From positions 353,839 to 417,838 of the forward strand of contig CAYPAP010000001.1 in assembly GCA_964408775.1 (NCBI GenBank): a stretch of 64,000 nt of DNA, written 5' to 3'. A model generated the notes under the pieces. The model did no database searches, had not been told where the DNA came from, and saw only the letters and a program-made list of their open reading frames with translations. Position numbers and translations under genes: made by a program. The DNA is from an uncultured Gammaproteobacteria bacterium. Its GTDB lineage: Bacteria > Patescibacteriota > Patescibacteriia > Patescibacteriales > UBA12465. Positions 1 through 64,000 of the stretch are shown one piece after another. How positions within the stretch are numbered: position 1 is the first letter of the stretch; every line of letters starts with the position of its first letter.

Positions 1-297
1 CCATATCCAAGCAGTTTTTATCGCCTTAAAACTAGGCTGGCAGGACTAAACCTGGATAGAGCGGTAATAATAGAATTACAGGCCGAGCCTTGGATTCCTA
101 AAGAGGATATTTTTAATGTTTATGATACAACGTATCAAAAATCATTTAATTTAGAACAGTTTAGAGCCAATACTCAATTTGCTATAAACACCGGATTTAA
201 AGAGGTCTATTTCTGGGGAGCTGAGTGGTGGTATTTTAAACACAAAATGGGAGAAAATTCTGATTACTGGAATTTCGCCAAAACTTTATTTCCTTAA
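1..297 (+). CDS. 3' end of an ORF truncated by the window edge; function unknown
   Basis: Frame 1 is open from base 1 to TAA at 295-297 (...EVYFWGAEWWYFKHKMGENSDYWNFAKTLFP*). It is absent from the ORF track because it has no start in the window. Confidence 0.5.
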   Translation, partial: PYPSSFYRLKTRLAGLNLDRAVIIELQAEPWIPKEDIFNVYDTTYQKSFNLEQFRANTQFAINTGFKEVYFWGAEWWYFKHKMGENSDYWNFAKTLFP

Positions 298-307
298 TTT
301 ATAATTC

Positions 308-1021
308 ATGCTATCAATAATAATACCAACTTTAAACGAAGAAAAATATTTACCAAAATTATTGGAGGATATCAAAAAGCAAACTTTTTCTGATTATGAA
401 ATTATTGTCTCTGATGGATTTTCAGGTGATGGCACGGTAGACATCGCCAAGAGATATGGATGCAAGGTTGTAATCGGTGATAAAGATAAAAGACATCCCT
501 CAATTCAAAGAAACAACGGCGTTAAGGTCGCCCGCGGAAAGTGGCTTTTGTTCTTAGACGCTGATACATTGTTTAATAATAAGTTTTTTTTAGAAAAAAC
601 AATAAAAGATTTTTCTAAAAGAGAGTTGGGAATTGCTGGTTTCTACTTAAGATTTAAATCACAGCATTTTTTTTATTTATTTTACTATTGTTTTTATAAT
701 GGCTTTTCTTTTTTAGCTCAGTATATAAAGCCCTTGGCAGTTGGAGCTGCAATTATTGTAAAAAAAGAGTTACATGAAAAGATAGGAGGTTTTGATGAAA
801 GTATTTTTATTGGTGAAGATCAGATTTATTGTGAAAAAATTTCAAAAATAAGTCGCTTCAGACTTATTAAGGGAGAATATATATTTTTTTCTATTCGTCG
901 CTTTGAGAAGGAAGGCCGCTGGAGATTATTTTTTAAATTGCTCTATTCTACTGCCTACGTCTTGCTTTTTGGTCCAATAAAGAAGAAAATTGTTAAATAT
1001 AATTTTGGCGAACACGAATAA
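308..1021 (+). CDS. Glycosyltransferase family 2 (GT-A fold)
   Basis: N-terminal IIIPTLNEEKYLPKLLEDI...YEIIVSDGFSGDGT and LFLDADT (DXD-type) motifs typical of GT2 enzymes. Confidence 0.85.
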   Translation: MLSIIIPTLNEEKYLPKLLEDIKKQTFSDYEIIVSDGFSGDGTVDIAKRYGCKVVIGDKDKRHPSIQRNNGVKVARGKWLLFLDADTLFNNKFFLEKTIKDFSKRELGIAGFYLRFKSQHFFYLFYYCFYNGFSFLAQYIKPLAVGAAIIVKKELHEKIGGFDESIFIGEDQIYCEKISKISRFRLIKGEYIFFSIRRFEKEGRWRLFFKLLYSTAYVLLFGPIKKKIVKYNFGEHE

Positions 1022-1030
1022 AAAACGGAC

Positions 1031-1318
1031 TTAATAGCCCGTTTTTTTCCTAAAAATAGTTTTTGTTATTTTTAGGAACACGACCGAGGCGATTATAGCT
1101 CCGATAGCTATAATTAGATGGTGCACAATTGGGCCGTTTATGTGGAAGACAAAGTGGGCGGCTAAAGCACTTAGTAATGCCGTTATTATAACGTCATCGG
1201 GCTCCGACTTTGATTTAGTGGAGAATAATTTCCTAGCGATTCTCCATAGAGTGATGATGGCCAGTCCCATGCCTAGGCCAATAGAAAGCAGTGCTAAAAG
1301 ATTCAATAGAGTGTCCAT
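1031..1318 (-). CDS. Small hydrophobic membrane protein, function unknown
   Basis: 95-aa ORF with 2-3 hydrophobic helices lying in an otherwise empty gap between convergent genes. No recognisable motif. Confidence 0.4.
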   Translation of the reverse strand: MDTLLNLLALLSIGLGMGLAIITLWRIARKLFSTKSKSEPDDVIITALLSALAAHFVFHINGPIVHHLIIAIGAIIASVVFLKITKTIFRKKTGY

Positions 1319-1357
1319 TTTCTGAATTATTTTTTAAACAACTATTTTTTATTTATT

Positions 1358-2728
1358 TTAACTAGTAATTATTTTTAAAATTTCATCTCTTTTTTCTTCC
1401 ATAATTTTTTTATCAACAGCCTCTAGGTTCAATCGCATCTTATTTTCTGTGTTTGATCCACGAACATTAAACCAAAAATCTTTAAAAGAGACGGTAGTAC
1501 CATCCAGCTTATTTATTTTTCCGTTTTTGTATTTTTTTTCTAAGGCTTGAAAAACCTTTTCTTTGTTGTTTACTTCTTTGTTTATTTCTCCAGAGTGAAA
1601 ATATTTTTTGTAAGGAGATATTTGTTCGGATATTTTTAGATTGCTAGAAGAAAACTCTCTTAGTAGTTTTAATATAACAATGTTTGGTACTTCAAAACAG
1701 CCAATTTCCATATTTAAAAAGAAATGTCCAGAAGATTCTCCGGAAAAATAAATATTTTCTTTGAGCATTTGTTCTTTTATCAGAGAATGGCCAACCCTTG
1801 TTTTCACTGGCTTTCCCCCATTTTCTAAAATCAAGTCTTCGGTTATTTTTCCAGGACGAACATCAAAGCCGATTTTAACTCCAGGGTTTTTTTGTAAAAA
1901 GAGCTTTGATAGTAATCCCCTGATAATAGATTGGTCAATTAATTCTCCTCGATCATCAATAAAGAAAACCCTATCGCCATCACCATCGGTGGTTATGCCA
2001 AAGTCAGCCTTTTTCTTTAAGACTTCTTTTTTTATTTGTTCTAGATTTTCTTCTTTTAAGGGGTCGGCTTCATGAGCTGGAAAATTTCCATCTAATTTAA
2101 AATTAATTTTGATTAATTTTCCAGGGAGGTGTTTAAATAGTTCATTTATGAATAAACCCCCGACAGCGTTAGCCGGGTCAACCACTATTTTTAGTGGTTT
2201 TATTTTTTTAATATCACCATATTTTAGATCGTATTTAATTTGATCTTGTAAAATGTTTTTCTTTTTAATTATTTTTCCTTTTTTATCGCTGGGAATTAAA
2301 TTTCTACTTATCACTTTTTCTTTTAAAAATTCTATCCCAGTATTTCCACTTATAGGAATAGCTTTCTCTCTGGTTAATTTAAAACCATTCCATTCCTTGG
2401 GATTGTGTGAGGCACTAACCATAATACCCCCGTCATATTTATATTTAGCAACAGCAAAATAAAAAGTTGGAGTAGCGGTTAAACCAATATCAATCACATC
2501 TGCTCCGGCATCCAGTAGGCCTTTAATTAAGCTCTTTTTTAAAGAGGGAGAGGATATTCGCATATCAGAGGCCACTACTATTTTAAACTTTTTGTTTTTG
2601 TTTTTAGTGTCCTTTTTTCGGAGCTCAATATAGGCCAGACCTAATTGATAGGCGGTTTCTTCGTCTAAATCTTTTTTGTAAACACCTCTAATGTCGTAAG
2701 CTTTAAAGATTGATGGATTGCTTGTCAT
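1358..2728 (-). CDS. Phosphomannomutase/phosphoglucomutase (alpha-D-phosphohexomutase family)
   Basis: IFKAYDIRG N-terminus, phosphoserine loop SASHNPKEWNGFK, metal loop TDGDGDRV and sugar loop GESSGH. Confidence 0.9.
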   Translation of the reverse strand: MTSNPSIFKAYDIRGVYKKDLDEETAYQLGLAYIELRKKDTKNKNKKFKIVVASDMRISSPSLKKSLIKGLLDAGADVIDIGLTATPTFYFAVAKYKYDGGIMVSASHNPKEWNGFKLTREKAIPISGNTGIEFLKEKVISRNLIPSDKKGKIIKKKNILQDQIKYDLKYGDIKKIKPLKIVVDPANAVGGLFINELFKHLPGKLIKINFKLDGNFPAHEADPLKEENLEQIKKEVLKKKADFGITTDGDGDRVFFIDDRGELIDQSIIRGLLSKLFLQKNPGVKIGFDVRPGKITEDLILENGGKPVKTRVGHSLIKEQMLKENIYFSGESSGHFFLNMEIGCFEVPNIVILKLLREFSSSNLKISEQISPYKKYFHSGEINKEVNNKEKVFQALEKKYKNGKINKLDGTTVSFKDFWFNVRGSNTENKMRLNLEAVDKKIMEEKRDEILKIITS

Positions 2729-3851
2729 GTTTTTTATTTTTAATTAAATAATAAAATACTCCCATTCCCACAAGTGTGGCGACAAGAGAAAATAGCCAGC
2801 CGATATAAGGAAGAGAGAAAAGTAACCAAGCTAAAACGATGCCCGAGAAAGCCTTTAGATACCAGGAAACTTTTTCTTTTTTCCCTAGTTTAAAAATATA
2901 ATCTCCCAGCGCCAAGGCTACTATTATTTTACTAAAAAATATTAGCATTAACCACAAAGAGAAGGCTATCAGGGCTAGTGGTATTCCGAATACGGTTATT
3001 ATAGCGAGTATAACAGCGATTGGCGTTAGAAATAATATTATAGATCCGGGACCAATAGCTTTATAATTTTTTTTCAAGGAAAATTCTTTTAATTTTTCTA
3101 TTTGTTTTTTAAATAAAATGTTTAAAACCAAGAAGGTTAGAAAAACTGATATTATAGAGTAGAAAAATTTGGCAGAGCCTGGAATTTTGTGGGACTTTTT
3201 TTGAGGATCTTTTTTTGTTATTTCTCCAGCAATATTCTCTGTCTCGATATTAGCGTCTTTGTTTCCTTGGTAGCTGAGAGACCCTCCGATAATAGCTGAT
3301 TCTTCTATTTTTAAAATATTAAAGTAATTATTTTTTTTAATTCGGTCTATTTTGAGGTTAACGTTTTTTTCTACTTCGCCTCTGATTAACGTATTACCAG
3401 AAATCCCATGAAGGTTTCCTTTTACAAGGCCATTTATCTCGGAATTAATACCAAGTAATAAAACATCTTGTCCGGCGCTTGCTTTCTCAGATAAAATAAA
3501 AGACTCTCCGGCAAAATTTATATTTTTTCCGATATTTCCAGAGATATTTATGGCGTTTGAAAGCACTCGCAAATTTCCGTCGACTTTTCCAGCTATGTTT
3601 ATATTTTGGGAGGCGGCGATAACATCCCCTTTAACATGGCCGTTTATTTGTAGGTTGGAGCTAATACCGATTACGTCTCCCAAAACCTGACCTTCTATGG
3701 TCACACTTTTGGCTTGGAAATATAGATTTCCTTCAACTATTTCGTCTTTTCCGACATAGATAAAATCATTGGATTTTATAACATAGGCCTGAGAAGCTAA
3801 TGGAATTAAAAAGAATAAAGGTAGAATTAATAAAAAATAGATTTTTTTCAT
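2703..3851 (-). CDS. Membrane protein with bactofilin-like (polymer-forming cytoskeletal, beta-helix) repeats
   Basis: Signal-peptide-like N-terminus (MKKIYFLLILPLFFLIPLASQA). About 150 aa of degenerate G-x-[VI]-x-G-[DN]-[VI] repeats follow (VLGDVIGISSNLQINGHVKGDVIAASQNINIAGKVDGNLRV...), then 4-5 hydrophobic helices. It overlaps the downstream mutase gene by 26 nt. Confidence 0.6.
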   Translation of the reverse strand: MKKIYFLLILPLFFLIPLASQAYVIKSNDFIYVGKDEIVEGNLYFQAKSVTIEGQVLGDVIGISSNLQINGHVKGDVIAASQNINIAGKVDGNLRVLSNAINISGNIGKNINFAGESFILSEKASAGQDVLLLGINSEINGLVKGNLHGISGNTLIRGEVEKNVNLKIDRIKKNNYFNILKIEESAIIGGSLSYQGNKDANIETENIAGEITKKDPQKKSHKIPGSAKFFYSIISVFLTFLVLNILFKKQIEKLKEFSLKKNYKAIGPGSIILFLTPIAVILAIITVFGIPLALIAFSLWLMLIFFSKIIVALALGDYIFKLGKKEKVSWYLKAFSGIVLAWLLFSLPYIGWLFSLVATLVGMGVFYYLIKNKKHDKQSINL

Positions 3852-3978
3852 AAATTTTAAGCCCCAGTATTTTTAAATAATTTTTTATTGAAAAATTTAA
3901 GGCGACTATACTTGATTAGTTTTTTAAGTTATAATTAATATAATTAATATTAAATCATCTTTATTATAGCGCAAAAGT

Positions 3979-5625
3979 ATGAGACAAGCAACTCTAGATA
4001 TTATAGAAAATATCAAAAAAATTAAAAATGATGCCGACCTAGGTGTTTTTAAGCGTGATTTATCTAAGAAGTATGGGTTTTCTTTGTTATTGAACTCGGA
4101 TATTTTGCGAGAATATTTTTTGTTAATAAATGAAAAGAAAGTTAATGATAAATGGTTGGAAAAATATCATAATTTTTTTCTTTCTCTTTTGAAAAAGCGA
4201 GCCATTAGGACTTTATCAGGCATTGCTCCAGTAGCCGTTTTAACAAAGCCCTATCCCTGCCCGGGAGAGTGTGCTTATTGCCCCAAAAGAACCGACGTCC
4301 CGGTTAGTTATTTGCCCAATGAACCCGCCGTGATGCGAGCCTTGCGCTTAGAATTTAATCCTTATCTACAAACAATATTTCGCTTGCGCGCCCTAGAGAA
4401 TAACGGACACGAACCTAATAAAATTGAGTTAATTGTAATTGGCGGAACTTGGAGTTATTTACCTGATAAGTATAAATATTGGTATATTTTAAATTGTTTT
4501 AAGGCCGTCAATGATTATCAAAAAATAAAAGAAAAAATTATTATTACTAAAAGTGAAAAGATTGTAAAGACCAAGGAATTTTCTAAAAATATTTATTCTG
4601 AAAAATTATCCCTAAAAGATTTAAAAAAATTTTTATTACAAGAGCAAAAGAAAAACGAAAAATCTAAATATGGAATTATTGGTTTAACTTTAGAAACTAG
4701 ACCTGACTATATAGATGAGAAAGAATTGTGGCAAATGCGAGAATTGGGCTGTACTCGAGTAGAAATTGGTGTTCAGGCTGTTGATGACGATATTTTGAAG
4801 CTAAATAAGAGGGGTCATGGCGTTGATAAAATTATAGAGACAACCAAAAAATTAAAACAATTTGGTTTTAAGGTTACTTATCATTTTATGCCAGCCCTAC
4901 CTGGATCTAATCCTAAAAAAGATGTGGAGATGTATAAAAAAATATATAACAATAAAGATTTTCAACCCGATCAAATTAAATTTTATCCCACTACAGTAGT
5001 CAAAGATAGCTTGCTTTATAAATGGTGGAAGCAAGGGAAATATAAACCTTATTCTGATAAAGAATTGGAGGAAATTATTATTGAATGTAAAAAAAACACG
5101 CCAATTTATACTAGAATTATTCGTTTAATTCGCGATATTCCGGGAGAGTCAATTGAGGCTGGAAATAAAATTACTAATTTACGACAAGTGATGAAAGACA
5201 AGGGCGTGAAGTGTAATTGTATTCGTTGTCGAGAGATTAAGGGCGGAGTGATTAATAAAAGAGATTTGAGTTTAAATATTTTAAAATATCGCGCCTCAGG
5301 TGGAGATGAGTATTTTATTAGTTTTGATAGTAAGGATAAAAAAAGTTTGTATGGCTTTTGTCGTTTAAGGATTGAAAAGGGCAATAAAACTTTTCCAGCC
5401 ATAATTAGAGAACTTCATGTTTATGGTCAGTTGGTACCGATGGGGGGAAGTAAAAAAATTCAGCATAGTGGTTTAGGGAAAAGGTTGATGCAAGAAGCGG
5501 AGAAAATTACTAAGGAGGAAAAGATTAATTCCTTGGCCATTATCTCCGGCGTCGGGGTTCGAGGCTATTATCGGAAGCTGGGGTATAAACTAAAAAATAC
5601 TTATATGGTTAAAAAAATTGGTTAA
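3979..5625 (+). CDS. elp3: Elp3-like radical-SAM/GNAT tRNA wobble-uridine modification enzyme
   Basis: Radical-SAM motif CPGECAYCP, an Elp3-type central region, and a C-terminal GNAT acetyl-CoA motif (QHSGLGKRLM). Length and domain order match Elp3. Confidence 0.8.
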   Translation: MRQATLDIIENIKKIKNDADLGVFKRDLSKKYGFSLLLNSDILREYFLLINEKKVNDKWLEKYHNFFLSLLKKRAIRTLSGIAPVAVLTKPYPCPGECAYCPKRTDVPVSYLPNEPAVMRALRLEFNPYLQTIFRLRALENNGHEPNKIELIVIGGTWSYLPDKYKYWYILNCFKAVNDYQKIKEKIIITKSEKIVKTKEFSKNIYSEKLSLKDLKKFLLQEQKKNEKSKYGIIGLTLETRPDYIDEKELWQMRELGCTRVEIGVQAVDDDILKLNKRGHGVDKIIETTKKLKQFGFKVTYHFMPALPGSNPKKDVEMYKKIYNNKDFQPDQIKFYPTTVVKDSLLYKWWKQGKYKPYSDKELEEIIIECKKNTPIYTRIIRLIRDIPGESIEAGNKITNLRQVMKDKGVKCNCIRCREIKGGVINKRDLSLNILKYRASGGDEYFISFDSKDKKSLYGFCRLRIEKGNKTFPAIIRELHVYGQLVPMGGSKKIQHSGLGKRLMQEAEKITKEEKINSLAIISGVGVRGYYRKLGYKLKNTYMVKKIG

Positions 5626-5702
5626 ACTAAAAACTCATCTATTTTGACCTTAATTTTTTTTGCTATAATAGTAATACCATTAAAATAATTAATAATATAA
5701 TT

Positions 5703-6200
5703 ATGAAAACCAAAAAACCGGCCTTTACTCTAATAGAACTATTAGTAGTAATCGCCATAATTGGTATTTTGGCTACTCTAGCTGTGGTGTCCCTACAAAA
5801 TGCCAGAAAGAATGCCCGAGACGCTAAAAGAATAGCCGATGTTAGACAAATGCAAACAGCATTAGAGCTATATCATAATGACACCGGAGTATATCCACTA
5901 ACTGGAGAAATAGATAGCACTATAGCCACCGGAGGAGTAACATATATGGTAGTGGTCCCGACAGCTCCTACTCCAGCAGACGGAGACTGTGAAGAAAGTG
6001 ATAATACTTATACTTATACCTCTGCTGACGGCTTAACTTATGCTATTGGTTTTTGTACAGGCGGGGCTGTATCCAATTTGTCAGCTGGATTAAAAGAGGC
6101 CAGTCCTTCAGGGGTGGTCTATATTCCTTGGTGCGGAGAATATACAGTGACTTTTACATACAACGGAACTCCTGCAACCTACGGAACTGTAGCTGGATAA
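5703..6200 (+). CDS. Type IV pilin-like protein (class III signal), ending at an in-frame TAA inside a downstream domain
   Basis: KKPAFTLIELLVVIAIIGILA prepilin cleavage/methylation motif followed by the pilin helix RDAKRIADVRQMQTALELYHNDTGVYP. Confidence 0.85.
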   Translation: MKTKKPAFTLIELLVVIAIIGILATLAVVSLQNARKNARDAKRIADVRQMQTALELYHNDTGVYPLTGEIDSTIATGGVTYMVVVPTAPTPADGDCEESDNTYTYTSADGLTYAIGFCTGGAVSNLSAGLKEASPSGVVYIPWCGEYTVTFTYNGTPATYGTVAG

Positions 6201-6758
6201 AATAGCACTTGTTGGTTAGACCGCAATCTCGGAGCTACGCAAGTAGCCATATCCTCCACTGATGCCGCCGCTTATGGTGACCTATTCCAATGGGGCAGAT
6301 TAGATGATGGGCATCAAGTTAGAAATCCAGCTCCAGCTACATCAGCAACATTAGCCACCACCGACATCCCTGGACATGCTAGCTTTATACTTGCTCCAAA
6401 TTCTCCTTATGATTGGCGAAGTCCCCAAAGCGCTAATTTATGGCAAGGAGTAGATGGAGTTAATAACCCTTGCCCAAATGGCTGGAGAATACTAACCGAA
6501 GCAGAGTGGGAAGCCGAAAGAACAAGTTTGAGCTCAAATAATTCAGTCGGAGCCTTTGTTTCACCTTTAAAACTAACATTAGCCGGCGCCCGCATCCACG
6601 ACAATGGTTCTCTATACAATGTTGGCTCTCTCGGCGGCTATTGGGCAAGTTCCGTAGATGGTGCGAATTCGCGCTTCCTTTACTTTCATAGTAGTAATGC
6701 TTACGTGAGTAGTAGCCTCCGAGCTAATGGTTTTCCTGTGCGGTGTCTTAAGGATTAA
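6201..6758 (+). pseudogene. Remainder of a Fibrobacter-succinogenes-major-paralogous-type (Fib_succ_major) domain, cut off from the pilin ORF by a single TAA
   Basis: Same frame as 5703..6200, and open with no ATG/GTG/TTG until 6528. Translation NSTCWLDRNLGA...LFQWGR...CPNGWRILTEAEWE...GFPVRCLKD. The start of the domain (CGEYTVTF..YGTVAG) lies upstream of the stop. Confidence 0.7.
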
Positions 6759-6787
6759 TTCAATTTTTTTAAAATTTTTTCTCTAAC

Positions 6788-6816
6788 AAAAAGCTTTTTG
6801 ACACAAAGCTTTTTTT
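6788..6816. terminator. Hairpin terminator after the pilin locus
   Basis: Perfect 10-bp stem AAAAAGCTTT / AAAGCTTTTT with loop TTGACAC, followed by a T-run. Confidence 0.65.
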
Positions 6817-6826
6817 GCTTTACAAT
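6798..6826 (+). promoter_or_regulatory. Sigma-70-like promoter for glyA-folD
   Basis: TTGACA (6798-6803), a 17-nt spacer, then TACAAT (6821-6826), about 60 nt upstream of the glyA start. Confidence 0.5.
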
Positions 6827-6887
6827 AAGATTGTTGTTAGCCCTTAATTTAGGTTAATTTTTAATTTATTTTTAATAATTTATTGAT

Positions 6888-8132
6888 ATGAATTTTAATA
6901 ACAATTTATCATCTAGCGATGAGTTTTTGTATAAACTAATAGAGAAAGAAGAAGAGAGACAAGAAAACGAAATCGAGCTAATTGCCTCCGAAAACTATGC
7001 TTCGCCGGCCGTTTTAGAGGCCATGGCTTCGGTTTTGAATAATAAATACAGTGAAGGTTATGCCGGTAAAAGATATTATGGCGGAAATTCGGTTATCGAC
7101 GAGGTGGAAACCTTAGCCATAGAAAGATTAAAGCAACTTTTTGGAGCCGAACACGCCAACGTTCAGCCGCTTTCGGGCTCCCCCGCTAACGCTTCGGTTT
7201 ATATGGCTTTTTTAGAACCTGGAGACAAGGTTTTGGGCTTAAAATTGGATCACGGCGGGCATTTATCACACGGTCATGGAGTAAATTTTTCTGGTCGCTT
7301 ATATAATTTTGTTCAATATGAAGTAGAAGAAAATGGTTTCATAGACATGGAAAAAGTGAGAGAAATCGCCAAGCAAGAAAAACCAAAAATGATAGTAGCT
7401 GGCTTTAGCGCTTATTCCAGAAATATGGATTGGAAAAAATTCAAAGAAATCGCTGACGAAGTTGGGGCTTATACTTTCGCCGATATTGCCCATATTGCTG
7501 GTTTAATTGCCGGAAAAGTAATAGATAGTCCGGTGCCATATTTTGATGTTATTTCTAGTACCACCCATAAAACTTTACGTGGACCCCGCGGAGCCTTCAT
7601 TTTATGTAAAGAAAAATTTGCCAAGCAAGTTGATAGGGCGGTTTTTCCAGGTATGCAAGGCGGACCACACGATCACATTACTGCTGCTAAGGCCGTGTCC
7701 TTCAAAGAAGCCTTGGAGCCAGAATTCAAAACCTACTGTCAGCAGGTTATAAAAAACGCTCAAAAAATGGCCGAGGAATTTATTAAAAAAGATTATAAAA
7801 TTATTTCTGATGGGACCGACAATCATTTAATGGTCATAGATTTGCAAAATAAAAATATTTCCGGGTTAGAGACGGAACAAGCTTTAGAAAAAGTTGGAAT
7901 TTCTGTTTCGCGCTCTACTATTCCTAATGACCCCGCCCCACCAATGCGCCCCTCGGGGATTAGAATTGGAACCCCAGCCATTACTACCAGAGGATTTAAA
8001 GAAGAAGAGGTTGTGCTTTTAGTGGAACTAATAGATGAGGCTATAAAAAATAAAGAAGATGATAAAAAATTAGAAGAAATAAAAAAACAGGTTCAAGTCT
8101 TGTGTCAAAAATTTCCTATTTATAAAAAATAG
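6888..8132 (+). CDS. glyA: Serine hydroxymethyltransferase
   Basis: Full-length SHMT with GGHLSHG and the PLP-lysine region [13 protein letters not shown]. Confidence 0.95.
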
Positions 8133-8182
8133 AAGCAAGGTTTTTAATTAGTAAAAATAAAAAAGTAAAAATAAATAAAAAA

Positions 8183-9043
8183 ATGAAAATAATTGATGGC
8201 AAAAAAATTGCCGAAAAAATTAAAGATGATATCGCTAAAAATGTTTTTGACTTAGTACAAAAAGAGCGGCGCCGACCTTCTCTAGCAATTATTTTAGCTG
8301 GCGAGAGGGAAGATTCTAAAATATATGTAAACTTAAAAGAAAAATCAGCCAAAGAAGTTGGTGTTGATACTAGTTTATATTTAATAGAAGAAGATGATGG
8401 TGAGGACAATATTATTAATACTATAAAATTTCTGAATCAAGATACAATGATAGATGGAATTTTGGTCCAACTACCACTGCCAAAGAAATTTAATACCGAT
8501 AAAATTTTAAAAATGATTAACCCCGAAAAAGATGTGGATGGTTTTTGTAAAAGTAAAAATAAGTTTTTGTTATCCCCTGTTATTTTGGCCACTGAGTATA
8601 GTTTAAAAAATTGTAAAGTTAATTTAAAAAATAAAAAATCTTTCCTCTTCTGCAATTCAGAAATTTTTAAAAACGAAATGAAAGAATTTTTTCTTAGTAA
8701 AGGGCTGGAATTTGATTTTATAAAAAGTGACGAGCTGGAGAAAGTTTTAGGCGGTAACAACGAGCAAAGAAAGCAAGATTTATATAAAAGGGTTAGGTCT
8801 AATGACATCCTTATTACGGCCATGGGCAAACCAGAAATAATTGACAAAAACTTTTTAAAGGACGATATGATCTTAATTGATGTTGGTATTACTAAGGTTG
8901 GTGATAAGGTTTTGGGAGATATAAAAAGATCTGACACTGAAAAACTGGCGGGGTATCTTACTCCAGTTCCTGGGGGTATAGGGCCAGTGACAGTCGCCTG
9001 TTTATTAAAAAATGTTTTACAAGCCTACTTACCTAGGGGTTAA
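8183..9043 (+). CDS. folD: Bifunctional methylenetetrahydrofolate dehydrogenase/cyclohydrolase
   Basis: IDGKKIAEKIK N-terminus, ILVQLPLP motif and C-terminal TPVPGGIGPVTVACLL. Confidence 0.9.
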   Translation: MKIIDGKKIAEKIKDDIAKNVFDLVQKERRRPSLAIILAGEREDSKIYVNLKEKSAKEVGVDTSLYLIEEDDGEDNIINTIKFLNQDTMIDGILVQLPLPKKFNTDKILKMINPEKDVDGFCKSKNKFLLSPVILATEYSLKNCKVNLKNKKSFLFCNSEIFKNEMKEFFLSKGLEFDFIKSDELEKVLGGNNEQRKQDLYKRVRSNDILITAMGKPEIIDKNFLKDDMILIDVGITKVGDKVLGDIKRSDTEKLAGYLTPVPGGIGPVTVACLLKNVLQAYLPRG

Positions 9044-9080
9044 ACGCTATTTTAAAAACCAAACTTTATTTAAAATAAAA

Positions 9081-9105
9081 AAAGAGCCTGAGCTCTTTTG
9101 CATTT
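9081..9105 (+). terminator. Rho-independent terminator after folD
   Basis: Stem AAAGAGC / GCTCTTT with loop CTGA, followed by a T-rich tract. Confidence 0.6.
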
Positions 9106-9128
9106 TTGTTTTTTGCGCAGACACACTT

Positions 9129-9266
9129 TTAGCCAGCGCTTTTTATTATAAAGAGGGTGAATACAAGTAGGGCAAACACTACAATTGCTGTTATAATGTT
9201 TACAACTATGGGGTTAATTTGGGAATCGCTAGAACCCGATTTACGGGCCTGATCACTTTTTTTCAT
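9129..9266 (-). CDS. Unlisted 45-aa single-pass membrane peptide
   Basis: ATG (complement of 9264-9266) preceded by a strong SD (AAAGGAGGAGCC). Translation MKKSDQARKSGSSDSQINPIVVNIITAIVVFALLVFTLFIIKSAG*. It is below the ORF-track size cutoff. Confidence 0.45.
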   Translation of the reverse strand: MKKSDQARKSGSSDSQINPIVVNIITAIVVFALLVFTLFIIKSAG

Positions 9267-9294
9267 GGCTCCTCCTTTTTAAATTTTTAAAACA

Positions 9295-11115
9295 ATGAAC
9301 AACTTAAATAACATTAATATAAAAAAAGAAAAAATTCAAGGGTTATTAAAAAAATATTATAATTTTTCTGATTTTCGCTTGGGACAGGAGGTGGCTATTG
9401 ATAATATTTTATCTGGTAAAGATACCGTTGTTATAATGCCAACTGGAGGTGGTAAGTCTTTGATTTTTCAATTATCAGCTTTGGTTTTGGATGGAGTTAC
9501 TATTGTGGTTTCTCCCCTTATTGCGCTGATGAAAGACCAGGTCGATTCCCTAACAGAACTAGGGATTCCGGCTACTTTTATTAACTCCTCTATTTCGTTG
9601 TCAGAAACTACACAGCGTTTAGAGCAGGTAAAAAATGGTTTTTATAAAATAGTTTATGTGGCACCCGAAAGATTCTATAGTCAGCCTTTTTTAGAGGCAC
9701 TTAGCCAACTAAAAATATCACTTTTTGCTATTGATGAAGCTCATTGTATTAGTCAATGGGGTCATGATTTTCGTCCCAGTTATTTAAGACTAAAAAATAC
9801 TATAGAATTTTTAAAAAATCCAACCGTGGTGGCTTTGACAGCTACAGCAACAATTGAGGTCCGACACGATATAGTTAAACAATTAAGTCTAAAAAACCCC
9901 GAGGTAATTGTTACTGGTTTTGCTAGAAAAAATATTCAGTTTGGGGTTATACACTGTTCTTCCAGCCGTAAAGCAGACTTTATTTTAGACGCTATTTCTG
10001 GCTCAGGGGGTGGCTCTGGAATCGTGTACGTCGGAACCAGAGCCAAGGCTGATGAGATCTTAGAAAAACTTTTAGAAAATGGAATTGAAGCAGTGGCTTA
10101 TCATGCGGGAATGGATAGTGACAGTCGAGAGTGGGTACAAAATAGTTTTATGTCTGGCCAAGCTCAGGTGGTAGTGGCGACCAATGCTTTTGGTATGGGA
10201 ATAAATAAAAAAGATATTCGTTTTGTTATTCATCATGATATCCCCGGAACTGTTGAGGCCTATTATCAAGAAGCTGGTCGAGCCGGTCGCGACGGACTTC
10301 CTAGTCTATGTTTGCTTTTGTATTCCCCCAGTGATAGATACTTACGCGAATTTTTTATTAAAGGCGACAATCCTGAACCAGAAATAATTATTAATATTTA
10401 TGAAAAATTATTAGAAAAAGAAGATGATTTGGGATTAGACGAAATTAGTGACGCCGGCAAATCAATTTTAATAACCTATGCTGAATTAGCCAAAGAGCTT
10501 TCTCTCAACGTTCCAGAAATGGCCATTGGAACAGCTTTAAAAATTCTAGAAAAAGAGGGTTATTTATCTCGTCCCAATGACAAAAATGGCCAAGCCTTTC
10601 TTAAAATTAAAAGCGATTTTAATTCTTTATTATCAGCCCTTAGCTCTCGGGCCAAGGTGCAGATAGAGGCTCTTAATAAGTTGTATGATAAATTTAAGGA
10701 TGAGCTAGAAAAGGGATCGGAATTTAATTTTGATGATGTCGCTAGTATTATTAATATTAAAAAAGACTCTATTTTAAGACTAATAAAAAATTTAGCCGAA
10801 AAAGATTTAGTAGAATATCGACCTCCCTTTAGAGGGACTGAAATTAGGATTTTAAAAAGGGTTGCCCCGGAAGATTTGAAATTAGATTTTAAAGCTCTAG
10901 AAGAAAAGCTAAAAAATGCTGAAAGGCGTTTAAACGAAATGGAAAATTATGCTTATTTTTCTGGTTGCCGTCAGGCTTATATCTTACGTTACTTTGGTGA
11001 GCAGGATGTTAAAAATTGTGGTAAATGTGACCAGTGTTTGAGAGGTTTTTCCGATGATAATAATGACTATGAAGAACCCGCCAAAAATTTTCGTCAACGA
11101 GAGTATTTAACTTAG
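9295..11115 (+). CDS. recQ: ATP-dependent DNA helicase RecQ
   Basis: Walker [13 protein letters not shown] box [18 protein letters not shown], and RecQ C-terminal Zn/winged-helix region (CGKCDQC). Confidence 0.9.
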
Positions 11116-11132
11116 TTTAAAAATTTAAAAAA

Positions 11133-11828
11133 ATGAACAAAAAAGCCAAAAAATATTTATTAGATATAGTTGAAGGGGGTTATGAAAAAATAGCTTCAGA
11201 TTTTTCTGAGACCAGAAAAAAACCAATGAAGCCGATGGTTTATAAAATTGTTGGAGACTTGGACATAAAACCAGAGGACAGCGTTTTAGATTTGGGCTGC
11301 GGTAATGGTTGTTTTTTTGAGGTTCTGGGCGGGAAAGGAAATTACTTGGGGCTAGATAATAGCGCAAAATTAATTGCCCTAGCCGAAGAAGAATATAAGA
11401 CCAATTTTAAAAAATTTGATATAATAAAATTAGATGAATTAAAAGAGAATAATTTTAATTTTATTTTTTCTTGGGCAGTTTTTCATCACATTCCTGGAAA
11501 AAAATTGCGCTTAAATTTTTTACAAGAAGTTTATAAAAATCTAAACCCAGAAGGAAGTTTTGTTTTCAGTGTTTGGAAGCTTAGAAATAGAAAAGATTTT
11601 TATAAATTAGCTTTTAAAACTTTTTTCAATAATTTGTTTCAAGGAAAGATTATGGACTGGGCTGATTTAATTTTCCCCTGGAAAGGTTCTCCTAAAAAAT
11701 TCCAACCCCCCCGCTATTATCATGCTTTTTCTAAGAAAAGCTTAGAGAAAGAAATAAAAAAAAGTAGCTTTAAAATAGAGAAGTTTTTAGAGGATGATTT
11801 TAATTATTATCTAATATTAAAAAAATAA
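11133..11828 (+). CDS. Class I SAM-dependent methyltransferase
   Basis: SAM motif I VLDLGCGNGCF and a Methyltransf_11-like layout. The substrate is unknown. Confidence 0.7.
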   Translation: MNKKAKKYLLDIVEGGYEKIASDFSETRKKPMKPMVYKIVGDLDIKPEDSVLDLGCGNGCFFEVLGGKGNYLGLDNSAKLIALAEEEYKTNFKKFDIIKLDELKENNFNFIFSWAVFHHIPGKKLRLNFLQEVYKNLNPEGSFVFSVWKLRNRKDFYKLAFKTFFNNLFQGKIMDWADLIFPWKGSPKKFQPPRYYHAFSKKSLEKEIKKSSFKIEKFLEDDFNYYLILKK

Positions 11829-11844
11829 AAATAATTGTATAAAT

Positions 11845-12714
11845 ATGAGTAAGAAAAAATTATTGATTGGTTTTATAGGCCAAGGGTTCATTGGCAAAAA
11901 TATGGCAGACGATTTTTTGGAAAGAGGATATAGTATAATTAGATACGACCTTAATAATTTTTCAAAAAATAAAAAGTTAATAGCTGATTGCGATTTTGTC
12001 TTTATTGCCGTTCCTACTCCCAGTACTCCGAAGGGTTTTGACGATAGCATTCTAACAGAAGTTATAGGATTGGTAGGGGATGGTAAAACAGCAGTTATAA
12101 AATCAACTATAAAAATTGGAACAACTGAAAAATTACAAAAATTATATCCTAAAAAATATATTATACATTCACCAGAGTTTTTAACAGAAAAAAATGCCAA
12201 AAATGACGCTCGTTTTCCGGAAAGAAATATAGTGGGGTATACTAGTAAATCAAAAAAAATGGCTCAGGCTGTTTTAGATATTTTACCAAAGGCCGGCCAC
12301 AACTTTATAGTGCCCTGCAGAGAAGCAGAATTAACTAAATATATGGGAAACTCTTTTTTAATGTTAAAAGTTGTTTTCGCTAATGCTATTTTTAATCTAG
12401 CTCAGGCTAATAAAATTAATTATGACCAGGTTGCTAAAATGGTTGGTTATGATTCTAGAATTGGACACAGTCATCTAAAAATAAAACACCAAGATGAAAA
12501 AAAACAAGCTGGTAGGGGGGCTGGAGGACATTGTTTCATTAAGGATATGTCGGCTTTAGTGGAGATGTTTAATGATTGTCATTTTACAAATAAACAAAAT
12601 AAATTGGCTAAGAAATTTTTAGAAGGAGCAGTAAATTTTAATAGCAATTTATTATTTGAATCCAAAAAAGACCTAGATTTATTATTTGGTGTTTACGGCA
12701 AGAAGAAATATTAA
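11845..12714 (+). CDS. UDP-glucose/GDP-mannose dehydrogenase family protein (short form lacking the C-terminal sugar-nucleotide domain)
   Basis: Rossmann N-terminus IGFIGQGFIGKNMA, SPEFLTEKNAKNDARFPERNIVG, and the catalytic-Cys motif GGHCFIKD. It is only 289 aa. Confidence 0.65.
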   Translation: MSKKKLLIGFIGQGFIGKNMADDFLERGYSIIRYDLNNFSKNKKLIADCDFVFIAVPTPSTPKGFDDSILTEVIGLVGDGKTAVIKSTIKIGTTEKLQKLYPKKYIIHSPEFLTEKNAKNDARFPERNIVGYTSKSKKMAQAVLDILPKAGHNFIVPCREAELTKYMGNSFLMLKVVFANAIFNLAQANKINYDQVAKMVGYDSRIGHSHLKIKHQDEKKQAGRGAGGHCFIKDMSALVEMFNDCHFTNKQNKLAKKFLEGAVNFNSNLLFESKKDLDLLFGVYGKKKY

Positions 12715-12723
12715 TTTAAAAAT

Positions 12724-14133
12724 ATGGCTTTAATAACTTCTATTTCAGGAATAAGGGGAACGGTAGGGTCAGGAGACAGTAATTTGAACCCATTAAATTT
12801 TATTAACTTTGTTTTGGCTTTTGGGGAGAGTTTAAAAAGGAAAAATAAAGGAAGAAAAACAAAAATAGTTTTAGGGAGAGATGGGCGCATTAGTGGCGAG
12901 ATGTTTTTGAGTTTAGCCACACAAAGTTTAATATCTTTAGGTATTGATGTTTTAAATATTAATTTGGCCAGCACTCCGACAGTTGAAATCGCTGTTATAA
13001 ATGAAAAGACTGATGGAGGTATTATCATTTCCGCCTCACATAACCCCAAGGAATGGAATGCTCTAAAATTTTTAAATAATAAAGGAGAGTTTTTAAATGA
13101 AAAAGACGGCAAAAAAATATTATCTTTAGCCGAGAAAAAAAATTTTTCTTTTGTTGAGGTAAGTGACTTAGGAAAATATCAAGAAAATTTTTCTTATGAC
13201 GATGTTCATATAGATAAAATTTTAAAATTACCGCTGATAAATAAGAAGGCGATTGAGAGGGCTGATTTTAAGGTTGTTCTAGACGGAATTAATTCAGTCG
13301 GAGCAATCGTTGGGAAAAATCTTTTGAAAAAATTAGGAGTAAAAAATATTATAATTATAAATCAAGAGGTCGATGGAGATTTTAATCACAATCCTGAGCC
13401 AATTGATAAAAATTTACGGCAATTAAGTTTGGCCGTTAAAAAATTGGGGGCAGATATTGGTTTGGCTGTTGACCCTGACGTTGATCGTTTGGCAATTGTA
13501 GATGAGCAAGGAAATTTTTGGGGAGAGGAGTATACTTTGGTGGCAGCGGCTGATTATATTTTTAAAAATTACAAAATTTTTCAAAATAAATTTAAAAAAA
13601 ATGCAGTTTCCAATTTGTCTTCATCTTTAGCCCTTAAAGATTTGGCAGAAAAATACCAAGGGAAATATTTTTTTTCTAAAGTCGGTGAGGCCAATGTAGT
13701 TGAAAAAACCAAGAAAGTTAAAGCTGCTATTTCTGGAGAGGGCAGCGGTGGAATTATTTATCCTTGCTTTCATTATGGTCGAGATGCCTTGGTCGGCATA
13801 GCTTTAATTTTAAGTTTTTTATCTTCCGAGAGAAAAAAAGCATCAGAAATCAGAAAGGAATTACCCGGATATTTTATGGTAAAAGAAAAAATTAAATTAA
13901 GCTCTAAAGTTGACACCAGGAAGATATTTGATAAGATAGAAAAAAGATACAAAGCTCTAGAGATAATTAAAATTGATGGTTTGAAGATTAATTTTAAGAA
14001 AGAGAGAGCTTGGGTGATTTTGCGTCTTTCTAATACCGAGCCTATAATTAGAATCTATTGCGAGGCTCCAACCCATAAAGAAGCTCAAAAAAAGTTCAAG
14101 GAAATTTCTGATTTTATTAATAATATTAATTAA
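12724..14133 (+). CDS. Phosphohexomutase (phosphoglucosamine mutase/phosphomannomutase type)
   Basis: SASHNPKEWNALKF phosphoserine loop, DPDVDRL metal loop and GEGSGG sugar loop. This is the second paralog in the window, and it is adjacent to a GlmU-like gene. Confidence 0.85.
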   Translation: MALITSISGIRGTVGSGDSNLNPLNFINFVLAFGESLKRKNKGRKTKIVLGRDGRISGEMFLSLATQSLISLGIDVLNINLASTPTVEIAVINEKTDGGIIISASHNPKEWNALKFLNNKGEFLNEKDGKKILSLAEKKNFSFVEVSDLGKYQENFSYDDVHIDKILKLPLINKKAIERADFKVVLDGINSVGAIVGKNLLKKLGVKNIIIINQEVDGDFNHNPEPIDKNLRQLSLAVKKLGADIGLAVDPDVDRLAIVDEQGNFWGEEYTLVAAADYIFKNYKIFQNKFKKNAVSNLSSSLALKDLAEKYQGKYFFSKVGEANVVEKTKKVKAAISGEGSGGIIYPCFHYGRDALVGIALILSFLSSERKKASEIRKELPGYFMVKEKIKLSSKVDTRKIFDKIEKRYKALEIIKIDGLKINFKKERAWVILRLSNTEPIIRIYCEAPTHKEAQKKFKEISDFINNIN

Positions 14134-14141
14134 AATAATTT

Positions 14142-14897
14142 ATGACCAAGATTATAGTTTTGGCCGCTGGCAAGGGCAGTCGCATGAAATCTGATTTACC
14201 CAAGGTTTTGTCACCTATAAATGGCAAGCCGATGATTGAATATTTAATAAATTCTGTTATGAGATTGGGGGTGGATCCGGAACCAGTTTTAGTTGTTTCT
14301 CCTGATAATAAGGAAATAATAGCTGACAATCTAAGAAAATATAAACTTAGCTTTGCCCTGCAGGCTGAGCAATTGGGGACCGGGCACGCTGTCGCTAGTG
14401 CTAGATCGCTAATTCCCGAAGAAGTAAAAAATATAATGGTTCTATACGGCGACCATCCTTTTATTACGCCAAAATCTATAGAAAGACTGCTGGAAAGCCA
14501 TAAGAGCGAGGTTTCCATGATGACAGCTGAAGTAAGTGATTTTTCAGAATGGCGAAAGAATTTTTATTATTGGGGTCGTATATTAAGAAGTAATAATAAG
14601 ATTGAAAAGATTATCGAATTTAAGGATGCTTCCGATGAGATAAAAGAGGTAAAAGAAGTTAACCCGGCAATTTTTTGTTTTAATAAAAACTGGTTGCTAG
14701 AAAATATTGCTAAAATAAAAAATGAAAATAACAATAAAGAATATTATTTAACTGATTTAATAAAAATGGCTTTCGAGCAGGGTATTGAAATAAATTCTTC
14801 AACCATAGAGGCTCAAGAGGCCGTGGGGATAAATAGCCCCGAAGAGTTAAAGGTAGCTCAAGATTTGGCTGAAAATAATATTTTTGATGAAGTTTAG
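14142..14897 (+). CDS. Sugar-1-phosphate nucleotidyltransferase (GlmU N-terminal-domain-like, no acetyltransferase half)
   Basis: LAAGKGSRMKSDLPKVL signature, LGTGHAV and YGDHPF. At 251 aa it lacks the left-handed beta-helix domain. Confidence 0.8.
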   Translation: MTKIIVLAAGKGSRMKSDLPKVLSPINGKPMIEYLINSVMRLGVDPEPVLVVSPDNKEIIADNLRKYKLSFALQAEQLGTGHAVASARSLIPEEVKNIMVLYGDHPFITPKSIERLLESHKSEVSMMTAEVSDFSEWRKNFYYWGRILRSNNKIEKIIEFKDASDEIKEVKEVNPAIFCFNKNWLLENIAKIKNENNNKEYYLTDLIKMAFEQGIEINSSTIEAQEAVGINSPEELKVAQDLAENNIFDEV

Positions 14898-14924
14898 GTG
14901 ATTTTTATAATTTAAAATATTTTT

Positions 14925-15185
14925 ATGAAAGGTTTTGTGGAAACAATTATTTTAGTAATAATATTTTTCGTCTTAATAACCTTTTCTTTTTTGTGGTTTA
15001 ATGAGGAAAAGAGAAGCTTAAAAGATATTCCCTATGTTTCTAAGGTTTTTTCTAGTATTAGTGCTTTTTCAGAAAATCTAAAAGAAGTTTCGACTAAAAA
15101 GGAAAACCTAAAAAATATTTTTAAAAGAACAAAAGAAGGAGCCCAGGGACTTGTGCCGGAAAAGACGGAAGAGCCAGGTCTTTAA
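14925..15185 (+). CDS. Small N-terminally anchored protein, function unknown
   Basis: 86-aa ORF with one N-terminal TM helix (IILVIIFFVLITFSFLWF), located directly upstream of the giant surface-protein gene. Confidence 0.4.
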   Translation: MKGFVETIILVIIFFVLITFSFLWFNEEKRSLKDIPYVSKVFSSISAFSENLKEVSTKKENLKNIFKRTKEGAQGLVPEKTEEPGL

Positions 15186-15250
15186 TATTTACTTATAAAT
15201 AAAATTGTGTTAAAATTATAATAATAAAACAATTATTTTTTTGGGCTTTT

Positions 15251-18200
15251 ATGTTTAATAAAAAAAATAAATTTCAGCGGTTTTTTGTAGTTTTTTTTAT
15301 TTCTTTGCTTCTAGGTTCTGTTTTTTTATTTACTTCCTCGGTCTTCGCCGGGGATGTTTTTGGAACAGATCTTGTTGAAGGAGAAATTAATCTTGAGGGA
15401 ACTGACCCTAGAAGTATGGCTGCCCAAATAATAAATGTAGCGCTAGGTCTTTTGGCTATAATAGCGGTAGTTATTGTTATTTATGGAGGTTTTGTTTGGA
15501 TGACTTCCGATGGAAATGAAGAAAAAGTCAATAGAGCTAAGGGAATTTTAAAAGCTGGGGTTATTGGCCTGGTTATTATTTTAGCTTCTTGGGGAATAGC
15601 CTCATTTGTTTTAAGTCAATTAGGTGGTGCTACCGGAGTTGTTAATGTTGCTTGCGTGGATAATGATGTTAGAGCATGTGGATGTAATGGGGTTTCTACT
15701 TGTTTAAATGGTGAGTGGGGTTCTTGTTTGGGAAGCGATTGTAATCCTGGTGGTCCCGGATCTAGTTGTTATGATCCTAATGAAGCTCTTTCCGTTTGTA
15801 GTTCAGTAACAATCTGTAATTCAGGCCTTATCTGCGATGATTGTGAATGTAAATATCCAGGAGAGGGAGATTCTTGCGGTGATATTATTAATAATACCTG
15901 TAGCCCAGATAATGCTGATTGCTCTAACCCCAATCTTTTTTGTGACGCTACCAGTTGTACTTGTGAGGTTTCTGCTAGTAATAATTACTCAGAATTAGGA
16001 GACCCCTGTTCTGATGGTGGAACATGTACAGCCAACAACCCAACTTGTAATCCAAACCATGGATTAACTTGCGACCCAAATTCTTGCGAGTGTGTTGGTA
16101 GTCCTGTTATTACTGGGTTTAGTCCTTTAGGTGGTTTTTGTAATAATAATGTGGATAGTCCTTGCTCCAAGGATTCGGATTGTGGCTCGGGTAATACTTG
16201 TAATTTTACCACCCCCAATGCTTCTGCTGGCAATTTTTTTACTATCTTGGGATATAATTTTAATGATTATTCTTCTGGCAGCTCTACGGTTTCTTTTATA
16301 TCAGAAAGCGGAACATCAACTATTGCCTTGGATCCTAGTGTGGTTAATAATAATTGCTCAAATTCCTGGACCAACACCAGTATCACTGTAGCTCTTCCAA
16401 CCACAACTCCTTTTAACTCAGGGGATGATTTAAGGGTTGAAGTTATAACCAAGAACGGAGATTCTTATAATAGTAGCGACAACACTCAATTAAGTTTAGT
16501 AAAATGGAACGATATTTCTCGTCCCGGAATATGTAATATTAATAAAGCTTCGGCTAAGTTAAATGAATCAATAAATTATTCTGGAATAAATTTATTAAAT
16601 GGCCAAGCTTATTTTGGAAATAATATTAATAATGTTTTGGCCTATGCTCCTCAGGTTTTTAATAGTAATACCTCGGGTGTGGCGCATGTTCCCAATCTTT
16701 CTGCCGGTAAGACCAGCACTTTTGTGCAAAAAACATATAATAGTATTCCAATTTTTAGTAATTTTTTAGACTTTGACAAAGAAGCCGAGGCTCCTCAGGG
16801 TCCTTCTATTTCTGATTTTACTCCTAAAGAAGGAAATAAAGGACAATATGTAACCATGTTTGGCATCGGATTTAATGACTTTAAGGGGGACAGTATGATT
16901 AAGTTTGAAACAGAGGCATCTGATTATGATGCTAGTTTTGATTTCCCTGCAGTTTGTTCTCATTCAACTTGGTCTGATACTCAAATAGTATTTAAAGTTC
17001 CAGATAATATTATCAAAGGCAACTATAAATTGTCTTTATATACTAAAGATAATGAGCCAGTAACCACAAACGATTATTTTAATGTAAATACACAGCTAAC
17101 CTTGGCTCCTGGTTTGTGTAAAATTAGCCCTAAATCTGGACCACAAAATTCCCCTGTTTATTTATGGGGTGAATATTTTGGTTCTAACCCTAGCGTTGTT
17201 TTTAATATTAATAAGACCAGCGCCACTAGCGCTGTTAGTGAAGAAGATGGGGCTGATAAGATATTAACCACGGTTTCAGATGATGCTATTACGGGTCCAG
17301 TGGTTGTTAAAAGGGACGCTACTTCCAGCAATAGCCTGAATTTTTCTGTTGCTTCTTGTAGTTCTAACAGTGATTGTGGATCTGAGTATTGCTGTCTTCC
17401 TGGGACATCATTTGCTGGGGCTTGTGTTACTAATTTAAGTGCTTGTTTTTCGGACACACCAGATAGCTCATTCTTCCAATGGGGCTTTACCACTGGCTTT
17501 AGTACTACTACACCACCAGACGATCCAGATGATATATACAGTTGTGCTAGTTATAATTTCTGTCCGACAGATAACTGGACTTGTCCAAACATGCCTGGAC
17601 TTTGTTCTCCTTATAATGCTACCGACCGATTTATAGAGGTCGCTGATTGTAAAAGTGATTGTAGTAATTTTGATTTTTGTGCAACCCCAAATAGCTGTTC
17701 CTATGATTCTAGTATAGACAAATGTGTTCTAAGTGGTTCAAGCGTTGAGTGTTCCCTTGGAAAAAAAGTAGAATATAATTTGGGATACGGGACAACCACC
17801 AAGACAGCTATTTGTAAAAACTATAGAATACCAAATACGGCAAATGACGAAAGACAATATTTTGAAATAACAGTTGACACTCTTTGTCCAACCATCGATG
17901 GAGTGCTGTGGAGTTTAGTTCCCGGTACAAATAATAAGTGCATTAACGCTGAGTTTGGAGTCGCCTCAAGTACTTGCTCCTTGTGCCCAGCTGGCGCTAC
18001 TTGCCAGAGCGAGAATTCGGGGGATGAAATTGGATTTTGTGCTTCTCCTAAAGTTTGTCCAGGAAATGCTACTTGTGATAATAATAATAAATGTGTAAAA
18101 CCAGATATCTCTTCTTGCCAATGTTGTTGTGAAAAAAGTGAAAACCTAAACCCAGGTCCAGGAAACCCGGCTTGTTGTTATCCTTTAACCTGTGATTCTT

Positions 18201-20557
18201 CTTGCGGAGTGAGTGCTGTAGCTGGCGCTACAAATGCAGACTTTGGTTTATGCTCTGGCTGTGCTTCAGCCGGAACAGATACCGCCACCAGAGACTTGGC
18301 TTGTAATTGTGCTACCGTTTCCGGGCAATACTGCGAAGTAAGTGCCCAATATGAAAAAGGTGTTTGTTTGGATTGTACTTCTTTAGGGGTGGACGCTTGT
18401 ACAGCGCATCCGTCCACATGTTGTTGGGATGAGCAGGCTAATGATGGCGCTGGTCTTTGTCGCGGAGGAATTAGCGATGATACAGTGTGGGGAGCTAGCA
18501 GCAGTGATATTGGTTATTGCCCATATTATAATTGTGATAGTACTGATCCGACACTATGTAATTCTATACCCGATACAGATGGACAATATCCCAACACTGG
18601 CACTTGTGACACCTCTTGTCGCGAAAATTGTGCTGGAATTGAAAATGAAGAGGTTTGTAAGGAGAAGGACAGTTGTTGTTGGAATTCTACTACTAATGAA
18701 TGTTCGGGTGGGGATAAATATTCCGAAAATCACTCAGATCCAAATTATGGGCTATGCACCTACTTTAATTGCGTAACTCCTAACGAAGCCTGTTCAAAAG
18801 GAACTAGCACAACTCAATACTTAAACCAAAGTGTCTGTGATAGAGACTGTGCCGAAACCTCTTCAGGCTTTGGTCGGTCTTGTTATGTTTATCCAAATGA
18901 AAATAATGTTTGTTCTTTTAATTTGTGCAATAATCTTACCTGTTTGTTAGAAAACGGAAACGAAGGAAATAACACAAGCCCTCCTAGTACTTGCGGAACT
19001 TGCTGTTGCGACCCATTATCCCCCCCTGACCAATGTAGTGCTATAAATTCAAACTTAACTTGCGTAGCAGATAAAGGAATGTGTACCGGCTCTTCTCGTG
19101 GTTTATGTTGTGGCTGTTCTTCTGATCAGGAATGTTCTCCTGACGGAGTAGATCCTACCCAGGTTGGTTGTGGGTTTGACTCTTGCTGTAAAGCCAGACC
19201 TAAAATAGCAACAGACACGAGCAAGGTTGCCGAACTAAGCGTTTCTCCAGAACACACCAGTAATAATACTTGTCGCAATGCTTTAATAGAAATAAACTTT
19301 GATCAAAGAATGGACCCACTAACTCTAGAAGGTAATATTTTATTATTAGAAGAAAGAGATAGTGGGCCATGTCCGTCGGGGACTTATCAAATTAGTTTAG
19401 CAGATGAAATTTACCAGCCCAATAAAAATATTTTTGCTAGAATAAAAAATATTTTCCAAAAATCAATTAACTATATTGCTAAAATAACTGGTAGAACCGC
19501 TGTCGCTGCTCCTAGTGATAGCAAAACTTATTGTGCGGTTTTTGGCTTAGTTGATTTTGAGCATGACACTAGTAATGACAATAAAACTACAGTCTATTTT
19601 AAACCCAATAAATTATTAGAGCCAAGTACTACATATTTCGTAGTTGTAAAAGGAGATGAAGACTTGGACAGCTCTAGTGGTGTTAGAGCTTTTTCCGGGG
19701 TTGGCATGAATGGTCCAGGGTATTATAACGGTAACAGTTGGACGGAGTCCAATAGTACCTCTATTAACTTTGGAGAGGACGAGCTCTTTTATGAAAACTC
19801 ATACATCTGGGACTTTACCACCTTAAGTGTAAATACTACTGGTCAAGGAATTTGTGAGGTTAATTATGTCAAGGTTTCCCCAGAATCATATTTGTTCCAA
19901 ACCACAGAAAATGATATCAATGAAAATGATACTGATCCCGCTCACCCAACATTCAATTCGGTCCGTGATAGGGATACTCAATATACAGCGCAAGCTTATT
20001 CTAGCGATAGCCAACCAATAACACCGACTGATAATTATGATTGGACCTGGGAGTGGGAAATTGTTAAGACTGATAAATTTAGTTTTGCTTCAAATCCTTC
20101 GGGCTGGTCTGATAGTAGTGATAGAAGATTGGTTCGTGTTAATGATGGGGTCGCCGAAGGTAATTCTGATATTAAAGCTAAAGTTATAATGGCCACTTCT
20201 ACCAATATAACCTCTGTTGGAGATAGTACTACTGGCACAGCCAATGCCCATGTCTTAATCTGTCGTAATCCTTGGCCCGAATTTGATGGTAATGGTTTAT
20301 GGCATCCTTGGACAGACGATAATCAACCATCCGGCACCAGTTCATTCAACTATGAGCTTTATTATTGTCGAGATCACGGCTCTGATGGAATAGGAGACGA
20401 TCTTCCAGGGCTTGATCCGGATGCGATATTTAAGGGCGGAAGTTCAATTAAAGTTTGTAGTAATAACCCCTTTAAGTCTTGTTCTGCAAACACCGATTGC
20501 CCCGGTGGTTTGTGTTTAAGCAGTTTCTTAAAAGAAACATATTTTTTCAGAGATTAA
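15251..20557 (+). CDS. Giant (1768 aa) Cys-rich surface protein on a TrbC/VirB2-like two-helix anchor
   Basis: Signal peptide (..TSSVFA|GD), then the helix-loop-helix AAQIINVALGLLAIIAVVIVIYGGFVWMTSDGNEEKVNRAKGILKAGVIGLVIILASWGIASF. About 120 Cys by hand count, in repeats such as CNPNHGLTCDPNSCEC. IPT/TIG-like segments (ITGFSPLGG.., ISDFTPKEGNKGQYVTMFGIGF, CKISPKSGPQNSPVYLWGEYFG). Confidence 0.8.
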   Translation: MFNKKNKFQRFFVVFFISLLLGSVFLFTSSVFAGDVFGTDLVEGEINLEGTDPRSMAAQIINVALGLLAIIAVVIVIYGGFVWMTSDGNEEKVNRAKGILKAGVIGLVIILASWGIASFVLSQLGGATGVVNVACVDNDVRACGCNGVSTCLNGEWGSCLGSDCNPGGPGSSCYDPNEALSVCSSVTICNSGLICDDCECKYPGEGDSCGDIINNTCSPDNADCSNPNLFCDATSCTCEVSASNNYSELGDPCSDGGTCTANNPTCNPNHGLTCDPNSCECVGSPVITGFSPLGGFCNNNVDSPCSKDSDCGSGNTCNFTTPNASAGNFFTILGYNFNDYSSGSSTVSFISESGTSTIALDPSVVNNNCSNSWTNTSITVALPTTTPFNSGDDLRVEVITKNGDSYNSSDNTQLSLVKWNDISRPGICNINKASAKLNESINYSGINLLNGQAYFGNNINNVLAYAPQVFNSNTSGVAHVPNLSAGKTSTFVQKTYNSIPIFSNFLDFDKEAEAPQGPSISDFTPKEGNKGQYVTMFGIGFNDFKGDSMIKFETEASDYDASFDFPAVCSHSTWSDTQIVFKVPDNIIKGNYKLSLYTKDNEPVTTNDYFNVNTQLTLAPGLCKISPKSGPQNSPVYLWGEYFGSNPSVVFNINKTSATSAVSEEDGADKILTTVSDDAITGPVVVKRDATSSNSLNFSVASCSSNSDCGSEYCCLPGTSFAGACVTNLSACFSDTPDSSFFQWGFTTGFSTTTPPDDPDDIYSCASYNFCPTDNWTCPNMPGLCSPYNATDRFIEVADCKSDCSNFDFCATPNSCSYDSSIDKCVLSGSSVECSLGKKVEYNLGYGTTTKTAICKNYRIPNTANDERQYFEITVDTLCPTIDGVLWSLVPGTNNKCINAEFGVASSTCSLCPAGATCQSENSGDEIGFCASPKVCPGNATCDNNNKCVKPDISSCQCCCEKSENLNPGPGNPACCYPLTCDSSCGVSAVAGATNADFGLCSGCASAGTDTATRDLACNCATVSGQYCEVSAQYEKGVCLDCTSLGVDACTAHPSTCCWDEQANDGAGLCRGGISDDTVWGASSSDIGYCPYYNCDSTDPTLCNSIPDTDGQYPNTGTCDTSCRENCAGIENEEVCKEKDSCCWNSTTNECSGGDKYSENHSDPNYGLCTYFNCVTPNEACSKGTSTTQYLNQSVCDRDCAETSSGFGRSCYVYPNENNVCSFNLCNNLTCLLENGNEGNNTSPPSTCGTCCCDPLSPPDQCSAINSNLTCVADKGMCTGSSRGLCCGCSSDQECSPDGVDPTQVGCGFDSCCKARPKIATDTSKVAELSVSPEHTSNNTCRNALIEINFDQRMDPLTLEGNILLLEERDSGPCPSGTYQISLADEIYQPNKNIFARIKNIFQKSINYIAKITGRTAVAAPSDSKTYCAVFGLVDFEHDTSNDNKTTVYFKPNKLLEPSTTYFVVVKGDEDLDSSSGVRAFSGVGMNGPGYYNGNSWTESNSTSINFGEDELFYENSYIWDFTTLSVNTTGQGICEVNYVKVSPESYLFQTTENDINENDTDPAHPTFNSVRDRDTQYTAQAYSSDSQPITPTDNYDWTWEWEIVKTDKFSFASNPSGWSDSSDRRLVRVNDGVAEGNSDIKAKVIMATSTNITSVGDSTTGTANAHVLICRNPWPEFDGNGLWHPWTDDNQPSGTSSFNYELYYCRDHGSDGIGDDLPGLDPDAIFKGGSSIKVCSNNPFKSCSANTDCPGGLCLSSFLKETYFFRD

Positions 20558-20592
20558 ATCAGATTTATTTTGTATAAAATAAAAGTAAAAAA

Positions 20593-23487
20593 ATGAAAGT
20601 TAAAAATATTACTCTAAAAAAATTAATTTTAGCCAATGTTTTTTTGTTGACTCTAATTTTTGGTTTTTTATTTTTTAAACATACCAATGTCTCAGCGGAT
20701 CAACCACTTTCCGATGCCATTGCTATTAGAGTAATACCAAACCCCAATCACTTTAGTGCCCAGAGGTGGTATCAGTCTCAGGGGTTTACTGGCTCTCCGC
20801 AATCTTTATTGGTAGATGGCTATAAGGCGGTACGTGATGGCCGAACAGTTTACGTTTCTGCTACTAATATTAACAGTAGTGACTTTTATACTAATATTTA
20901 TTTAATATCATATAATCAAGCAGCTGATTTCCAAACCGTTGATATTTTTGGTCGGATATTAGAAAATTGGAAATTTAATACTAACCTAAGCTCATCACTG
21001 GCTATCGGTGATTGCAAAATATCAAAGAAAAGTTGTTATGAGGACTCTGATTGTCCAGCAGGTTATTATTGCCAAACAACTTCAGGAGGGGTGCAACTTA
21101 ATAAGTGTCTTTTTGATGATAGCGCCACAGGAGTAGAAACCCCTAGTTGTATTATAGACTCAGATTGTCCGGGGGATTTGTTTTGCGATGGCCTAAAAGC
21201 AAAAATTATTCGCGATCTAGATCGTTTAGAAAAAATCATGACCATTAAGGAAAAATTAGCAGAATATAATCAAAGAAATGGAAACTACCCTATTTTAGGG
21301 GCAGGCACCTATTTATCTCACGTGGCTGTTTCTACTTGGCCTAGCTGGCAAAATTCTTTTTTAAGTCAAGTTGGGGTTAGCAGTGCTCTGGATCCAATAA
21401 ACAAATTAGGCTCTTGCGCTGACTTAGATAAAAAATTTAACTTAGACACCTGTTGGAACGCAGTTGATAACGTTTTTGCCACTAGCAGTAACAATATTAA
21501 CCATTCTAATTTTATGTTACCGGCTGACAGTTATGCGATGGCTTATACCACCAACCCCAATGGTTCAGACTATAAGTTGTGTGCCACCATGGAAACAACC
21601 GGGTATCAAATAACAGATGGAGCTTTAAATAGCAATAGTTGTTCAATGGCTTCTGCTGTTGGGAATATTGGTCTAATAGGAAATAATGTAAATAATGCTC
21701 CCTATATTTCCGAAAGTGTTTTAACAGGTCAGAGTGGCCAAGAATTTAGGGGTTTTGTTAGGGCAATTGATCCCGAGGGGCATCCCTTTACTTGGAATCA
21801 TAGCTTCAGCACAACTTTTACTGGTTGGTCAGGTGTTCTCCAACTTTTAAATACTAATAATCCTAACCAAAAAATGATATATGCTAGCAATGCTGGAGAC
21901 TCTGGAACCTATTCTTTTTCTTTAACTCTTACGGATTCTTTAGGATCTTCCAGCACCGAAACCTTGACTATAAACATAACCAATACAGGACCACAAATTA
22001 TCGGAGGAAATGCTACTCATAACATCAGTTATGGAGCAGATTTTTTAAATGTTATCAATATTAATTCAGAAAATGCCTTAGATCCAATAACAGTTTGCAA
22101 ATCCGATTCTTCGGGTAATTGTTCTTCTTCTCCTGCTACTTTTACTATTCCACAACAAATAGGCAGCTCTTGCTCTGAATTAAGTATAGGCGGTCCCTTT
22201 GAAGCTTGTTTGGTCAAAATCGCCACCGGAAAATATGAGCTAAGAATGTCTAGTAATTCCACATTCACATCCTCGGGATCGTTAACCACAGGAGATCATT
22301 ATTATAAAATTACAGCGGTTGATGAATATAATGGGACAACCTCTATGATTGTAAAAATAGAAATTACTGCGAATCCTCCTATCATAAACTTTAACAATTG
22401 TCTTAAAGTGGTTAACTTGGGAGATTATTACGAATGCCCATTAAAAACAGATAATTATTCCAGTAGCACCATAACTTTTTCTACTACCACCACTTCGCTG
22501 CCAAAGGGATTGGTTTTAGACACTTCAGATGACACGATAAAAGGGTATTTATTAGAGCTGGGTTCGCACGAGACAGAAGTCGAGGCTACTCATACAACAT
22601 ATAACTCAGTAAACTCAGTCAGTCGTTTTACATTAAATGTTACCTCTGATTGCGGTAATTATACCGTTCAACATCCTGGGGGTCCTTGGAATTACTCTGG
22701 CACAGCCAGAAATCACTCTGGTTATTATCGAACGGTTCTAATAGGAAACCAATGTTGGCTGCAGGACAACTTAAATCTAGGCACCCAGGTCCCAGCGACA
22801 ACTACTACTAACAATTTCAATAATGAATTAACAGAGAAATATTGTTACGATAATGACTCTATAAATTGTGATATTTATGGTGGTCTTTATAATTTTACTG
22901 AAACTATGGATATCGAGAAAAGTTGTCTGAACAGTTCGACTGGTGATTGTACAGGTTACGATCTGGAGGGAATTTGTCCCCCCGGCTGGAGAGTCCCAAC
23001 TGATAGCGATTGGTATGCCCTAGAGAATGGCTTAACGGATGTAAATTGTACCTCTACTAGGGCAGGGACAATTAACACTAGTGGAGTTATCTCAGCAAAC
23101 GCTTGGTCCTGTTCTCCTGCTGGAGAGGCTTTAAAATCATCTGGTTTATCTAATTTTAAAGCTTTATTAATAAATTATTTAGATTATAGCAACAGTGTAA
23201 TACCCTTTAAAACTCCTTTTGATCAATACGCTAATTTTCGAACCTCTACTTATGCAAACAACAACAACGCTTATTCAAGACATATAGAAAAAGGTAGTAG
23301 CAAAAAGGAAATAGCCAGAGTTTCCAGCTCTAAAAGTAACGGCTATTCAGTCCGCTGTATTAAAGATTCCAAGCAATGTTTAGAAAATTCAGATTGCCCG
23401 ACGGACCATACTTGCTCCTCACAAAATATTTGTGTTCAAGCAAGTGGATCTCCACAACGAGCAAGCACAACGGGAGCTTCTATTTAG
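20593..23487 (+). CDS. Secreted multidomain protein: pilin-head-like module, Ig/cadherin-like repeats, C-terminal Fib_succ_major-type domain
   Basis: N-terminal signal/anchor. C-x2-DSDCP knots. IIRDLDRLEKIMTIKEKLAEYNQRNGNYP resembles the pilin helix of 5703..6200. GTYSFSLTLTDSLGSSSTETLTINITN is Ig-like. Region 22651-23367 reads CGNYTV..IGNQCWLQDNLN..YGGLYNF..CPPGWRVPTDSDW..GYSVRCIKD. Confidence 0.75.
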   Translation: MKVKNITLKKLILANVFLLTLIFGFLFFKHTNVSADQPLSDAIAIRVIPNPNHFSAQRWYQSQGFTGSPQSLLVDGYKAVRDGRTVYVSATNINSSDFYTNIYLISYNQAADFQTVDIFGRILENWKFNTNLSSSLAIGDCKISKKSCYEDSDCPAGYYCQTTSGGVQLNKCLFDDSATGVETPSCIIDSDCPGDLFCDGLKAKIIRDLDRLEKIMTIKEKLAEYNQRNGNYPILGAGTYLSHVAVSTWPSWQNSFLSQVGVSSALDPINKLGSCADLDKKFNLDTCWNAVDNVFATSSNNINHSNFMLPADSYAMAYTTNPNGSDYKLCATMETTGYQITDGALNSNSCSMASAVGNIGLIGNNVNNAPYISESVLTGQSGQEFRGFVRAIDPEGHPFTWNHSFSTTFTGWSGVLQLLNTNNPNQKMIYASNAGDSGTYSFSLTLTDSLGSSSTETLTINITNTGPQIIGGNATHNISYGADFLNVININSENALDPITVCKSDSSGNCSSSPATFTIPQQIGSSCSELSIGGPFEACLVKIATGKYELRMSSNSTFTSSGSLTTGDHYYKITAVDEYNGTTSMIVKIEITANPPIINFNNCLKVVNLGDYYECPLKTDNYSSSTITFSTTTTSLPKGLVLDTSDDTIKGYLLELGSHETEVEATHTTYNSVNSVSRFTLNVTSDCGNYTVQHPGGPWNYSGTARNHSGYYRTVLIGNQCWLQDNLNLGTQVPATTTTNNFNNELTEKYCYDNDSINCDIYGGLYNFTETMDIEKSCLNSSTGDCTGYDLEGICPPGWRVPTDSDWYALENGLTDVNCTSTRAGTINTSGVISANAWSCSPAGEALKSSGLSNFKALLINYLDYSNSVIPFKTPFDQYANFRTSTYANNNNAYSRHIEKGSSKKEIARVSSSKSNGYSVRCIKDSKQCLENSDCPTDHTCSSQNICVQASGSPQRASTTGASI

Positions 23488-23612
23488 TAAGTAAAATTTT
23501 TTGCTTTTTATTTCTAGTATGTTATAATTTTAGTATAAAAATCTAAGCTTACAATTTATTATTTTTATTAGTTTAGTTCATTCATTTCTATTAAGTATTA
23601 AAAATAAAAATT

Positions 23613-24410
23613 ATGTTTGAAAATTTAAAAAAAGAAGAAAATAATATTGATGATATTTTTGCTGAAACTGATAAATCAGACGATTTGTCTTCAGTTAAGC
23701 CAGAAGCTTCTCTTGAAAGACCAGGCACACCCTCCGCTGGTCAGCCTCTAATGTCAAAACCAGATATTCAGGGAGAGAGGATTGATAAAAAGTCAGGAGA
23801 GGATTTTTCTGATTTTTCCGACGATGATAGTGGTCCTAAAAAAACTTTAAAAAAACTTTTCATAGTTATTATAATTTTGGTCATTATTGGAATAATTGCT
23901 TATTTTGTTTATGCTAAAATTTTAGCCCCCCGAGCTTTAAATAATAATCTAAATCCTAATAATAGCGCGGAAAATTTACTTGGAAATGTAGAGTCAAATA
24001 CTCCCGTGGCTGAAAAAACAGAAGAGGATAATCTTCCGGTCGAAGTAGAAGACGAGCCTGTTATTGAGATAATAGAAGAAGAGGAGGAAGATTTGGAAAT
24101 ACTAAAAAATATTGACACTGACAAAGATGGCATAAGCGACTACGATGAAATGTATGTTCACTTCACAGACCCTTTTGTTTCAGACACTGACAGCGATGAA
24201 TTGAGCGATTATGAGGAGCTTTTTATTATTGGTACCGACCCCTTAAATTCAGATACTGATGGAGACGCTTATTTTGATGGGCAAGAAATATTTTCTTGTT
24301 ATAATCCATTGGGAGACGGAGCCATTGATATCAGCCTTTTTATTGACTCTGAGTCTTTTGTTGAAACATTTCCTGAACTTGTGGAAAAATGTGATTTAAT
24401 TATTCAGTAA
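23613..24410 (+). CDS. Single-pass membrane protein with acidic linker and thrombospondin-type-3-like Ca-binding repeats
   Basis: TM helix LFIVIIILVIIGIIAYFVYA, followed by DTDKDGISDYDE, DTDSDELSDYEE and DTDGDAYFDGQE. Confidence 0.65.
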   Translation: MFENLKKEENNIDDIFAETDKSDDLSSVKPEASLERPGTPSAGQPLMSKPDIQGERIDKKSGEDFSDFSDDDSGPKKTLKKLFIVIIILVIIGIIAYFVYAKILAPRALNNNLNPNNSAENLLGNVESNTPVAEKTEEDNLPVEVEDEPVIEIIEEEEEDLEILKNIDTDKDGISDYDEMYVHFTDPFVSDTDSDELSDYEELFIIGTDPLNSDTDGDAYFDGQEIFSCYNPLGDGAIDISLFIDSESFVETFPELVEKCDLIIQ

Positions 24411-24419
24411 AAATAAAAA

Positions 24420-25499
24420 ATGAAAAAAGAAAATTTAAAAGAACAAAATAAACCAATCTCTTTAGAGGAGGAACCGTCTTTTGATATTCATAAGATGCCA
24501 AAAGGTTATAAGGTTGGCCGTTTTGAATTGGACAATAATACCTCAAACAAAGGTGATAATGATTCCAAAAAATCTTCTACTAATTCTTCGTGGGATAATA
24601 AAAAGATTGGAGTTTTAATAGTATCTCTAGGAGTGGTTGTTGTTTTATTTTTGGGCTACTTAATATTTTCTTATATCGGTAACCCAGATTTTTCTTTAGC
24701 TGGACTTTTTAAGTTTAATAATAAAGTTCCTCAGGAAACTCAAGTTACTCCATCCCCATCCCCATCCTCAACGCCGACCCCTCCTTTAAATAATATAGAA
24801 ACCGATACTCCTCCGGAAGAAGATGTTTTCCCGGAAGAAGACCCTGCTTTAGAAGAAGATTTAATCCCGGAAGAAGATGAGGGAAGCATCGACGATGAAG
24901 ACACTCTCGAAAATGACATTGACGACATTAATGATATTATCGAAAGTTTTGTCGATAGTGACGAGGACGGCCTAAGCGATGATGAGGAGATTATTTTGGG
25001 AACAGATTTTTCTAGATCAGACTCCGATGGAGATGGTTATGATGATTCAACAGAAATTTTAAATCTATATAATCCTGTTGGCGACGGTCTTTTAAGTGAA
25101 AATGAAAATATCGCTATGTATAAAAACGAGCCCTTCAATTATTCAATTTTTCATCCAGTCTCTTGGGAAAAAAGTGTCTTAAGTGATGAATCTTCAATTA
25201 TTTTTTCAATCAATGAAAGCTCTTTTATACAAATTTTAGTAGAAAAGAGTGATCCGCAAGTGGACATTGAAAGTTGGTACACTTCTAGATTTTTTAAGAC
25301 AGTAGAGCCATCTTATCTTGTTGAAAAAAATGGTTGGACAGGTGTTTATAGCGAAGATGGGCTAGCACTTTATTTGTCAGATGGAGTAGAGGATAATATC
25401 TACACTATTTTATACAGCTCTCCAGAAAATCAACCCTTAATTTATATAAATATTTTCAAAATGATAGTCAATTCTTTTTTAGCCGAGCTAAGTGATTAA
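24420..25499 (+). CDS. Paralogous single-pass membrane protein with P/E-rich linker, TSP3-like repeats and a C-terminal globular domain
   Basis: TM helix IGVLIVSLGVVVVLFLGYLIF, a PSPSPSSTPTPP and PEEDxxPEED linker, then DSDEDGLSDDEE and DSDGDGYDDSTE. Confidence 0.65.
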   Translation: MKKENLKEQNKPISLEEEPSFDIHKMPKGYKVGRFELDNNTSNKGDNDSKKSSTNSSWDNKKIGVLIVSLGVVVVLFLGYLIFSYIGNPDFSLAGLFKFNNKVPQETQVTPSPSPSSTPTPPLNNIETDTPPEEDVFPEEDPALEEDLIPEEDEGSIDDEDTLENDIDDINDIIESFVDSDEDGLSDDEEIILGTDFSRSDSDGDGYDDSTEILNLYNPVGDGLLSENENIAMYKNEPFNYSIFHPVSWEKSVLSDESSIIFSINESSFIQILVEKSDPQVDIESWYTSRFFKTVEPSYLVEKNGWTGVYSEDGLALYLSDGVEDNIYTILYSSPENQPLIYINIFKMIVNSFLAELSD

Positions 25500-25514
25500 A
25501 ATAATTATTTAAAA

Positions 25515-25549
25515 AATAAAAAAGGAGTCGAGATAATGGCTCCTTTTTA
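25515..25549. terminator. Bidirectional terminator between convergent genes
   Basis: Stem AAAGGAGTC / GGCTCCTTT (one G-T pair) with loop GAGATAAT, flanked by an A-run and a T-run. Confidence 0.6.
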
Positions 25550-25565
25550 AATATAGAAAATCAAT

Positions 25566-26144
25566 TTATTTAGTAATTATTTTGTCTATAATTCCGTATT
25601 TCTTTGCCTCTTCGGCGCTCATAAAGTAGTCTCTATCACTATCTTTTTCAATATCAGCAAGTTTTCTTCCGGAATGCTTAGCTAATATTTTGTTCATTTT
25701 ATCTTTTATTTTTAGAATATGCTCGGCGTGTATTTTTATATCACTCGCCTGCCCTTCGAAACCACCCATGACCTGGTGTATCATTATTTCACTGTTTGGT
25801 AGAGCTAATCTTTTTCCAGGGGCTCCAGAAGCTAAAAGGGTGGAGGCCATAGAAGCGGCTAATCCCACACAAATAGTAGAAACATCACACTTTATATATT
25901 GCATGGTATCATAAATAGCTAGGCCAGAAACCACTGACCCTCCGGGGGAGTTAATATAAAACTTGATGTCTTTGTTTTTGTCTTCTGCTTCTAAAAATAA
26001 TAATTGAGCAATAATGATATTGGCAGTATGATCGTTTATAGGCTCTCCTAAAAAGACAATTCTGTCCTTTAAGAGACGGGAGTAGATATCATAAACTCTT
26101 TCACCTTGGCCACTTTTTTCTATTACTGTAGGTATTATAGGCAT
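25566..26144 (-). CDS. clpP: ATP-dependent Clp protease proteolytic subunit
   Basis: Full-length ClpP with [16 protein letters not shown], the active-site Ser region GLAASMAS and the His region MIHQV. Confidence 0.95.
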
Positions 26145-26356
26145 ATTTTTTAGTATTATTACTTAATTATATAGCGTTTCTTTAAAATATATTATTTAAA
26201 GTACGCTATTTTTTAGTATGATAATATTAGTTAATTTTAATAATATCCATTATATCACATTTTTGTATAAAAATCAACCGCTTTTTACTTGATTTTTATA
26301 TAAAATTGTTTTAAGATTAGTTGAGATTATAATTTATATAAAATATTAAAATTTTT

Positions 26357-28279
26357 ATGTCTACAGCAAAATCAAATTTTTCTAACAAGAAAAACAATCG
26401 TTTAATTTTTTCCTTAATTATAGCTTTGTTTTTAGTTGTTTTAATAAAAACGGGTGATAATTATTATAATAACTTTAGCTCTTGGTTATCAGCCAAAACT
26501 AACGACGTTGTTGTTTTACCGAAAATAAAAGAAACTCCTTTTAGGTTAGGACTAGATTTACAAGGGGGAGCTCAGTTGGTCTATCAAGCGGATGTTTCTC
26601 AAATTCCAGATTCCGATAGAGATGACTTGTTGGAAGGAGTTAAAGAGGTTATTGAGAGAAGGGTCAACTCTTTTGGTGTAAGCGAACCAGTTATCCAGGT
26701 TAATAAAACAATAGACGGCGATTACCGAGTTATTGTAGAGCTGGCTGGAGTTAAAAGCGTCGACGATGCTATTAAGGAAATTGGAGAAACCCCTCGTCTA
26801 GAATTTAAGGAACAAGATTCAGATGTGAGCAACCTTTCTGATGAAGATCTTCTAATGATGGAAGAATATAATAATGGCCTACAATCAAGGATTCAAGAAA
26901 TACACCAAGAGTTAAAATCTGGAGCAGATTTTGCTACTCTAGCTAAAAATTATAATGATCCTAAAAGTTTGTCTTCTGGAGATAATTCTATTGGAGCGGA
27001 AAATGATGGTGATTTGGGCTGGGTAAGTTCAGAATCTAATAATTATATCTATAGCTTGGTTAAAGATTTAGAGGTGGGTCAATTTACAGAAATTATTGAA
27101 ACTGATTTAGATTATTCTATTTTAAAACTAGAAGACAAGAAGTCTGACTCTGGTCTTTTCGTTGAAGAAGATTCTGGTTCTTCAGCTGAGTATAAAGTCA
27201 GAGAGGTTTTTCTACAAAAAATGACTCAGGAAGATTTATTGGGAGTTACTGATAATTGGAAAATAACTGAATTGACCGGTAAAAATTTAAAAAGGGCAGT
27301 TATTGAATTTAATCCTAATGATAACAGGCCGGAGGTTTCCTTAGAGTTTGATAGTGAGGGAGCCGAGCTTTTCGCTGAGATTACAGAAAGAAATATAGGC
27401 AAACCAGTGGCTATTTATCTAGACGATTATCCTATCAGCGTCCCGACAGTCAACGAAAAAATTTCTGGAGGGAAAGCTGTTATTAGCGGAAACTTTAGTA
27501 TTACTGAGGCCAAGGAATTAGTACAAAGATTAAAAGCTGGTGCTTTGCCAGTTCCAATTGATCTAATTAATCAAAAAACTGTAGGAGCAAGCCTAGGACA
27601 TCAGTCTGTGATTGATAGTTTAGAGGCAGGAATTATTGGTTTAATATTGGTTGCTTTATTTATGATTTTGTTTTATCGACTCTTTGGATTAACCGCAGTT
27701 TTCTCTTTATTAATTTATGGCACTGTTGTTTTGGCTATATTTAAAGCTCTGCCAATTTCAATAGCTCTAATTATTGGGTTGTTTTTTGTGGCTTTGATTT
27801 TAATAACATTTGATGAATTAAAATTATTAGATGTTGCTATGACCGCTTTATTTGTCGCTATAGCGATTATATTAATGGTTTATGGTCTAAATTCCATTAC
27901 TCTAACCTTAGCAGGGATAGCTGGCTTTATATTATCTATTGGTATGGCGGTTGATGCTAATATTTTGATTTTTGAAAGAATAAAAGAGGAGTTAAAAACA
28001 GGCAGAACTCTACGGGACGCTATTGACGAGGGGATTCGTCGAGCATGGCCATCTATTAGAGACGGAAATATTTCTACTCTATTAATATGCCTAGTGCTTA
28101 TGAGTTTTGGAACGGGAGCTTTAAAGGGATTCGGGACAACTCTATTTATTGGGGTTTCAGTTTCTATGTTTAGCGCCGTCGTTATTACTAGAAATTTTTT
28201 AAATTTATTTTTAAATAAAAAAATGGAAAACTCTCGATTTCTTTTAGGTGTTAAAAGAAAAGTAGAAGATTCTAATTAA
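26357..28279 (+). CDS. secD: Protein translocase subunit SecD with an inserted parvulin-like segment
   Basis: GLDLQGGAQLVY, the LEFKEQ P1 region and the C-terminal 6-TM module (GIAGFILSIGMAVDANILIFERIKEE). There is an extra ~140 aa between LEFKEQD and ELTGKNLKRA. Confidence 0.9.
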   Translation: MSTAKSNFSNKKNNRLIFSLIIALFLVVLIKTGDNYYNNFSSWLSAKTNDVVVLPKIKETPFRLGLDLQGGAQLVYQADVSQIPDSDRDDLLEGVKEVIERRVNSFGVSEPVIQVNKTIDGDYRVIVELAGVKSVDDAIKEIGETPRLEFKEQDSDVSNLSDEDLLMMEEYNNGLQSRIQEIHQELKSGADFATLAKNYNDPKSLSSGDNSIGAENDGDLGWVSSESNNYIYSLVKDLEVGQFTEIIETDLDYSILKLEDKKSDSGLFVEEDSGSSAEYKVREVFLQKMTQEDLLGVTDNWKITELTGKNLKRAVIEFNPNDNRPEVSLEFDSEGAELFAEITERNIGKPVAIYLDDYPISVPTVNEKISGGKAVISGNFSITEAKELVQRLKAGALPVPIDLINQKTVGASLGHQSVIDSLEAGIIGLILVALFMILFYRLFGLTAVFSLLIYGTVVLAIFKALPISIALIIGLFFVALILITFDELKLLDVAMTALFVAIAIILMVYGLNSITLTLAGIAGFILSIGMAVDANILIFERIKEELKTGRTLRDAIDEGIRRAWPSIRDGNISTLLICLVLMSFGTGALKGFGTTLFIGVSVSMFSAVVITRNFLNLFLNKKMENSRFLLGVKRKVEDSN

Positions 28280-28305
28280 AATAATAAAATAATTAAGGCA
28301 AAAAT

Positions 28306-29337
28306 ATGTTTAAGTTTAATATTATAGGTAATAGAAAAATTTGGTTAGCAATATCTGGTGTTTTGGTCTCCCTTTCTATCGTCGCGCTTTTTTCCTGGGG
28401 ACTTAATTTTGGCATAGACTTTACTGGAGGAAGCTTACTGGAGCTTCGCTTTACCGAGAAAGCTCCCAGTGCTATTGAGGCTAGAGATAGTTTAAGTGAT
28501 TTAGAACTAAGCAGCCTAATTATTCAACCAGCCGAGGGAGATTCTATAATTTTGCGCTTTAAAGATGACGATCCTAAAATACACTCTCAGATAATGGAAA
28601 GAATGATCTCTTTAGCTGAAAGCATTTCTCCTCAAGATGAGTCAGAAGAGACAGGAGGAGGAGATATAAACACATCAGACGTTGTTGTTGGTTCCGATGG
28701 TGAAGTTGATGTCGTTGTTGACTCTAGTAATAGCGATTCAGTGGGCGCAAGCGAATCGTCCTTAGTAGAGGAGATTCGATTCGATTCAGTTGGACCATCT
28801 ATTGGACAAGAGTTGAGAAACAAATCTTTTAATACCATCTTTTTAGTTTTAATTATTATTATACTTTATATTTCCTTGGTTTTTAGAAAGGTTTCTAAAC
28901 CAGTTTCTTCCTGGAAATACGGGATCGCATCAATCGTTGCCTTATTCCACGATGTTTTAATAGTTTTGGGTGTTTTTGCAGTTTTAGGCAAATTTTATAA
29001 TGTGGAAATTAACACACCTTTTATAGCAGCTCTTTTAACAGTTTTGGGTTATAGTGTTAATGATACTATTATCGTTTTTGATAGGATTAGAGAGAACCTA
29101 CCTAGGAGTGTTGAAAATTTTACCAACACTATTAACAAAAGCGTTAACCAAACCTTGGTTAGATCTCTTAACACTTCATTCACCACCCTTTTAGTTTTAT
29201 TGGCTATTATTATTTTCGGCGGAGGATCCATCAGGGAGTTTGTTTTGGCTTTAGCAATTGGAATATTTATTGGAACCTATAGCTCTATATTTGTTGCTAG
29301 TCCTGTTCTGGTTTGGTTTGATAGAAAGAGAAAGTAG
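28306..29337 (+). CDS. secF: Protein translocase subunit SecF
   Basis: GIDFTGGS and LGYSVNDTIIVFDRIRE in a 6-TM layout. An acidic/Ser-rich insert sits in the periplasmic loop. Confidence 0.9.
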   Translation: MFKFNIIGNRKIWLAISGVLVSLSIVALFSWGLNFGIDFTGGSLLELRFTEKAPSAIEARDSLSDLELSSLIIQPAEGDSIILRFKDDDPKIHSQIMERMISLAESISPQDESEETGGGDINTSDVVVGSDGEVDVVVDSSNSDSVGASESSLVEEIRFDSVGPSIGQELRNKSFNTIFLVLIIIILYISLVFRKVSKPVSSWKYGIASIVALFHDVLIVLGVFAVLGKFYNVEINTPFIAALLTVLGYSVNDTIIVFDRIRENLPRSVENFTNTINKSVNQTLVRSLNTSFTTLLVLLAIIIFGGGSIREFVLALAIGIFIGTYSSIFVASPVLVWFDRKRK

Positions 29338-29434
29338 ATTTCTAGTTATTTTAAAAATCGTGCTATCTAGTGCGATTTTTTTTTAGTTTTTTTTGTGCTA
29401 TAATTATTATTGTAGATAAATTTCAATAAACATT

Positions 29435-31390
29435 ATGAAAAGCTTAAAGCTTGATAAATCCTTGGATTTTTTAATAGAGTCTCTTTATTTGGGTATTATT
29501 TTTTTAATTCCTATATATTTTGGGGTTTTTATATCCTCAGCCCATCCTTTTGATTTTCAGAAAATGACCCTTTTTAAGATGATTTTGTTTTTTCTGATAT
29601 TTTTTTCTGTTATTAGATTCGCCTTTTATTATAATTTTAAAAAGCTGTTCGCCAGGGTTTTTGGTAAGTATTTTTACATTCCCTTTTTTATATTAGTTTT
29701 TTCCCTAATTACTGTTTTATGGTCAGTTGATCCACGCCTATCCTTTTATGGCAGTCTTGAGCGCCAGGTTGGTTGGATGAGTGAATTTTATTTTTTTCTG
29801 TTTTTTATCATTTTGACTTTAAATTTGGTTATTTCTAAAAATAAAAGCAAGAAGATAAAAAATTTATTAATTACTTCGGTCCTCTCTTCTTTTTTAGTTT
29901 CGCTTTATGCTGTTTTTCAGTTCTTGGGCTGGGATTTTATTGTTTGGGATGAGCCGGTTAGGGAAACTCGACGAGCGATGTCGACTCTGGGGCAGCCTAA
30001 TTTTTTAGGGTCATTTCTATTGTTAACACTTCCTTTTTCGTTATGTCTGGCCGCCTCAAGTAAAAAAGTATATTTAAGAGCTGCTTATATCTCTTTGTTT
30101 TTCATACAATTTATCGCCATTATTTTTTCTGGTAGTAGGGGGGCTTGGGTTGGATTGCTGGCAGCTTCATTTTTAATTTTAGCCTTGTTTTATTATAGAA
30201 AAAATAAAAAGATATTTTTTTCAGGCTTGGCTTTAATAATTATCATTTTATTAGTTTTGATTTTTGGTAATAATTTTGCCAGCAAGAGATTTCAGGATTC
30301 TTTCAATTTTTCTAGCGGAAGCACGTCCGTTAGATCATATATTTGGTCAGCCTCCCTTAATATTTTGGATGACCGAGATTGGGGATACGGACTAGAAAAT
30401 CAAAAAGATGCTCTATGGAAAAATTATAAAGTTGATTGGGCCGTTGATAATAAGGTTAACGTTGTTTTTGATAGAGCTCATAATCTATTTTTAGATATTG
30501 TTTTAACAATTGGACTGATTGGTTTGTTTTTTTATCTGTGGTTTTATTATTTTTCTTTTAAATTAGCGATAAACAATATTAGGGAGGATAAAAATACAAT
30601 TCTCTCTTTGGCAATATTTTGGTCCCTGACGGCCTATCTAGTTTCCCTTTTATTTAACTTCTCAGTTGTGGTTACTAGTATTTATTTTTGGATGGTAATT
30701 TCTTTATTAATATCTCTTAATTTTGTTTCAGAGGCTTATGCTTCTTATGAGCACACAAAAAAAGATATTATTTTAAAAAAGATTTTAGTTTTTATAGTTT
30801 TATTACTTTGTTCCTTTGGTTTTTGGAGGGAGGTTAGAAACTTTAATGCTGATTATTATTTCTTAAAGTTTAAGCAATTCTTCTTGGTCCAAGAAGTCCC
30901 GGCTTCTGTGGTGACCTTCTCTTATTTGAGAGAAGAGGCTCCGGTTTATCAAGAATATTATTATCAATTTATAGGCACGGTTTTTGGTAATTTTAATAAT
31001 TTTCCAGATGAGACCTCTCGTCATATAGCGAAAGAAGAGGTCGGTCTTGTCTTCCTAGAATTAGAGAAGGAAAAAAATAATAATTCTTTTTCTTATCGAT
31101 TAGCCAGGGCTCAGGCATTGGCAATTTTAGGTAATTTTACAGAATCAGACAATTTGTTTAGAGATTTATTATGGGATTCGTCTAAGTATCCAGATTTTTA
31201 TTTCAATAAAGCTAAAATGGAAATAATGAGAGAGAATTTTCCTTTAGCTAAGAATAATTTAGAAATAGCTCTAGAGCTCCTTCCTCCGGAAGAGAGCTTG
31301 AGTAGTGAAATAAACGCAAAAGCCCTAAGGCTTTATAGGGATAAAATTATTTTAGAAATGTCTTTGGTCGATAGTCTTATTAATAATTAA
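29435..31390 (+). CDS. O-antigen-ligase-like (Wzy_C) polytopic membrane protein with C-terminal TPR-like repeats
   Basis: At least 10 hydrophobic helices. Wzy_C-type loop SGSRGAWVGLLAA ... RAHNLFLDIVLTIGLIGL. The C-terminal ~200 aa is a soluble helical repeat region. Confidence 0.7.
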   Translation: MKSLKLDKSLDFLIESLYLGIIFLIPIYFGVFISSAHPFDFQKMTLFKMILFFLIFFSVIRFAFYYNFKKLFARVFGKYFYIPFFILVFSLITVLWSVDPRLSFYGSLERQVGWMSEFYFFLFFIILTLNLVISKNKSKKIKNLLITSVLSSFLVSLYAVFQFLGWDFIVWDEPVRETRRAMSTLGQPNFLGSFLLLTLPFSLCLAASSKKVYLRAAYISLFFIQFIAIIFSGSRGAWVGLLAASFLILALFYYRKNKKIFFSGLALIIIILLVLIFGNNFASKRFQDSFNFSSGSTSVRSYIWSASLNILDDRDWGYGLENQKDALWKNYKVDWAVDNKVNVVFDRAHNLFLDIVLTIGLIGLFFYLWFYYFSFKLAINNIREDKNTILSLAIFWSLTAYLVSLLFNFSVVVTSIYFWMVISLLISLNFVSEAYASYEHTKKDIILKKILVFIVLLLCSFGFWREVRNFNADYYFLKFKQFFLVQEVPASVVTFSYLREEAPVYQEYYYQFIGTVFGNFNNFPDETSRHIAKEEVGLVFLELEKEKNNNSFSYRLARAQALAILGNFTESDNLFRDLLWDSSKYPDFYFNKAKMEIMRENFPLAKNNLEIALELLPPEESLSSEINAKALRLYRDKIILEMSLVDSLINN

Positions 31391-31396
31391 AAAATT

Positions 31397-32179
31397 ATGC
31401 CTTCTTTGGATTTCTTTTTTGTAATTTCAATTTTTATTTTTTTTCTTGGGTTAATTTTTGGTAGTTTTTTAAATTGCTTAATTTGGCGCCTTTATAAGGG
31501 GGAGACAGTTTTAGGCAGGTCTTATTGTCCTAAGTGTAAAAAAGAAATAAAATGGTTTGATAACATACCTGTTGTTAGTTTTTTTGTTTTGAAGAAAAAG
31601 TGTCGTTTTTGTAATAAAAAAATATCCTGGCAGTACCCTCTAGTTGAGATTATTACTGGTTTATTGTTTTTCTTGGCTTTTTATTTTAACTTTATAAACG
31701 ATTTTTCCATTATTAAATTATTATTAAACTTAATTTTAATTTTAATTTTAATAATAGTCTTTGTTTTTGATTGGCGTTGGTTTTTAATTCCAGTACAAGT
31801 ATTGTTAGTTGGTGGTTTACTTGCGCTGGTCTTGAATTTATTTTTAGGTTTTTCTATATATCAAATATTTTTTTCAATGTTAATAGGCGCTGGTTTTTTT
31901 GCTTTGCAATATATCATTACTAGGGGAAGGGGTATAGGAGAGGGTGATATTTGGTTGGGAGGATTCTTGGGAATAGCCTTCCCGGTGCTTAGTCAAATTA
32001 TTGCTTTAATTTTTTTAACCTATATAATTGGAGGAGTTGTTGCTACTATTTTGCTTTTGTTGGGTTTAAAAAAAATGGGGTCTAAGTTGCCTTTGGGGAT
32101 ATTTTTGTCAACTTCGGCTTTGATTATATTGTTTTTTGGAGAAAGCATCGTTAATTGGTATTTAGGGCTCATTTTCTGA
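31397..32179 (+). CDS. pilD: Prepilin peptidase (A24 family)
   Basis: N-terminal GSFLNCLIWRL and the Zn motif CPKC..CRFC, then the Asp motif GIGEGDIWLGGFLG in a multi-TM protein. It ends at TGA. Confidence 0.9.
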   Translation: MPSLDFFFVISIFIFFLGLIFGSFLNCLIWRLYKGETVLGRSYCPKCKKEIKWFDNIPVVSFFVLKKKCRFCNKKISWQYPLVEIITGLLFFLAFYFNFINDFSIIKLLLNLILILILIIVFVFDWRWFLIPVQVLLVGGLLALVLNLFLGFSIYQIFFSMLIGAGFFALQYIITRGRGIGEGDIWLGGFLGIAFPVLSQIIALIFLTYIIGGVVATILLLLGLKKMGSKLPLGIFLSTSALIILFFGESIVNWYLGLIF

Positions 32180-32260
32180 TAAATTGCCGATATTGCTATC
32201 ATTGCTAATATTTAAAAATTTTAGTATAATAGATAATATAAAATAAATAATTTTTTTAAT

Positions 32261-33523
32261 ATGAAAAACGATATCATTGTTGGTCTTGATATTGGGTCAA
32301 GTGCTATAAAGCTGGTGATTGCGCAGAAAAAGGTTGATTTTAATGAAGAAAGCATCCATATAATTGGCGCAGTTTCTCACCCTAGCGCTGGAGTTGGAAA
32401 AAATGGTGTTATAAATAGTATCGAAGATGCAGTATCTTCTCTTTCAGCTTGCCTAGAAAAGGCAGAGAGGTTGGTGGGGGTTCCTATTAGCTCGGTATGG
32501 CTCTCTTTTAATCATTCTAAGATAAAATACGAGAGAGTAAAAGGGGTAGCGATTATTAGTAAAAATGACGGAGAAATTGATCAAAACGATATTGATCGGG
32601 CCATTGATTCAGCCAAGTCATTTCCGGTACCCAATAATTACGAAATTTTTAAAACTTTCCCTGTTAAATATAATATTGATAATAATGAAGACGTTAAGGA
32701 CCCTATTGGAATGCGAGGAATTCGTCTGGAAGTAGAGGTTTTGGTTTCTATGGTTTTAACCAGCCAAATGAATAATTTAGTTAAAGTAGTGCAAAGGGTG
32801 GGGCTGGGAATAGATGATATTTCTTTTCCTAGCATTACTATGGCAGAACTATTTTTAACCAGCAAGGAGATAGAATTAGGAGTAGCTGTTGTTGATATTG
32901 GAGCCACTACCACCTCCTTGGCTGTTTATGAAGATGGTGTTTTACTACACTTTAACACTCTTCCAATTGGCTCAGAATACATTACAGCAGATATTGCCCT
33001 GGGATTAAAATGCCCCATAACCTTAGCAGAAAAAATAAAATTAGAGTTTGGCGACTCAGATTCTTCTTCAGTTGATAATAAAGAAGGTATTAATATAGAG
33101 GGGTTATTAAAGGAAGAGAGAATAGAAGACGAGGATGAGACTGTTTCTAAAAAGTATTTATCAGAAATCATTGAGGCTAGGGTTGAAGAAATATTCAAAA
33201 TGGTGGATGATGAGCTTAAAAAGATAAATCGTTCTAAAATTTTGCCAGTAGGAGTATTTTTGAGTGGTGGCGGATCTTTATTAAAAAATATTTCTAAAAC
33301 AGCTAAAAAAACGCTATCACTGCCAATTGCCTTTTTGGAGCCTAAGTATATTAAAATAGAAGTAGACAAGGCTGGTCGTTTAGATTTTTTAACTGCCCTT
33401 TCTTTGGCTGTCCTTGGTGCTTACAGTGATTCTGGTCATCGAGGAAATAATTTTATTAAAGATAATTTTAAAGATGCTTTTAATAAAGCACAGGGATTTT
33501 TTAAAAAAATAATGCCAAAATAA
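32261..33523 (+). CDS. ftsA: Cell division protein FtsA
   Basis: Actin-fold phosphate motifs VGLDIGSSAIKLV and VVDIGATTTSLAVY. It sits immediately upstream of ftsZ. Confidence 0.9.
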   Translation: MKNDIIVGLDIGSSAIKLVIAQKKVDFNEESIHIIGAVSHPSAGVGKNGVINSIEDAVSSLSACLEKAERLVGVPISSVWLSFNHSKIKYERVKGVAIISKNDGEIDQNDIDRAIDSAKSFPVPNNYEIFKTFPVKYNIDNNEDVKDPIGMRGIRLEVEVLVSMVLTSQMNNLVKVVQRVGLGIDDISFPSITMAELFLTSKEIELGVAVVDIGATTTSLAVYEDGVLLHFNTLPIGSEYITADIALGLKCPITLAEKIKLEFGDSDSSSVDNKEGINIEGLLKEERIEDEDETVSKKYLSEIIEARVEEIFKMVDDELKKINRSKILPVGVFLSGGGSLLKNISKTAKKTLSLPIAFLEPKYIKIEVDKAGRLDFLTALSLAVLGAYSDSGHRGNNFIKDNFKDAFNKAQGFFKKIMPK

Positions 33524-33542
33524 TAAATTTAATTAAAATATT

Positions 33543-34847
33543 ATGCCGGAAATTAAACCAAACATTGAAACCTCTGCGAAGATTAAGGTTGTGGGAGTTG
33601 GAGGAGGCGGAGGGAACGCTGTTAATCGCATGATTGAAGCAGGGATTCGAGGAGTTGAATTCATTGCTATTAATACCGATGTCCAGGCTCTACAAAGTAG
33701 TAGGGCTAGTTATAAATTAAATATTGGAAAGACAATAACCAGGGGGTTGGGAGCTGGCATGGATCCTGAAATTGGTAGAAAAGCTGCCGAAGAATCACAA
33801 AACGAAATTAGAGAAATGTTAAAAGGGGCTGATATGGTTTTTATAACCTGTGGATTGGGTGGAGGAACAGGTAGCGGTGCCTCTCCTATCATTGCTGAAA
33901 TAGCCAAAGATCTAGGGGCGTTAACCATTGCAGTTGTTACTAAACCTTTCTTCTTTGAAGGAGGTGTACGCCAAAAAGTCGCCGACGATAGCTATAATTC
34001 ATTGTCAGAAAAGGTAGACACTATTATAGTTGTTTCTAATGAAAAGTTATTAGAAATAATTGATAAAAGAACAACCTTTATAGACTCTTTCAAGATGGCT
34101 GATAACGTTTTACGCCAGGGAGTTCAGGGAATTTCAGAAATTATTACTGTTCCGGGTATTGTTAATGCTGATTTTGCCGATGTCCGCACTATTATGGCAG
34201 ACACTGGCTCTGCTTTAATGGGTGTTGGTCAGGCCTCAGGAGAAAATAAGGCGATAGAGGCAGTAAAATCTGCTATTAATTCAGCATTATTAGAGACCTC
34301 AATTGACGGGGCTAAGGGCATAGTATTTACTATAACCGGAGGCAATGATTTAAGCATGACCGATGTTAGCGATGCCGCCAAAATGATAAACTCTTTGGCT
34401 GACAAGGATGCTAAAATAATCTTTGGAGCAGTAATTGATGAGAGCCTAGGGGACGAAATCAAAGTAACGGTGATTGCTACTGGTTTTAGTGATAAAAATT
34501 CTCGAACAATAGCCAAAAAAGATAAAGATAATGAAAGAAAAATAGATAGTGATTATTTTGGCTTTACCAAGAAAGATTATAGTATGATGGACAGTTTAGA
34601 CAAGAAACCTGAAGAGAAAAAGAAAATGGAAGAACAGCTAGAAGACAAGGATGGTCGCAAATCGATTTTTAATTTCACCTCTAAAAATATATTTAATAAA
34701 GAAAAGACAAGAGAATCTTCTAACGATTCTTTGGATGATGACTTGGATACACCGGCCTTTTTAAGAAACAAAAACAAGGCCTCTTTAGAGGAGAAGGATG
34801 ATGATCTAGATGTTCCTGCTTTTTTGAGAAATAAAATGAAAAAATAG
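33543..34847 (+). CDS. ftsZ: Cell division GTPase FtsZ (with duplicated C-terminal peptide)
   Basis: [15 protein letters not shown] and the tubulin signature [17 protein letters not shown]. Two copies of DDDLD[TV]PAFLRNK at the C-terminus. Confidence 0.95.
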
Positions 34848-34955
34848 GGGAAAAACTACCCTTGACTTTTTAATTTTAATGCTTAATAATAAAAACAATA
34901 AACAAAAGCATTCGGAAGTGCTCGTTTTTGTCTTTTAAAAAATAAATTTTAGAGT

Positions 34956-35339
34956 ATGTTTAAAAAATTTGGGCAAAACAAGGAGATAGCTCGAGCCATG
35001 TTTATGTATATCGGGTATTCTATACTGGGGCCACTTTTGGTTATTGGTGGGATTGGGTATGTTGCGGATAAATTGCTTAACACCCATATTTTTTTGTTGC
35101 TATCAGTTTTTGTAGCCTACGGAGTTTCGAATGTTTTAATGTTTAAAAAAATAAAACAAATTAATTTAGAGATAGAAAAAAATTCCCCACCCAAAAAAGA
35201 TGAGGCAAAAGAATCTTCAGGTGTGGGGGGGTATGATGATTTGGACGATGATTATAATGAAGTTTGGCCAGTAAATAACCCGGCCTCAAAGGAAAAACCA
35301 AAGTTAGATTCGGATTTAGATTTAAATTCAAAGAATTAA
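34956..35339 (+). CDS. AtpZ/AtpI-like small membrane protein preceding the ATPase operon
   Basis: Two hydrophobic helices (YIGYSILGPLLVIGGIGYVADKLLNTHIFLLLSVFVAYGV). The position directly upstream of atpB is typical of atpI/atpZ. It has a long acidic tail. Confidence 0.5.
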   Translation: MFKKFGQNKEIARAMFMYIGYSILGPLLVIGGIGYVADKLLNTHIFLLLSVFVAYGVSNVLMFKKIKQINLEIEKNSPPKKDEAKESSGVGGYDDLDDDYNEVWPVNNPASKEKPKLDSDLDLNSKN

Positions 35340-35341
35340 AT

Positions 35342-36073
35342 ATGGAACTTAAAATATCTTTATCACCTGACATACTTTTTTATATTGGGAATTTCCCAGT
35401 TAGCAACACCTTTTTTTGGTCGTTAATAGTAACTATTTTTTTAATAGTTATTTTTGTTTATGTTGGACAAAAAATGAAGGACAGACCTTCTGGTTTACAG
35501 AATATAATAGAGGTATTAATGGAGGGTTCTTATTCTTTTATCGAATCAGTTATTGGTCCAGGAAAAAAAGCTCGAAGAATATTTCCTTTGGTTACCACAA
35601 TGTTTATTTTTGTGGTTGTCGCTAATTTAGCAGTATATATTCCTGGTCAAGCGGCATTTACAATTGATAGAGGTGAGGGGCCCTTAGCTATTTTCCGAGC
35701 AGTAATGTCTGATTACGGTTTAGTTTTAGTGATGACTTTGGTTGCGGTTATTACAACGCAAATTGTAGCAATTTATATTAGTGGTCCTTTTAGATATTTA
35801 GGAAGATTTATAAATTTCCGCAGTCCCTTAAAGTTTTTTTTAGGAATTATGGAATTAGTCGGTGAGATTGCTAAAATTGTTTCCTTGTCTTTTCGTTTAT
35901 TTGGGAATGTTTTTGCTGGAGAGATTCTTGGTATGGTGATGTTGTTTTTAGCCCCCTTCTTTATTCCCCTGCCTTTTATGTTTTTAGGCTTACTTACTGC
36001 TGTGGTTCAGGCTTTTGTTTTCGCTATGTTAACTCTTGTTTTTATCTCCGTGGTTTCAGAGATAGAGGCTTAG
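35342..36073 (+). CDS. atpB: F-type ATP synthase subunit a
   Basis: Conserved stator-Arg region SLSFRLFGNVFAGE in a 5-6 TM protein. Confidence 0.9.
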   Translation: MELKISLSPDILFYIGNFPVSNTFFWSLIVTIFLIVIFVYVGQKMKDRPSGLQNIIEVLMEGSYSFIESVIGPGKKARRIFPLVTTMFIFVVVANLAVYIPGQAAFTIDRGEGPLAIFRAVMSDYGLVLVMTLVAVITTQIVAIYISGPFRYLGRFINFRSPLKFFLGIMELVGEIAKIVSLSFRLFGNVFAGEILGMVMLFLAPFFIPLPFMFLGLLTAVVQAFVFAMLTLVFISVVSEIEA

Positions 36074-36224
36074 AGCTTAAATTTTGGCATTTTTTTAGTC
36101 TTAAGTATTATTTACTTCTAAAAAATAATCAAAATTTGAGCTTTAAAAATAATAAAAATTTAAGTTTTGTAGTTAATAAAAATTAATCAATATTTTACTA
36201 AATATTTTGTAAATTATTTAGTAA

Positions 36225-36464
<240 letters not shown>

Positions 36465-36532
36465 TTTTTTGAATGATCTTTGGGGTTTTTAAAAAGACCC
36501 CAACAATTATTTAAAAAATTTATTTAAAATAT

Positions 36533-37021
36533 ATGGAATTATTTAATGCTCTAGGTATAAATGGGAAAATATTATTAGCCCAATTTATTAATTTTGCTGT
36601 CTTGGTTTTTGTTTTATGGCGCTTTGCTTATAATCCAATTTTAAAGTTTTTAGAAGATAGGCGCAAAAAGATTGAAGATGGGGTTAAAAATTCAGAATTA
36701 GCTGTAACTAAGTTGGCTGAAATTGCCGAAAAAGAAAAAGAGGTTATTGTACAGGCTAAAAAAGAGGCGCTAGAAATTATTAATGGAGCTAAGGAAAATG
36801 CTGAAAAAAAAGGAGTTGAGCTTGTTAAAATAGCCCAAGAAGAGGCCTCAATTATTTTAAGTAAAGAGAGAGAAAAGTTTAATCAAGAAAAAATAGAGGC
36901 TTTTAAGGAAATGAAAAACAATTTGTCAGAGTTGGTTGTTTTGGCCGTAGAAAAAGTCATTGAAGAAAAAATGACGACAGAAAAGGATATGGATATTATA
37001 AAAAAATCTTTGCAGAACTAG
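36533..37021 (+). CDS. atpF: F-type ATP synthase subunit b
   Basis: N-terminal TM helix followed by a long charged coiled coil, in the correct operon position. Confidence 0.85.
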   Translation: MELFNALGINGKILLAQFINFAVLVFVLWRFAYNPILKFLEDRRKKIEDGVKNSELAVTKLAEIAEKEKEVIVQAKKEALEIINGAKENAEKKGVELVKIAQEEASIILSKEREKFNQEKIEAFKEMKNNLSELVVLAVEKVIEEKMTTEKDMDIIKKSLQN

Positions 37022-37063
37022 TGACTAAGGATTTTTAAAATAAAATTTAATTAATATTTTATT

Positions 37064-37465
37064 ATGAAAATAAGTGCTAAACAATATTCCAAGGCTCTTT
37101 TTGCAGAGATTTATGGTAAAAGTGAAGAAGAATCTTTACCAATACTCTCTAAATTTGTTGAAATTTTAAAAAATGATAATAGTTTATCGCAGATAGAAAA
37201 GATAATTAAATATTTTTCTAGTTTATGGAAAAAAGAAAGCTCTTTAGTAGAGGCAGAGGTCAGCACCGCTAGAAAAATTAATGACAGTACCAGGGAATCT
37301 TTGATAAATTATTTAAAAAAAATATCTGATGTTGAAAAAATACAAATAGTTGAGAGGATCGATGAGAAGATACTGGGTGGATTTATTATGAAATATGAAG
37401 ATAAAATTATTGATGCTAGTGTTAAAAATAAAATTAAAACATTTAAAAATAATTTAATTCAATAA
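37064..37465 (+). CDS. atpH: F-type ATP synthase subunit delta (OSCP), short form
   Basis: Operon position between b and alpha. The C-terminal [22 protein letters not shown] matches the OSCP C-terminal motif. It is only 133 aa. Confidence 0.75.
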
Positions 37466-37475
37466 AAATAAAAAT

Positions 37476-39014
37476 ATGGAAAAAAATTCAAAAGATTTTA
37501 TAGTTGAGCAAATTAGACAGAGAATTTCTGATTTCAAATCTGAGGTTAAGGAGGAAAATTTTGGTAAAGTAATTGAAGTTAGTGACGGTATCGCTAGGGT
37601 ATCTGGTTTGTCTGAGGCTATGATGTCGGAAATGCTTGAATTTAAAACTGATTCAGGGCAGATTTATGGAGTGGTCTTAAATTTAGAAGAGGACAGTGTC
37701 GGTGTTGTTATTTTGGGGGATCACAGTGGAATTAAGGAGGGGGATGAGGTTATCGCTTTGAAAAGAATTTTAGAGGTCCCAGTCGGCGATGAGATTATTG
37801 GTAGAGTTTTAAATCCTCTTGGCGCTCCGATTGACGGGAAAGAGGCAATTAAGGCTGAGAAGTTTTATCCAATTGAAAAGATTGCCCCCGGTGTTATTAC
37901 TCGCGAATCAGTTAATGAGCCAGTTCAAACAGGTATTAAAGCGGTTGATGCTATGATTCCAGTTGGCAGAGGTCAACGAGAGCTAATTATTGGTGATCGT
38001 CAAATTGGTAAAACAGCTATTGCTATTGATACAATTATTAATCAGAAGGGACAAAACATGAAGTGTATTTATGTCGCTATCGGACAAAAAGAATCCAAGG
38101 TTGCTGGGATAGTGGCTAAGTTGGAAGAAGCTGGCGCTATGGAATATACCACCGTTGTGTTAGCTGGGGCCAGTGATCCATCTTCTTTATTATATATTTC
38201 TCCTTATGCTGGTTGCGCCATGGCTGAATATTTTTTAGATAAAGGTGAAGATGTTTTAATTATTTACGATGATTTATCCAAGCATGCGGTGGCTTATCGT
38301 GAAATTTCGCTATTATTAAAAAGACCGCCGGGACGCGAAGCTTACCCAGGGGATGTTTTTTATTTACATTCTCGTTTATTAGAAAGGGCTTGTAAATTAA
38401 ACAAAGATTTTGGTGGCGGATCAATTACAGCTTTGCCAATTATTGAGACCCAGGCTGGAGATGTTTCCGCTTATATTCCTACTAATGTTATTTCTATTAC
38501 TGATGGTCAAATTTATTTAGAGCCAGATTTGTTTTATCAAGGAAATCGTCCAGCGATTAACGCCGGATTGTCAGTGTCTCGTGTTGGTAGTAGTGCTCAG
38601 ATTAAGGCCATGAAAAAAGTGGCTGGAAAAATGAGACTGGAGGCCGCTCAGTATCGCGAGTTAGCTGCTTTCGCGCAGTTTGGCTCTGATCTTGATGATG
38701 AAACTAGAAAAAAGCTAGAGAGAGGAAAGCGTTTGATGGAAATTTTAAAACAGGGGCAGTATGAGCCGGTTGATGTGGCCGAGCAAGTAATAATATTTTT
38801 CTCATTAATTTCAGGATTGATGGATAATATACCGGTAGACAAGATTAGAGAGTTCGAAGCTGGTATGATTGAATATGTCAGAGACAACGCTGGTGATGTT
38901 TTAAAAAACATTAAAGAAGTAAAAGTCTTAGAAGAGAGGGATGAGGCTAAAATAAATAAGGTTGTAAATGATTATAAAGACACTTTGGATTATTTAATAG
39001 AAGAGGATAAGTAG
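37476..39014 (+). CDS. atpA: F-type ATP synthase subunit alpha
   Basis: Walker [12 protein letters not shown], with alpha-type sequence conserved throughout. Confidence 0.95.
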
Positions 39015-39049
39015 AAATGGGTTTAAAAATTTTTTAAGATTAATTTTTT

Positions 39050-40003
39050 ATGGCAAAAACCAAAGAAATACAAAGACGAATAAAATCAGTTAATAATACC
39101 AAGAAAATAACCAGGGCCATGGAGATGGTGGCCGCAGCTAAGATGAGAAAATCGGTAGAGGCTGTTTTAAGGACCAGAACTTATGCTAATTTGGCCTGGG
39201 TTACTATTTTAAATATTGCCGCAGCCTCAGATTCCGGAAAAAATCTACACCCTTTATTAAATGTGAGGCCCGAGAATAAAAAGATAGCCATGGTCTTAAT
39301 TAGTTCTAACCGCGGTCTTTGCGGAAGCTTTAACACTAATGTTATTAACAAGGCGGTTAACTCTATTAAAAAGCATGGCAATGTTGACACTGATTTTATT
39401 CTTATTGGTAAAAAGGGGCTGGCTGTTAATAGTCGCTATAAATACAATGTAGCAGCAGAATTCAGTAAAGTTGACCACGCTTCTCAGATAACAGAGGTAA
39501 TACCAATGGCTCGTCTTTTAATCAATGATTTTTTGTCCGGGAAGTATGATAAAATTTTTGTTGCTTATACAGATTTTGTTAGTGCCTCTAAACAAGTTCC
39601 TCGCATTAAACAAATTTTACCAGTTAATATTGAGGCTGAAGATGAATATTTGGGTGTTGTCGGGAAGGACGATAGAGTCGGGACTGATAAGGCCTATATT
39701 GCCGAGAAAGAGGCTAAGTATTTAAAAGATAATGGACATAAATTTATTTTTACTTATGAACCAGGAACGGAAGAGGTTTTAAATCAGATGTTGCCAAGAT
39801 TAATTGAGGTACAATTATTTCAGGCCTTATTAGAATCAAATGCCTCAGAACATAGTGTTAGAATGGCGGCCATGCATCAGGCCACTGAAGCAGCCAATGA
39901 CTTGGTAAAAGAATTAACTTTGTTTTATAACAAGGCTAGACAGGCGGCTATCACTTCTGAGATTGCGGAGATTAGTGCCGGAGCCAATGCCTTAAAGGCA
40001 TAA
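39050..40003 (+). CDS. atpG: F-type ATP synthase subunit gamma
   Basis: N-terminal IKSVNNTKKITRAMEMVAAAK and C-terminal ARQAAITSEIAEISAGANAL. Confidence 0.95.
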   Translation: MAKTKEIQRRIKSVNNTKKITRAMEMVAAAKMRKSVEAVLRTRTYANLAWVTILNIAAASDSGKNLHPLLNVRPENKKIAMVLISSNRGLCGSFNTNVINKAVNSIKKHGNVDTDFILIGKKGLAVNSRYKYNVAAEFSKVDHASQITEVIPMARLLINDFLSGKYDKIFVAYTDFVSASKQVPRIKQILPVNIEAEDEYLGVVGKDDRVGTDKAYIAEKEAKYLKDNGHKFIFTYEPGTEEVLNQMLPRLIEVQLFQALLESNASEHSVRMAAMHQATEAANDLVKELTLFYNKARQAAITSEIAEISAGANALKA

Positions 40004-40040
40004 TATTATTAGGATTATTATTAATTTTAAAATAAATTAA

Positions 40041-41435
<1,395 letters not shown>

Positions 41436-41438
41436 ATT

Positions 41439-41876
41439 ATGCCAGATAAAAAAAGAATTAAATTTGAAATAGCCACTCCAGAAAGAGTTGTTTTGAAAGA
41501 GGAAATACTTCAAGTGACTGTTCCAACTGTCGAGGGCGAAATAACAATTTTGCCCAAACATTCTCCTCTGGTTTCGGTTTTAAAGCCAGGGGTTTTGGAG
41601 TTGAAAAAAATGGATGGGAATATTGAAATTGTTTCAGTCTCTGGTGGTTTTGTTGAAGTGTTATTAAATAAAATTATTATTTTAGCTGATACCGCTGAAC
41701 GAGCCGAGGAAATTGATCTAGAAAGAGCCGAAGAAGCCAGAAAAAGAGCCGAAGAATCTCTCAAAAATTTACGAAGCATTGATTCGGTAGAGTTTGCTAA
41801 TTTATCAGCGATGTTAGAAAAGGAATTAGCCAGAACCAGATCGGCCAAAAAGTGGCGCAGTTTAAAGGGGCGGTAA
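41439..41876 (+). CDS. atpC: F-type ATP synthase subunit epsilon
   Basis: Beta-sandwich N-terminus (ILPKHSPLVSVLKPGVL) and a helical C-terminus; it is the last gene of the operon. Confidence 0.9.
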   Translation: MPDKKRIKFEIATPERVVLKEEILQVTVPTVEGEITILPKHSPLVSVLKPGVLELKKMDGNIEIVSVSGGFVEVLLNKIIILADTAERAEEIDLERAEEARKRAEESLKNLRSIDSVEFANLSAMLEKELARTRSAKKWRSLKGR

Positions 41877-41910
41877 TTATTGTCGAATACCCCTTTTTCG
41901 TCGTATAAAA

Positions 41911-41942
41911 CATAAGAAGCTAACGCAGGTTAGCTTCTTATG
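41911..41942. terminator. Perfect 14-bp hairpin between atpC and the GC-rich insert
   Basis: CATAAGAAGCTAAC / GTTAGCTTCTTATG with loop GCAG. The T-tract follows on the minus strand (TTTTAT); only TTT follows on the plus strand. Confidence 0.6.
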
Positions 41943-41945
41943 TTT

Positions 41946-42088
41946 CAGAGGTCCGAGTGGGATTCGGCCACACGTCGCTAAGCCTCGCTTGCCTGCTTTG
42001 CAGTCTTCGCTCGCTAAGGCGCTCTGGCCTGGCCTTGGCGGTGCGTCACTTCGTTCCGCACATCGCCTCCGGCTTTCGAATCCCACTC
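41946..42088 (+). repeat. GC-rich structured insert (copy 'a' of the repeat family), beginning with a 21-bp duplicate of the tRNA-Cys 3' end
   Basis: 41946-41966 is identical to 42138-42158. A 12-bp inverted repeat, GAGTGGGATTCG (41955-41966) / CGAATCCCACTC (42077-42088), closes a GC-rich core. The core holds the family hairpin GTGCG-TCACTTCGTTC-CGCAC (42041-42061). Confidence 0.75.
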
Positions 42089-42099
42089 TCTTGTCTTAT

Positions 42100-42136
42100 A
42101 AAAAAAACCAACCCAAAGCAGTTTGGATTGGTTTTT
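42100..42136 (-). terminator. Rho-independent terminator downstream of tRNA-Cys
   Basis: On the minus strand: stem ACCAATCCAAA / TTTGGGTTGGT with loop CTGC, followed by T8. Confidence 0.7.
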
Positions 42137-42140
42137 CCAG

Positions 42141-42214
42141 AGGTCCGAGTGGGATTCGAACCCACGAGTGGCGGTTTTGCAAACCGCAGTGTTAAACCAC
42201 TTCACCATCGGACC
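42141..42214 (-). tRNA. tRNA-Cys (anticodon GCA)
   Basis: Hand-folded cloverleaf: acceptor GGTCCGA/TCGGACC, anticodon stem GCGGT/ACCGC with loop TTGCAAA, T-arm GTGGG-TTCGAAT-CCCAC, and discriminator U as expected for tRNA-Cys. No CCA is encoded. Confidence 0.9.
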
Positions 42215-42337
42215 AATTTATTTTATCTATAAAGTATAATAGTATATATTATAAAAAAATGCTATATTGACAAAAAATATTAAATATGCTAAGAGTGTAA
42301 ATATAATAGCTCTTTTATTATTAACCCAAAAAGACCC

Positions 42338-43108
42338 GTGAGTAAAGTAGCGGGCACTAAGAACATGGGAAACAAGAGTTCTCAGGTTTCAGCGAACTTC
42401 AAACAAGGGATGGAGTTTTTGCGAATTTGTTTATTGGCCTTTAACAAGGCTAATCCATCAACCGAACAGGTTGATGAGCTGATTCATAATCCGGACCCGA
42501 TATATGATTGGGTTGGAGAAATGTTTGCCAAGAAATTTGACGACAACAAAAACAGTCGCCAGATTAAAGCCACTTGGCAGGGGCTCTATAAAAGATGGTT
42601 CGGACTGCAGAAAGATTTTTCTGACCTGCAGGTTCCGGAAAATTACGACCCCCGTAAACACTTTGCTGTTATCGTGGCCCAAGGGCTGACAATGAATCAG
42701 GTTGTAGTTGGTATGAAGAAGAGGTTTAAGGTCTCTTTGTATGAAGAAGATCTGGATGCTTCTGTTGTTCACAACGACAGAACCGCCGAAAACGGCGATT
42801 ACATCGTTCTGTTCAACAAAAATGTTGAAGCTGACGAGGAATTCAAAAACCTTTCAGCTAACCAGCTGAAGACCATGAGCCATGAGGGAATTACTCTGCT
42901 GGAAAGATTGCTGTTAGAGGTTCTATATTTTGACAGAACCAAAAAGCATCTGGACATCAGCAACTGGACTCTTTGTAGCGGTTCGCGTAATTCTGATGGC
43001 TATGTTCCCTTCGTCCACTGGCTTTCCAGCGATGGCAAGCTCCGCGTCTCTTGGGACGATCCTGTCTGTTCTCATGTCTTTTTGCGTTCCCGCTCAGTGG
43101 TTTCTTAA
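42338..43108 (+). CDS. Orphan protein of visibly higher GC, function unknown
   Basis: 256-aa ORF with a GTG start. Its codon usage (CTG, GGC, GAC, CGC) is unlike its neighbours. It has its own strong terminator. I recognise no motif. Confidence 0.6.
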   Translation: MSKVAGTKNMGNKSSQVSANFKQGMEFLRICLLAFNKANPSTEQVDELIHNPDPIYDWVGEMFAKKFDDNKNSRQIKATWQGLYKRWFGLQKDFSDLQVPENYDPRKHFAVIVAQGLTMNQVVVGMKKRFKVSLYEEDLDASVVHNDRTAENGDYIVLFNKNVEADEEFKNLSANQLKTMSHEGITLLERLLLEVLYFDRTKKHLDISNWTLCSGSRNSDGYVPFVHWLSSDGKLRVSWDDPVCSHVFLRSRSVVS

Positions 43109-43136
43109 TCCTTGAAACTCTGTGCTTTAACTCTTT

Positions 43137-43164
43137 GCCCCTGTTTTTAAACAGGGGCTTTTTT
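43137..43164 (+). terminator. Rho-independent terminator
   Basis: Stem GCCCCTGT / ACAGGGGC with a 6-nt loop, followed by T6. Confidence 0.8.
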
Positions 43165-43191
43165 AAATTTTAAAATAATTATTTTTTGTTC

Positions 43192-43219
43192 TTGACACTA
43201 TTCCTATTTATGCTAAAAT
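43192..43219 (+). promoter_or_regulatory. Sigma-70-like promoter of groES-groEL
   Basis: TTGACA (43192-43197), a 16-nt spacer, then TAAAAT (43214-43219), directly upstream of the CIRCE element. Confidence 0.65.
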
Positions 43220-43223
43220 GTTT

Positions 43224-43250
43224 TTAGCACTCGCTTATTAAGAGTGCTAA
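43224..43250 (+). promoter_or_regulatory. CIRCE operator (HrcA binding site)
   Basis: Exact match to the consensus TTAGCACTC-N9-GAGTGCTAA (TTAGCACTC gcttattaa GAGTGCTAA). Confidence 0.9.
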
Positions 43251-43357
43251 TAAAAAAATTATTATTTAAAATTATTGACCTATTGAACTTTTATATTCCT
43301 CTTCGAATGTGCGCAAAATAAGGTTATAAAAGTTAATATTTCAATAATATTTATTTT

Positions 43358-43648
43358 ATGAAATTAAAACCACTAAACAACAATGTAATTGTTAGGGCCT
43401 CAACCAAGGAAGAGGTCACAAAATCTGGTATAGTTTTACCAGATACTATGGATAAAGAAAAACCAGAACAGGGTGAAGTTATTGCTATTGGGCCCGGTAA
43501 ATTAACTGATACTGGCCAAAGAGTCGAGATGACTGTAAAAATTGGAGACAAAGTTGTCTTTAAAAAATATTCCCCCGATGATATTAAAATCGATGGAGAG
43601 GAATATTTAGTGATTAATGAGAATGATATTTTGGCGATCATTGAATAA
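43358..43648 (+). CDS. groES: Co-chaperonin GroES
   Basis: KPLNNNVIVRA..GIVLPDT mobile loop; 96 aa; upstream of groEL. Confidence 0.95.
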   Translation: MKLKPLNNNVIVRASTKEEVTKSGIVLPDTMDKEKPEQGEVIAIGPGKLTDTGQRVEMTVKIGDKVVFKKYSPDDIKIDGEEYLVINENDILAIIE

Positions 43649-43667
43649 CATTTATAATTAAAAATAA

Positions 43668-45335
<1,668 letters not shown>

Positions 45336-45364
45336 ATAGTATTAAAACTTTTTATTAAAAAAAG

Positions 45365-45400
45365 AAAAAATCTGGCCAATAAAACCAGGTTTTTTCTTTT
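45365..45400 (+). terminator. Terminator after groEL
   Basis: AAAAAATCTGG / CCAGGTTTTTT stem with loop CCAATAAAA, followed by a T-run. Confidence 0.55.
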
Positions 45401-45444
45401 TGGAAAATATGTTATAATGCAAATATATAATTTTTATTTTCTAT

Positions 45445-45906
45445 ATGAGTAAAGCAAAAAAAACTATTGTAGCTGTTAGCGGATATTTCAACCCCTTGCA
45501 TGTTGGGCACTTAGAAATGATTGAAAAGGCCAAAAAACTAGGAGATTACCTAGTTGTTATTGTTAATAATGACAAGCAAGTAAAGTTAAAGGGCCGGGTT
45601 TCTTTTATGGACGAAAAAGATAGAGTAAAGATAATTAAAGCTATTAAATGGGTGGATGAGGTTGTCTTGTCTATAGATAATTATAAATGGGAAAATGGTG
45701 AGGTGCCCATTATTAAAACTTTAGCCAAGGTTAAACCTAATATTTTTGCTAATGGTGGCGATAGAAGAAAAGATTCGGCTAATATTCCTGAGAGTGAAAT
45801 TTGCCAAAAGTTAAATATTAAAATAGTTGATGGCTTGGGTAAAAAAATTAGGGCCAGCTCGGAAATGATCGCTAACGCGGCCAAGAAAGAAAAAAATAAA
45901 AAATAA
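45445..45906 (+). CDS. Cytidylyltransferase-family nucleotidyltransferase (HxGH)
   Basis: VAVSGYFNPLHVGHLEMIEKAKKLGDYLVVIVNND resembles TagD or RfaE domain II. The substrate is not determinable from sequence. Confidence 0.7.
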   Translation: MSKAKKTIVAVSGYFNPLHVGHLEMIEKAKKLGDYLVVIVNNDKQVKLKGRVSFMDEKDRVKIIKAIKWVDEVVLSIDNYKWENGEVPIIKTLAKVKPNIFANGGDRRKDSANIPESEICQKLNIKIVDGLGKKIRASSEMIANAAKKEKNKK

Positions 45907-45909
45907 AGT

Positions 45910-46956
45910 TTGCGTATGATTAAAAATATCTTTTTAGCAATAATAGCGATTCTTATAATCGTTTTTATTGTTTATTTTACTTCTATTAATTCTTCTGTCG
46001 GTGGTGAGGGCGACCAGGATTTTATTATTGAAAAAGGTCAGGGGGTTACAGTTATAGCAGAGAATTTAAAAGAGCAAAATTTGATTAATTCTGTTTTCTT
46101 TTTTAAATTATACACCAGGATTTCTAATCAACAAGCCTCTTTTAAGGAAGGCACATATATCCTGAGTCCTAAAATGAATATAAAGCAGATTGTATCTGAA
46201 CTGACACCATGGGTCTTTTTAAAACCAGAAGAGCAGGTAACCTTTATTGAAGGCTGGAACACCAAAGATTATGTTAGAGTCCTAGAAGAAAAGGGGCTAA
46301 TAGATGCGGAGCAATTTTTGGCCTTAGTTGGAGAACCCTTATTAGATTATAGAAGTGTTGGAAGGGATTATCCCAAAGATTACTCAAAGGAATTTTCTTT
46401 TCTTAAAGATAAACCAGGTCACTATGGCTTAGAGGGTTATCTATTTCCGGATACCTATCGTTTTTTTAATGACGTAGACGAGGATGATATTATTAAGAGA
46501 ATATTATCTAATTTTGATAAAAAGTTAACTGAAAAAATGAGGGCCGACATCCTTTCTCAAGGCAAAACTATTCATGAGATTATTGTTATGGCCTCAATTA
46601 TAGAAAAAGAAGTTCAAAACCAAAACGATATGAAAATGGTTTCTGGTATTTTTTGGAACAGAATTAAAAACAGGCAAGCGCTAGAATCTTGTGCTACTTT
46701 GGCTTATGTTCTAGGGGTTAATAAGATTCAATACTCCTATGAAGATACTAGGGTTCCTTCTCCCTTTAATACTTATATAAATAGGGATTTGCCTCCTGCT
46801 CCTATTTCCAATCCTGGGATCAAGGCAATAGAGGCCGCAATATACCCAGAAAACAACAATTATAACTATTTTTTAACGAATACTGAAACAGGAGAGACTG
46901 TATTTAGTGAGACTTATCAGGAGCATCTTATTAATAAAAACAAGTACATAAAGTGA
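45910..46956 (+). CDS. mltG: Endolytic murein transglycosylase MltG (YceG-like)
   Basis: N-terminal TM helix, LEGYLFPDTY and ASIIEKE motifs. The TTG start at 45910 could instead be the ATG at 45916. Confidence 0.85.
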   Translation: MRMIKNIFLAIIAILIIVFIVYFTSINSSVGGEGDQDFIIEKGQGVTVIAENLKEQNLINSVFFFKLYTRISNQQASFKEGTYILSPKMNIKQIVSELTPWVFLKPEEQVTFIEGWNTKDYVRVLEEKGLIDAEQFLALVGEPLLDYRSVGRDYPKDYSKEFSFLKDKPGHYGLEGYLFPDTYRFFNDVDEDDIIKRILSNFDKKLTEKMRADILSQGKTIHEIIVMASIIEKEVQNQNDMKMVSGIFWNRIKNRQALESCATLAYVLGVNKIQYSYEDTRVPSPFNTYINRDLPPAPISNPGIKAIEAAIYPENNNYNYFLTNTETGETVFSETYQEHLINKNKYIK

Positions 46957-47016
46957 CTATATTGCCTATAAATAGGCCCCACTTTTTCTGTTGATAAAAC
47001 AGGGATAACCTGTGGA

Positions 47017-47045
47017 TTGACATTTTTTATTTAATGTTATATTAT
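47017..47045 (+). promoter_or_regulatory. Sigma-70-like promoter upstream of rpoB
   Basis: TTGACA (47017-47022), a 17-nt spacer, then TATTAT (47040-47045). Confidence 0.5.
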
Positions 47046-47241
47046 AGAAACACAAAATCTTAATATTTATTAATATAAAAGTGTCTATTTATATTAAATA
47101 AACTTCTAAAAGCTTAATGACCAAGCCAAGCGTGGTGTTGGATTTTTTTTGTTGCTGGCTTTTTTGTCTTTTCAAAAATGTTTTATTAAAAATTTATATA
47201 CTAATTTATATAAGCAAGACTATCTTGTTTTTAAAAACTTT

Positions 47242-50200
47242 ATGCCTATTACAAAAACTAATACTAAAAAAAGTGATCGTAAATATTTCAGCAATTTTAT
47301 TGAGGCGATGCCCGTGCCGGACCTTATTAAATTACAGAAAGATTCTTATAGTTGGTTTTTAAAAGAAGGCTTGGCTGAATTGTTTGACGAAATCTCTCCT
47401 ATAGTTGATTTTAATAATCGAGAATTAGAGCTTTATTTCGGCGAATATTATTTAGATAAGCCTAAGTTTGATGAGGTAGAGAGCCGTGAAAAAAATATTA
47501 CCTATGAAGCACCGTTAAGGATTAAGGCCACCTTAAAAAATAAAAGAACATCTCAAGAGGTTTCGCAGGAGGTTTATCTAGGAGATTTCCCTTTAATGAC
47601 AGATAATGGAACCTTTATTGTTAATGGTATCGAAAGGGTTGTTATTTCTCAGTTGATCAGAAGTGCTGGAGTAATGTTTACTTCTGAATATATTAGAGGA
47701 AAAAAATATTACGGAGCAAAGATTATCCCAAATCGCGGAGCTTGGTTAGAAATAGAAACCGATGTTAATAAGGTGATGTGGGTGAGAATAGACAGAAAGA
47801 GAAAAGTCGCAGTAACTTCGTTGCTTAGAGCTTTTGGTCACGAGAGTGATGAGGAGTTAGTAAAATTATTTAAAGATGTTGATTTGGTTAAAAGCGAAGA
47901 AGAGGTTGGTTATATTGAAGCTACTATTAAAAAAGATTTGGCTAAGAATCAAGCTGAAGGATTGCAAGAGGTTTATAGAAGAATTAGACCAGGTGATATG
48001 GCCGACGACAAAAACGTTAAGCAGATGATTGAAAATATGTTTTTTCGTTTTGATAGATACGACTTTGGTAGAGTGGGAAGATATAAATTGAATAGAAGAT
48101 TTAGCGAAAATCTTCCAATCAACAAAGAGACCAGAATATTGCGCCCTGAAGATTTAGTAAATATTGTCAAAGAGGTTATTAGATTGAATATTACTAAGGA
48201 GCTAGAAGATGATATTGATCACTTAGGAAATCGTCGAGTTAGAGCCATTGGAGGATTGGTACAAAATAGATTGAGAGTAGGTTTGGCTCGTATGGAAAGA
48301 ATTATTAAAGATAAAATGAGTGTGGCCGATATTAATACCTTAGCACCCAACAAACTTATAAATTCTCGTCCGGTTATTGCCATTGTTAGAGAATTCTTCA
48401 TGTCTTCTCAGCTTTCACAGTTCATGGATCAGACTAATCCGTTGGCCGAGCTAGAACATAAGCGAAGATTATCAGCTATGGGTCCTGGTGGTTTAACTAG
48501 AGAAAGAGCTGGCTTTGATGTTCGTGATGTGCACACAACTCACTACGGAAGAATTTGTCCTATTGCTACACCAGAGGGACCAAACATTGGTTTAGTTGGT
48601 CATTTATCTAGTTATGCTCGTTTAAATAGTTATGGGTTTTTAGAAGCCCCCTATAGAAAGGTTATAAAAGAAAAAGGAAAAAATGTAGTGAGCGATGAGG
48701 TTGTCTATTTAGATGCCTTTGAAGAAGAAAAATATGTTGTAGCCGATGCTACCATTCCTTTGGATAATAATAAGAAGTTTTTAGTAGAAAAATACCCAGC
48801 TCGACGTGGAGGAAAACCAGAGACAGTCGATGTTGACGAAATTGATTTTGTCGGAGTAGCGTCTAATCAAATTATCTCTATTGCCACATCCCTTATTCCT
48901 TTTATGGAACACAACGATGGACAGAGATCTTTGATGGGAACAAACATGCAACGTCAGGCTGTTCCTCTTGTTAAAACCGAGTCCCCAATTGTTGGGACTG
49001 GCATGGAAGTTATTGCTGCTAGAGATTCAGGGCACGTGATAATTGCTGAAGAGGAGGGCTTGGTTACCAAGGCCGATGCTCTAACTATAGAAATAACCAA
49101 CAGTAAAGGTAAGACTAAAAAATATAGTTTAACAAAGTTTTTAAGATCAAACTTTTTAACTTGTATAAATCAAAAACCAATTGTTAATTTGGGAGACAAA
49201 GTCAAAAAAGGACAAGTTTTAACCGATGGTCCAGCTATCGCCAATGGCGAGTTAGCTTTAGGCAAAAATGTGTTAGTAGCTTTTATGACCTGGGAGGGTT
49301 ATAACTATGAAGACGCGGTTATTATTTCAGAGAGATTGGTTAAAGAAGATGTATACTCTTCTATTCAGATTGAAAATTATACTATTGATGTTCGTGATAC
49401 TAAGTTAGGACCAGAGGTTATCACTAACGATATTCCAAATATTTCAGAAGAAAAACTAAAAAATTTAGATGAGGACGGAATCATCAGAATTGGAGCCGAA
49501 ATTTCTAGCGGTGATATTTTGGTTGGAAAAATTACTCCTAAGGGAGAAACTAAATTAAGTGCTGAAGAAAGATTATTAAGAGCTATTTTTGGTGACAAGG
49601 CAAAAGACGTTAGAGATTCATCTTTATATTTAGAGCACGGAGAACATGGTAAAGTAATTGATATTAAAATATTTTCTCGAGAAGATGGTGATAGATTAGA
49701 GGCAGGAGTTTTGAAGTCAGTCCAGGTGTCTGTGGCCAACCTAAGAAAAATTCAGGTTGGAGACAAAATGTCTGGTCGTCATGGTAATAAAGGAGTTATT
49801 TCTAAAGTTGTTCCGGTTGAGGATATGCCTTATATGGAGGATGGTACACCAATTGACGTTATTTTATCACCTTTAGGAATTATTTCTCGTATGAACTTCG
49901 GTCAATTATTAGAAACTCATATGGGCCTAGCTGCTCAAAAATTAGGTTATAAAGTAGCGACCCCAGCTTTAAATGGAATTACCGAGGACCATATCAGGGA
50001 GGAATTAAAAAAGGCAGGATTTTCTGAAGACGGTAAGGTTTCTTTGTATGACGGAAAGACTGGAGAAAAATATAGAAATAAGGTCACAGTCGGTTATAAA
50101 TATGTTCTAAAATTAAACCACATGGTTGAAGATAAAATTCACCAAAGATCTATTGGTCCTTACTCTTTAATTACTCAGCAGCCTTTAGGTGGAAAAGCTC

Positions 50201-50568
50201 AATTTGGTGGACAAAGATTTGGAGAAATGGAAGTTTGGGCTTTAGAGGGTTATGGAGCCGCTCATACTTTACAGGAGGTTTTAACCATTAAATCTGATGA
50301 TGTTCCGGGAAGAAGCAAGGCTTATGAGTCTATCATTAAAGGAGAAGAAATCCAGAAATTAAATGTTCCTGAATCCTTTAATGTTTTAATTAGAGAGTTG
50401 AAAGGTCTAGGTCTAAATGTTGACTTGTTGGGAGGTAAGGAGGATGTCTCAGACGATGAGGAGATTGAGGCTGAGGTAGAAGAAGTTAAAAAACCCGAAG
50501 AAATTGAAAAAATAAATCAGGCAGATAAAACTATTTATGACGACAGCTTGCCGATAAAAGAGGATTAA
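47242..50568 (+). CDS. rpoB: DNA-directed RNA polymerase subunit beta
   Basis: Conserved throughout. I prefer the ATG at 47242 (MPITKTN...PDLIKLQKDSYSWFL) to the ORF-track TTG at 47149, whose extra 31 aa are low-complexity and unlike RpoB. Confidence 0.95.
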   Translation: MPITKTNTKKSDRKYFSNFIEAMPVPDLIKLQKDSYSWFLKEGLAELFDEISPIVDFNNRELELYFGEYYLDKPKFDEVESREKNITYEAPLRIKATLKNKRTSQEVSQEVYLGDFPLMTDNGTFIVNGIERVVISQLIRSAGVMFTSEYIRGKKYYGAKIIPNRGAWLEIETDVNKVMWVRIDRKRKVAVTSLLRAFGHESDEELVKLFKDVDLVKSEEEVGYIEATIKKDLAKNQAEGLQEVYRRIRPGDMADDKNVKQMIENMFFRFDRYDFGRVGRYKLNRRFSENLPINKETRILRPEDLVNIVKEVIRLNITKELEDDIDHLGNRRVRAIGGLVQNRLRVGLARMERIIKDKMSVADINTLAPNKLINSRPVIAIVREFFMSSQLSQFMDQTNPLAELEHKRRLSAMGPGGLTRERAGFDVRDVHTTHYGRICPIATPEGPNIGLVGHLSSYARLNSYGFLEAPYRKVIKEKGKNVVSDEVVYLDAFEEEKYVVADATIPLDNNKKFLVEKYPARRGGKPETVDVDEIDFVGVASNQIISIATSLIPFMEHNDGQRSLMGTNMQRQAVPLVKTESPIVGTGMEVIAARDSGHVIIAEEEGLVTKADALTIEITNSKGKTKKYSLTKFLRSNFLTCINQKPIVNLGDKVKKGQVLTDGPAIANGELALGKNVLVAFMTWEGYNYEDAVIISERLVKEDVYSSIQIENYTIDVRDTKLGPEVITNDIPNISEEKLKNLDEDGIIRIGAEISSGDILVGKITPKGETKLSAEERLLRAIFGDKAKDVRDSSLYLEHGEHGKVIDIKIFSREDGDRLEAGVLKSVQVSVANLRKIQVGDKMSGRHGNKGVISKVVPVEDMPYMEDGTPIDVILSPLGIISRMNFGQLLETHMGLAAQKLGYKVATPALNGITEDHIREELKKAGFSEDGKVSLYDGKTGEKYRNKVTVGYKYVLKLNHMVEDKIHQRSIGPYSLITQQPLGGKAQFGGQRFGEMEVWALEGYGAAHTLQEVLTIKSDDVPGRSKAYESIIKGEEIQKLNVPESFNVLIRELKGLGLNVDLLGGKEDVSDDEEIEAEVEEVKKPEEIEKINQADKTIYDDSLPIKED

Positions 50569-50608
50569 AACAATTAAATTAATTAAATTAATTAAATATA
50601 AAAAATAT

Positions 50609-53600
50609 ATGCTAAATCCTATAAAAACAAGCGACTTTGACGCTATTAAGCTAACACTGGCCTCTCCTTCCGATATCTTATCTTGGTCCAATGGAGAGGT
50701 TGTGAGACCAGAAACCATTAACTACAGAACTCAAAAACCAGAAAAGGACGGGCTTTTTTGTGAGAAAATTTTTGGGCCAGTTAAAGACTGGGAATGTTCT
50801 TGCGGTAAGTATAAAAAAATCAGGTACAAAGGCATTGTTTGCGATAAGTGCGGAGTAGAAATTACTAGAAGTATAGTTCGTCGAGAAAGAATGGGCCATA
50901 TCAAGCTACAGGTCCCCTGTTCTCATATTTGGTTTTTGAAAGGACTATCTTCTAAAATCGGATTATTACTAAATCTTAGCATTCAGTCTCTAGAAAAAGT
51001 AATTTACTTTGCCAATTTTGTAGTTACTGATGTTGATGAAAAGCTAAAAAATGAAACCCTGGAAATTATTAAAAAGGAATACAAGAGCAAGAGAAAAAGT
51101 ATTGAATCAGAAGGTCAGAAAAAAATAGAAGAAATTAAAACTGAAAAAGCAGAGTTAAAAAAAGAGGGAGGCAAGGACGATGTTGATAAAATTATTAATG
51201 AAAAAATAGATACCGCAAATAAGGAAAAGGAAGAAAAAATAGCTAAGCTAGACGCTGACTTTGATGTAGTTAAGAAAGAATTAAAAGATTTAAAACCTTT
51301 ATTAATTTTGTCTGAACAAGAGTATCAAAATTTGAGTTTAAAATTTGGTCATTTATTCGAAGCTGGGATCGGAGCAATCGCTATTCAGAATCTTTTAAAA
51401 AGAATAAATTTAGAAAAAACCATTGTTAAGCTAGAAGAAAAATTGGAAACTGTTATTGAGACCAAAAAAGACAAGATTATTAAAAGATTAAAGTTGTTGA
51501 AAAATTTAAAGAAGAATAATATTAGGCCAGAATGGATGATATTAGACGTCGTTCCAGTTATTCCTCCAGACTTAAGGCCTATGGTTGCCTTAGATGGAGG
51601 ACGTTTTGCTTCGTCTGATTTGAACGATCTTTATCGTCGAGTTATTAATCGTAATAATCGCTTAAGACAGTTAATAGAGTTAAATGCTCCCGAAGTTATT
51701 TGTCGCAATGAAAAAAGAATGTTGCAAGAAGCGGTTGACTCTTTAATAGATAATTCAGCCCGAAACAGTAAAATGGTGGTTGCCTCTACTGGGCAAAAAA
51801 GACAATTAAAATCCTTAGCAGATTCTTTAAAGGGAAAGCAAGGTCGTTTCCGTCAAAACTTACTTGGTAAGAGAGTAGATTATTCTGGTCGTAGCGTAAT
51901 TGTGGTTAACCCTAAGTTAAATTTAGATCAATGTGGTTTACCTAAAATTATGGCGCTAGAATTATTTAAACCTTTTATTATTGCCGAGTTGATCAAAAGA
52001 GAAACAGTACATAATGTTAGAAGCGCTTCTCGTTATATTGAGGCTGGGCATGATGAGGTTTGGGATATTTTGCAAGTAATAGTTGATAATGCCTATGTAC
52101 TTTTAAATCGCGCTCCCACCTTACATCGCTTGGGAATTCAGGCCTTTAAACCAGTGTTAATAGAGGGTAAGGCTATCCATATCCATCCCTTAGTCTGTAC
52201 TGCTTTTAATGCTGACTTCGATGGAGACCAAATGGCCGTTCATGTTCCTTTAACCAAGGAGGCTGTGGCTGAGGCTCGTGATATTATGCTTTCTTCTCAT
52301 AATCTATTAAAACCAGCAACAGGAGAGCCAATAGTAGCGCCTAATCAGGATATTGTTTGGGGAGCTTATTATATTACTTTGCAAAACGACTCTGATTTAA
52401 AAGACGAGGAGTTAAAACATTTCTCTGATTATTCGGAGGCATTACTGGCCTTTGAAAATGACTTAATTGAGTTACATGAGGTTATTAGAATTAGAATCGG
52501 GAAAGAGCTTTTAAGAACAACTATCGGAAGAGTTATTTTCAATAGAGTTGTTCCAAGTAAGCTTGGATTTATAAATGATATTTTAGGTAAGAGTAAAATA
52601 AAAAATATAATTAAAGACTGTTTAAACACTTATGGCGAAGATAGAACCGTTAAATTCATAGATGATCTAAAAAATCTTAGTTTTGAATTTATTACTAAAA
52701 GTGGTTTGTCTTGGGGTTTTGGAGATTTGCCGGAGTTACCAGAAAAAGATAAGTTGATTGAAGACGCTAACGACCAGGTAGATCAAATAAAAGAACAGTT
52801 TGAAGAGGGTCTTTTAACTGATAGTGAGAGATATAGTAAAGTTATTGAAACCTGGACTACAACCAAAGAAAAAATTGCTGATATTTGTAAAGAGAGTTTA
52901 AAAAATTCTTTACCAGTTTATTCTATGATTGATTCTGGTGCTAGAGGTTCTTGGGCTCAGCCAGTTCAAATTATTGGTATGAAAGGTTTAGTAACTTCTC
53001 CTTCTGGCGCAATTATTGAATTGCCTATCAAGGGTAATTTGAAAAAAGGGTTCTCTGTTTTGGAGTACTTTATCGCTACTCATGCTACCAGAAAAGGTTT
53101 ATCCGATACAGCTCTCCGTACCGCTGGAGCTGGATACTTAACTAGAAGATTGGTTGACGTAGCACAGGATGTTATTATAACAGAGGACGATTGTAAGGAT
53201 AAGGAGGGATTATTAATCACTAGAGAAGAAGTTGAAAAAGAGAATGATGATTTCTTTAGAAAAATTACTGGAAGATATTTAGCGCAGGACCTAGTTGATA
53301 AGAAAGGTAAGGTTCTGCTAGAAAAGGGCGGTCTTTTAACCGAAGGTTTCATTAAAAAAGTTAAAGATAAGGACGTAGATTCGGTTGTTATTAGGTCGGT
53401 TCTTAGCTGTAAATTACATAAAGGTGTTTGCGCTAAATGTTATGGAATTGATTTAGCCTATAATAATGAAGTTAAATTAGGAACAACCGTTGGGATTATC
53501 GCTGCCCAGTCTATTGGTGAACCTGGAACTCAGCTTACCATGAGAACCTTCCATACTGGAGGAGTAGCTAGTTCTGAAGATATTACTCAGGGTCTTCCTA

Positions 53601-54556
53601 GGGTAGAAGAGATTTTTGAAAATAGAAGCCCTAAGAAAAAAGCCTTAATGTCTGAAGTTGATGGTAAAATAAAAATTGAGTTAGGCCAAAAAATTATCAA
53701 GGATAAAGATGGCAAAGATATTTTTGTTAGCAACCCACAAGAGAAACTCTTAAAAATAATCCACAGAGGGGAATCTCTTGATAAGTATTATTTTAGAGAG
53801 ACGGTAAATGAGATAAAATTATCAGGGAAGAAATTTCCTAAAAAAGAATTAGAGCCAAAGATAAAAGTTAAGGATGGTGATAATGTTTCTAAAGGAACAG
53901 AGTTATATTCTATTTTAGATAAAAGTGTTAAGGCAAGTGTTCCGGGGATTGTTAAAATTAATGATAAATCAATTGATGTCGCCACTGAAATAGAAAAGAC
54001 TCAAGAGTTTACTATTCCTAAGGGGGTTATGATTTGGGTTAAAGATGGCGATATTGTTAAACCAGGAGATCGGTTAACCGAGGGAAGCTTTGATTTAAAA
54101 GAGCTGTATAGACTGAGAGGTCGCTTAGAAACTCAAAAATATATTATTAGAGAAATTCAATATGTTTATTCTTCGCAGGGACAACCTTTAAGTGATAAGC
54201 ATATCGAAATCATTGCTCGGCAGATGTTCTCTCGTTATTTAATCTCTGCTTCAGGAGAAACAGATTTATTGCCTGGTGAAACAATTGAAGAGGAAGTTCT
54301 AGAGCAGGCTAATAAAGAAACCAAATCTAAGGCTAAATCTGAAAGATTGTTATTAGGTATAACCAAGACATCTTTAACTACTGATAGCTTTTTATCAGCC
54401 GCCTCCTTCCAAGAAACTCCAAGAGTATTGATTGACGCTGCTTTAAGTGGAAAAATTGATTATCTAGAGGGGTTAAAGGAAAATGTTATTATTGGATGTT
54501 TGATTCCAGCTGGAACTGGTTATAAGGGTAAGAAGAAGAGGGAAATATATAAGTAG
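50609..54556 (+). CDS. rpoC: DNA-directed RNA polymerase subunit beta'
   Basis: Zn motif CSCGKYKKIRYKGIVCDKCG and catalytic NADFDGDQMAVH. Confidence 0.97.
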   Translation: MLNPIKTSDFDAIKLTLASPSDILSWSNGEVVRPETINYRTQKPEKDGLFCEKIFGPVKDWECSCGKYKKIRYKGIVCDKCGVEITRSIVRRERMGHIKLQVPCSHIWFLKGLSSKIGLLLNLSIQSLEKVIYFANFVVTDVDEKLKNETLEIIKKEYKSKRKSIESEGQKKIEEIKTEKAELKKEGGKDDVDKIINEKIDTANKEKEEKIAKLDADFDVVKKELKDLKPLLILSEQEYQNLSLKFGHLFEAGIGAIAIQNLLKRINLEKTIVKLEEKLETVIETKKDKIIKRLKLLKNLKKNNIRPEWMILDVVPVIPPDLRPMVALDGGRFASSDLNDLYRRVINRNNRLRQLIELNAPEVICRNEKRMLQEAVDSLIDNSARNSKMVVASTGQKRQLKSLADSLKGKQGRFRQNLLGKRVDYSGRSVIVVNPKLNLDQCGLPKIMALELFKPFIIAELIKRETVHNVRSASRYIEAGHDEVWDILQVIVDNAYVLLNRAPTLHRLGIQAFKPVLIEGKAIHIHPLVCTAFNADFDGDQMAVHVPLTKEAVAEARDIMLSSHNLLKPATGEPIVAPNQDIVWGAYYITLQNDSDLKDEELKHFSDYSEALLAFENDLIELHEVIRIRIGKELLRTTIGRVIFNRVVPSKLGFINDILGKSKIKNIIKDCLNTYGEDRTVKFIDDLKNLSFEFITKSGLSWGFGDLPELPEKDKLIEDANDQVDQIKEQFEEGLLTDSERYSKVIETWTTTKEKIADICKESLKNSLPVYSMIDSGARGSWAQPVQIIGMKGLVTSPSGAIIELPIKGNLKKGFSVLEYFIATHATRKGLSDTALRTAGAGYLTRRLVDVAQDVIITEDDCKDKEGLLITREEVEKENDDFFRKITGRYLAQDLVDKKGKVLLEKGGLLTEGFIKKVKDKDVDSVVIRSVLSCKLHKGVCAKCYGIDLAYNNEVKLGTTVGIIAAQSIGEPGTQLTMRTFHTGGVASSEDITQGLPRVEEIFENRSPKKKALMSEVDGKIKIELGQKIIKDKDGKDIFVSNPQEKLLKIIHRGESLDKYYFRETVNEIKLSGKKFPKKELEPKIKVKDGDNVSKGTELYSILDKSVKASVPGIVKINDKSIDVATEIEKTQEFTIPKGVMIWVKDGDIVKPGDRLTEGSFDLKELYRLRGRLETQKYIIREIQYVYSSQGQPLSDKHIEIIARQMFSRYLISASGETDLLPGETIEEEVLEQANKETKSKAKSERLLLGITKTSLTTDSFLSAASFQETPRVLIDAALSGKIDYLEGLKENVIIGCLIPAGTGYKGKKKREIYK

Positions 54557-54677
54557 GATCATTAAGATCATTAAGATTTTTACGTGCCACGTGCTACGTA
54601 TAGCCTTGCGGCACGTGGTTCAACTCGATTTATGCGAAGCATAACAAGAGTTTTTACGTGGGAATATTTAGTATTAT

Positions 54678-55214
54678 ATGAAAATTATTGTTGGACTAGG
54701 AAATCCTGGTGAAAAATATCAAAAAACTCGGCATAATGTTGGTTTTATGTTTTTAGATTTTTTAGCCGGAGAAAGAGCTGATTGGAAAATAGAAAAAAAG
54801 TTTAATGCCTTTATATTAGAGCAGGGAGAAAGAACTCTTATTAAACCTCAAACATTCATGAATAATTCTGGCATGACAGTTAGAGCCTTTATGGATTACT
54901 ACAAGATGCTACCCAAAAAATTAGGTCTATTTGCTAAAAAGGACATTGATTTAAGCGGGACATTGACCATTATTCATGACGATTTAGATATTGATTTTGG
55001 TAATTTCAAACAATCCATAAATGCTGGTAGCGCCGGTCATAATGGTGTAGAGTCAATTATTAAGCATCTAAAAACTAAAAACTTTAAAAGAATTCGTTTA
55101 GGGATTAAAAATGAATTTAAGAATAATGTTCCCGGAGAAAAGTTTGTTTTACAGACTTTTTCTAGAGATGAGTTGGATAATTTGGAAAATATTTTTCGAA
55201 AAATTGAAATATAA
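54678..55214 (+). CDS. pth: Peptidyl-tRNA hydrolase
   Basis: IVGLGNPGEKYQKTRHNVGF N-terminal signature and GHNGVESI. Confidence 0.9.
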   Translation: MKIIVGLGNPGEKYQKTRHNVGFMFLDFLAGERADWKIEKKFNAFILEQGERTLIKPQTFMNNSGMTVRAFMDYYKMLPKKLGLFAKKDIDLSGTLTIIHDDLDIDFGNFKQSINAGSAGHNGVESIIKHLKTKNFKRIRLGIKNEFKNNVPGEKFVLQTFSRDELDNLENIFRKIEI

Positions 55215-55253
55215 TCTTATAATATTTATTTCTTAATCTCAAGCAACAAAAAA

Positions 55254-55281
55254 AGAGAATCGCAAATTCTCTTTTTTTTGT
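55254..55281 (+). terminator. Rho-independent terminator after pth
   Basis: Stem AGAGAAT / ATTCTCT with loop CGCAA, followed by T8. Confidence 0.75.
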
Positions 55282-55416
55282 TTTCAAGGGAAGTTTAGTA
55301 TAGTAAAACCTAATAAAATGGCTGTTTTTATTGAATAAATCTTGTTTTTTAACATTTTATCTCTTATTTATGATTAGTTTAATTTTTTTTAATTAAGTAA
55401 TTAATATAATTTTTGA

Positions 55417-56517
55417 ATGAATCAAAATGAAGACAAAATGTTTTTTGTAGCCTTTAATTATTTGATTAATTTTACCTTGGAGCGCTATAAGAGATTAATT
55501 AAAAAATTTAGTACTCTAGAAAAAGCTTTTTATGCTAATTCCAGAGATTTACTAGAGGCTGGCTTAAAAAGAGAGGTGGTCTTTGATTTTATTGTAGCTA
55601 GGAAAAGTTTTAATTTTGAGCAGACTTTTAAAAAAATAGAAACTGAAAATATTAATATTTGTCTTTGGGGTGATGTTGATTATCCAGAATTATTAGCTAA
55701 TATTTATAGTCCTCCGCCCATTTTTTATTATCGAGGTAGTTTGGACATTAATTGGAATAGTTCTTTATCAGTAGTGGGTTCAAGAAAATTTACACCATAT
55801 GGGGAGAGGATTGTCAGGGAATTTGTTTCAGTTTTACCTCAGGTTGGTATTAGTATTATTAGTGGTCTGGCTATTGGTATTGATTCGTTGTCCCATCAAG
55901 AATCTTTAGAAAATAATGGCAAAACTATTGCGGTTTTGGGCTCGGGTTTGGATTATTGTAGTATTTATCCGCGTAGTAATAGGGTCTTAGCTCAAGAAAT
56001 TATTGAAAAGAGCGGGCTGGTTTTATCAGAATTTCCTCTAGGGACTGAGCCAATATCATTTAACTTTCCTAAAAGAAATAGAATTATAGCTGGACTTTCT
56101 CGGGCCACTTTGGTGGTGGAGGCCAGTAAGAAGTCGGGCTCTCTTATAACGGCGAAATATGCCTTAGATGAAGGGCGAGAGGTTTTTACCTTCCCCGGCA
56201 GTATTTATGACGACAACTTTTCTGGTAATAATAACTTAATAAAAAGCGGGGCGGGCGTTATTTTGTTTCCGGAAGAAATATTAGATTTTTTTAATATTTT
56301 ACCCCTTCCCGGCAATAGACCAAGTAAGGTTGTTTATAAGGGTGAGAACGAATTAGAGGAGAAGGTTTTGGGTATTTTAGGGGAAAATACTAGCCATATT
56401 GATGAATTGCTTCAAATTTTACCCTTTAATATTAAGGAAATTAGCTCAGTTTTGGCGGTTTTAGAGATTAAGGGGGTTATTGTTGATATTGGAGGGAAAA
56501 ACTATAAAATAGCTTAA
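55417..56517 (+). CDS. dprA: DNA processing protein DprA (Smf)
   Basis: Rossmann-like core SVVGSRKFTPYG...ISGLAIGIDSLSHQ..GKTIAVLGSGLD and a C-terminal winged helix. dprA-topA is a common gene pair. Confidence 0.85.
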   Translation: MNQNEDKMFFVAFNYLINFTLERYKRLIKKFSTLEKAFYANSRDLLEAGLKREVVFDFIVARKSFNFEQTFKKIETENINICLWGDVDYPELLANIYSPPPIFYYRGSLDINWNSSLSVVGSRKFTPYGERIVREFVSVLPQVGISIISGLAIGIDSLSHQESLENNGKTIAVLGSGLDYCSIYPRSNRVLAQEIIEKSGLVLSEFPLGTEPISFNFPKRNRIIAGLSRATLVVEASKKSGSLITAKYALDEGREVFTFPGSIYDDNFSGNNNLIKSGAGVILFPEEILDFFNILPLPGNRPSKVVYKGENELEEKVLGILGENTSHIDELLQILPFNIKEISSVLAVLEIKGVIVDIGGKNYKIA

Positions 56518-56610
56518 TTTGTGTTTTTTTGGTTTTAATATTATAATTGTTTTATAAAAAGTAAAAACATTGATTATATTGATAATATTGTAATTAATAA
56601 TAAATAAACT

Positions 56611-58821
56611 ATGAATTTAATAATAGTAGAGTCTCCGACTAAGGCTAAGACTATTGCCAAGTTTTTGGACAAAAATTATAAAGTAGAATCGTCTTTTGGT
56701 CATATTCGTGATTTGCCTAAAAGTGAACTAGGGGTTGATTTGGAGAATAATTTTGCTCCAAAATATGTTATACCAACCAAGGCCAAGAAAAAGGTGTCGG
56801 AATTAAAGAAATTAGCTCAGTCAGCTGATTTGGTTATATTGGCTCCCGACGAAGACCGCGAGGGAGAGGCTATCGCCTGGCATTTATTTTCAGCATTATC
56901 TTTGGACAAGGAAAAATCTAAAAGAATTGCTTTTCATGAAATTACCAAAAGCGCTATTTTAGAGGCCTTGGAGAATCCTAGGGAGATTGATCAGGAAATG
57001 GTGGATGCTCAGCAGGCTCGACGTGTTTTGGACCGCTTGGTGGGGTATAAATTATCACCCTTTTTATGGAAGAAGGTGGCTAAGGGTCTTTCAGCTGGTC
57101 GTGTTCAAAGCGTAGCCGTTAGATTGATAGTTGAGAAGGAAAGGGAAATCAAGGCTTTTGTTCCTCAGGAGTATTGGGATATTAACGCTGTTTTAGCTAA
57201 AGATAAAAATGAATTTGAGGCTCGATTATTGAAGATAAATAATAAATCTTTAGATAAATTTTATTTTAAAAAAGAAGAGGATACTAAAAAGGTTTTAAGT
57301 TCTTTAGAAAAAGGTGTTTGGGAGGTTTCCAGTATTGAAGCCAAGGAAAGCAAAAAAAATCCTCAGGCTCCTTTTATAACATCAACTTTGCAACAGGCCG
57401 CTAATCGTCGCATGGGTTTTAGTGCTAAGCAAACCATGATGGTTGCTCAGAAATTATATGAAATGGGCTATATTACCTATATGAGAACGGATTCAGTTAA
57501 CCTAGCCAAGAAGTTTAGAGACGAGGCCGAAGAATATATTAAGAAAGAAGTGGGAGAAAAATATTTGGTTGCCGGTGGGCGAGTTTTTAAGGGTAGGAGT
57601 AAAAATGCTCAAGAAGCTCATGAGGCCATTAGACCAACAATCGCCTACAACGATCCCGAGAAAATAGCTGGTAAATTGGATAAAAATCAATATCGTCTTT
57701 ATCAACTAATTTGGCAAAGAACTATCGCTTCTCAGATGAAGGAGGCTGTTATGGATACGGTTTTGGTTGATGTTTTAGCTGGAGAGGAAAAGGAATGCTT
57801 ATTTAGAGCTAGTGGGCAGACCATTAAATTTGATGGTTATTTAAAAATTTATCCAGAAAAGATTAGTGAAAATGAATTGCCAGAATTAAAAATCCCAGAT
57901 AAATTAGATTTAATAAAAATGCTATCAGAGCAACATTTCACTCAGGCTCCAGCTCGCTATTCTGATGCTACCTTGGTTAAGGAATTGGAAAAACATGGTA
58001 TTGGCCGTCCTTCTACTTATGCTCCGACAATTTCTACTATTATTGATAGGAATTATGTTAATCGGGATGAGAAAAAAAGATTATTTCCGACTGACATTGC
58101 TTTTATTGTAGTTGATTTATTAGTGGAACATTTTAAACAAATTATTGATTACAAATTTACAGCTGAGATGGAAGACGATTTGGATCAAATTGCTTTTGGT
58201 AAAAAAGAATGGCAACCAGTAATTAAAAATTTCTGGGATCCGTTTAATAAAAATTTAGAAGAAAAATATATGGAATTAGATAAAAAAAGTTTTGCTCCCG
58301 AAGAGGAGAGTAATGAGGTTTGTGATAAATGTGGTGCTAAAATGGTTGTGAAAACTGGTCGTTATGGCAAATTTTTGGCTTGTAGTGCTTTTCCAGAGTG
58401 TCGTAATATTAAATCTATGGGTGGAGCCGGTGGTGGAACACCCAAAGAGGAGAGTCAGGAGATGAAAGATATTAAAGAGAAGTACAAGGGGGAAAAATGT
58501 GAGAAGTGCGGGGCTGAAATGATAGTTCGCAATGGTAAATTTGGCCCTTTCTTGGGTTGTAGTGCTTATCCTAAATGTAAGAACTTAAAAAATATTGATA
58601 AAAATGGTGAGGCTGAAAAAGAGGTGCCTTGTCCAGCTTGTGGTGAGGGGAAGATTGTAAAAAAGTTTTCTAAGCGAGGGGTTTTTTATGCCTGTAGTGC
58701 TTACCCTAATTGCAAAAATGCTTATTTCGCTAAGCCAACGGGGGAGAAATGCAAGAAATGCGAGGCCCTGATGATCGAGGACAAGAACGGTCCAAAGTGT
58801 TCAAATAAGGAGTGTGTGTAG
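56611..58821 (+). CDS. topA: DNA topoisomerase I
   Basis: TOPRIM IVESPTKAKTI / PDEDREGEAI, active-site Tyr region GYITYMRTDS, and four C-terminal C4 zinc ribbons. Confidence 0.95.
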   Translation: MNLIIVESPTKAKTIAKFLDKNYKVESSFGHIRDLPKSELGVDLENNFAPKYVIPTKAKKKVSELKKLAQSADLVILAPDEDREGEAIAWHLFSALSLDKEKSKRIAFHEITKSAILEALENPREIDQEMVDAQQARRVLDRLVGYKLSPFLWKKVAKGLSAGRVQSVAVRLIVEKEREIKAFVPQEYWDINAVLAKDKNEFEARLLKINNKSLDKFYFKKEEDTKKVLSSLEKGVWEVSSIEAKESKKNPQAPFITSTLQQAANRRMGFSAKQTMMVAQKLYEMGYITYMRTDSVNLAKKFRDEAEEYIKKEVGEKYLVAGGRVFKGRSKNAQEAHEAIRPTIAYNDPEKIAGKLDKNQYRLYQLIWQRTIASQMKEAVMDTVLVDVLAGEEKECLFRASGQTIKFDGYLKIYPEKISENELPELKIPDKLDLIKMLSEQHFTQAPARYSDATLVKELEKHGIGRPSTYAPTISTIIDRNYVNRDEKKRLFPTDIAFIVVDLLVEHFKQIIDYKFTAEMEDDLDQIAFGKKEWQPVIKNFWDPFNKNLEEKYMELDKKSFAPEEESNEVCDKCGAKMVVKTGRYGKFLACSAFPECRNIKSMGGAGGGTPKEESQEMKDIKEKYKGEKCEKCGAEMIVRNGKFGPFLGCSAYPKCKNLKNIDKNGEAEKEVPCPACGEGKIVKKFSKRGVFYACSAYPNCKNAYFAKPTGEKCKKCEALMIEDKNGPKCSNKECV

Positions 58822-58852
58822 GGTTGAAATTTTAAGGAAAATTTTAAAGTAA

Positions 58853-59026
58853 CTGAATTTAGGGACTTTAAAAATAAAAGTGGTGTGCTTTTGGAAGGAA
58901 ATTTATAATCCAAACTTTAATTATGGCGAATTTGCCGTAATTAAAAGTAGGGCGGGCTTGAATAACTATAAAATAAGCGCAAAAGAATGGATAGAAAAGA
59001 CCATAGCTAATTGTGGTAAAATATAA
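58853..59026 (+). pseudogene. Fragment of a KilA-N-family gene
   Basis: An open frame with no start. ..CFWKEIYNPNFNYGEFAVIKSRAGLNNYKISAKEWIEKT parallels FLGLWEKLHNPAFKLVEFDQFKNEAGVNSFVLPPQKWIEKT in the intact neighbour. Confidence 0.6.
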
Positions 59027-59052
59027 ATAAATCCAAATTAAATTTAATATTC

Positions 59053-59889
59053 ATGGCAAAGAAACAAAAAATAAAAGTTGAAGGTATTGAAATTATTGCT
59101 TTTATCAATAATAATATTGATTATATTTCTTTGACTGATATAGCCCGCCACAAAAATTCTGCCTTTCCAGCCGATGTTGTAAAAAATTGGATGAGAAATC
59201 GCGGGACGATTGACTTTTTGGGACTATGGGAAAAACTACATAATCCAGCTTTTAAACTGGTCGAATTTGACCAGTTTAAAAATGAGGCCGGTGTTAATTC
59301 TTTTGTGTTGCCACCACAAAAATGGATAGAAAAAACTCGCGCCATTGGTTTAATTTCAAAATCCGGAAGATACGGAGGCGGTACTTTTGCGCATAAAGAC
59401 ATTGCATTTGAATTCGCCTCTTGGGTGAGCGCGGAATTTAAACTATATTTATTGGTTGAATTTCAACGACTTAAACAAGACGAAAATAGCCGCTTGAAAT
59501 TAGAATGGAATCTTCAAAGAACACTGGCGAAAATCAATTATAAGATTCATACTGATGCCATAAAAGAGAAATTAATTCCGCTCAAATTGACCAAGGAGCA
59601 GATTGCCATGGAATATGCCAACGAAGCTGACTTACTTAATGTTGCACTGTTTGGAGTAACTGCAAAGATGTGGCCAGACCAAAATTCAAAACTAAAAGGA
59701 AATATTAGGGATCATGCCTCAATTGAACAGTTGGTGGTTTTGTCTAATCTTGAAAGTATAAACGCATTATTGATTCGTGAAGGACTTTCTCAACAAGATC
59801 GAATTGTAAAATTGAACGGCACTGCGATTATCCAGATGAGATCGCTTCTAACAAGCGATGAAACAAAGAAGCTGGAATTGCCAAAATAA
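59053..59889 (+). CDS. KilA-N domain-containing DNA-binding protein (phage/mobile-element associated)
   Basis: DYISLTDIARHKN..DVVKNWMRNRGTIDFLGLWE..GRYGGGTFAHKDIAFEFASWVSAEFKLYL matches the KilA-N family as I remember it. Confidence 0.8.
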   Translation: MAKKQKIKVEGIEIIAFINNNIDYISLTDIARHKNSAFPADVVKNWMRNRGTIDFLGLWEKLHNPAFKLVEFDQFKNEAGVNSFVLPPQKWIEKTRAIGLISKSGRYGGGTFAHKDIAFEFASWVSAEFKLYLLVEFQRLKQDENSRLKLEWNLQRTLAKINYKIHTDAIKEKLIPLKLTKEQIAMEYANEADLLNVALFGVTAKMWPDQNSKLKGNIRDHASIEQLVVLSNLESINALLIREGLSQQDRIVKLNGTAIIQMRSLLTSDETKKLELPK

Positions 59890-59978
59890 AAATAATAAGG
59901 TGTTTTTTCGCGGAGCTCATCTCGTCGAATGGCGGGGTTGCGAAAGCGATTTAAATTAATTTAAAAAATGAATAGTGA

Positions 59979-60143
59979 TTTCCGGTTATTGATGTTATTG
60001 AGGTTTTGACAGGAATTAAAAGACCTGAAAAATATTGGAGTGATATTGAGAAGAGATTAAAAAATGAGAGCAATATTGAGTTGTCCGAAAAAATCGGACA
60101 ACTAAAATTAATATTTAGAGGCGGAAAGCATGAGGATGTTTAG
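59979..60143 (+). pseudogene. Fragment of a Bro-N/antirepressor-like gene
   Basis: A start-less open frame. FPVIDVIEVLTGIKRPEKYWSDIEKRLKNESNIELSEKIGQLKLIFRGGKHEDV* resembles the middle of Bro-N domain proteins (..VDVVEVLT...YW..LK.RL..EG.EL...I.QLKL...DGK..). Confidence 0.5.
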
Positions 60144-60388
60144 CGGTATTTTAACGAGAAGTGTGGGTGGGGGCTAAAATTGATTTTAGTGGATATTTTT
60201 AGTATAAGTAGATTTATAAAGAAGGAATAATTTCTTTTTGTTCGTATAATATGCAGATTTTTACTTTTTTTAGCAATAAGTTCGCATAATAACCAGTTAT
60301 ACGCAATTCAAAAAATATTTTTCTAACGGAGAATAAGGAATGATAGGCTTTCAAAGAGGAATAAATTTGATTTTTTCTTTATTTAATG

Positions 60389-60468
60389 AGGGGGACAATA
60401 TGGTATTTTCTCCACTTCGTTGCGAAAACAATTTATTTATAAATTGAAAAACATAACAAAACTTATAT
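60389..60468 (+). repeat. Degenerate repeat copy 'f' upstream of the SDR gene
   Basis: Holds the family hairpin TTTTC-TCCACTTCGTTGC-GAAAA (60406-60428). A decayed end reads AAAAC-TTATAT (about 60458-60468), against the family end AAACGTTAWAT. Confidence 0.5.
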
Positions 60469-60492
60469 AATACAAATAACTTTTAATTTATT

Positions 60493-61293
60493 ATGGAGAA
60501 TAATATGAAACCACTTGAAGGAAAAATTGCACTTGTGACTGGTGGAACCCGCAATGTTGGGAAAGGAATCGCTATAGGCTTAGGCGAAGCAGGTGCTACT
60601 GTCTATGTAACCGGAAGAAGTATTACCGACAAAGATGTTAAAGGAATTACAACTGCTGGTGGAAAAGGTATTGCCTTAGTATGCAATCATGAAAATGACG
60701 ATGAAGTAAAAAAGATATTTGAACTTATCAAAGAAAAAGAAGGAAAACTGGATATCTTGGTTAACAATGCTTGGGGTGGTTATAATCGTTTACGCAACAG
60801 AACAAAATATAAAGGTTTTAAGTGGAAAGAATTTTTTTGGAAACAACCCTTGGAATTATGGGATGAAATGAACAATGTTGGTGTTCGTTCAAATTTTGTC
60901 GCAAACGTTTTTGCTTCCGAAATGATGATTAAACAAAAACAAGGATTGATTGTAAATATTTCTTTTTACGCCAGTCGCAAATATTATGGAAATGTAATTT
61001 ATGGCATTGCAAAGGCGGCTGTTAATAAAATGTCTATGGATATGGCAGTCGAACTTAAACCACACAATATTGCTTGCGTTTCATTATATCCAGGATATAT
61101 TGACGACAATAAAAAGAAACCTAACCCAAAAAAAGAATCTTCGCAATTCGTTGGAAGAGCAATAGTCAATTTGGCTTCTGATAAAAATATAATGTCAAAA
61201 ACAGGTAGTATCTTAGCCGCTGCCGAATTGGCGAAAGAGTATGACTTTAAAGATATTGATGGCACTCAACCTATACCATATGACACAATGTAA
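60493..61293 (+). CDS. Short-chain dehydrogenase/reductase (SDR) family oxidoreductase
   Basis: ALVTGGTRNVGKGIA (TGxxxGxG), NNAW, and the catalytic YGIAKAA (YxxxK). Confidence 0.85.
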   Translation: MENNMKPLEGKIALVTGGTRNVGKGIAIGLGEAGATVYVTGRSITDKDVKGITTAGGKGIALVCNHENDDEVKKIFELIKEKEGKLDILVNNAWGGYNRLRNRTKYKGFKWKEFFWKQPLELWDEMNNVGVRSNFVANVFASEMMIKQKQGLIVNISFYASRKYYGNVIYGIAKAAVNKMSMDMAVELKPHNIACVSLYPGYIDDNKKKPNPKKESSQFVGRAIVNLASDKNIMSKTGSILAAAELAKEYDFKDIDGTQPIPYDTM

Positions 61294-61430
61294 GATTTTA
61301 ATAATGAGTTTTAAAAAATGAAATTCACCCCTAACCCCTCTTTCATTTTTCAAAACGGAAAAAATCAAATTTATAATAATTTAGGAGAGCCTGTCATAAT
61401 GAGTAAAAACGAAAAATATTTTTTGAACTC

Positions 61431-61576
61431 ACTCCGCTACGCTCCGTGCCACGCTGCGCTCTCCTCCTTTCAGTCGTCGGGGCGTATAACAGCGGATATG
61501 AGGTTCGCCCATCGGCTCGGGGCTCACCCAAATTGCTCACTTCGTTCGCAACTTCTCATATCCGCAAACGTTAAAT
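61431..61576 (+). repeat. Structured GC-rich repeat copy 'b' (attC-like)
   Basis: Blocks in order: ACTCCGC, CCACGCTGCG, GTATAAC (61484-61490), GCGGATATGAG (61492-61502), GCTCGG, CCCAAATT, hairpin TTGC-TCACTTCGTTC-GCAA (61533-61551), CTCATATCCGC (61555-61565), AAAC, GTTAAAT (61570-61576). Confidence 0.75.
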
Positions 61577-61593
61577 GAAATAATAAAAAATTT

Positions 61594-61890
61594 ATGGCTA
61601 TTGAAGTTATTTTTTATCTCGTAATATTTATATGTATCTGTGGTTTGGCATATGCAATGTATGAGGTTGTAAAAAATAAGGATTATTATACGCCAAAACA
61701 AATCTGGGACAGAATAACAGAAGAAAAAGAAAGTAAAAGTCTAAGTAGTTTGCCTTTTAGACTGCTAGGACTGAAGGTTCCGAATATTACATCTAGAAAA
61801 TTTGATGCAATTTTTTTTCTGACAGTATTATTATTATTTATAATCATCATAATTATTTCAGCAGTAATGATAATAATTGAAAAGCTATAG
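61594..61890 (+). CDS. Small two-helix membrane protein, function unknown
   Basis: 98-aa ORF with hydrophobic helices at both ends. It starts 17 nt after repeat 'b'. Confidence 0.5.
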   Translation: MAIEVIFYLVIFICICGLAYAMYEVVKNKDYYTPKQIWDRITEEKESKSLSSLPFRLLGLKVPNITSRKFDAIFFLTVLLLFIIIIIISAVMIIIEKL

Positions 61891-61962
61891 ATCTTTTATT
61901 ATATTATAATAAGAGTGTACATTTGGTTGTATATTTTACACAAAAACTTCCATCTATATTTA

Positions 61963-62008
61963 CCTCCGCTACGCTATGGCAAACATCAGATATGCTGAAA
62001 CGTTAAAT
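61963..62008 (+). repeat. Internally deleted repeat copy 'c'
   Basis: The family 5' block CTCCGCTACGCT (identical to copy b) is joined to the 3' end ..AGATATGCTGAAACGTTAAAT (GTTAAAT at 62002-62008). The central ~100 nt is missing. Confidence 0.65.
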
Positions 62009-62068
62009 GAAATTAAAAACCAGTCCTAAGAACGATAGATTTTTATAAACTTAATAATTAAATAAGTT

Positions 62069-62386
62069 ATGCCAAACGAATTTCAAAAAAATGTGAAAAA
62101 GTTTATGGATGATAGTGCCATGAACAATCCTGTTGAAAATAGGATGCTAGATTTAGTAGATGAAATTGGAGAAGTAGCAAAAGAAATCAATAAAATGTCC
62201 CAATATGGCACAAAAGAACCAAAGTTTAGAGAAGAAATAAGAACAGAAATTGGAGACGCTTTTTATTCTTTAATAACTGTTGCCAATTACTATGATGTTG
62301 ATATGCTTGATTCACTTGATAAAGTTATAAAAAAATACAAGAAGAGAATTGAAAAAGGTGGACATGCTGGCTCTGAGAATGATTAA
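62069..62386 (+). CDS. MazG-like nucleoside triphosphate pyrophosphohydrolase (small all-alpha type)
   Basis: LVDEIGEVAKEI ... EIGDAFYSLITVANYY (ExxE...ExxD metal motifs); 105 aa. Confidence 0.75.
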   Translation: MPNEFQKNVKKFMDDSAMNNPVENRMLDLVDEIGEVAKEINKMSQYGTKEPKFREEIRTEIGDAFYSLITVANYYDVDMLDSLDKVIKKYKKRIEKGGHAGSEND

Positions 62387-62404
62387 CGGGCTGGTTTTTA
62401 ACTT

Positions 62405-62559
62405 GCTCCGTTTTACTCCGCACCACGCTGCGTTCTCACTCCACTACGTTCAGTTCGGGCCACTTAACAAGGGATAAAAGGAAAATCACTCAGCTCGGCA
62501 TTTTCCCAAATTTTCTTTCACTTCGTTCCAGAAAACTTCTCATATCCCTAACGTTATAT
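62405..62559 (+). repeat. Structured GC-rich repeat copy 'd' (attC-like)
   Basis: Same ordered blocks as copy b: ACTCCGC, CCACGCTGCG, ACTTAAC (62462-62468), GGGATAAAAG, hairpin GGAAAAT..ATTTTCC, CCCAAATT, hairpin TTTTCT-TTCACTTCGTTCC-AGAAAA (62511-62535), CTCATATCCC, TAAC, GTTATAT (62553-62559). Confidence 0.75.
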
Positions 62560-62622
62560 TTAATTTGAGTCGTGGCAAAACAATAGTAAAACTTTTAAAT
62601 TTTAATTTTTTACCAATTTAAT

Positions 62623-63168
62623 ATGACAAATGTAACTTTTATAACCGGAAATCAAAGCAAGGCAGATTACTTATCCAAATATTTAGGATATCCAGTAGAT
62701 CATGTAAAGCTTGATTTGGACGAGATTCAATCTACCGATCTAAATGAGATCGTTGAGCATAAAGTCAAGCAAGCATACGATTTAATACAAAGACCTGTAA
62801 TTGTAGAAGATGTTTCTTTGGAGTTTGAAGCTCTTGGTGGCTTGCCAGGTCCTTTTATAAAATTCTTTGTAGAAAAAGTTCCATTTGAAACAATCTGCTC
62901 AATGATTGGCGGCGGATTAACAAGAAAGGCTACAGCAAGGTGTGTTTTTGGTTATTTTGATGGCGAAGATTTAGAATTGTTTGAAGGTAGTCTGGGTGGT
63001 GAAATCGCTGAAAAGCCTTCAGGAAATAATGGTTATGGATGGGATAAAATCTTTATTCCAGAGGGTTATACTATTACAAGAGCATCACTTGACGAAGAGG
63101 GGAACCAAAAAACATATTTGAAAGTTAAGCCATTTTCTAAATTGAAAAAATATTTGGAATCGAAATGA
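62623..63168 (+). CDS. Non-canonical purine NTP pyrophosphatase (HAM1/ITPase/RdgB family)
   Basis: VTFITGNQSK and VEDVSLEFEALGGLPGPFIKFF, with GYGWDKIF. It ends at TGA. Confidence 0.85.
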   Translation: MTNVTFITGNQSKADYLSKYLGYPVDHVKLDLDEIQSTDLNEIVEHKVKQAYDLIQRPVIVEDVSLEFEALGGLPGPFIKFFVEKVPFETICSMIGGGLTRKATARCVFGYFDGEDLELFEGSLGGEIAEKPSGNNGYGWDKIFIPEGYTITRASLDEEGNQKTYLKVKPFSKLKKYLESK

Positions 63169-63224
63169 TAAAAAAGGTAAAAGTTTTGTAATTAATAAAT
63201 AAATTCCACGACTCAAACTCTGAA

Positions 63225-63368
63225 ATTTTCCTTCGGCACGTTGCACTAAATTTTAGCCCTACGGTGAATGTAGCAGGGTTTATGAGGAAATTTGCTCGGT
63301 TCGCCGCTCACCCAAATTTTTCCTACACTTCGTTCCAGAAAAATTTCGTATATCTCTGACATTATCGG
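63225..63368 (+). repeat. Degenerate repeat copy 'e'
   Basis: GCTCGG, GCTCACCCAAATT and the hairpin ATTTTTC-CTACACTTCGTTCCA-GAAAAAT (63316-63344) are retained. Both terminal boxes are decayed (GTGAATGT and GACATTATC). A further AACGTTCAAT lies at about 63475-63484. Confidence 0.6.
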
Positions 63369-63568
63369 AAATAGCATATATTTTTCTCGGAGATTGGAAG
63401 GATTTTGTTCCGCAAGAAAACCAAAAAAGCGAAACTATGAATCAAGAAGTGTTGGTGCTAACAAAAAAATAAAAAACGTTCAATTACACTAAGGAGTAAA
63501 AAATGTTTACTACATCCGATATGAAAGAAATTCCTTATAAAATTATTAATTATTAAGTTTTTCACAAA

Positions 63569-64000
63569 TATGAAAGAAAAAATAGAACAATTTTCTGTCG
63601 CTAATCAACCCGATAATAACATTGTTGAATTAATTCAAAAACAACAAAAACAATGTTCAGAGCATGTTACTGAGTTAACAACAGAACAAATAGAAGATTT
63701 GCTAAAACAAGGGAATTATTTTTTTGTGAAGCAAGATGATAAAATTTTAGCATCAGGGTATAAAATGCCTTTAATAAATGATGCGAATGAAGACGAACAA
63801 ATATATAGATTGGGTGGTTTGTCAATTTTAGATTTTAAAAACTCTTCTGTTGAATCTAAAAAGAATATGTTACTTCTTTTTCAAAAAATAAAAGAGCATT
63901 TTGAAAAAACAAAGGCACAATTAATAATGAAAACAGATAATCCTGTCTTGGCCAGAGTTTTAAAGAGTATGGGGGCAGAAGAGCTGTCTTATGACGAGTG
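63569..64000 (+). CDS. 5' part of an ORF running off the window; function unknown (possibly acetyltransferase-like)
   Basis: ATG at 63569, and the frame stays open to base 64000 (MKEKIEQFSVANQPDNNIVELIQ...). It is absent from the ORF track because no stop is present. The GNAT guess rests only on size and context. Confidence 0.45.

Follow-up and report, generated by a model that had tools for sequence, protein, structure and literature searches.

A 192-bp Structured Unit without Open Reading Frames at the 3' End of tRNA-Cys in an Uncultured Patescibacteria Bacterium: A Candidate Non-Autonomous Integrative Unit

Introduction

Genetic elements which are placed into tRNA genes by a tyrosine integrase, among them those of the T-loop class and the tycheposons of Prochlorococcus, are flanked by a direct repeat of the 3' part of the tRNA from the T-loop onwards, and the element's own copy regenerates the tRNA. 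In tycheposons newer insertions displace older ones from the tRNA, and partial tRNA repeats and remnants accumulate (10.1101/2020.12.28.424599). The CIMEs of Firmicutes are defined by having kept attL and attR and lost the recombination genes, and they lie at a target gene's 3' end, where other elements adjoin them in tandem (PMC5704250); they measure kilobases, derive by decay from ICEs or IMEs, and have no conserved structure. The attC sites of integrons are imperfect palindromes folding as a single strand, with structure conserved and sequence conserved poorly, and clusters of attC sites without an integrase are termed CALINs. In IMEX such as the CTX phage the target sequence is present as two inverted copies, which pair into a duplex matching the chromosomal target exactly; the folded single-stranded attP of CTX mimics dif, and tandem arrays occur with a recombinase not encoded by the element. 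MITEs and REPINs are short, non-coding, and hairpin-forming, carry terminal inverted repeats, and are found in intergenic DNA beside terminators.

The genomes of Patescibacteria are tiny, and the ways in which they acquire and lose DNA have hardly been explored. Here a 192-bp unit at the tRNA-Cys(GCA) gene of an uncultured Patescibacteria bacterium is described, which lies in a 64-kb stretch of DNA (the window, meaning the whole stretch analysed) and belongs to a previously undescribed family of units at tRNA-Cys. With a probability of about 0.5 it is read as a copy of a lineage-specific, non-autonomous integrative unit without open reading frames, inserted into the segment from the T-loop to the 3' end of tRNA-Cys(GCA) by site-specific recombination of the tyrosine integrase type.

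Organization of the Locus

The 21-mer CAGAGGTCCGAGTGGGATTCG is present exactly twice in the window, with zero copies expected by chance, and no third copy was found at up to three mismatches. A weaker similarity around the two copies stretches to 32 nt at 88% identity (41943-74 versus 42135-66). The second copy spans an intact tRNA-Cys(GCA) from C56 of the T-loop to the discriminator and continues for a three-nucleotide trailer. As this trailer is CUG instead of CCA, the duplication must have been made at the DNA level, and a retro-copy or a primer-binding site was dismissed on account of the same genomic trailer. A repeat running from the T-loop to just beyond the tRNA 3' end is the layout which Williams is said to have described in 2002 for tRNA attachment sites of the T-loop class. 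The inserted unit comprises positions 41967-42158 or, equivalently, 41946-42137. Its sequence is the same in independent ENA, Logan, and JGI assemblies and is thus not an assembly artefact.

Between the two copies the DNA is the GC-richest part of all 64 kb, with 60-66% GC at 41916-42105 as compared to 34.7% for the whole window. It is closed by a perfect 12-bp inverted repeat built from T-arm sequence, the right arm of which also takes part in a perfect 14-bp inverted repeat with the true tRNA copy (42075-88 and 42147-60), and contains an internal direct repeat beginning with TCGCTAAG (41975-95 and 42011-31), and the hairpin GTGCG-TCACTTCGTTC-CGCAC at 42041-42061. All these features with the exception of the 14-bp and the internal repeat, together with the two strong flanking hairpins and the assignment of the second 21-mer to the minus-strand tRNA-Cys, had been named in a preliminary description of this DNA, and all of them held up. 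The features are collected in Table 1.

Table 1: Features of the tRNA-Cys locus and its 192-bp unit (positions in the window).
Feature	Position	Strand	Description
Degenerate remnant of an older unit	41883..41906		Arm-R-like TCGAATACCCC and leader GTCGTAT, between atpC stop codon and T_A; resembles 42075-42099; homologous remnants adjoin T_A in L012 and L007
Terminator T_A	41908..41945	bidirectional	17-bp perfect hairpin, A and T tracts on either side; -24 kcal/mol, z = -7 to -8; serves atpC and tRNA-Cys, here displaced from the tRNA
Direct repeat copy 1, displaced tRNA-Cys 3' end	41946..41966	-	T-loop CGAAU, T-stem 3' strand, acceptor 3' strand, discriminator U, trailer CUG
Left arm of closing helix P1	41955..41966		GAGTGGGATTCG, within repeat copy 1
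GC-rich body	41967..42076		Helices P3 and P5, variable hairpin P4, P2 hairpin; from consensus fold, covariation, and composition
Variable hairpin P4	41993-42002		CTGC-TTT-GCAG
P2 hairpin	42032..42073		GCC/GGC, GGCG/CGCC, AT bulge, GTGCG/CGCAC, loop TCACTTCGTTC (42046-56) with inner 2-bp helix
Right arm of P1	42077..42088		CGAATCCCACTC, inverted copy of tRNA-Cys T-loop, T-stem, and acceptor segment
Leader/spacer	42089..42102		TCTTGTCTTATAAA; conserved in the family (GTCTTAT, GTTATAT, or GTCATAT) according to unit alignments
Terminator T_B, unit-borne	42103..42136	-	Stem of 17 bp, one pair being G-U; -18.7 kcal/mol (minus strand), then 8 U; now terminates tRNA-Cys
Direct repeat copy 2, functional tRNA-Cys 3' end	42138..42158	-	
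tRNA-Cys(GCA), intact, integration target	42141..42214 (start 42140/1)	-	ARAGORN; Rfam RF00005, 62.1 bits
tRNA-Cys promoter-like site	42246..42273	-	TTGTCA-16-TAATAT, conserved in relatives

The preliminary description had reckoned with a generic feature of a duplicated tRNA pseudogene. A decayed tandem duplicate of tRNA-Cys would agree with the tRNA sequence of the 21-mer and with a weak similarity which extends for eight further bases (5/8 match). Neither ARAGORN nor the Rfam tRNA model finds a second tRNA-like gene, however, and the 5' acceptor strand, the D arm, and the anticodon arm are all missing. In addition the left arm is an exact complement of the 3' half of the T-arm and not a copy of its 5' half, and the conserved fold of the body is of another kind, so that this origin is effectively refuted. 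A group I intron was also dropped, no intron having been matched in Rfam; tRNA introns are known from Patescibacteria (PMC13011429), and these interrupt the anticodon loop and greatly exceed the unit in size.

Empty Sites and Homologous Units in Relatives

Alignment with the related loci L012, L007, and L009 yields a precise insertion of 192 bp in the window, with repeat copy 1 as its distal junction and with both flanks conserved, T_A and the 21-mer on one side and the remaining tRNA on the other. In these three relatives the T_A hairpin directly adjoins tRNA-Cys, and a related hairpin does so in the outgroup L038. The uninterrupted junction of atpC and tRNA-Cys, which the preliminary description had proposed to look for, therefore exists, and it is found again in the outgroups L038/L040 and L034-37; the case named there as a refutation, that no relative has an empty site, does not apply. 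Recombination between the 21-mers would restore a precise empty site, so that presence or absence among close relatives does not by itself prove an insertion. It is the outgroups and the two terminators T_A and T_B which carry the argument: in the outgroups (AtpC 74% and 68% identical) a single terminator lies between atpC and tRNA-Cys, and neither the unit nor its arm motif is present, which makes the state in the window a gain. In relatives the tRNA-Cys locus is also a hot spot for toxin-antitoxin and defence cargo.

Homologous units occupy the same atpC/tRNA-Cys junction in at least six other Patescibacteria lineages (L004/L005, L015, L016, L017, L018, and L019), a truncated copy is present in L026, and a decayed one in L030. 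T_B is kept as a component of the unit in L004 and L015-L019. The units occur singly or as two in tandem, and older decayed copies lie farther from the tRNA. L017 has two non-identical tandem units and an older partial one, L016 one unit and a truncated older one, and L004 two units where L005 has one, a difference which could be due to assembly collapse. Such arrays match the accretion pattern published for tRNA-integrating elements (tycheposons, 10.1101/2020.12.28.424599) and for CIMEs (PMC5704250). Between genomes the units are 68-96% identical as compared to 51-81% for the adjacent intergenic DNA. A covariance model of the family, R1, scored 177 bits over 41946-42099 on the minus strand and, in the 64-kb window plus 192 kb of related loci, matched at tRNA-Cys loci only and always on the tRNA strand; a weak minus-strand match at 41856-41906 overlaps the remnant of an older unit. 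Three further candidate loci (L020, L022, and L023) were discarded as chance matches in high-GC coding regions.

The preliminary description had suggested that the DNA between the repeats might be a scar or remnant of an integration into tRNA-Cys. Integration with a direct repeat is borne out by the empty junction, the extent of the repeat, and the restored tRNA; a mere scar is at odds with a recurring unit of about 190 bp and a covarying fold. An inert scar of the CIME kind would be left if a larger, integrase-bearing element at tRNA-Cys had lost everything except two att-proximal arms, and the lack of genes between the repeats and the cargo found at this locus in relatives agree with such a history as well as the repeats and the restored tRNA do. 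Against it, the same unit of about 190 bp is found in at least seven lineages with the same ends, its helices contain compensatory changes, and the intergenic DNA on its flanks is less well conserved than the unit itself. Decay in separate lineages would not arrive each time at a single structured unit, and such a history is very improbable.

Coding Capacity and Search for a Recombinase

There is no credible open reading frame inside the unit. Three reading frames at 41877-42086 (minus), 41957-42232 (plus), and 42014-42208 (minus) overlap the tRNA or the terminators and were regarded as spurious; a 1-nt indel separates the window from L004 across them. No IntI-like gene was detected within 10 kb of the tRNA-Cys unit or of a group of repeats at 59-63 kb of the window, nor in the window as a whole or in L032. 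When ten candidate open reading frames of the window and eight near the two loci were scanned for integrases with Pfam, no integrase domain was encountered in any of them. The Pfam tables and lists of open reading frames for the neighbours of about 15 related loci contained no integrase either, and at no unit-bearing relative locus was an open reading frame in the unit or an integrase nearby seen among the annotated or listed neighbours. An autonomous element with the same displaced junction was not found in 185,579 species-representative genomes, JGI metagenome contigs, and IMG/VR, where scans for the displaced junction returned gene-less units only. In viral contigs the arm-R pattern had no match, and a lone 17-mer match was attributed to chance in a high-GC phage. 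An inversion between the arms which would have moved a 256-aa reading frame of the window to L026 was rejected, because the two 256-aa proteins are not homologous.

Fold of the Unit

The unit folds into a conserved three-way junction with compensatory changes. In the consensus fold 92.9% of the cells are paired, and 14 pairs are changed on both sides as compared to 6.6 +/- 1.7 in shuffled alignments, none of 500 shuffles reaching 14; slid controls gave at most five such pairs. The P2 stems covary between genomes (GGCG/CGCC versus GCCC/GGGC), and in L004 the inner pairs of P2 are swapped, the swapped loop being TCGTTTCACTC. The junction nucleotides GAAAGCCGGAG, GAGGCC, and CUUAGCGAC are invariant. 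All this suggests that the fold is under selection, and since an integrase attachment site needs no covarying hairpins, it points to an additional function. A K-turn in P2 and a cloverleaf-like P1 had been judged by eye and were dropped.

The preliminary description had also considered a tRNA-derived small RNA transcribed from the minus strand. In such a reading the tRNA strand of the unit would encode a structured small RNA of about 145-155 nt, which would run from about 42099 to 41946 and end at T_A. The gene would have arisen by tandem duplication of the tRNA 3' region, its 3' end re-using the T-stem, the acceptor 3' strand, the trailer, and the terminator, and the direct repeat would be a by-product kept identical by selection or gene conversion. 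The covarying fold with its invariant junction is what such a gene would show, as is conservation above that of nearby DNA. On the minus strand the unit folds strongly (-88.8 kcal/mol, z = -8.3) and somewhat more stably than on the plus strand, the loops of the minus strand are purine-rich GAA or AAA triloops, and a terminator follows each unit on this strand. Yet the counts of G-U versus A-C in intact units, 5 against 4, favour neither strand, and changes in P1 break pairs on the non-tRNA side only and are never compensated. No promoter-like site directly precedes the unit on either strand, the only one able to drive minus-strand transcription into it is that of tRNA-Cys, and the strong T_B with its 8 U stands between unit and tRNA; transcripts might read through from that promoter or begin at a weak start in the leader with a -10 element only. 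In the comparison with Rfam which the preliminary description had called for, release 15, with its tRNA-like, tmRNA, ribozyme, and group I/II intron families, gave no match for 41946-42099 at E <= 10, tRNA alone was matched in the whole window and the locus, and scans of six related loci with their units and of the array at 59.8-63.5 kb added no other family. Moreover L007, with an AtpC 97% identical, lacks the unit and others have one to two copies, unlike a needed RNA gene, and the loop shared with cassette-associated repeats, described below, would be left unexplained. An RNA gene is therefore unlikely as the primary nature of the unit.

Relation to the Cassette-Associated Repeats at 59-63 kb

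The 11-nt loop TCACTTCGTTC of the P2 hairpin recurs elsewhere in the window, identically in the repeats at 61537-47 and at 62518-28 and with one mismatch at 63325-35, and CACTTCGTT is found at 60413-21. All these sites lie in hairpins with covarying stems. Unit and repeats also have a common layout: the closing stem measures 11-12 bp, a hairpin stands close to the 3' arm, and a GTYWWAT box follows after about 4 nt. The repeats at 61-63 kb look like integron attC sites: those at 61484-61576 and 62462-62559 have both RYYYAAC and GTTRRRY-like boxes, and the repeats at 61-62 kb follow small open reading frames on the same strand and fold better on their bottom than on their top strands. Model R1 gave no match on the repeats at 61-63 kb. 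The preliminary description had proposed a small non-autonomous element of the same family as these repeats; the non-autonomous character and the specificity for tRNA-Cys stand, but common family membership is not borne out, and the link, judged from the sequences, appears to be real yet limited to the identical hairpin loop and the similar layout.

From this link it may be supposed that the unit is a folded-strand recombination site of the integron attC or CTX phage kind, distantly related to the repeats, and itself a "cassette" without open reading frame at tRNA-Cys. Modelled in this way, P1 of the single-stranded unit would show the recombinase a duplex copy of the T-arm and acceptor segment of the tRNA. 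Apart from the common loop and layout and the attC-like features of the repeats, the fold is conserved without strand-specific wobble pairs, and the tip of P2 on the minus strand is a C-GAA-G triloop, a type of loop which forms very stable DNA mini-hairpins. Single-stranded intermediates would also bypass a difficulty which counts against mobility of the unit, namely that classical integrases act poorly on double-stranded circles as small as 192 bp. The failure of R1 on the repeats speaks against this supposition, as does the absence of a second R box, in whose place the unit has the tRNA acceptor strand. Furthermore P1 offers only one recombinase half-site, integron recombination yields 21-bp direct repeats only if the element already carries the 21-mer, and there is no IntI-like gene within 10 kb of either locus. 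A folded-strand site is thus distinctly unlikely. Equally doubtful is a wider scheme which would join the tRNA-Cys unit with the attC-like repeats at 59-63 kb as two branches of one undescribed recombination system of Patescibacteria. Both would be "cassettes", with or without a gene, whose folded single strand is read via the shared hairpin tip by one recombinase acting in trans, with the closing helix at tRNA-Cys rebuilt from the target as a duplex mimic and the tRNA 3' end as landing site. If true, bacteria with ultra-small genomes would possess an insertion system which resembles those of integrons and the CTX phage and has a tRNA gene as its target.

Proposed Mechanism and Significance

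For a non-autonomous integrative unit the following course may be envisaged. Site-specific recombination of the tyrosine integrase type would place the unit, probably via an excised intermediate, into the T-loop-to-3'-end segment of tRNA-Cys(GCA). The 21-nt tRNA 3' end which it carries would complete a functional tRNA, and T_B would be brought along directly behind this copy; the tRNA is indeed intact, and the terminator which it has received with the unit is optimised for the minus strand. At the same time the former tRNA 3' end and T_A would be shoved towards atpC. As no recombinase was found, the enzyme would presumably act in trans. The GC-rich body would fold as a three-way junction closed by a 12-bp helix of the tRNA-derived 12-mer and its inverted copy, and might serve either as a cis-acting recombination structure or as an RNA product. 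Tandem arrays would grow by repeated events or by unequal recombination between the 21-mers, leaving the tRNA-distal copies most decayed.

The tRNA-Cys locus thus presents itself as a hot spot of site-specific insertion which receives either toxin-antitoxin and defence genes or a gene-less structured unit of 190 bp that multiplies in tandem without a recombinase of its own. If mobile, the unit would be among the smallest integrative elements known and would point to a trans-acting recombinase, possibly with a folded-strand mechanism. Should the unit instead act as an RNA, it would represent a new class of structured RNA tied to a tRNA gene.

Comparison with Known Systems

With MITEs and REPINs the unit has in common that it is short, non-coding, hairpin-forming, and intergenic beside terminators with a terminal inverted repeat. 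Its 12-bp inverted repeat is derived from the tRNA target sequence, however, its flanks are 21-bp tRNA repeats rather than a short target-site duplication, and in the 256 kb scanned with R1 it is confined to one locus per genome. IMEX such as the CTX phage resemble it in the inverted target copies, which fold into a copy of the target, in the tandem arrays, and in the recombinase not encoded by the element; it differs in being aimed at a tRNA gene, with one half-site stem and no phage genome. The attC sites and CALINs share with it the single-strand folding, the conservation of structure over sequence, and the size of a "cassette" without open reading frame, and its loop is common with attC-like repeats after small open reading frames. 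Instead of an R''/R' pair it has the tRNA acceptor strand at one end and a GTCTTAT (42093-99) in the leader at 42089-42102 at the other, where a weak resemblance to the integron R' box may be seen, and it is flanked by 21-bp tRNA-end repeats, has no IntI that was found, and stands beside a tRNA, following no cassette open reading frame in the window, instead of in a cassette array.

Like the CIMEs the unit is flanked by attL and attR, is devoid of recombination genes, sits at the 3' end of its target gene, and occurs in tandem; it is small, structured, and conserved across species where these are large and decayed, and no cognate autonomous element turned up in the junction scans and viral contigs. 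The elements which integrate into tRNA genes by a tyrosine integrase carry this enzyme and are thereby distinguished from a unit of only 192 bp without integrase, open reading frame, or autonomous counterpart found. A Patescibacteria host and a conserved, covarying, GC-rich fold as its body also set the unit apart from them; what it has in common with them is a repeat from the T-loop to the 3' end, a tRNA which is regenerated by the element's own copy and intact, an empty site in relatives, and, as in tycheposons, newer insertions displacing older ones from the tRNA with the accumulation of partial tRNA repeats and remnants.

The tRNA-Cys locus and its direct repeat

Between the convergent genes of atpC and tRNA-Cys(GCA) lies a gene-less insert of 192 bp, termed the unit, which adjoins the 3' end of the tRNA. 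The source is a Patescibacteria (CPR) bacterium, and its relatives by AtpC are labelled Patescibacteria, Falkowbacteria or Moranbacteria. All sequence features which the preliminary description had named at 41946-42158 were found there. The 21-mer CAGAGGTCCGAGTGGGATTCG occurs twice, with no third copy even at three mismatches and a chance expectation of none. Its second copy begins in the T-loop (CGAAU), takes in the 3' strands of T-stem and acceptor, and ends after the discriminator U and three nucleotides of trailer. As this trailer is CUG rather than CCA, what was duplicated is the genomic sequence, not a mature tRNA. That the unit is a tRNA pseudogene fits the data poorly and is highly improbable. 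The interval between the two copies is the GC maximum of the whole 64 kb (60-66% against 34.7% for the window). It contains one arm of a perfect 12-bp inverted repeat whose right arm additionally pairs over 14 bp with the true tRNA copy. Independent assemblies carry the identical sequence, which rules out an assembly artefact.

Features of the tRNA-Cys locus and of the 59-63 kb array (window coordinates)
Feature	Position	Strand	Remark
atpC	41439-41876	plus	convergent with tRNA-Cys
Degenerate arm/leader remnant	41883-41906		atpC side of T_A
T_A, strong terminator-type hairpin	41908-45		side of locus toward atpC
21-mer, copies 1 and 2	41946-41966; 42138-42158
Inverted repeat	41955-66 with 42077-88
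Second partner of right arm	42147-60		true tRNA copy
Loop TCACTTCGTTC	42046-56; 61537-47; 62518-28		one mismatch at 63325-35
T_B, strong terminator-type hairpin	42103-36		folds better on minus strand, then 8 U there
Intact tRNA-Cys(GCA)	42140/1-42214	minus	ARAGORN and Rfam
Array	59053-63400		extends in L032 to ~11500
Repeats of the array	~60400-60440; 61410-61580; 61950-62010; 62390-62560; 63200-63370
CACTTCGTT	60413-21
RYYYAAC...GTTRRRY-like boxes	61484-61576; 62462-62559

Beyond the tRNA the window carries an unknown ORF of 256 amino acids (42338-43108), the 3' end of which (42966-43105) is unusually GC- and T-rich for the genome (~55% GC), followed by groES and groEL. These three genes (42215-45440, before coaD) are absent from locus L004 of a relative with 98% AtpC identity (5084-5760), so gene order is not fixed 5' of the tRNA either.

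Empty and occupied sites in relatives

The atpC-to-tRNA-Cys interval was compared in relatives from 98% down to 68% AtpC identity, and public collections were also scanned for displaced tRNA-Cys 3' ends without a tRNA behind them. The uninterrupted junction sought by the preliminary description exists. In the outgroups (AtpC 74% and 68% identical) only atpC, one bidirectional terminator and tRNA-Cys are present, and in the unit-less loci L012-14, L007 and L009 the same hairpin T_A abuts the tRNA directly, leaving on alignment a clean 192-bp gap with the 21-mer at its bounds. The presence of the unit in the window is a gain, a precise insertion at the DNA level into the stretch from T-loop to 3' end of tRNA-Cys, by which the gene was restored and a terminator of its own (T_B) brought along.

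Homologous units occupy exactly this junction in L004/L005, L015, L016, L017, L018 and L019, each in the order 21-mer, GC-rich body, inverted arm with leader, and T_B; L026 holds a truncated and L030 a decayed copy. The same gene-less unit thus recurs, accretes in tandem and decays across species. L017 holds a tandem pair of non-identical units and, adjoining T_A, an older partial one; in L016 a single unit is accompanied by an older, truncated one. L004 has two units versus one in L005 of the same AtpC, a difference which assembly collapse could explain. L004, L015 and L030 carry an additional older, different GC-rich hairpin behind another, mutated tRNA 3' fragment, and the arm/leader remnant beside T_A recurs in L012 and L007. 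The pattern of the arrays is consistent with an order in which newer copies are the closest to the tRNA.

A second GC-rich hairpin module, TCGCGTAAAA...CACGCGAC, behaves as exchangeable. It is found either by itself, following a displaced tRNA-Cys 3' fragment that bears mutations (L004 4508-4580; L015, reverse complement, ~3120-3170), or as an enlarged P4 hairpin within units (L015, L016 and L026). The loop of T_A is reverse-complemented between genomes (CGCAGG in the window, 41925-41928, versus CCTGCG in L007, ~5566-5571) on an unchanged 17-bp stem, a hairpin-loop flip. Sequences L015 (CAZILW010000014.1) and L018 (CAYYLI010000037.1) are titled 'uncultured Gammaproteobacteria bacterium', labels which are probably wrong, since both match the Patescibacteria clade in atp operon, tRNA-Cys locus and unit.

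In other relatives toxin-antitoxin or defence genes (NTP_transf_2 pairs, AbiEii, Gp49/HTH) replace the unit. With units, remnants and alternative cargo all found here, the stretch that follows the 3' end of tRNA-Cys is an insertion hot spot for accessory genes. The toxin-antitoxin and abortive-infection modules differ between loci (L007 4588-5423; L009-L011; L018; L028/L029 3512-4370; L017 4904-5616), NTP_transf_2 coming with a partner and Fic lying beyond the tRNA.

Fold of the unit

The unit has no coding capacity, its ORFs being spurious and their frames unconserved among units. An alignment of eight distinct units yielded a consensus fold of helices P1 to P5. The 12-bp helix P1 closes the structure. 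The hairpin P2 carries an AU bulge and, on the minus strand, a C-GAA-G triloop at its tip; its stems switch from GGCG/CGCC to GCCC/GGGC, and P3 switches from GGCCA/UGGCC to GGUCG/UGACC. P5, an extension of P3, pairs two copies of the conserved motif CUUAGCGA and changes from AGC/GCU to AGU/ACU; the hairpin P4 varies in length. In an alignment of 11 copies, which was fitted to the model and is hence biased toward structure, 92.9% of cells pair, and 14 pairs show changes on both sides as compared to 6.6 ± 1.7 in shuffles (none of 500 as high) and at most 5 in slid controls. An independent MAFFT/RNAalifold result agrees. Identity between genomes is 68-96% for units and 51-81% for neighbouring intergenic DNA. 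Modules have been exchanged among the units, which are mosaics; every intact one keeps the 21-mer unaltered, and changes in P1 are confined to the arm opposite it and never compensated. The fold is under selection, and the reading of the unit as an inert scar, a poor fit to the data, is improbable.

A classical double-stranded att site needs no conserved fold, so that the fold would point to an RNA product or to a folded-DNA recombination structure. An RNA product is unlikely. Matches of the covariance model of the family (R1) are confined to loci of tRNA-Cys and fall without exception on the strand of the tRNA. Wobble-pair counts (5 against 4 in intact units) favour neither strand as the folded one, and no promoter-like site was found ahead of the unit. 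The Rfam comparison proposed in the preliminary description matched tRNA-Cys, and the unit matches no Rfam family.

Relation to the 61-63 kb repeats

The unit has in common with these repeats an identical loop, the strand polarity and a layout in which a closing stem and a hairpin close to the 3' arm are followed by ~4 nt and a GTYWWAT box. The shared loop always lies within hairpins, the stems of which differ between sites; the unit is without the second box of the repeats, and an R1 search of the window left them undetected. In L004 four transitions have swapped the two base pairs of the 2-bp helix at the tip (TCGTTTCACTC, approximately 4725-4735 and 4915-4925, versus 42046-42056 in the window), and the rest of the unit differs by only about three changes, so the hairpin tip is evolving rapidly under constraint.

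The array encodes on one strand KilA-N, SDR, an 86-aa ORF, a 98-aa membrane protein, MazG, Ham1 and a 177-aa ORF. Most of its small ORFs have a GC-richer structured repeat behind them, and the ORFs from SDR to the 177-aa one are flanked by topA/KilA-N on one side and aminoacyl-tRNA synthetase genes on the other. Neither an integrase among the array genes and neighbours in the window and L032 nor an Rfam match in the array was found. Two repeats read on the bottom strand ATTTAAC-GTTT-(11-bp stem ...)-T-GTTATAC and ATATAAC-GTTA-(7-bp stem ...)-T-GTTAAGT, and in both, RYYYAAC...GTTRRRY boxes enclose a folded stem in the manner of integron attC sites. The array resembles a CALIN, an integron-type series of cassettes lacking an integrase, within a Patescibacteria genome. 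That the unit is itself a folded-DNA recombination structure related to such attC-like repeats is somewhat less likely even than an RNA product.

Mechanism and comparison with known elements

The most economical mechanism, to which we assign a probability of about 0.5, is integrase-type site-specific recombination, which would use the 21-mer as core and act in trans on a non-autonomous unit. Its main weakness is that neither a recombinase nor an autonomous partner was found in any collection scanned. The preliminary description is partly supported: precise integration at tRNA-Cys is borne out by the empty sites of relatives, and kinship with the 61-63 kb repeats goes as far as layout, loop and polarity. 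Accretion with newer copies nearest the tRNA is a pattern described for tRNA-integrating elements (10.1101/2020.12.28.424599), and tandem accretion has also been described for cis-mobilizable elements (CIME) and IME (PMC5704250). The unit family is new and unannotated, and represents a known kind, the tRNA-targeting integrative element, in an unusual miniature, structured and gene-less form.

Follow-up and report, generated by a model that had tools for sequence, protein, structure and literature searches.

Chromosomal (sedentary) integrons, such as the Vibrio superintegron, and CALINs are the described systems closest to the locus studied here. In them, a divergent integrase gene and attI are followed by co-oriented, mostly single-ORF cassettes. 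An attC, which is an imperfect palindrome with AAC...GTT boxes, closes each cassette. Crossover takes place at G|TT, and each R' box is therefore a hybrid. Integrase-less arrays are common, and the attC sites can be nearly identical, as are the VCR sites of the Vibrio superintegron. The family described below shares these traits, its attCs likewise being similar to each other, and its cargo (MazG, SDR and small proteins, with restriction-modification genes in relatives) is typical of integron cassettes. Cassette arrays, mostly integrase-less, have also been reported in DPANN and other archaea (Ghaly et al. 2022, Sci Adv, PMC9668308). The IntIs of these archaeal integrons carry the additional domain, whereas the integrase of the present family does not, and their validated attCs are simple hairpins of 58-97 nt. 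Sharing of attC types across domains was reported in the same study and is seen in this family too; none of 10 checked archaeal assemblies with this family appears in its supplementary tables, IntegronFinder output included. Xer recombinases (archaeal XerA, bacterial XerC/D) and the Xer-related Cand subgroup (Smyshlyaev et al. 2021, PMC8138268) resemble the family recombinases in their ~270 aa, simple fold and lack of I2. In the model of IntI evolution of Escudero et al. (2016, 2020), a Xer-like ancestor gained the I2 helix, leading to single-strand recombination.

The stretch of DNA analysed here (the window) is 64,000 nt long. Its part from 60240 to 64000 is very probably a sedentary, partly decayed integron-like cassette array, from a family with an I2-less integrase and an attC that forms a three-way junction. 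The array consists of an attI-like site, four attC-ended cassettes (SDR, 98-aa membrane protein, MazG and ITPase), plus a fifth unit whose attC has been lost:

60240-60299, + strand: attI-like site; direct repeat TTCGTATAA (60240-60248) upstream, core TTCGCATAATAACCA-G|TTA, crossover G at 60296
60297-61570, + strand: cassette 1, 1274 nt; leader A (60297-60445), SDR ORF (60493-61293, Pfam adh_short), trailer B (61296-61420) and attC b
61421-61576, + strand: attC b, intact; 5' extension 61421-61483, R'' GTATAAC 61484-61490, L'' 61492-61502, L' 61556-61566, R' GTTAAAT 61570-61576
61571-62002, + strand: cassette 2, 432 nt; predicted membrane-protein ORF of 98 aa (61594-61890) and attC c
61960-62008, + strand: attC c; hairpin 2, L' and R' GTTAAAT (62002-62008) recognisable, 5' half decayed
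62003-62553, + strand: cassette 3, 551 nt; MazG ORF (62069-62386, Pfam MazG) and attC d
62395-62559, + strand: attC d, intact; R'' ACTTAAC 62462-62468, R' GTTATAT 62553-62559
62554-63361, + strand: cassette 4, 808 nt; HAM1/ITPase ORF (62623-63168, Pfam Ham1p_like) and attC e
63215-63367, + strand: attC e, decayed; R'' TAGC (63271-63274) for TAAC, R' ATTA (63361-63364) for GTTA
63362-64000, + strand: fifth cassette-like unit; typical start TTATCGGAAAT, 177-aa ORF (63570-64103) running past the window end

The earlier note on this DNA had proposed a cassette array or a relative of one, and integrase-linked arrays, own-end complementarity and G|TT reshuffling in relatives support that proposal. 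The R'' and R' boxes of b and d and the R' box of c lie exactly where it had placed them, and the perfect 11-bp inner inverted repeat of copy b (GCGGATATGAG/CTCATATCCGC) is present. Neither the 98-aa nor the 177-aa ORF matched a Pfam family, the former with respect to the cut-off. After the fifth unit, no attC and no family match were found downstream, sequence beyond the window included, and the array terminates past the window at convergent tRNA-synthetase genes. Of the four attCs of the window, b and d are intact and c and e decayed, and the fifth unit lacks an attC altogether. A search of 74 kb (window plus the next 10 kb) of the 298-kb contig turned up no integrase, so the label CALIN-like given earlier is fair, with the amendment that an attI-like site is kept; for the same reason, movement of the window cassettes would need an integrase in trans. 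Contigs of the same genome from other samples all carry an identical array, with no polymorphism in this lineage.

That the repeats form one family was confirmed by HMM searches. A 3-copy HMM identified b (61421-61585), d (62395-62570) and e (63211-63379) as strong members, at E values of 1e-40 to 1e-46, and nothing comparable in the rest of the 64-kb window. The family HMM built from 120 copies (nhmmer) gave E values of 5e-42 for b, 8e-43 for d and 6.5e-32 for e, and it matched copy c at 1.4e-5 through its 3' half only (61960-62026, model positions 128-194). The earlier description of c, e and f as decayed copies stands for c and e. Copy f (60407-60429; E 0.25, not significant) is no family member but a hairpin-2-like motif within the conserved cassette leader, and the short relative suspected at 59903-59957 matched neither HMM. 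Could such repeats be REP/MITE-like elements, terminators or a cis-regulatory RNA such as a leader for the nucleotide house-cleaning genes MazG and ITPase? They are GC-rich, structured and intergenic in an AT-rich genome, they sit 17-63 nt upstream of the next ORF, and MazG and ITPase are functionally related. However, the other 59 kb of the window is free of copies, Rfam gives no match, and the single terminator-like site in the region lies within the ITPase ORF. In relatives, the repeat sits behind genes of any function, coincides with the breakpoints of recombination and is linked to an integrase. This reading, already disfavoured by the breakpoints, the integrase link and the absence from the other 59 kb, is extremely improbable.

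An exact-pattern scan with 23 bases located the family at 96 loci in genomes of CPR bacteria, DPANN and other archaea, many of these loci being MAG contigs, so that some taxonomic labels may reflect mis-binning. Among about 185 aligned copies, 153 had TAAC and 147 had GTTA, neither being included in the search pattern. Of 38 loci with several copies, 37 had all of them on the same strand, and the spacing was mostly ~0.55-1.2 kb. The median cassette length was 1023 nt, and 52 of the 60 cassettes of at most 1600 nt had their longest ORF in the orientation of the array. In the window itself, the same-strand genes noticed earlier are correctly observed, but their co-orientation is uninformative because nearly all window genes lie on the + strand. 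At least 15 other loci carried leader A and trailer B at 72-93% conservation, with unrelated cargo between them. The ~55-nt 5' extension of the repeat reported in the earlier note is explained as part of this conserved cassette chassis. The extended A/B chassis helices gave no covariation evidence because they are nearly invariant. The hosts (CPR bacteria and DPANN archaea) and the extra ~270 nt that conserved leader and trailer sequences add to some cassettes set the family apart from chromosomal integrons.

The attC interior is a conserved three-way junction, as predicted from sequence, made of the L helix and two hairpins. attC b folded as an L helix closing two hairpins and attC d folded too, while the single-sequence fold of attC e was no better than shuffles. 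The three-way junction, already favoured over one long hairpin in the earlier note, was supported by helix covariation in 12 and in 126 copies. Compensatory changes were found in 8 of 11 pairs of the L helix and 6 of 9 pairs of hairpin 1, and the covariation score was 0.456, as opposed to 0.153 for shuffled data (0 of 500 reached 0.456) and at most 0.085 with partners slid. Across 126 unique sites, Watson-Crick runs with the own arm had a median of 10 vs 4 across copies, and the bottom strand as ssDNA was more stable than the top in 122 of 126. The junction carries the conserved motifs CCCAAATT and AACTTC, unlike the free variable terminal structure of chromosomal integrons, from which the R-L box spacing (1-2 nt on one side, 3-4 nt on the other) also differs. 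The central internal loop of the folded attC is asymmetric. The paired R''/R' and L''/L' arms, both C-NNN-TA, mimic both inverted arms of the attI core, which is of the classical 9-7-9 type (for example, TTCGTATAA-TTACGAG-TTATACGAA).

Arrays started beside a divergent ~270-aa tyrosine recombinase in 18 of the 96 repeat-found loci. In the reverse test, 3 integrase homologues led to 5 loci, all 5 with an adjacent divergent array. An attI-like site and the recombinase adjoined the arrays in 18/18 and 5/5 of these loci, with invariant position and orientation of the recombinase relative to attI and array. In 8 integrase-bearing loci, sites at a distance of 30-110 nt from the start of the integrase aligned with the attI-like site of the window. 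The best solved relative of the recombinase was VchIntIA (2a3v, E 2.6e-43), with two matched stretches that skip IntI4 residues 184-244; TIGR02249 was likewise matched in two stretches at 190-216 bits, against a cut-off of 265. Alignment to IntI1 showed segments of 31 and 11 aa missing, with the catalytic residues and the C-terminal SPL(D) tail kept. The N-terminal domain is PF13495, also present in IntI1. Databases name these proteins XerD or tyrosine recombinase.

The integrase accompanying this attC family is thus not canonical IntI and, as judged from these alignments, lacks the IntI-specific additional domain (I2 helix), a difference from chromosomal integrons. A canonical integron or CALIN, with a standard IntI encoded elsewhere and the short recombinases as bystanders, would fit the R boxes, which match validated attCs starting RYYYAAC-AA and ending C-GTTRRRY (Ghaly 2022, Data S9), the site length of 71-136 nt, which is inside the attC range, and an integrase search that covered 74 kb of a 298-kb contig. 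It is very unlikely given that all 18 + 5 array-adjacent recombinases lack the domain, that their placement is invariant and that about 100 loci yielded no IntI-type protein.

The recombinases also exceeded the NF040815 (archaeal XerA) cut-off of 220, with 223-237 bits, and resembled the XerA structures 4a8e and 5hxy. Together with the classical attI core, this might suggest Xer/dif modules (IMEX-like or pdif-like), in which the recombinase is the host dimer resolvase, attI is dif and tandem double-strand integration occurs at short cores. However, the L' arm at cassette junctions varies (66 distinct L'' arms) in step with a partner that lies 50-110 nt away. Such covariation is to be expected only if the site folds, and the interior hairpins covary as well. 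The recombinases share 73-83% identity across phyla, a pattern at odds with vertical inheritance of a housekeeping gene, and have an IntI1-like N-terminus and IntI-like tail. Xer acts at a lone dif site, whereas these recombinases are encoded beside attI and a cassette array. Xer/dif modules are therefore improbable. The integrase looks like the postulated pre-I2 state of the Escudero model, being closest to IntI in sequence with I2 apparently absent; its association with structured attC-type sites and active cassette shuffling was not predicted by that model. We found no description in the literature consulted of an I2-less integrase with three-way-junction attCs. The integron-like array of the window is a member of a large family. 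This family occurs in ultra-small bacteria and archaea, and its integrase is without the domain considered essential to integron recombination.

The ends of cassette 1 were set by the G|TT positions and the R'' complementarity rule; GTTATACGC (60296-60304) is the perfect complement of the attC b R'' GCGTATAAC. Two of the unit lengths proposed earlier, 432 and 551 bp, are exact, whereas 1108 bp is truly 1274 bp, with G at 60296 as the left end. The R'' of attC d matched the start of its own cassette at 7 of 9 positions, as opposed to 5 of 9 for the adjacent box. In relatives, R'' and the bases that follow GTT in the upstream site were complementary at 77-87% per position, compared to 35-54%, equal to the random level, for R'' and its own adjacent R' box. 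Among 52 cassettes of relatives, the own end beat the adjacent box in 40 and lost in 6 (sign test, p = 1.6e-7), so the weak preference first seen in the window had the right direction and is highly significant in the larger set. The cassettes are discrete units, and such complementarity is the integron signature of circularisable cassettes crossing over at G|TT. The divergent recombinase beside attI would excise cassettes as circles and reinsert them at attI. Its substrate would be attC in single-stranded, folded form, probably of the bottom strand, and catalysis by the I2-less enzyme is presumed.

The comparison of relatives suggested in the earlier note revealed such reshuffling outside the window's own lineage. 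Three strains (L112, L113 and L114) have an identical integrase and core flank and different arrays:

L112: A-A-B-C-D-E-F
L113: A-G-H-I-J-A-B-C-K
L114: A-L-C-M-B-N-O

The block boundaries lie at G|TT at the nucleotide level. These natural strains show cassettes in changed order, in duplicate and as insertions at attI, the junctions being at G|TT.

The window holds a sedentary, partly decayed cassette array with an attI-like site and with no integrase in view within 74 kb (the window and 10 kb downstream). An HMM built from repeat copies b, d and e, which together with c are the repeats read as attC sites after cassettes 1 to 4, matched these three at E values of 1e-40 to 1e-46, and nothing similar was found in the remaining 59 kb. 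Copy c was recognized by its 3' half alone with an HMM of 120 family copies (E of 1.4e-5). With the latter HMM, the additional copy f proposed in the earlier note (60407-60429) stayed at E 0.25, and the suspected short relative at 59903-59957 gave no match. The decay that had been ascribed to c, e and f is real in c, which has lost its 5' half, and in e, which carries point changes in both R boxes, but f is not a family member. Sites b and d are intact, and the fifth unit has no site. The boxes read in the repeats by the earlier note are present where it had placed them, and both its observation and its interpretation as a cassette array proved right. The elements of the array are as follows.

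59.9-64 kb, + strand: genes for an SDR, a 98-aa protein, MazG, HAM1/ITPase and a 177-aa ORF
60240: TTCGTATAA of the attI-type site
60296: G of the attI-like core, TTCGCATAATAACCA-G|TTATACGC
60297-60445: leader A, ~150 nt, a conserved stretch at the start of cassette 1
60297-61570: cassette 1
61296-61420: trailer B, ~120 nt, a conserved stretch near the end of cassette 1
61960-62026: copy c
61570, 62002 and 62553: G|TT crossover points, which give units of exactly 432 and 551 bp, as measured before

Nearly every gene (gene-like ORFs of 90 aa or more) lies on the + strand across the 64 kb, so co-orientation alone carries little weight in the window. The extent of cassette 1 follows from the attI-like site, whose GTTATACGC is a perfect complement of GCGTATAAC in attC b. 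This site is of the type found in relatives, minus the integrase. No tyrosine recombinase was found in the window, as had been noted, or in the 10 kb downstream. The usual integrase place is taken by a KilA-N gene and an ORF fragment, and tblastn with 12 integrases gave insignificant matches only between KilA-N and attI. At its downstream end the array borders on convergent tRNA-synthetase genes, with no integrase there; the window itself is part of a 298-kb ENA contig, k141_46705 of ERZ27252304. Four family attCs, called by the family HMM and not by IntegronFinder, lie in 60.3-63.4 kb with no integrase in 74 kb, which corresponds to a CALIN, taken as at least two attC sites less than 4 kb apart without a nearby integrase. 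Between KilA-N and the attI-like site, at 60000-60143, an open frame without a start codon reads TGIKRPEKYWSDIEKRLKNESNIELSEKIGQLKLIFRGGKHEDV*. It resembles a C-terminal gene fragment and stands roughly at the integrase position of relatives, but is not integrase-like.

We observed no polymorphism of the window array, as contigs of the same genome from other samples were identical. Three such contigs (L002, L108 and L109) are broken off within leader A and trailer B, on either side of the SDR gene, as would happen if many genomes of the community contained copies of A and B. These breaks do not count as polymorphism. Close homologues of the window cargo genes were absent from 96 loci with the repeat family, apart from a 30%-identical SDR in another array.

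We searched for further copies with an exact pattern from the repeat interior, GAACGAAGTG-N-AATTTGGG-N7-CGARC, which matched one IMG/VR contig and 96 stretches of GTDB species genomes. Most of these stretches belong to Patescibacteria (CPR) and DPANN archaea, in some cases on contigs as long as 0.25-1.4 Mb; the others are from Altiarchaeales, Methanosarcinales and a number of MAG contigs that are labelled differently. Loci such as L016, L047, L051, L078, L083, L102, L106, L018 and L071, among others, come from MAGs labelled Gammaproteobacteria, Bacteroidetes, Clostridia, Cyanobacteriota, etc., mostly as short contigs; these may be mis-binned CPR/DPANN contigs or mobile elements rather than reveal true hosts. 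Full-length homologues identified with nhmmer lay on a single strand in 37 of 38 multi-copy loci, mostly at a spacing of 550-1200 nt. Of about 185 aligned copies, 153 had TAAC and 147 had GTTA, neither being part of the search pattern. A REP or MITE would have many copies genome-wide, independent of gene content; all copies of the 64-kb window lie within 3 kb, and those of relatives form same-strand arrays. Searches of Rfam at gathering and permissive thresholds gave no match at the repeats. An 86-aa ORF over copy b was rejected as coding, since its counterpart in L006 (a contig classed as viral) reaches an in-frame stop after 21 codons. A riboswitch or leader of MazG and ITPase was ruled out by the setting of the element, which stands behind genes with all kinds of functions and marks the junctions of recombination.

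The repeats have the structure of attC sites, that is, an imperfect palindrome with paired R'' (..AAC) and R' (GTT..) boxes and paired L'' and L' boxes. Among 126 unique sites, TAAC to GTTA spanned 71-136 nt with a median of 94, the length range applied to attCs being about 57-141 nt. The helices were assessed by comparing own with cross-paired arms in the 126 sites and by counting pairs on a 12-sequence alignment that was not fitted to the structure. The L''/L' arms occurred in 66 distinct versions, yet they were complementary inside each site, with a median Watson-Crick run of 10 for own arms as opposed to 4 for arms of different copies. In the alignment, compensatory changes affected 8 of the 11 pairs of the L helix and 6 of the 9 pairs of hairpin 1, and the covariation score was 0.456. 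Shuffles gave 0.153, with none of 500 reaching the observed value, and sliding the partners gave 0.085 at most. Two hairpins and the L helix that closes them form a three-way junction, in agreement with the fold preferred in the earlier note, and the conserved junction motifs CCCAAATT and AACTTC persist also in copies that were not selected by the search pattern.

Integrons recombine the attC as a folded bottom strand, with extrahelical bases as a guide. When folded as single-stranded DNA, the bottom strand of our family was more stable in 122 of the 126 sites, and z-scores averaged -4.3. In hairpin 2, a top-strand A.C mismatch corresponds to a bottom-strand G.T in 12 of 12 sequences (columns 56/84 of alignment A4). 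The motifs CCCA(A/T)ATT and AAC(T/A)TC vary jointly, A with T and T with A. Both the mismatch and the joint change hint that the bottom strand would be the folding strand. An asymmetric internal loop separates the R helix from the L helix, with 1-2 nt facing 3-4 nt. Viewed as a duplex, the folded stem would present two inverted arms, C-NNN-TA(A/T), around this loop, and we infer a resemblance to the attI core TTCGTATAA-TTACGAG-TTATACGAA.

Crossover at G|TT was examined in 52 cassettes bounded by two family sites, using the bases 5' of AAC in the R'' box of each cassette. These bases were 77-87% complementary per position to the start of their own cassette (bases 3' of the upstream GTT), versus 35-54% to the physically adjacent R' box, which equals random pairings. 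Complementarity to the own start was higher in 40 cassettes and lower in 6 (p = 1.6e-7), and window sites b, d and e agree with the majority, so that the weak preference for the own 5' end suspected before is now well founded. In the 12-sequence alignment, the TAAC/GTTA core was 98% paired and its extension into the adjacent box 54%. The cassettes thus have the form of circularisable units with G|TT ends, the R'' box matching their own 5' end, as in integrons. Consecutive sites enclosed 80 cassettes with a median of 1023 nt. In short cassettes, the longest ORF was co-oriented with the array in 52 of 60 and started ~74 nt past G|TT.

Comparison of relatives, suggested in the earlier note as a way to detect exchange of whole units, indeed revealed reshuffling at G|TT. 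Three contigs from three samples (L112, L113 and L114) share the same integrase and the same core flank (HhH-GPD, glycosyltransferases, EPSP synthase and LysRS), and their arrays read A-A-B-C-D-E-F, A-G-H-I-J-A-B-C-K and A-L-C-M-B-N-O, each letter being a cassette. Nucleotide identity among them begins and ends at the GTT of an attC or attI, and one cassette occurs in the same genome both at attI and behind an attC. Xer/dif modules (IMEX, pdif) rely on double-stranded dif-like two-arm sites of ~28 bp; at the junctions here, however, the left arm is variable and covaries with a distant partner, and the sites are structured over 71-136 nt.

A tyrosine recombinase of ~270 aa was encoded in 18 loci (each of at most 8 kb), always divergent from the array and in most of them 0.45-1 kb from the first attC. 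At a distance of 30-110 nt from the start of the integrase lay the complement of the R'' box of the first attC; a semi-conserved TTCG(T/C)ATA(T/A)AAAC(G/C)A|GTTA and an upstream direct repeat TTCGTATAAC come before it. In the reverse direction, contigs retrieved by homologues of one integrase carried family attC arrays directly beside it and divergent in 5 of 5 loci, in three genomic contexts. The integron layout of attI, divergent integrase and co-oriented array was therefore seen in all 18 repeat-found and all 5 integrase-found loci.

The integrase itself is not a standard integron integrase, for which a tyrosine recombinase with an additional domain (I2) around patch III is required. Compared to IntI1, it lacks 31 + 11 residues of the additional domain, among them the I2 helix, and retains the catalytic R-K-H-R-H-Y and the (I/V)(K/R)SPL(D) tail at the C-terminus. 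Pfam assigned PF00589 and PF13495, as in IntI1. The integron integrase model TIGR02249 matched array-adjacent integrases in two separate stretches with 190-216 bits, below its cut-off of 265. The best NCBIfam placement of the four proteins scanned was NF040815 (archaeal XerA) with 208-237 bits, three of them passing its cut-off of 220 (223-237 bits) and the fourth reaching 208. The closest solved structure by sequence was VchIntIA (2a3v), aligned in two stretches that skip IntI4 residues 184-244, followed by XerA structures. Relatives fell into at least 6310 clusters at E <= 1e-30. The best 120 of them are ~270 aa long (259-324 aa) and 73-83% identical. Their labels point to several CPR groups and to a few MAGs of other bacteria, and their names are just 'XerD' or 'tyrosine-type recombinase'. 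A housekeeping XerA that resolves chromosome dimers at dif would fit the NCBIfam placement, but the integron context (attI and array) and such identity across phyla argue against this role. Some or many of the at least 6310 clusters so labelled may be integrases of such platforms.

The additional domain is the defining protein criterion of integrons (Messier and Roy 2001), and the I2 helix has been presented as the key innovation for recombining folded single-stranded attC (Escudero 2016 and 2020). Archaeal IntIs carry this domain, and just six IntIs were reported among 75 genomes (Ghaly 2022, PMC9668308). The R boxes of our family are those of validated attCs, RYYYAAC-AA ... C-GTTRRRY (Ghaly 2022 Data S9). 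None of ten archaeal assemblies with the family appears in the supplementary tables of Ghaly 2022, which suggests, indirectly, that standard pipelines miss it. CPR is not mentioned in the IntegronFinder 2.0 paper, and a 'Cand' group of candidate-phyla recombinases has been treated as Xer-related (Smyshlyaev et al., PMC8138268). We found no description of this combination of integrase and attC in the literature; our coverage was incomplete, and an earlier description is possible.

The family shares with canonical integrons the divergent integrase, attI, attC-bounded cassettes, G|TT hybrid boxes and shuffling, but differs in an integrase without the IntI additional domain and in an attC interior that is conserved rather than free. 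Judged from these sequence features, it appears to be functionally an integron. The window array belongs to this integron-like family, which is abundant and spans both domains, and whose hallmarks are the I2-less integrase and the attC with a three-way junction. On balance, with confidence little above even, we favour reading the window as a decayed representative of a very abundant integron class that had not been recognised before and is common to CPR and DPANN/other archaea. The dedicated IntI-like integrase of this class, without I2/additional domain, would shuffle cassettes via a folded three-way-junction attC. If so, single-strand attC recombination would need no I2, or these elements would keep or have re-invented a pre-I2 stage of integron evolution. 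In that case the integrases of a large share of all integrons would escape standard finders, which depend on the C-terminal signature of IntI. A large natural family that behaves like an integron, and has an integrase lacking I2 and an attC whose conserved structure is different and more elaborate, would offer a concrete test system for attC recognition without I2 and for the origin of integrons from Xer-like enzymes. The small genomes of CPR and DPANN organisms are thought to rely heavily on acquired accessory genes, and a cassette-exchange platform has now been identified in them, which suggests a route of gene exchange between two domains.

The 55-nt 5' extension of the conserved unit described in the earlier note is real, but it is limited to full-length copies and always preceded by trailer B. 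Leader A starts the same cassettes. In at least 15 loci, A and B surround unrelated cargo of 0.5-3.6 kb, which in L006 is a restriction-modification methylase; those with A/B and a full-length attC include L006, L017, L028, L033, L039, L050, L054, L056, L060, L064 and L088. A and B are inverted repeats (17 + 12 + 17 bp), and in the reconstructed circular junction B-attC-A the R helix is predicted to be lengthened by ~46 bp to give a rod of ~440 nt. No covariation was found in the A.B helices, because the sequences are nearly invariant. In two loci (L028 and L060), a B/A hybrid lies between two genes of one cassette. Among sigma-70-like sequences of the region, the best are TTGAAA-16-TATAAT (11/12; 60444-60471), located where leader A ends and 20 nt ahead of the SDR gene, and TTCAAA-17-TATAAT (61349-61377) within trailer B. 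Judged from these consensus matches alone, cassette 1 may have a promoter of its own.

The viral-filed contig L006 (IMGVR_UViG_3300001335_000566, 71 kb) carries one full A-cargo-B-attC cassette. Its methylase cargo has 845 aa, and DnaB-like and SMC-like genes are neighbours; either such cassettes occur on phage/plasmid-like elements or the contig is misclassified. In L115, a 377-kb contig of GCA_046766315.1, two family attCs only were detected over 10 kb in an array beside a short integrase, and the cargo was large and of defence type, comprising RE_AlwI, two DNA methylases, an OLD-family nuclease/ATPase and a type I-like methylase/specificity fusion.

Follow-up and report, generated by a model that had tools for sequence, protein, structure and literature searches.

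Why one short sequence occupies the loop of five hairpins whose stems all differ is the question raised by this locus. The 9-mer CACTTCGTT occurs five times in the window (the whole 64,000-nt stretch of DNA that was analyzed), always on the + strand, at 42047, 60413, 61538, 62519, and 63326 (copies a to e). Dinucleotide shuffles yielded an expected count of 0.26, and five occurrences were reached in none of 100 shuffles. Each copy forms a hairpin with its own complementary stem, and the five stems described in the earlier note (GTGCG/CGCAC, TTTTC/GAAAA, TTGC/GCAA, TTTTCT/AGAAAA, and ATTTTTC/GAAAAAT) were all found in place. That note regarded the five copies as related. The results revealed that copies c, d, and e (61538, 62519, and 63326) are homologous over approximately 150 nt, whereas copy b (60413) lies in a cassette leader and copy a (42047) in a GC-rich unit linked to tRNA-Cys.

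Our preferred reading, to which we assign a probability of roughly 70%, is that copies c, d, and e are the tips of one hairpin (hairpin B) in attC-like recombination sites of approximately 100 nt that end each cassette of a small integron-like array. Copies b and a would represent the same mini-hairpin in other settings, namely the leader and the tRNA-Cys-linked unit. The array lies in a genome of Patescibacteria (CPR), close to Ca. Falkowbacteria. The surrounding cassette system is an integron variant with an unusual integrase-like enzyme and is apparently undescribed. No description was found in the literature on integrons, attC, or dif combined with Patescibacteria, CPR, or Parcubacteria, a search that covered few subscription journals, so an earlier description is possible.

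Relatives of the sites were gathered by a loop-agnostic pattern scan of metagenomes, which returned at least 120 loci, approximately 110 of them true relatives; among the loci listed, the relatives often stood in same-orientation arrays of up to eight sites. Collected in this manner, without requiring the loop, 36 of the 131 relatives listed carried the motif, and the invariance claimed for the loop holds inside the window only. An earlier genome scan with the pattern CCAAATTN{1,14}CACTTCGTT was too permissive, with approximately 110 chance matches among the 120 loci listed and eight true members, and a scan of viral contigs yielded two chance matches and nothing else.

Cassettes and sites of the array

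The array extends from 60297 to about 64100 in window coordinates and ends after the fifth cassette gene without a further site. Its features are as follows.

60240–60306, + strand: attI/dif-like platform site, with the direct repeat GTTCGTATAATA at 60240–60251, left arm GTTCGCATAA at 60280–60289, center TAACCAG at 60290–60296, and right arm TTATACGCAA at 60297–60306
60297–60492, + strand: noncoding cassette leader upstream of the SDR gene, 93% identical to L199 2952–3156
60406–60428, + strand: hairpin of copy b, TTTTC/GAAAA; − strand apex GCA-AC-GAA-GT-GGA
60444–60471, + strand: promoter-like TTGAAA-16-TATAAT (11/12 matches), directly after hairpin b; best score in 59880–64000
60493–61293, + strand: cassette gene 1, short-chain dehydrogenase (Pfam adh_short, E = 4.5e-32)
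61308–61356, + strand: upstream module of element c, an inverted repeat with hairpin GAAAAATGAA/TTCATTTTTC and the conserved C-rich loop ATTCACCCCTAACCCCTCT
61421–61486, + strand: 5′ extension of element c (…CTCACTCCGCTACGCTCCGTGCCACGCTGCGCTCTC…), kept in several classes across loci
61483–61579, − strand: core of element c, the best-preserved attC-like site in the window (nhmmer, 79.4 bits), with R″ AAC at 61488–61490, L″ at 61492–61502, hairpin A at about 61506–61524, junction CACCCAAATT at 61525–61534, and, after hairpin B, L′ at 61555–61565 and R′ AAACG|TTAAAT, crossover G61570|T61571
61530–61554, − strand: copy c, hairpin B of element c, stem AAGTTGC/GCAATTT with one G·T pair; apex GA-AC-GAA-GT-GA
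61594–61890, + strand: cassette gene 2, 98-aa predicted membrane protein
61960–62008, + strand: truncated attC-like site, part of the 5′ extension (CTCCGCTACGCT) plus the 3′ end CAGATATGCTGAAACG|TTAAATG, crossover G62002|T62003
62069–62386, + strand: cassette gene 3, MazG-like nucleotide pyrophosphohydrolase (Pfam MazG, E = 2.4e-09)
62395–62559, − strand: element d, 5′ extension plus core (62462–62559), crossover G62553|T62554; nhmmer, 49.6 bits
62511–62535, − strand: copy d, hairpin B of element d and the stretch originally flagged, TTTTCT/AGAAAA extended to AAGTTTTCT/AGAAAATTT; apex GGA-AC-GAA-GT-GAA
62623–63168, + strand: cassette gene 4, Ham1/ITPase family (Pfam Ham1p_like, E = 3e-33)
63205–63370, − strand: element e, 5′ extension plus core (63269–63370), degenerate or hybrid; nhmmer, 49.3 bits
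63316–63344, − strand: copy e, hairpin B of element e, ATTTTTC/GAAAAAT; apex GGA-AC-GAA-GT-GTA
63570–64000, + strand: cassette gene 5, 177 aa, no Pfam match; runs off the window

The right arm of the platform site, TTATACGCAA, derives from the first cassette, and the cassette junction is G60296|T60297. The same architecture was identified in L141, L145, L212, L236, L199, and L249–L252, at a distance of approximately 100–130 nt upstream of the start codon of the recombinase. In the window and in L141, the conserved leader comes after the attI-like site (in L141 as the first sequence there). In L199, TTATACGCAATTC... stands after an attC-like site instead, and the leader match starts exactly at the crossover. 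The promoter-like site, with a GGAG ribosome-binding site and then the SDR start codon downstream of it in the window, is kept in the leaders of L199 and L141. Copy b was not detected by nhmmer with the family profile; its interpretation as a decayed attC was rejected in favor of a conserved leader hairpin adjoining the promoter. Homologues of copy b carry CACTCCGTT or CACTCTGTT in place of the motif.

Elements c, d, and e are homologous stretches of approximately 100–150 nt, each located 3′ of a cassette-like gene on the + strand. In total, 22 loci share the upstream module of element c, and both sides of its stem have changed among them. Folded as DNA, the − strand of element c reached −17.1 kcal/mol (z = −3.4) compared with −14.7 for the + strand, and its R″ CGTATAAC is complementary to the start of its own cassette at 60297. 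The truncated site, a direct repeat 79% identical to 61550–61587, lacks hairpins A and B and the motif. Element d also folded better on the − strand (−10.5 versus −7.9 kcal/mol on the + strand) and is considered partly decayed because its L″ GGGATAAAAGG no longer matches its L′ CTTCTCATATCCC. Comparison with L217 revealed that element e combines an L″ of the ATGAG type with an L′ of the CGTAT type and that its R′ has decayed to GACA|TT (63358–63363); its fold was no better than that of shuffles (z = −0.12). A coding function of element c, either as the ORF at 61318–61578 proposed by the contig's gene caller or as a 59-codon frame from 61400, was rejected because only 8 of the 22 homologous units contain ORFs, which lie in differing frames, and because the hairpin indels are not multiples of three.

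Sequence comparison indicates that the cassettes are exchanged at AACG|TT. Conservation in the relatives stops after AACGTT, and unrelated loci carry the same cassettes, with the homology breaking off at the crossover. The Ham1 cassette (62551–63287) is 82% identical to positions 5799–6538 of L217, an otherwise unrelated locus, and the shared stretch starts at the crossover; 60400–61337 is 88% identical to 3968–4898 of L199, another array; and L216 548–1787 is 91% identical to L189 8059–9301, and, except for a short site-to-site match, these two loci have no other segment in common. The 6 nt preceding the R″ AAC matched the cassette's own start at all six positions in 17 of 32 cassettes, with a mean match of 4.47 compared with 3.34 for the next cassette (p = 0.002).

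Repeated, palindromic, and intergenic sequences that are spread widely in metagenomes could also be MITE or REP-like miniature transposable elements scattered between genes. However, the elements have one orientation per array and always lie 3′ of a gene, they show neither target-site duplications nor transposon-type terminal inverted repeats, the loci have no recurrent transposase or RAYT gene, and entire gene-plus-site units move between arrays. We consider this explanation scarcely credible.

Fold of the attC-like sites

The cassette-site reading was further examined at the level of the fold. Across 24 consensus pairs in 54 diverse relatives, 95.8% of the cells were paired, compared with 87.2% after shuffling (reached in 0 of 500 shuffles) and 31–51% with slid partners, and 141 cells had changed on both sides compared with the 57 expected. 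The both-sided changes were observed in the L stem and hairpin B, and the R and L stems were 92–96% paired, likewise with changes on both sides. These results bear out the view of the earlier note that selection maintains the pairing of the stems.

In the modeled structure, the bottom strand would fold into an R stem (TAAC/GTTA), a short unpaired spacer, an L stem of 9–11 bp, and a three-way junction composed of the near-invariant AATTTGGGTG and two variable hairpins. The AAC and GTT of the R stem are invariant or nearly so in the 54 sequences. The L stem is an uninterrupted 9–11-bp helix in which extrahelical bases are absent, and unpaired bases are confined to the spacer and the three-way junction. 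The spacer is an asymmetric bubble with 2–4 nt on the 5′ side and 0–1 nt on the 3′ side (bottom strand), smaller than in canonical attC. Hairpin A is also variable and shows compensatory changes; the conserved junction sequence between hairpins A and B is atypical for attC. The stems of hairpin B are AT-rich and are followed by CTTCGTATATCC.

A G·T pair, which would be A·C on the top strand, is kept on the bottom strand in 53 of the 54 sequences, and DNA folding favored the bottom strand by 2.4–2.6 kcal/mol. As in the case of attC, the molecule that folds is plausibly single-stranded DNA, and recombination may proceed through it. A reading as a double-stranded Xer-type site is likewise possible at each junction between site and cassette, as in CTTCGTATAT-CCCTAACG-TTATACGCAA.

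The same conserved and co-varying structures, each directly 3′ of an ORF and some with an apex of C(UUCG)G on the sense strand, might instead act as RNA, that is, as 3′-UTR stabilizers, terminators of cassette transcripts, or antisense RNAs, and not as recombination sites. Nevertheless, Rfam contained no family for them: only tRNA-Cys reached the gathering score in the window, and nothing overlapped the five copies even at E ≤ 10. No intrinsic terminator (GC-rich hairpin plus T-run) was called at any of the five copies, and the hairpins of the elements lack a following T-run. The conserved wobble pair and the purine-rich loops favor the antisense strand. An RNA function would moreover leave unexplained the G|TT breakpoints, the match of R″ to its own cassette start, and the link to a recombinase and an attI-like site, and we regard it as very unlikely.

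Apex of hairpin B and the tRNA-Cys-linked unit

Read on the bottom strand, CACTTCGTT is AACGAAGTG, a 2-bp AC/GT mini-stem that closes a GAA triloop and is flanked by G·A mismatches. Among the 131 copies listed across the family, hairpin B was present in 67 distinct versions with an apex of 2–19 nt (written, for example, as GAACGAAGTGA and GGAACGAAGTGGA). In 96 of these copies, the apex consisted of an internal loop followed by a 2-bp mini-stem with a triloop, and in another 16 the triloop was placed directly on the main stem; a GNA triloop was identified in 94 of the 112 classifiable copies. The mini-stem exhibited at least six pair combinations, including AC/GT (46), CC/GG (19), GC/GC (12), GT/AC (7), and CT/AG (6), and the internal loops were G·A-rich, being purine-rich on the bottom strand only. 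What is conserved is the architecture, namely an internal loop rich in G·A, then a mini-stem of 2 bp that co-varies, and finally a GNA triloop.

GNA triloops and tandem G·A pairs confer extra stability on hairpins of the d(GCGAAGC) type, which combine a GNA triloop with a sheared G·A closing pair. Similar to these hairpins, the family has − strand apices of the form N-C-GAA-G-N′ (ACGAAGT, CCGAAGG, and GCGTAGC), and tandem G·A pairs often lie beside the GNA triloops of its sites; in contrast to them, its closing pairs vary. By analogy, the apex may form a DNA mini-hairpin of very high stability, which would lock the fold or nucleate it, and would not itself be a sequence to be read out. A nearest-neighbor energy model leaves the 11–13-nt apex open.

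The earlier note had proposed that the loop is a fixed determinant read in a sequence-specific manner and that it goes beyond what the variable terminal structure of an attC site requires. Neither proposal agrees with an apex of 2–19 nt, 67 distinct hairpins, and a co-varying mini-stem. The loop is not beyond an attC-type site because a variable terminal structure tolerates a G·A loop, a co-varying mini-stem, and a GNA triloop; it is an ordinary variable terminal structure with a stabilizing mini-hairpin.

Taken as a rival reading, the recognition proposal would have CACTTCGTT/AACGAAGTG read by an accessory protein or by the recombinase and shared by the attC-like sites, the leader, and the tRNA-Cys unit. 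The identical 9-mer does stand on at least four stems (TTGC, TTTTTCT, TTTTGC, and GTGCG), is the commonest apex (36 of the 131 copies listed), and is present in three nonhomologous settings as well as in some 5′ extensions, such as that of L058; in L254, it is retained with both bases of the stem-closing pair replaced. However, approximately 70% of the family members listed lack the motif, and in some the loop is no longer than 3 nt (TTGC-GTA-GCAA, for example), with all other features of the site kept. The central pairs of the motif co-vary, and homologues of copies b and a diverge inside it. A search of the loci for a co-occurring protein gene, the check suggested with the original claim, revealed the recombinase as the sole recurrent neighbor and no candidate reader gene. 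Sequence-specific recognition is accordingly unlikely in our estimation.

The exact 9-mer nevertheless recurs on different stems in three unrelated settings, a recurrence that a purely structural role does not fully explain. One of these settings, that of copy a, belongs to a family other than that of elements c, d, and e and comprises the following features.

41946–42139, − strand: unit of copy a; − strand fold of −32.9 kcal/mol (z = −4.1)
42041–42061, − strand: hairpin of copy a, GTGCG/CGCAC; apex GA-AC-GAA-GT-GA
42140–42214, − strand: tRNA-Cys (GCA) identified by ARAGORN (Rfam tRNA, 62.1 bits), with its 3′ end duplicated at the far end of the unit

The unit contains a 21-nt copy of the tRNA-Cys 3′ end (41946–41966) that is repeated at 42138–42158, a GC-rich three-way structure closed by GAGTGGGATTCG (41955–41966) paired with CGAATCCCACTC (42077–42088), and a hairpin followed by a T-run at approximately 42095–42135. 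Homologous units number one in L247, 1.5 in L254, and 2.5 in tandem in L253, and are absent from L245 and L248. Compensatory changes were found in 8 of 37 pairs of these homologues. In the hairpin itself, the motif is retained by L254 (GTGCC…GGCAC) and lost from L247, and the L253 version is paired throughout (GTGCAC-GAA-GTGCAC). The tandem arrangement points to an element acting at the level of DNA, because the units vary in copy number and are bounded by tRNA 3′-end repeats. A noncoding RNA gene (tmRNA-, SRP-, or tRNA-like) was considered for copy a and rejected: neither Rfam nor ARAGORN gave a hit, and the − strand carries no promoter-like site upstream of it.

Recombinase and affinities of the system

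In all six loci found from the DNA side, a divergent recombinase gene lies beside the arrays. Starting from the protein, we found the attI-like site (…AAC(C/G)AG|TTA…, with two direct repeats) in all four loci with DNA and sites of the family in all three that had upstream sequence. The recombinase has a length of 270–292 aa and more than 7,500 homologues, mostly in Patescibacteria. Its best solved relative is VchIntIA (2A3V, E = 1e-45, 159.8 bits), followed by XerA (137.6) and XerD (81.6), and residues 191–240 of VchIntIA are replaced by 8 aa, so that the IntI-specific domain is missing. The model TIGR02249 scored 205–228 bits in two stretches, under its cut-off of 265, and the XerA model NF040815 scored 209–230 bits, reaching its cut-off of 220 in some loci. 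The additional domain specific to IntI is held to be essential for attC recombination (PMC9668308, PMC8138268). Judged from sequence similarity, the enzyme would be a tyrosine recombinase of 270–290 aa that is related to integron integrases and XerA and lacks this domain.

No recombinase gene or remnant was found in the window or in the 9 kb beyond it by Pfam searches of 30 ORFs and tblastn with five recombinases. Elsewhere, the gene lies divergently beside an attI/dif-like site resembling 60240–60306; in the window, it is absent, and two of the three sites are decaying. Activity in the genome of the window is doubtful because the recombinase gene is missing and sites d and e are degenerate.

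A different platform is conceivable. The recombinase could be the single Xer of the chromosome, the attI-like site could be dif at the replication terminus, and the cassettes could integrate there in the manner of IMEX through a folded-hairpin attP, as CTXφ does, and accumulate as an array. A dif-type site is defined by two inverted arms of approximately 11 bp around a central region of 6–11 bp, with cleavage at the arm borders; xerS-difSL, xerH-difH, and some xerA-dif pairs form single modules (PMC5357621); a Xer-related group from candidate phyla, 'Cand', has been described (PMC8138268); and CTXφ integrates as folded single-stranded DNA with a single strand exchange (PMC3442271). The platform site has two inverted arms of approximately 10 bp and a 7-bp center (GTTCGCATAA-TAACCAG-TTATACGCAA), with the cassette boundary at the border between center and right arm. 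GC skew is positive over almost the whole window and switches at the array; in L001, it was +0.19 to +0.29 over 1–8000, +0.05 to +0.12 over 8001–11000, and mostly negative beyond, and gene orientation turns from + to − at the switch. A recombinase that lacks the IntI-specific domain, reaches the XerA cut-off in some loci, and has homologues in the numbers expected of a housekeeping gene also agrees with this possibility. However, the recombinase-side flank of nine other loci had a skew of +0.05 to +0.12 in six and −0.17 to −0.30 in three, with no consistent terminus-type skew in the near flank, to which this comparison refers. VchIntIA scored ahead of XerA and XerD, and the window site has no recombinase gene beside it. 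We give the dif/Xer platform real weight as a second reading without preferring it. It keeps the cassette interpretation of the hairpin but changes the family to which the system belongs.

The system can be compared with integron attC sites and cassette arrays, such as the Vibrio cholerae repeats of sedentary chromosomal integrons (canonical features according to PMC7439510). Both systems have an imperfect palindrome R″-L″…L′-R′ with invariant AAC/GTT and a G|TT crossover, an R box (canonically 5′-RYYYAAC-3′ on the bottom strand, paired with GTTRRRY and recombined between A and C), a bottom strand that folds better, a variable terminal structure, and sites that are similar in sequence within a lineage. 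In both, each promoter-less gene has one site, the orientation is uniform, the R″ of each cassette matches its own start, and a divergent recombinase gene lies beside an insertion site with direct repeats. Canonical attC has two extrahelical bases (typically G and T) approximately 6 bp apart, whereas the L stem of the family is a perfect 9–11-bp helix without them; the spacer of the family is short and asymmetric, its terminal structure is a three-way junction with near-invariant CACCCAAATT, and conserved modules extend another 50–160 nt upstream of the site. Its hosts, Patescibacteria, and its recombinase without the IntI-specific additional domain likewise differ from those of integrons. The family is not canonical attC because of the three-way junction, the L stem without extrahelical bases, and the recombinase lacking the IntI-specific domain, in agreement with the suspicion of the earlier note that it is no plain attC.

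The system resembles IMEX of the CTXφ type at dif in its two inverted half-sites, approximately 60–90 nt apart, that could fold to imitate a double-stranded target, in the Xer-like recombinase without an IntI insertion, in a target of two arms around a 7-bp center, in tandem accumulation at the site, and, in the window only, in a site at a GC-skew switch. It differs in that its elements are single-gene cassettes and not phages, that many cassettes carry one conserved site, that arrays contain up to at least eight units, and that a terminus location is shown for the window only. XerS/difSL, XerH/difH, and XerA/dif also have the recombinase gene immediately beside the site, and XerA has a similar size and domain make-up; by contrast, these single-recombinase modules have no flanking gene-cassette arrays, and their sites are plain duplexes of 28–31 bp. 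The pdif modules of Acinetobacter plasmids are likewise gene modules bounded by Xer-type sites in varied contexts, but their 28-bp duplex sites alternate in orientation, and they have no palindrome of approximately 100 nt, no array beside a recombinase gene, and no attI-like site.

A broader interpretation, which we offer tentatively and consider somewhat doubtful as a whole, is a widespread and apparently undescribed 'proto-integron' of Patescibacteria. It would combine a single Xer/IntI-like recombinase without the IntI domain, a dif-like site (here at the terminus), and single-gene cassettes captured through folded three-way-junction sites of approximately 100 nt, as an intermediate in both evolution and mechanism between Xer/dif-IMEX and classical integrons. 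Its single-stranded substrates, the tRNA-Cys mini-units among them, would have the GAA-triloop mini-hairpin as a common folding module.

The cassette system has the architecture that defines an integron, with single-gene cassette arrays, a G|TT crossover, a divergent recombinase, an attI-like site, and shared cassettes, and it lacks two features held to be essential, the IntI-specific domain and the extrahelical bases that this domain is thought to recognize. Patescibacteria encode thousands of members of the recombinase family. According to a recent survey, IntegronFinder detects no complete integron on approximately 97% of the contigs that carry 'integron-type' recombinases, and missed attC sites were suggested as one cause (PMC13323075); sites of the type described here could account for part of this gap. 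If the platform site is also the dif of the chromosome, the origin of integrons from Xer recombination would become directly testable.

Motif copies and the variable hairpin apex

The window contains five copies of the motif CACTTCGTT, on the + strand only, at 42047, 60413, 61538, 62519, and 63326 (copies a to e), against 0.26 expected; none of 100 dinucleotide-preserving shuffles reached five, and allowing one mismatch yielded no enrichment in the window (14 matches vs 9.3 expected). The repetition in hairpins at five loci described in the earlier note was thus confirmed, and the stems that it named were found where it had placed them. The copies are of three different kinds: copies c, d, and e belong to attC-like elements, copy b to a leader, and copy a to a unit at tRNA-Cys.

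A permissive genome-wide pattern matched mostly by chance; its matches nevertheless included genuine relatives, from records labelled Kerfeldbacteria, Patescibacteria, Bacillota, Gammaproteobacteria, and archaea, several of them on short contigs for which mis-binning is possible. Near-identical sites were observed in MAG contigs L029, L033, and L096 (titled archaeon, Ca. Ethanoperedens, and Methanosarcinales), L038 (Bacillota), and L110 (Gammaproteobacteria), and two of the archaeal or non-CPR-assigned contigs measure 79-84 kb. Such sites point either to spread between phyla or domains or to CPR contigs that were binned wrongly.

A metagenome scan employing only the flanking conserved blocks (ACCCAAATT…ATATCC…AACGTT) identified at least 120 loci, with approximately 110 true relatives among the matches listed. 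The 131 copies among these matches carried 67 distinct versions of the hairpin, with apices of 2-19 nt and main stems including TTGC/GCAA, TTTTTCT/AGAAAAA, TTTTGC/GCAAAA, TTCGCCC/GGGCGAA, and TTGTGCT/AGCACAA. The claim that the stem varies while pairing is kept was therefore upheld across the wider family, but that of an invariant loop was not, because CACTTCGTT was present in only 36 of the 131 copies listed. On the − strand, the apex of 96 of the 131 consists of a symmetric purine-rich internal loop (GGA/GGA in 29, GA/GA in 28, GAA/GGA in 10, and others), a 2-bp mini-stem, and a triloop; in another 16, the triloop lies directly atop the main stem. The mini-stem covaries (AC/GT 46, CC/GG 19, GC/GC 12, GT/AC 7, and CT/AG 6), and a GNA triloop was found in 94 of the 112 classifiable copies (GAA 72, GTA 17, GGA 3, and GCA 2). 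Given this shared architecture, CACTTCGTT is the complement of A-[AC-GAA-GT]-G. In DNA, GNA triloops of the d(GCGAAGC) type, with their sheared G·A pairs, form mini-hairpins of exceptional stability. The nearest-neighbour model left the apex open, and the + strand equivalents of the internal-loop positions would be pyrimidine·pyrimidine mismatches. The loop is a variable apex whose preferred form is a mini-hairpin; of the earlier interpretation, selection on structure and the departure from a plain attC stood, and an invariant read-out element did not.

Fold of the attC-like sites and evidence for cassettes

The consensus structure was derived from alignment A2, comprising 54 diverse bottom-strand (− strand) sequences. 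An R stem (TAAC/GTTA), a short spacer, and a 9-11 bp L stem lead to hairpin B, the arm holding copies c, d, and e, and to a GGT/ACC helix closing hairpin A; the three-way junction carries a near-invariant sequence, AATTTGGGTG (+ strand, CACCCAAATT). Standard pairs occupied 95.8% of cells, compared with 87.2% after shuffling (0 of 500 shuffles attained 95.8%) and 31-51% with slid partners. Both-sided changes were observed in 141 cells vs 57 expected, and the covariation score was 0.266 vs 0.117 in the control. At one pair, 53 of the 54 bottom-strand sequences have G·T, which on the top strand would be A·C. As DNA, the bottom strand folded better than the top in element c (-17.1 kcal/mol, z = -3.4, vs -14.7), the L047 element (-18.4 kcal/mol, z = -4.0, vs -15.9), and element d (-10.5 vs -7.9 kcal/mol); the fold of element e was no improvement on shuffles.

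Elements c, d, and e are homologous over approximately 150 nt, and each sits 3' of a + strand gene. The array genes are as follows.

Genes of the array in the window
60493-61293, + strand: short-chain dehydrogenase (SDR) gene
61594-61890, + strand: 98-aa membrane protein gene, followed 3' by a truncated site only (61960-62008)
62069-62386, + strand: MazG gene
62623-63168, + strand: Ham1/ITPase gene
from 63570, + strand: 177-aa protein gene, the last of the array

On the parent contig, the array stops after the 177-aa protein gene, and housekeeping genes lie on either side. From the names attached to close atpC homologues, the host was judged to be a Patescibacteria bacterium near Ca. Falkowbacteria.

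A family profile search revealed up to eight sites per array, in one orientation and spaced 0.5-2 kb apart, and conservation ends directly after AACGTT, within which the crossover (G|TT) lies. The same or similar cassettes were found in unrelated contexts: L216 548-1787 and L189 8059-9301 are 91% identical, and these 11-12-kb loci share no other segment except a short site-to-site match. The Ham1 cassette (62551-63287) matches L217, the match beginning at the crossover, and the SDR region has a match in L199. The 6 nt preceding the R'' AAC were complementary to the first bases of their own cassette in 17 of 32 cassettes (mean match 4.47/6, vs 3.34 for the following cassette; Wilcoxon p = 0.002), which is the signature of circular cassettes opening at G|TT.

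Element d is partly decayed; in element e, R' has decayed to GACATT, and L'' and L' are of different subtypes. Element e (63269-63370) combines an ATGAG-type L'' with a CGTAT-type L', and the Ham1 cassette carries differing site 3' halves in two arrays (window 63269-63370 vs L217 6520-6615), which suggests exchange inside the conserved junction sequence and not at G|TT.

At 61308-61356 and at 21 other loci, another hairpin was observed in which the loop is conserved and the stem covaries; the stem, GAAAAATGAA/TTCATTTTTC, differs on both sides from locus to locus, the loop is C-rich (ATTCACCCCTAACCCCTCT), and the hairpin belongs to a conserved 3' block of approximately 265 nt common to many cassettes. 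A conserved 5' extension with the core ACG(C/T)TGC(G/A)CT lies upstream of R'' (61421-61486, 62400-62465, and 63216-63268); it falls into several classes and at times holds a second CACTTCGTT-like mini-hairpin without the main stem. An 86-aa ORF called on the parent contig through element c (61318-61578) is most likely spurious, because only 8 of the 22 homologous units contain ORFs and their frames differ.

The leader and the tRNA-Cys unit

The window's attI-like site, the presumed insertion site of the array, spans 60240-60306, and a non-coding leader of approximately 200 nt (60297-60492) containing copy b starts within it at T60297. A stretch of the L199 array matches the leader at 93% identity and starts exactly at a site crossover. 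The leader is preceded by an attI-like site in L141 and by an attC-like site in L199, an arrangement that fits attI×attC and attC×attC recombination. Its homologues (L199 2952-3156 and 3968-4070; L141, after the attI-like site) were noted, and copy b homologues carry CACTCCGTT and CACTCTGTT in place of CACTTCGTT. After the b hairpin comes TTGAAA-16-TATAAT (60444-60471), the highest-scoring promoter-like site in the region. This gene-less leader with its strong promoter-like site stands before differing cassette genes and often occupies the first position after the attI-like site. The leader may be a promoter cassette of the array.

Copy a lies within a GC-rich unit (41946-42139) directly downstream of tRNA-Cys, in which 21 nt of the tRNA-Cys 3' end are duplicated. 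This tRNA-end copy and its inverted repeat pair as a 12-bp stem that closes a GC-rich three-way structure, whose first arm on the − strand is the hairpin GTGCG-GAACGAAGTGA-CGCAC; the unit also contains a further hairpin with a T-run after it. The number of tandem units at this position is 0, 1, 1.5, or 2.5 in relatives.

Gene-less GC-rich units (approximately 185-195 nt) bounded by tRNA-Cys 3'-end copies
Window 41946-42139
L247 3516-3713
L254 3291-3578
L253 3874-4306

The fold is conserved, and 8 of its 37 pairs show compensatory changes; the copy a apex is kept on an altered stem in L254, fully paired in L253, and lost in L247. No Rfam match to the unit and no promoter-like site upstream of it were found. 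In two relatives, toxin-antitoxin genes lie at this location. In relatives, the interval from atpC to tRNA-Cys (L245 3581-5364; L253 3118-3812; L254 3683-4426) is a hot spot for insertions, containing toxin-antitoxin pairs (nucleotidyltransferase with a partner; Gp49 with HTH) and an rve-family transposase. The tRNA-end duplex sequence is recreated in the folded outer stem, the same logic by which attC imitates attI; by this analogy, we hypothesize that the tRNA-Cys units may be gene-less mini-cassettes.

The recombinase and the dif/Xer alternative

A divergent tyrosine recombinase of 270-292 aa adjoins the array in all six loci possessing one. In a protein-first search, the attI-like site, two direct repeats TTCG(C/T)ATAA followed by AAC(C/G)AG|TTA…, was located approximately 100-130 nt upstream of the start codon in 4/4 loci with DNA, and family sites lay within the divergent array in 3/3 loci with upstream sequence. 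No recombinase gene or remnant was found in the window or the following 9 kb. A KilA-N domain protein gene (59053-59889, + strand) lies directly 5' of the attI-like site, in the position held by the recombinase gene at other loci.

More than 7,500 proteins, most of them from Patescibacteria, belong to the recombinase family. Among proteins of solved structure, the recombinase is closest to the integron integrase VchIntIA (2A3V, E = 1e-45), with XerA and XerD behind, and its NCBIfam score falls slightly below the integron-integrase cut-off and about at the XerA cut-off. The IntI-specific domain comprises 50 residues in VchIntIA, with 8 in their place here; MacDonald et al. reportedly described in 2006 that this additional domain contacts the extrahelical bases. 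Two such bases mark the stem of canonical attC (PMC7439510), and the additional domain is the defining feature of IntIs in archaea and bacteria (PMC9668308). In contrast to canonical integrons, the present system lacks both.

The platform may instead be the dif/Xer module itself. The attI-like site can also be read as a Xer-type site (GTTCGCATAA-TAACCAG-TTATACGCAA), as can every site-cassette junction (e.g., CTTCGTATAT-CCCTAACG-TTATACGCAA). GC skew at the array (window, approximately 60300-64000; L001, which covers the array, 8000-11500) is +0.2 to +0.3 before it, approximately 0 within it, and negative after it, and gene orientation flips there from + to −; on these grounds, the array is probably located at the replication terminus of the chromosome. 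Three precedents also favour this alternative: dif adjoins the recombinase gene in single-recombinase Xer systems (PMC5357621), CTXφ enters dif as a folded single strand (PMC3442271), and a 'Cand' group of Xer-related recombinases is known from candidate phyla (PMC8138268). GC skew around nine other sites was inconsistent.

We found no account of this cassette system in the searchable literature, and an earlier description may exist. The best explanation is that elements c, d, and e are attC-like sites of an integron-like or dif-linked cassette platform, one that is probably inactive in the window's genome.
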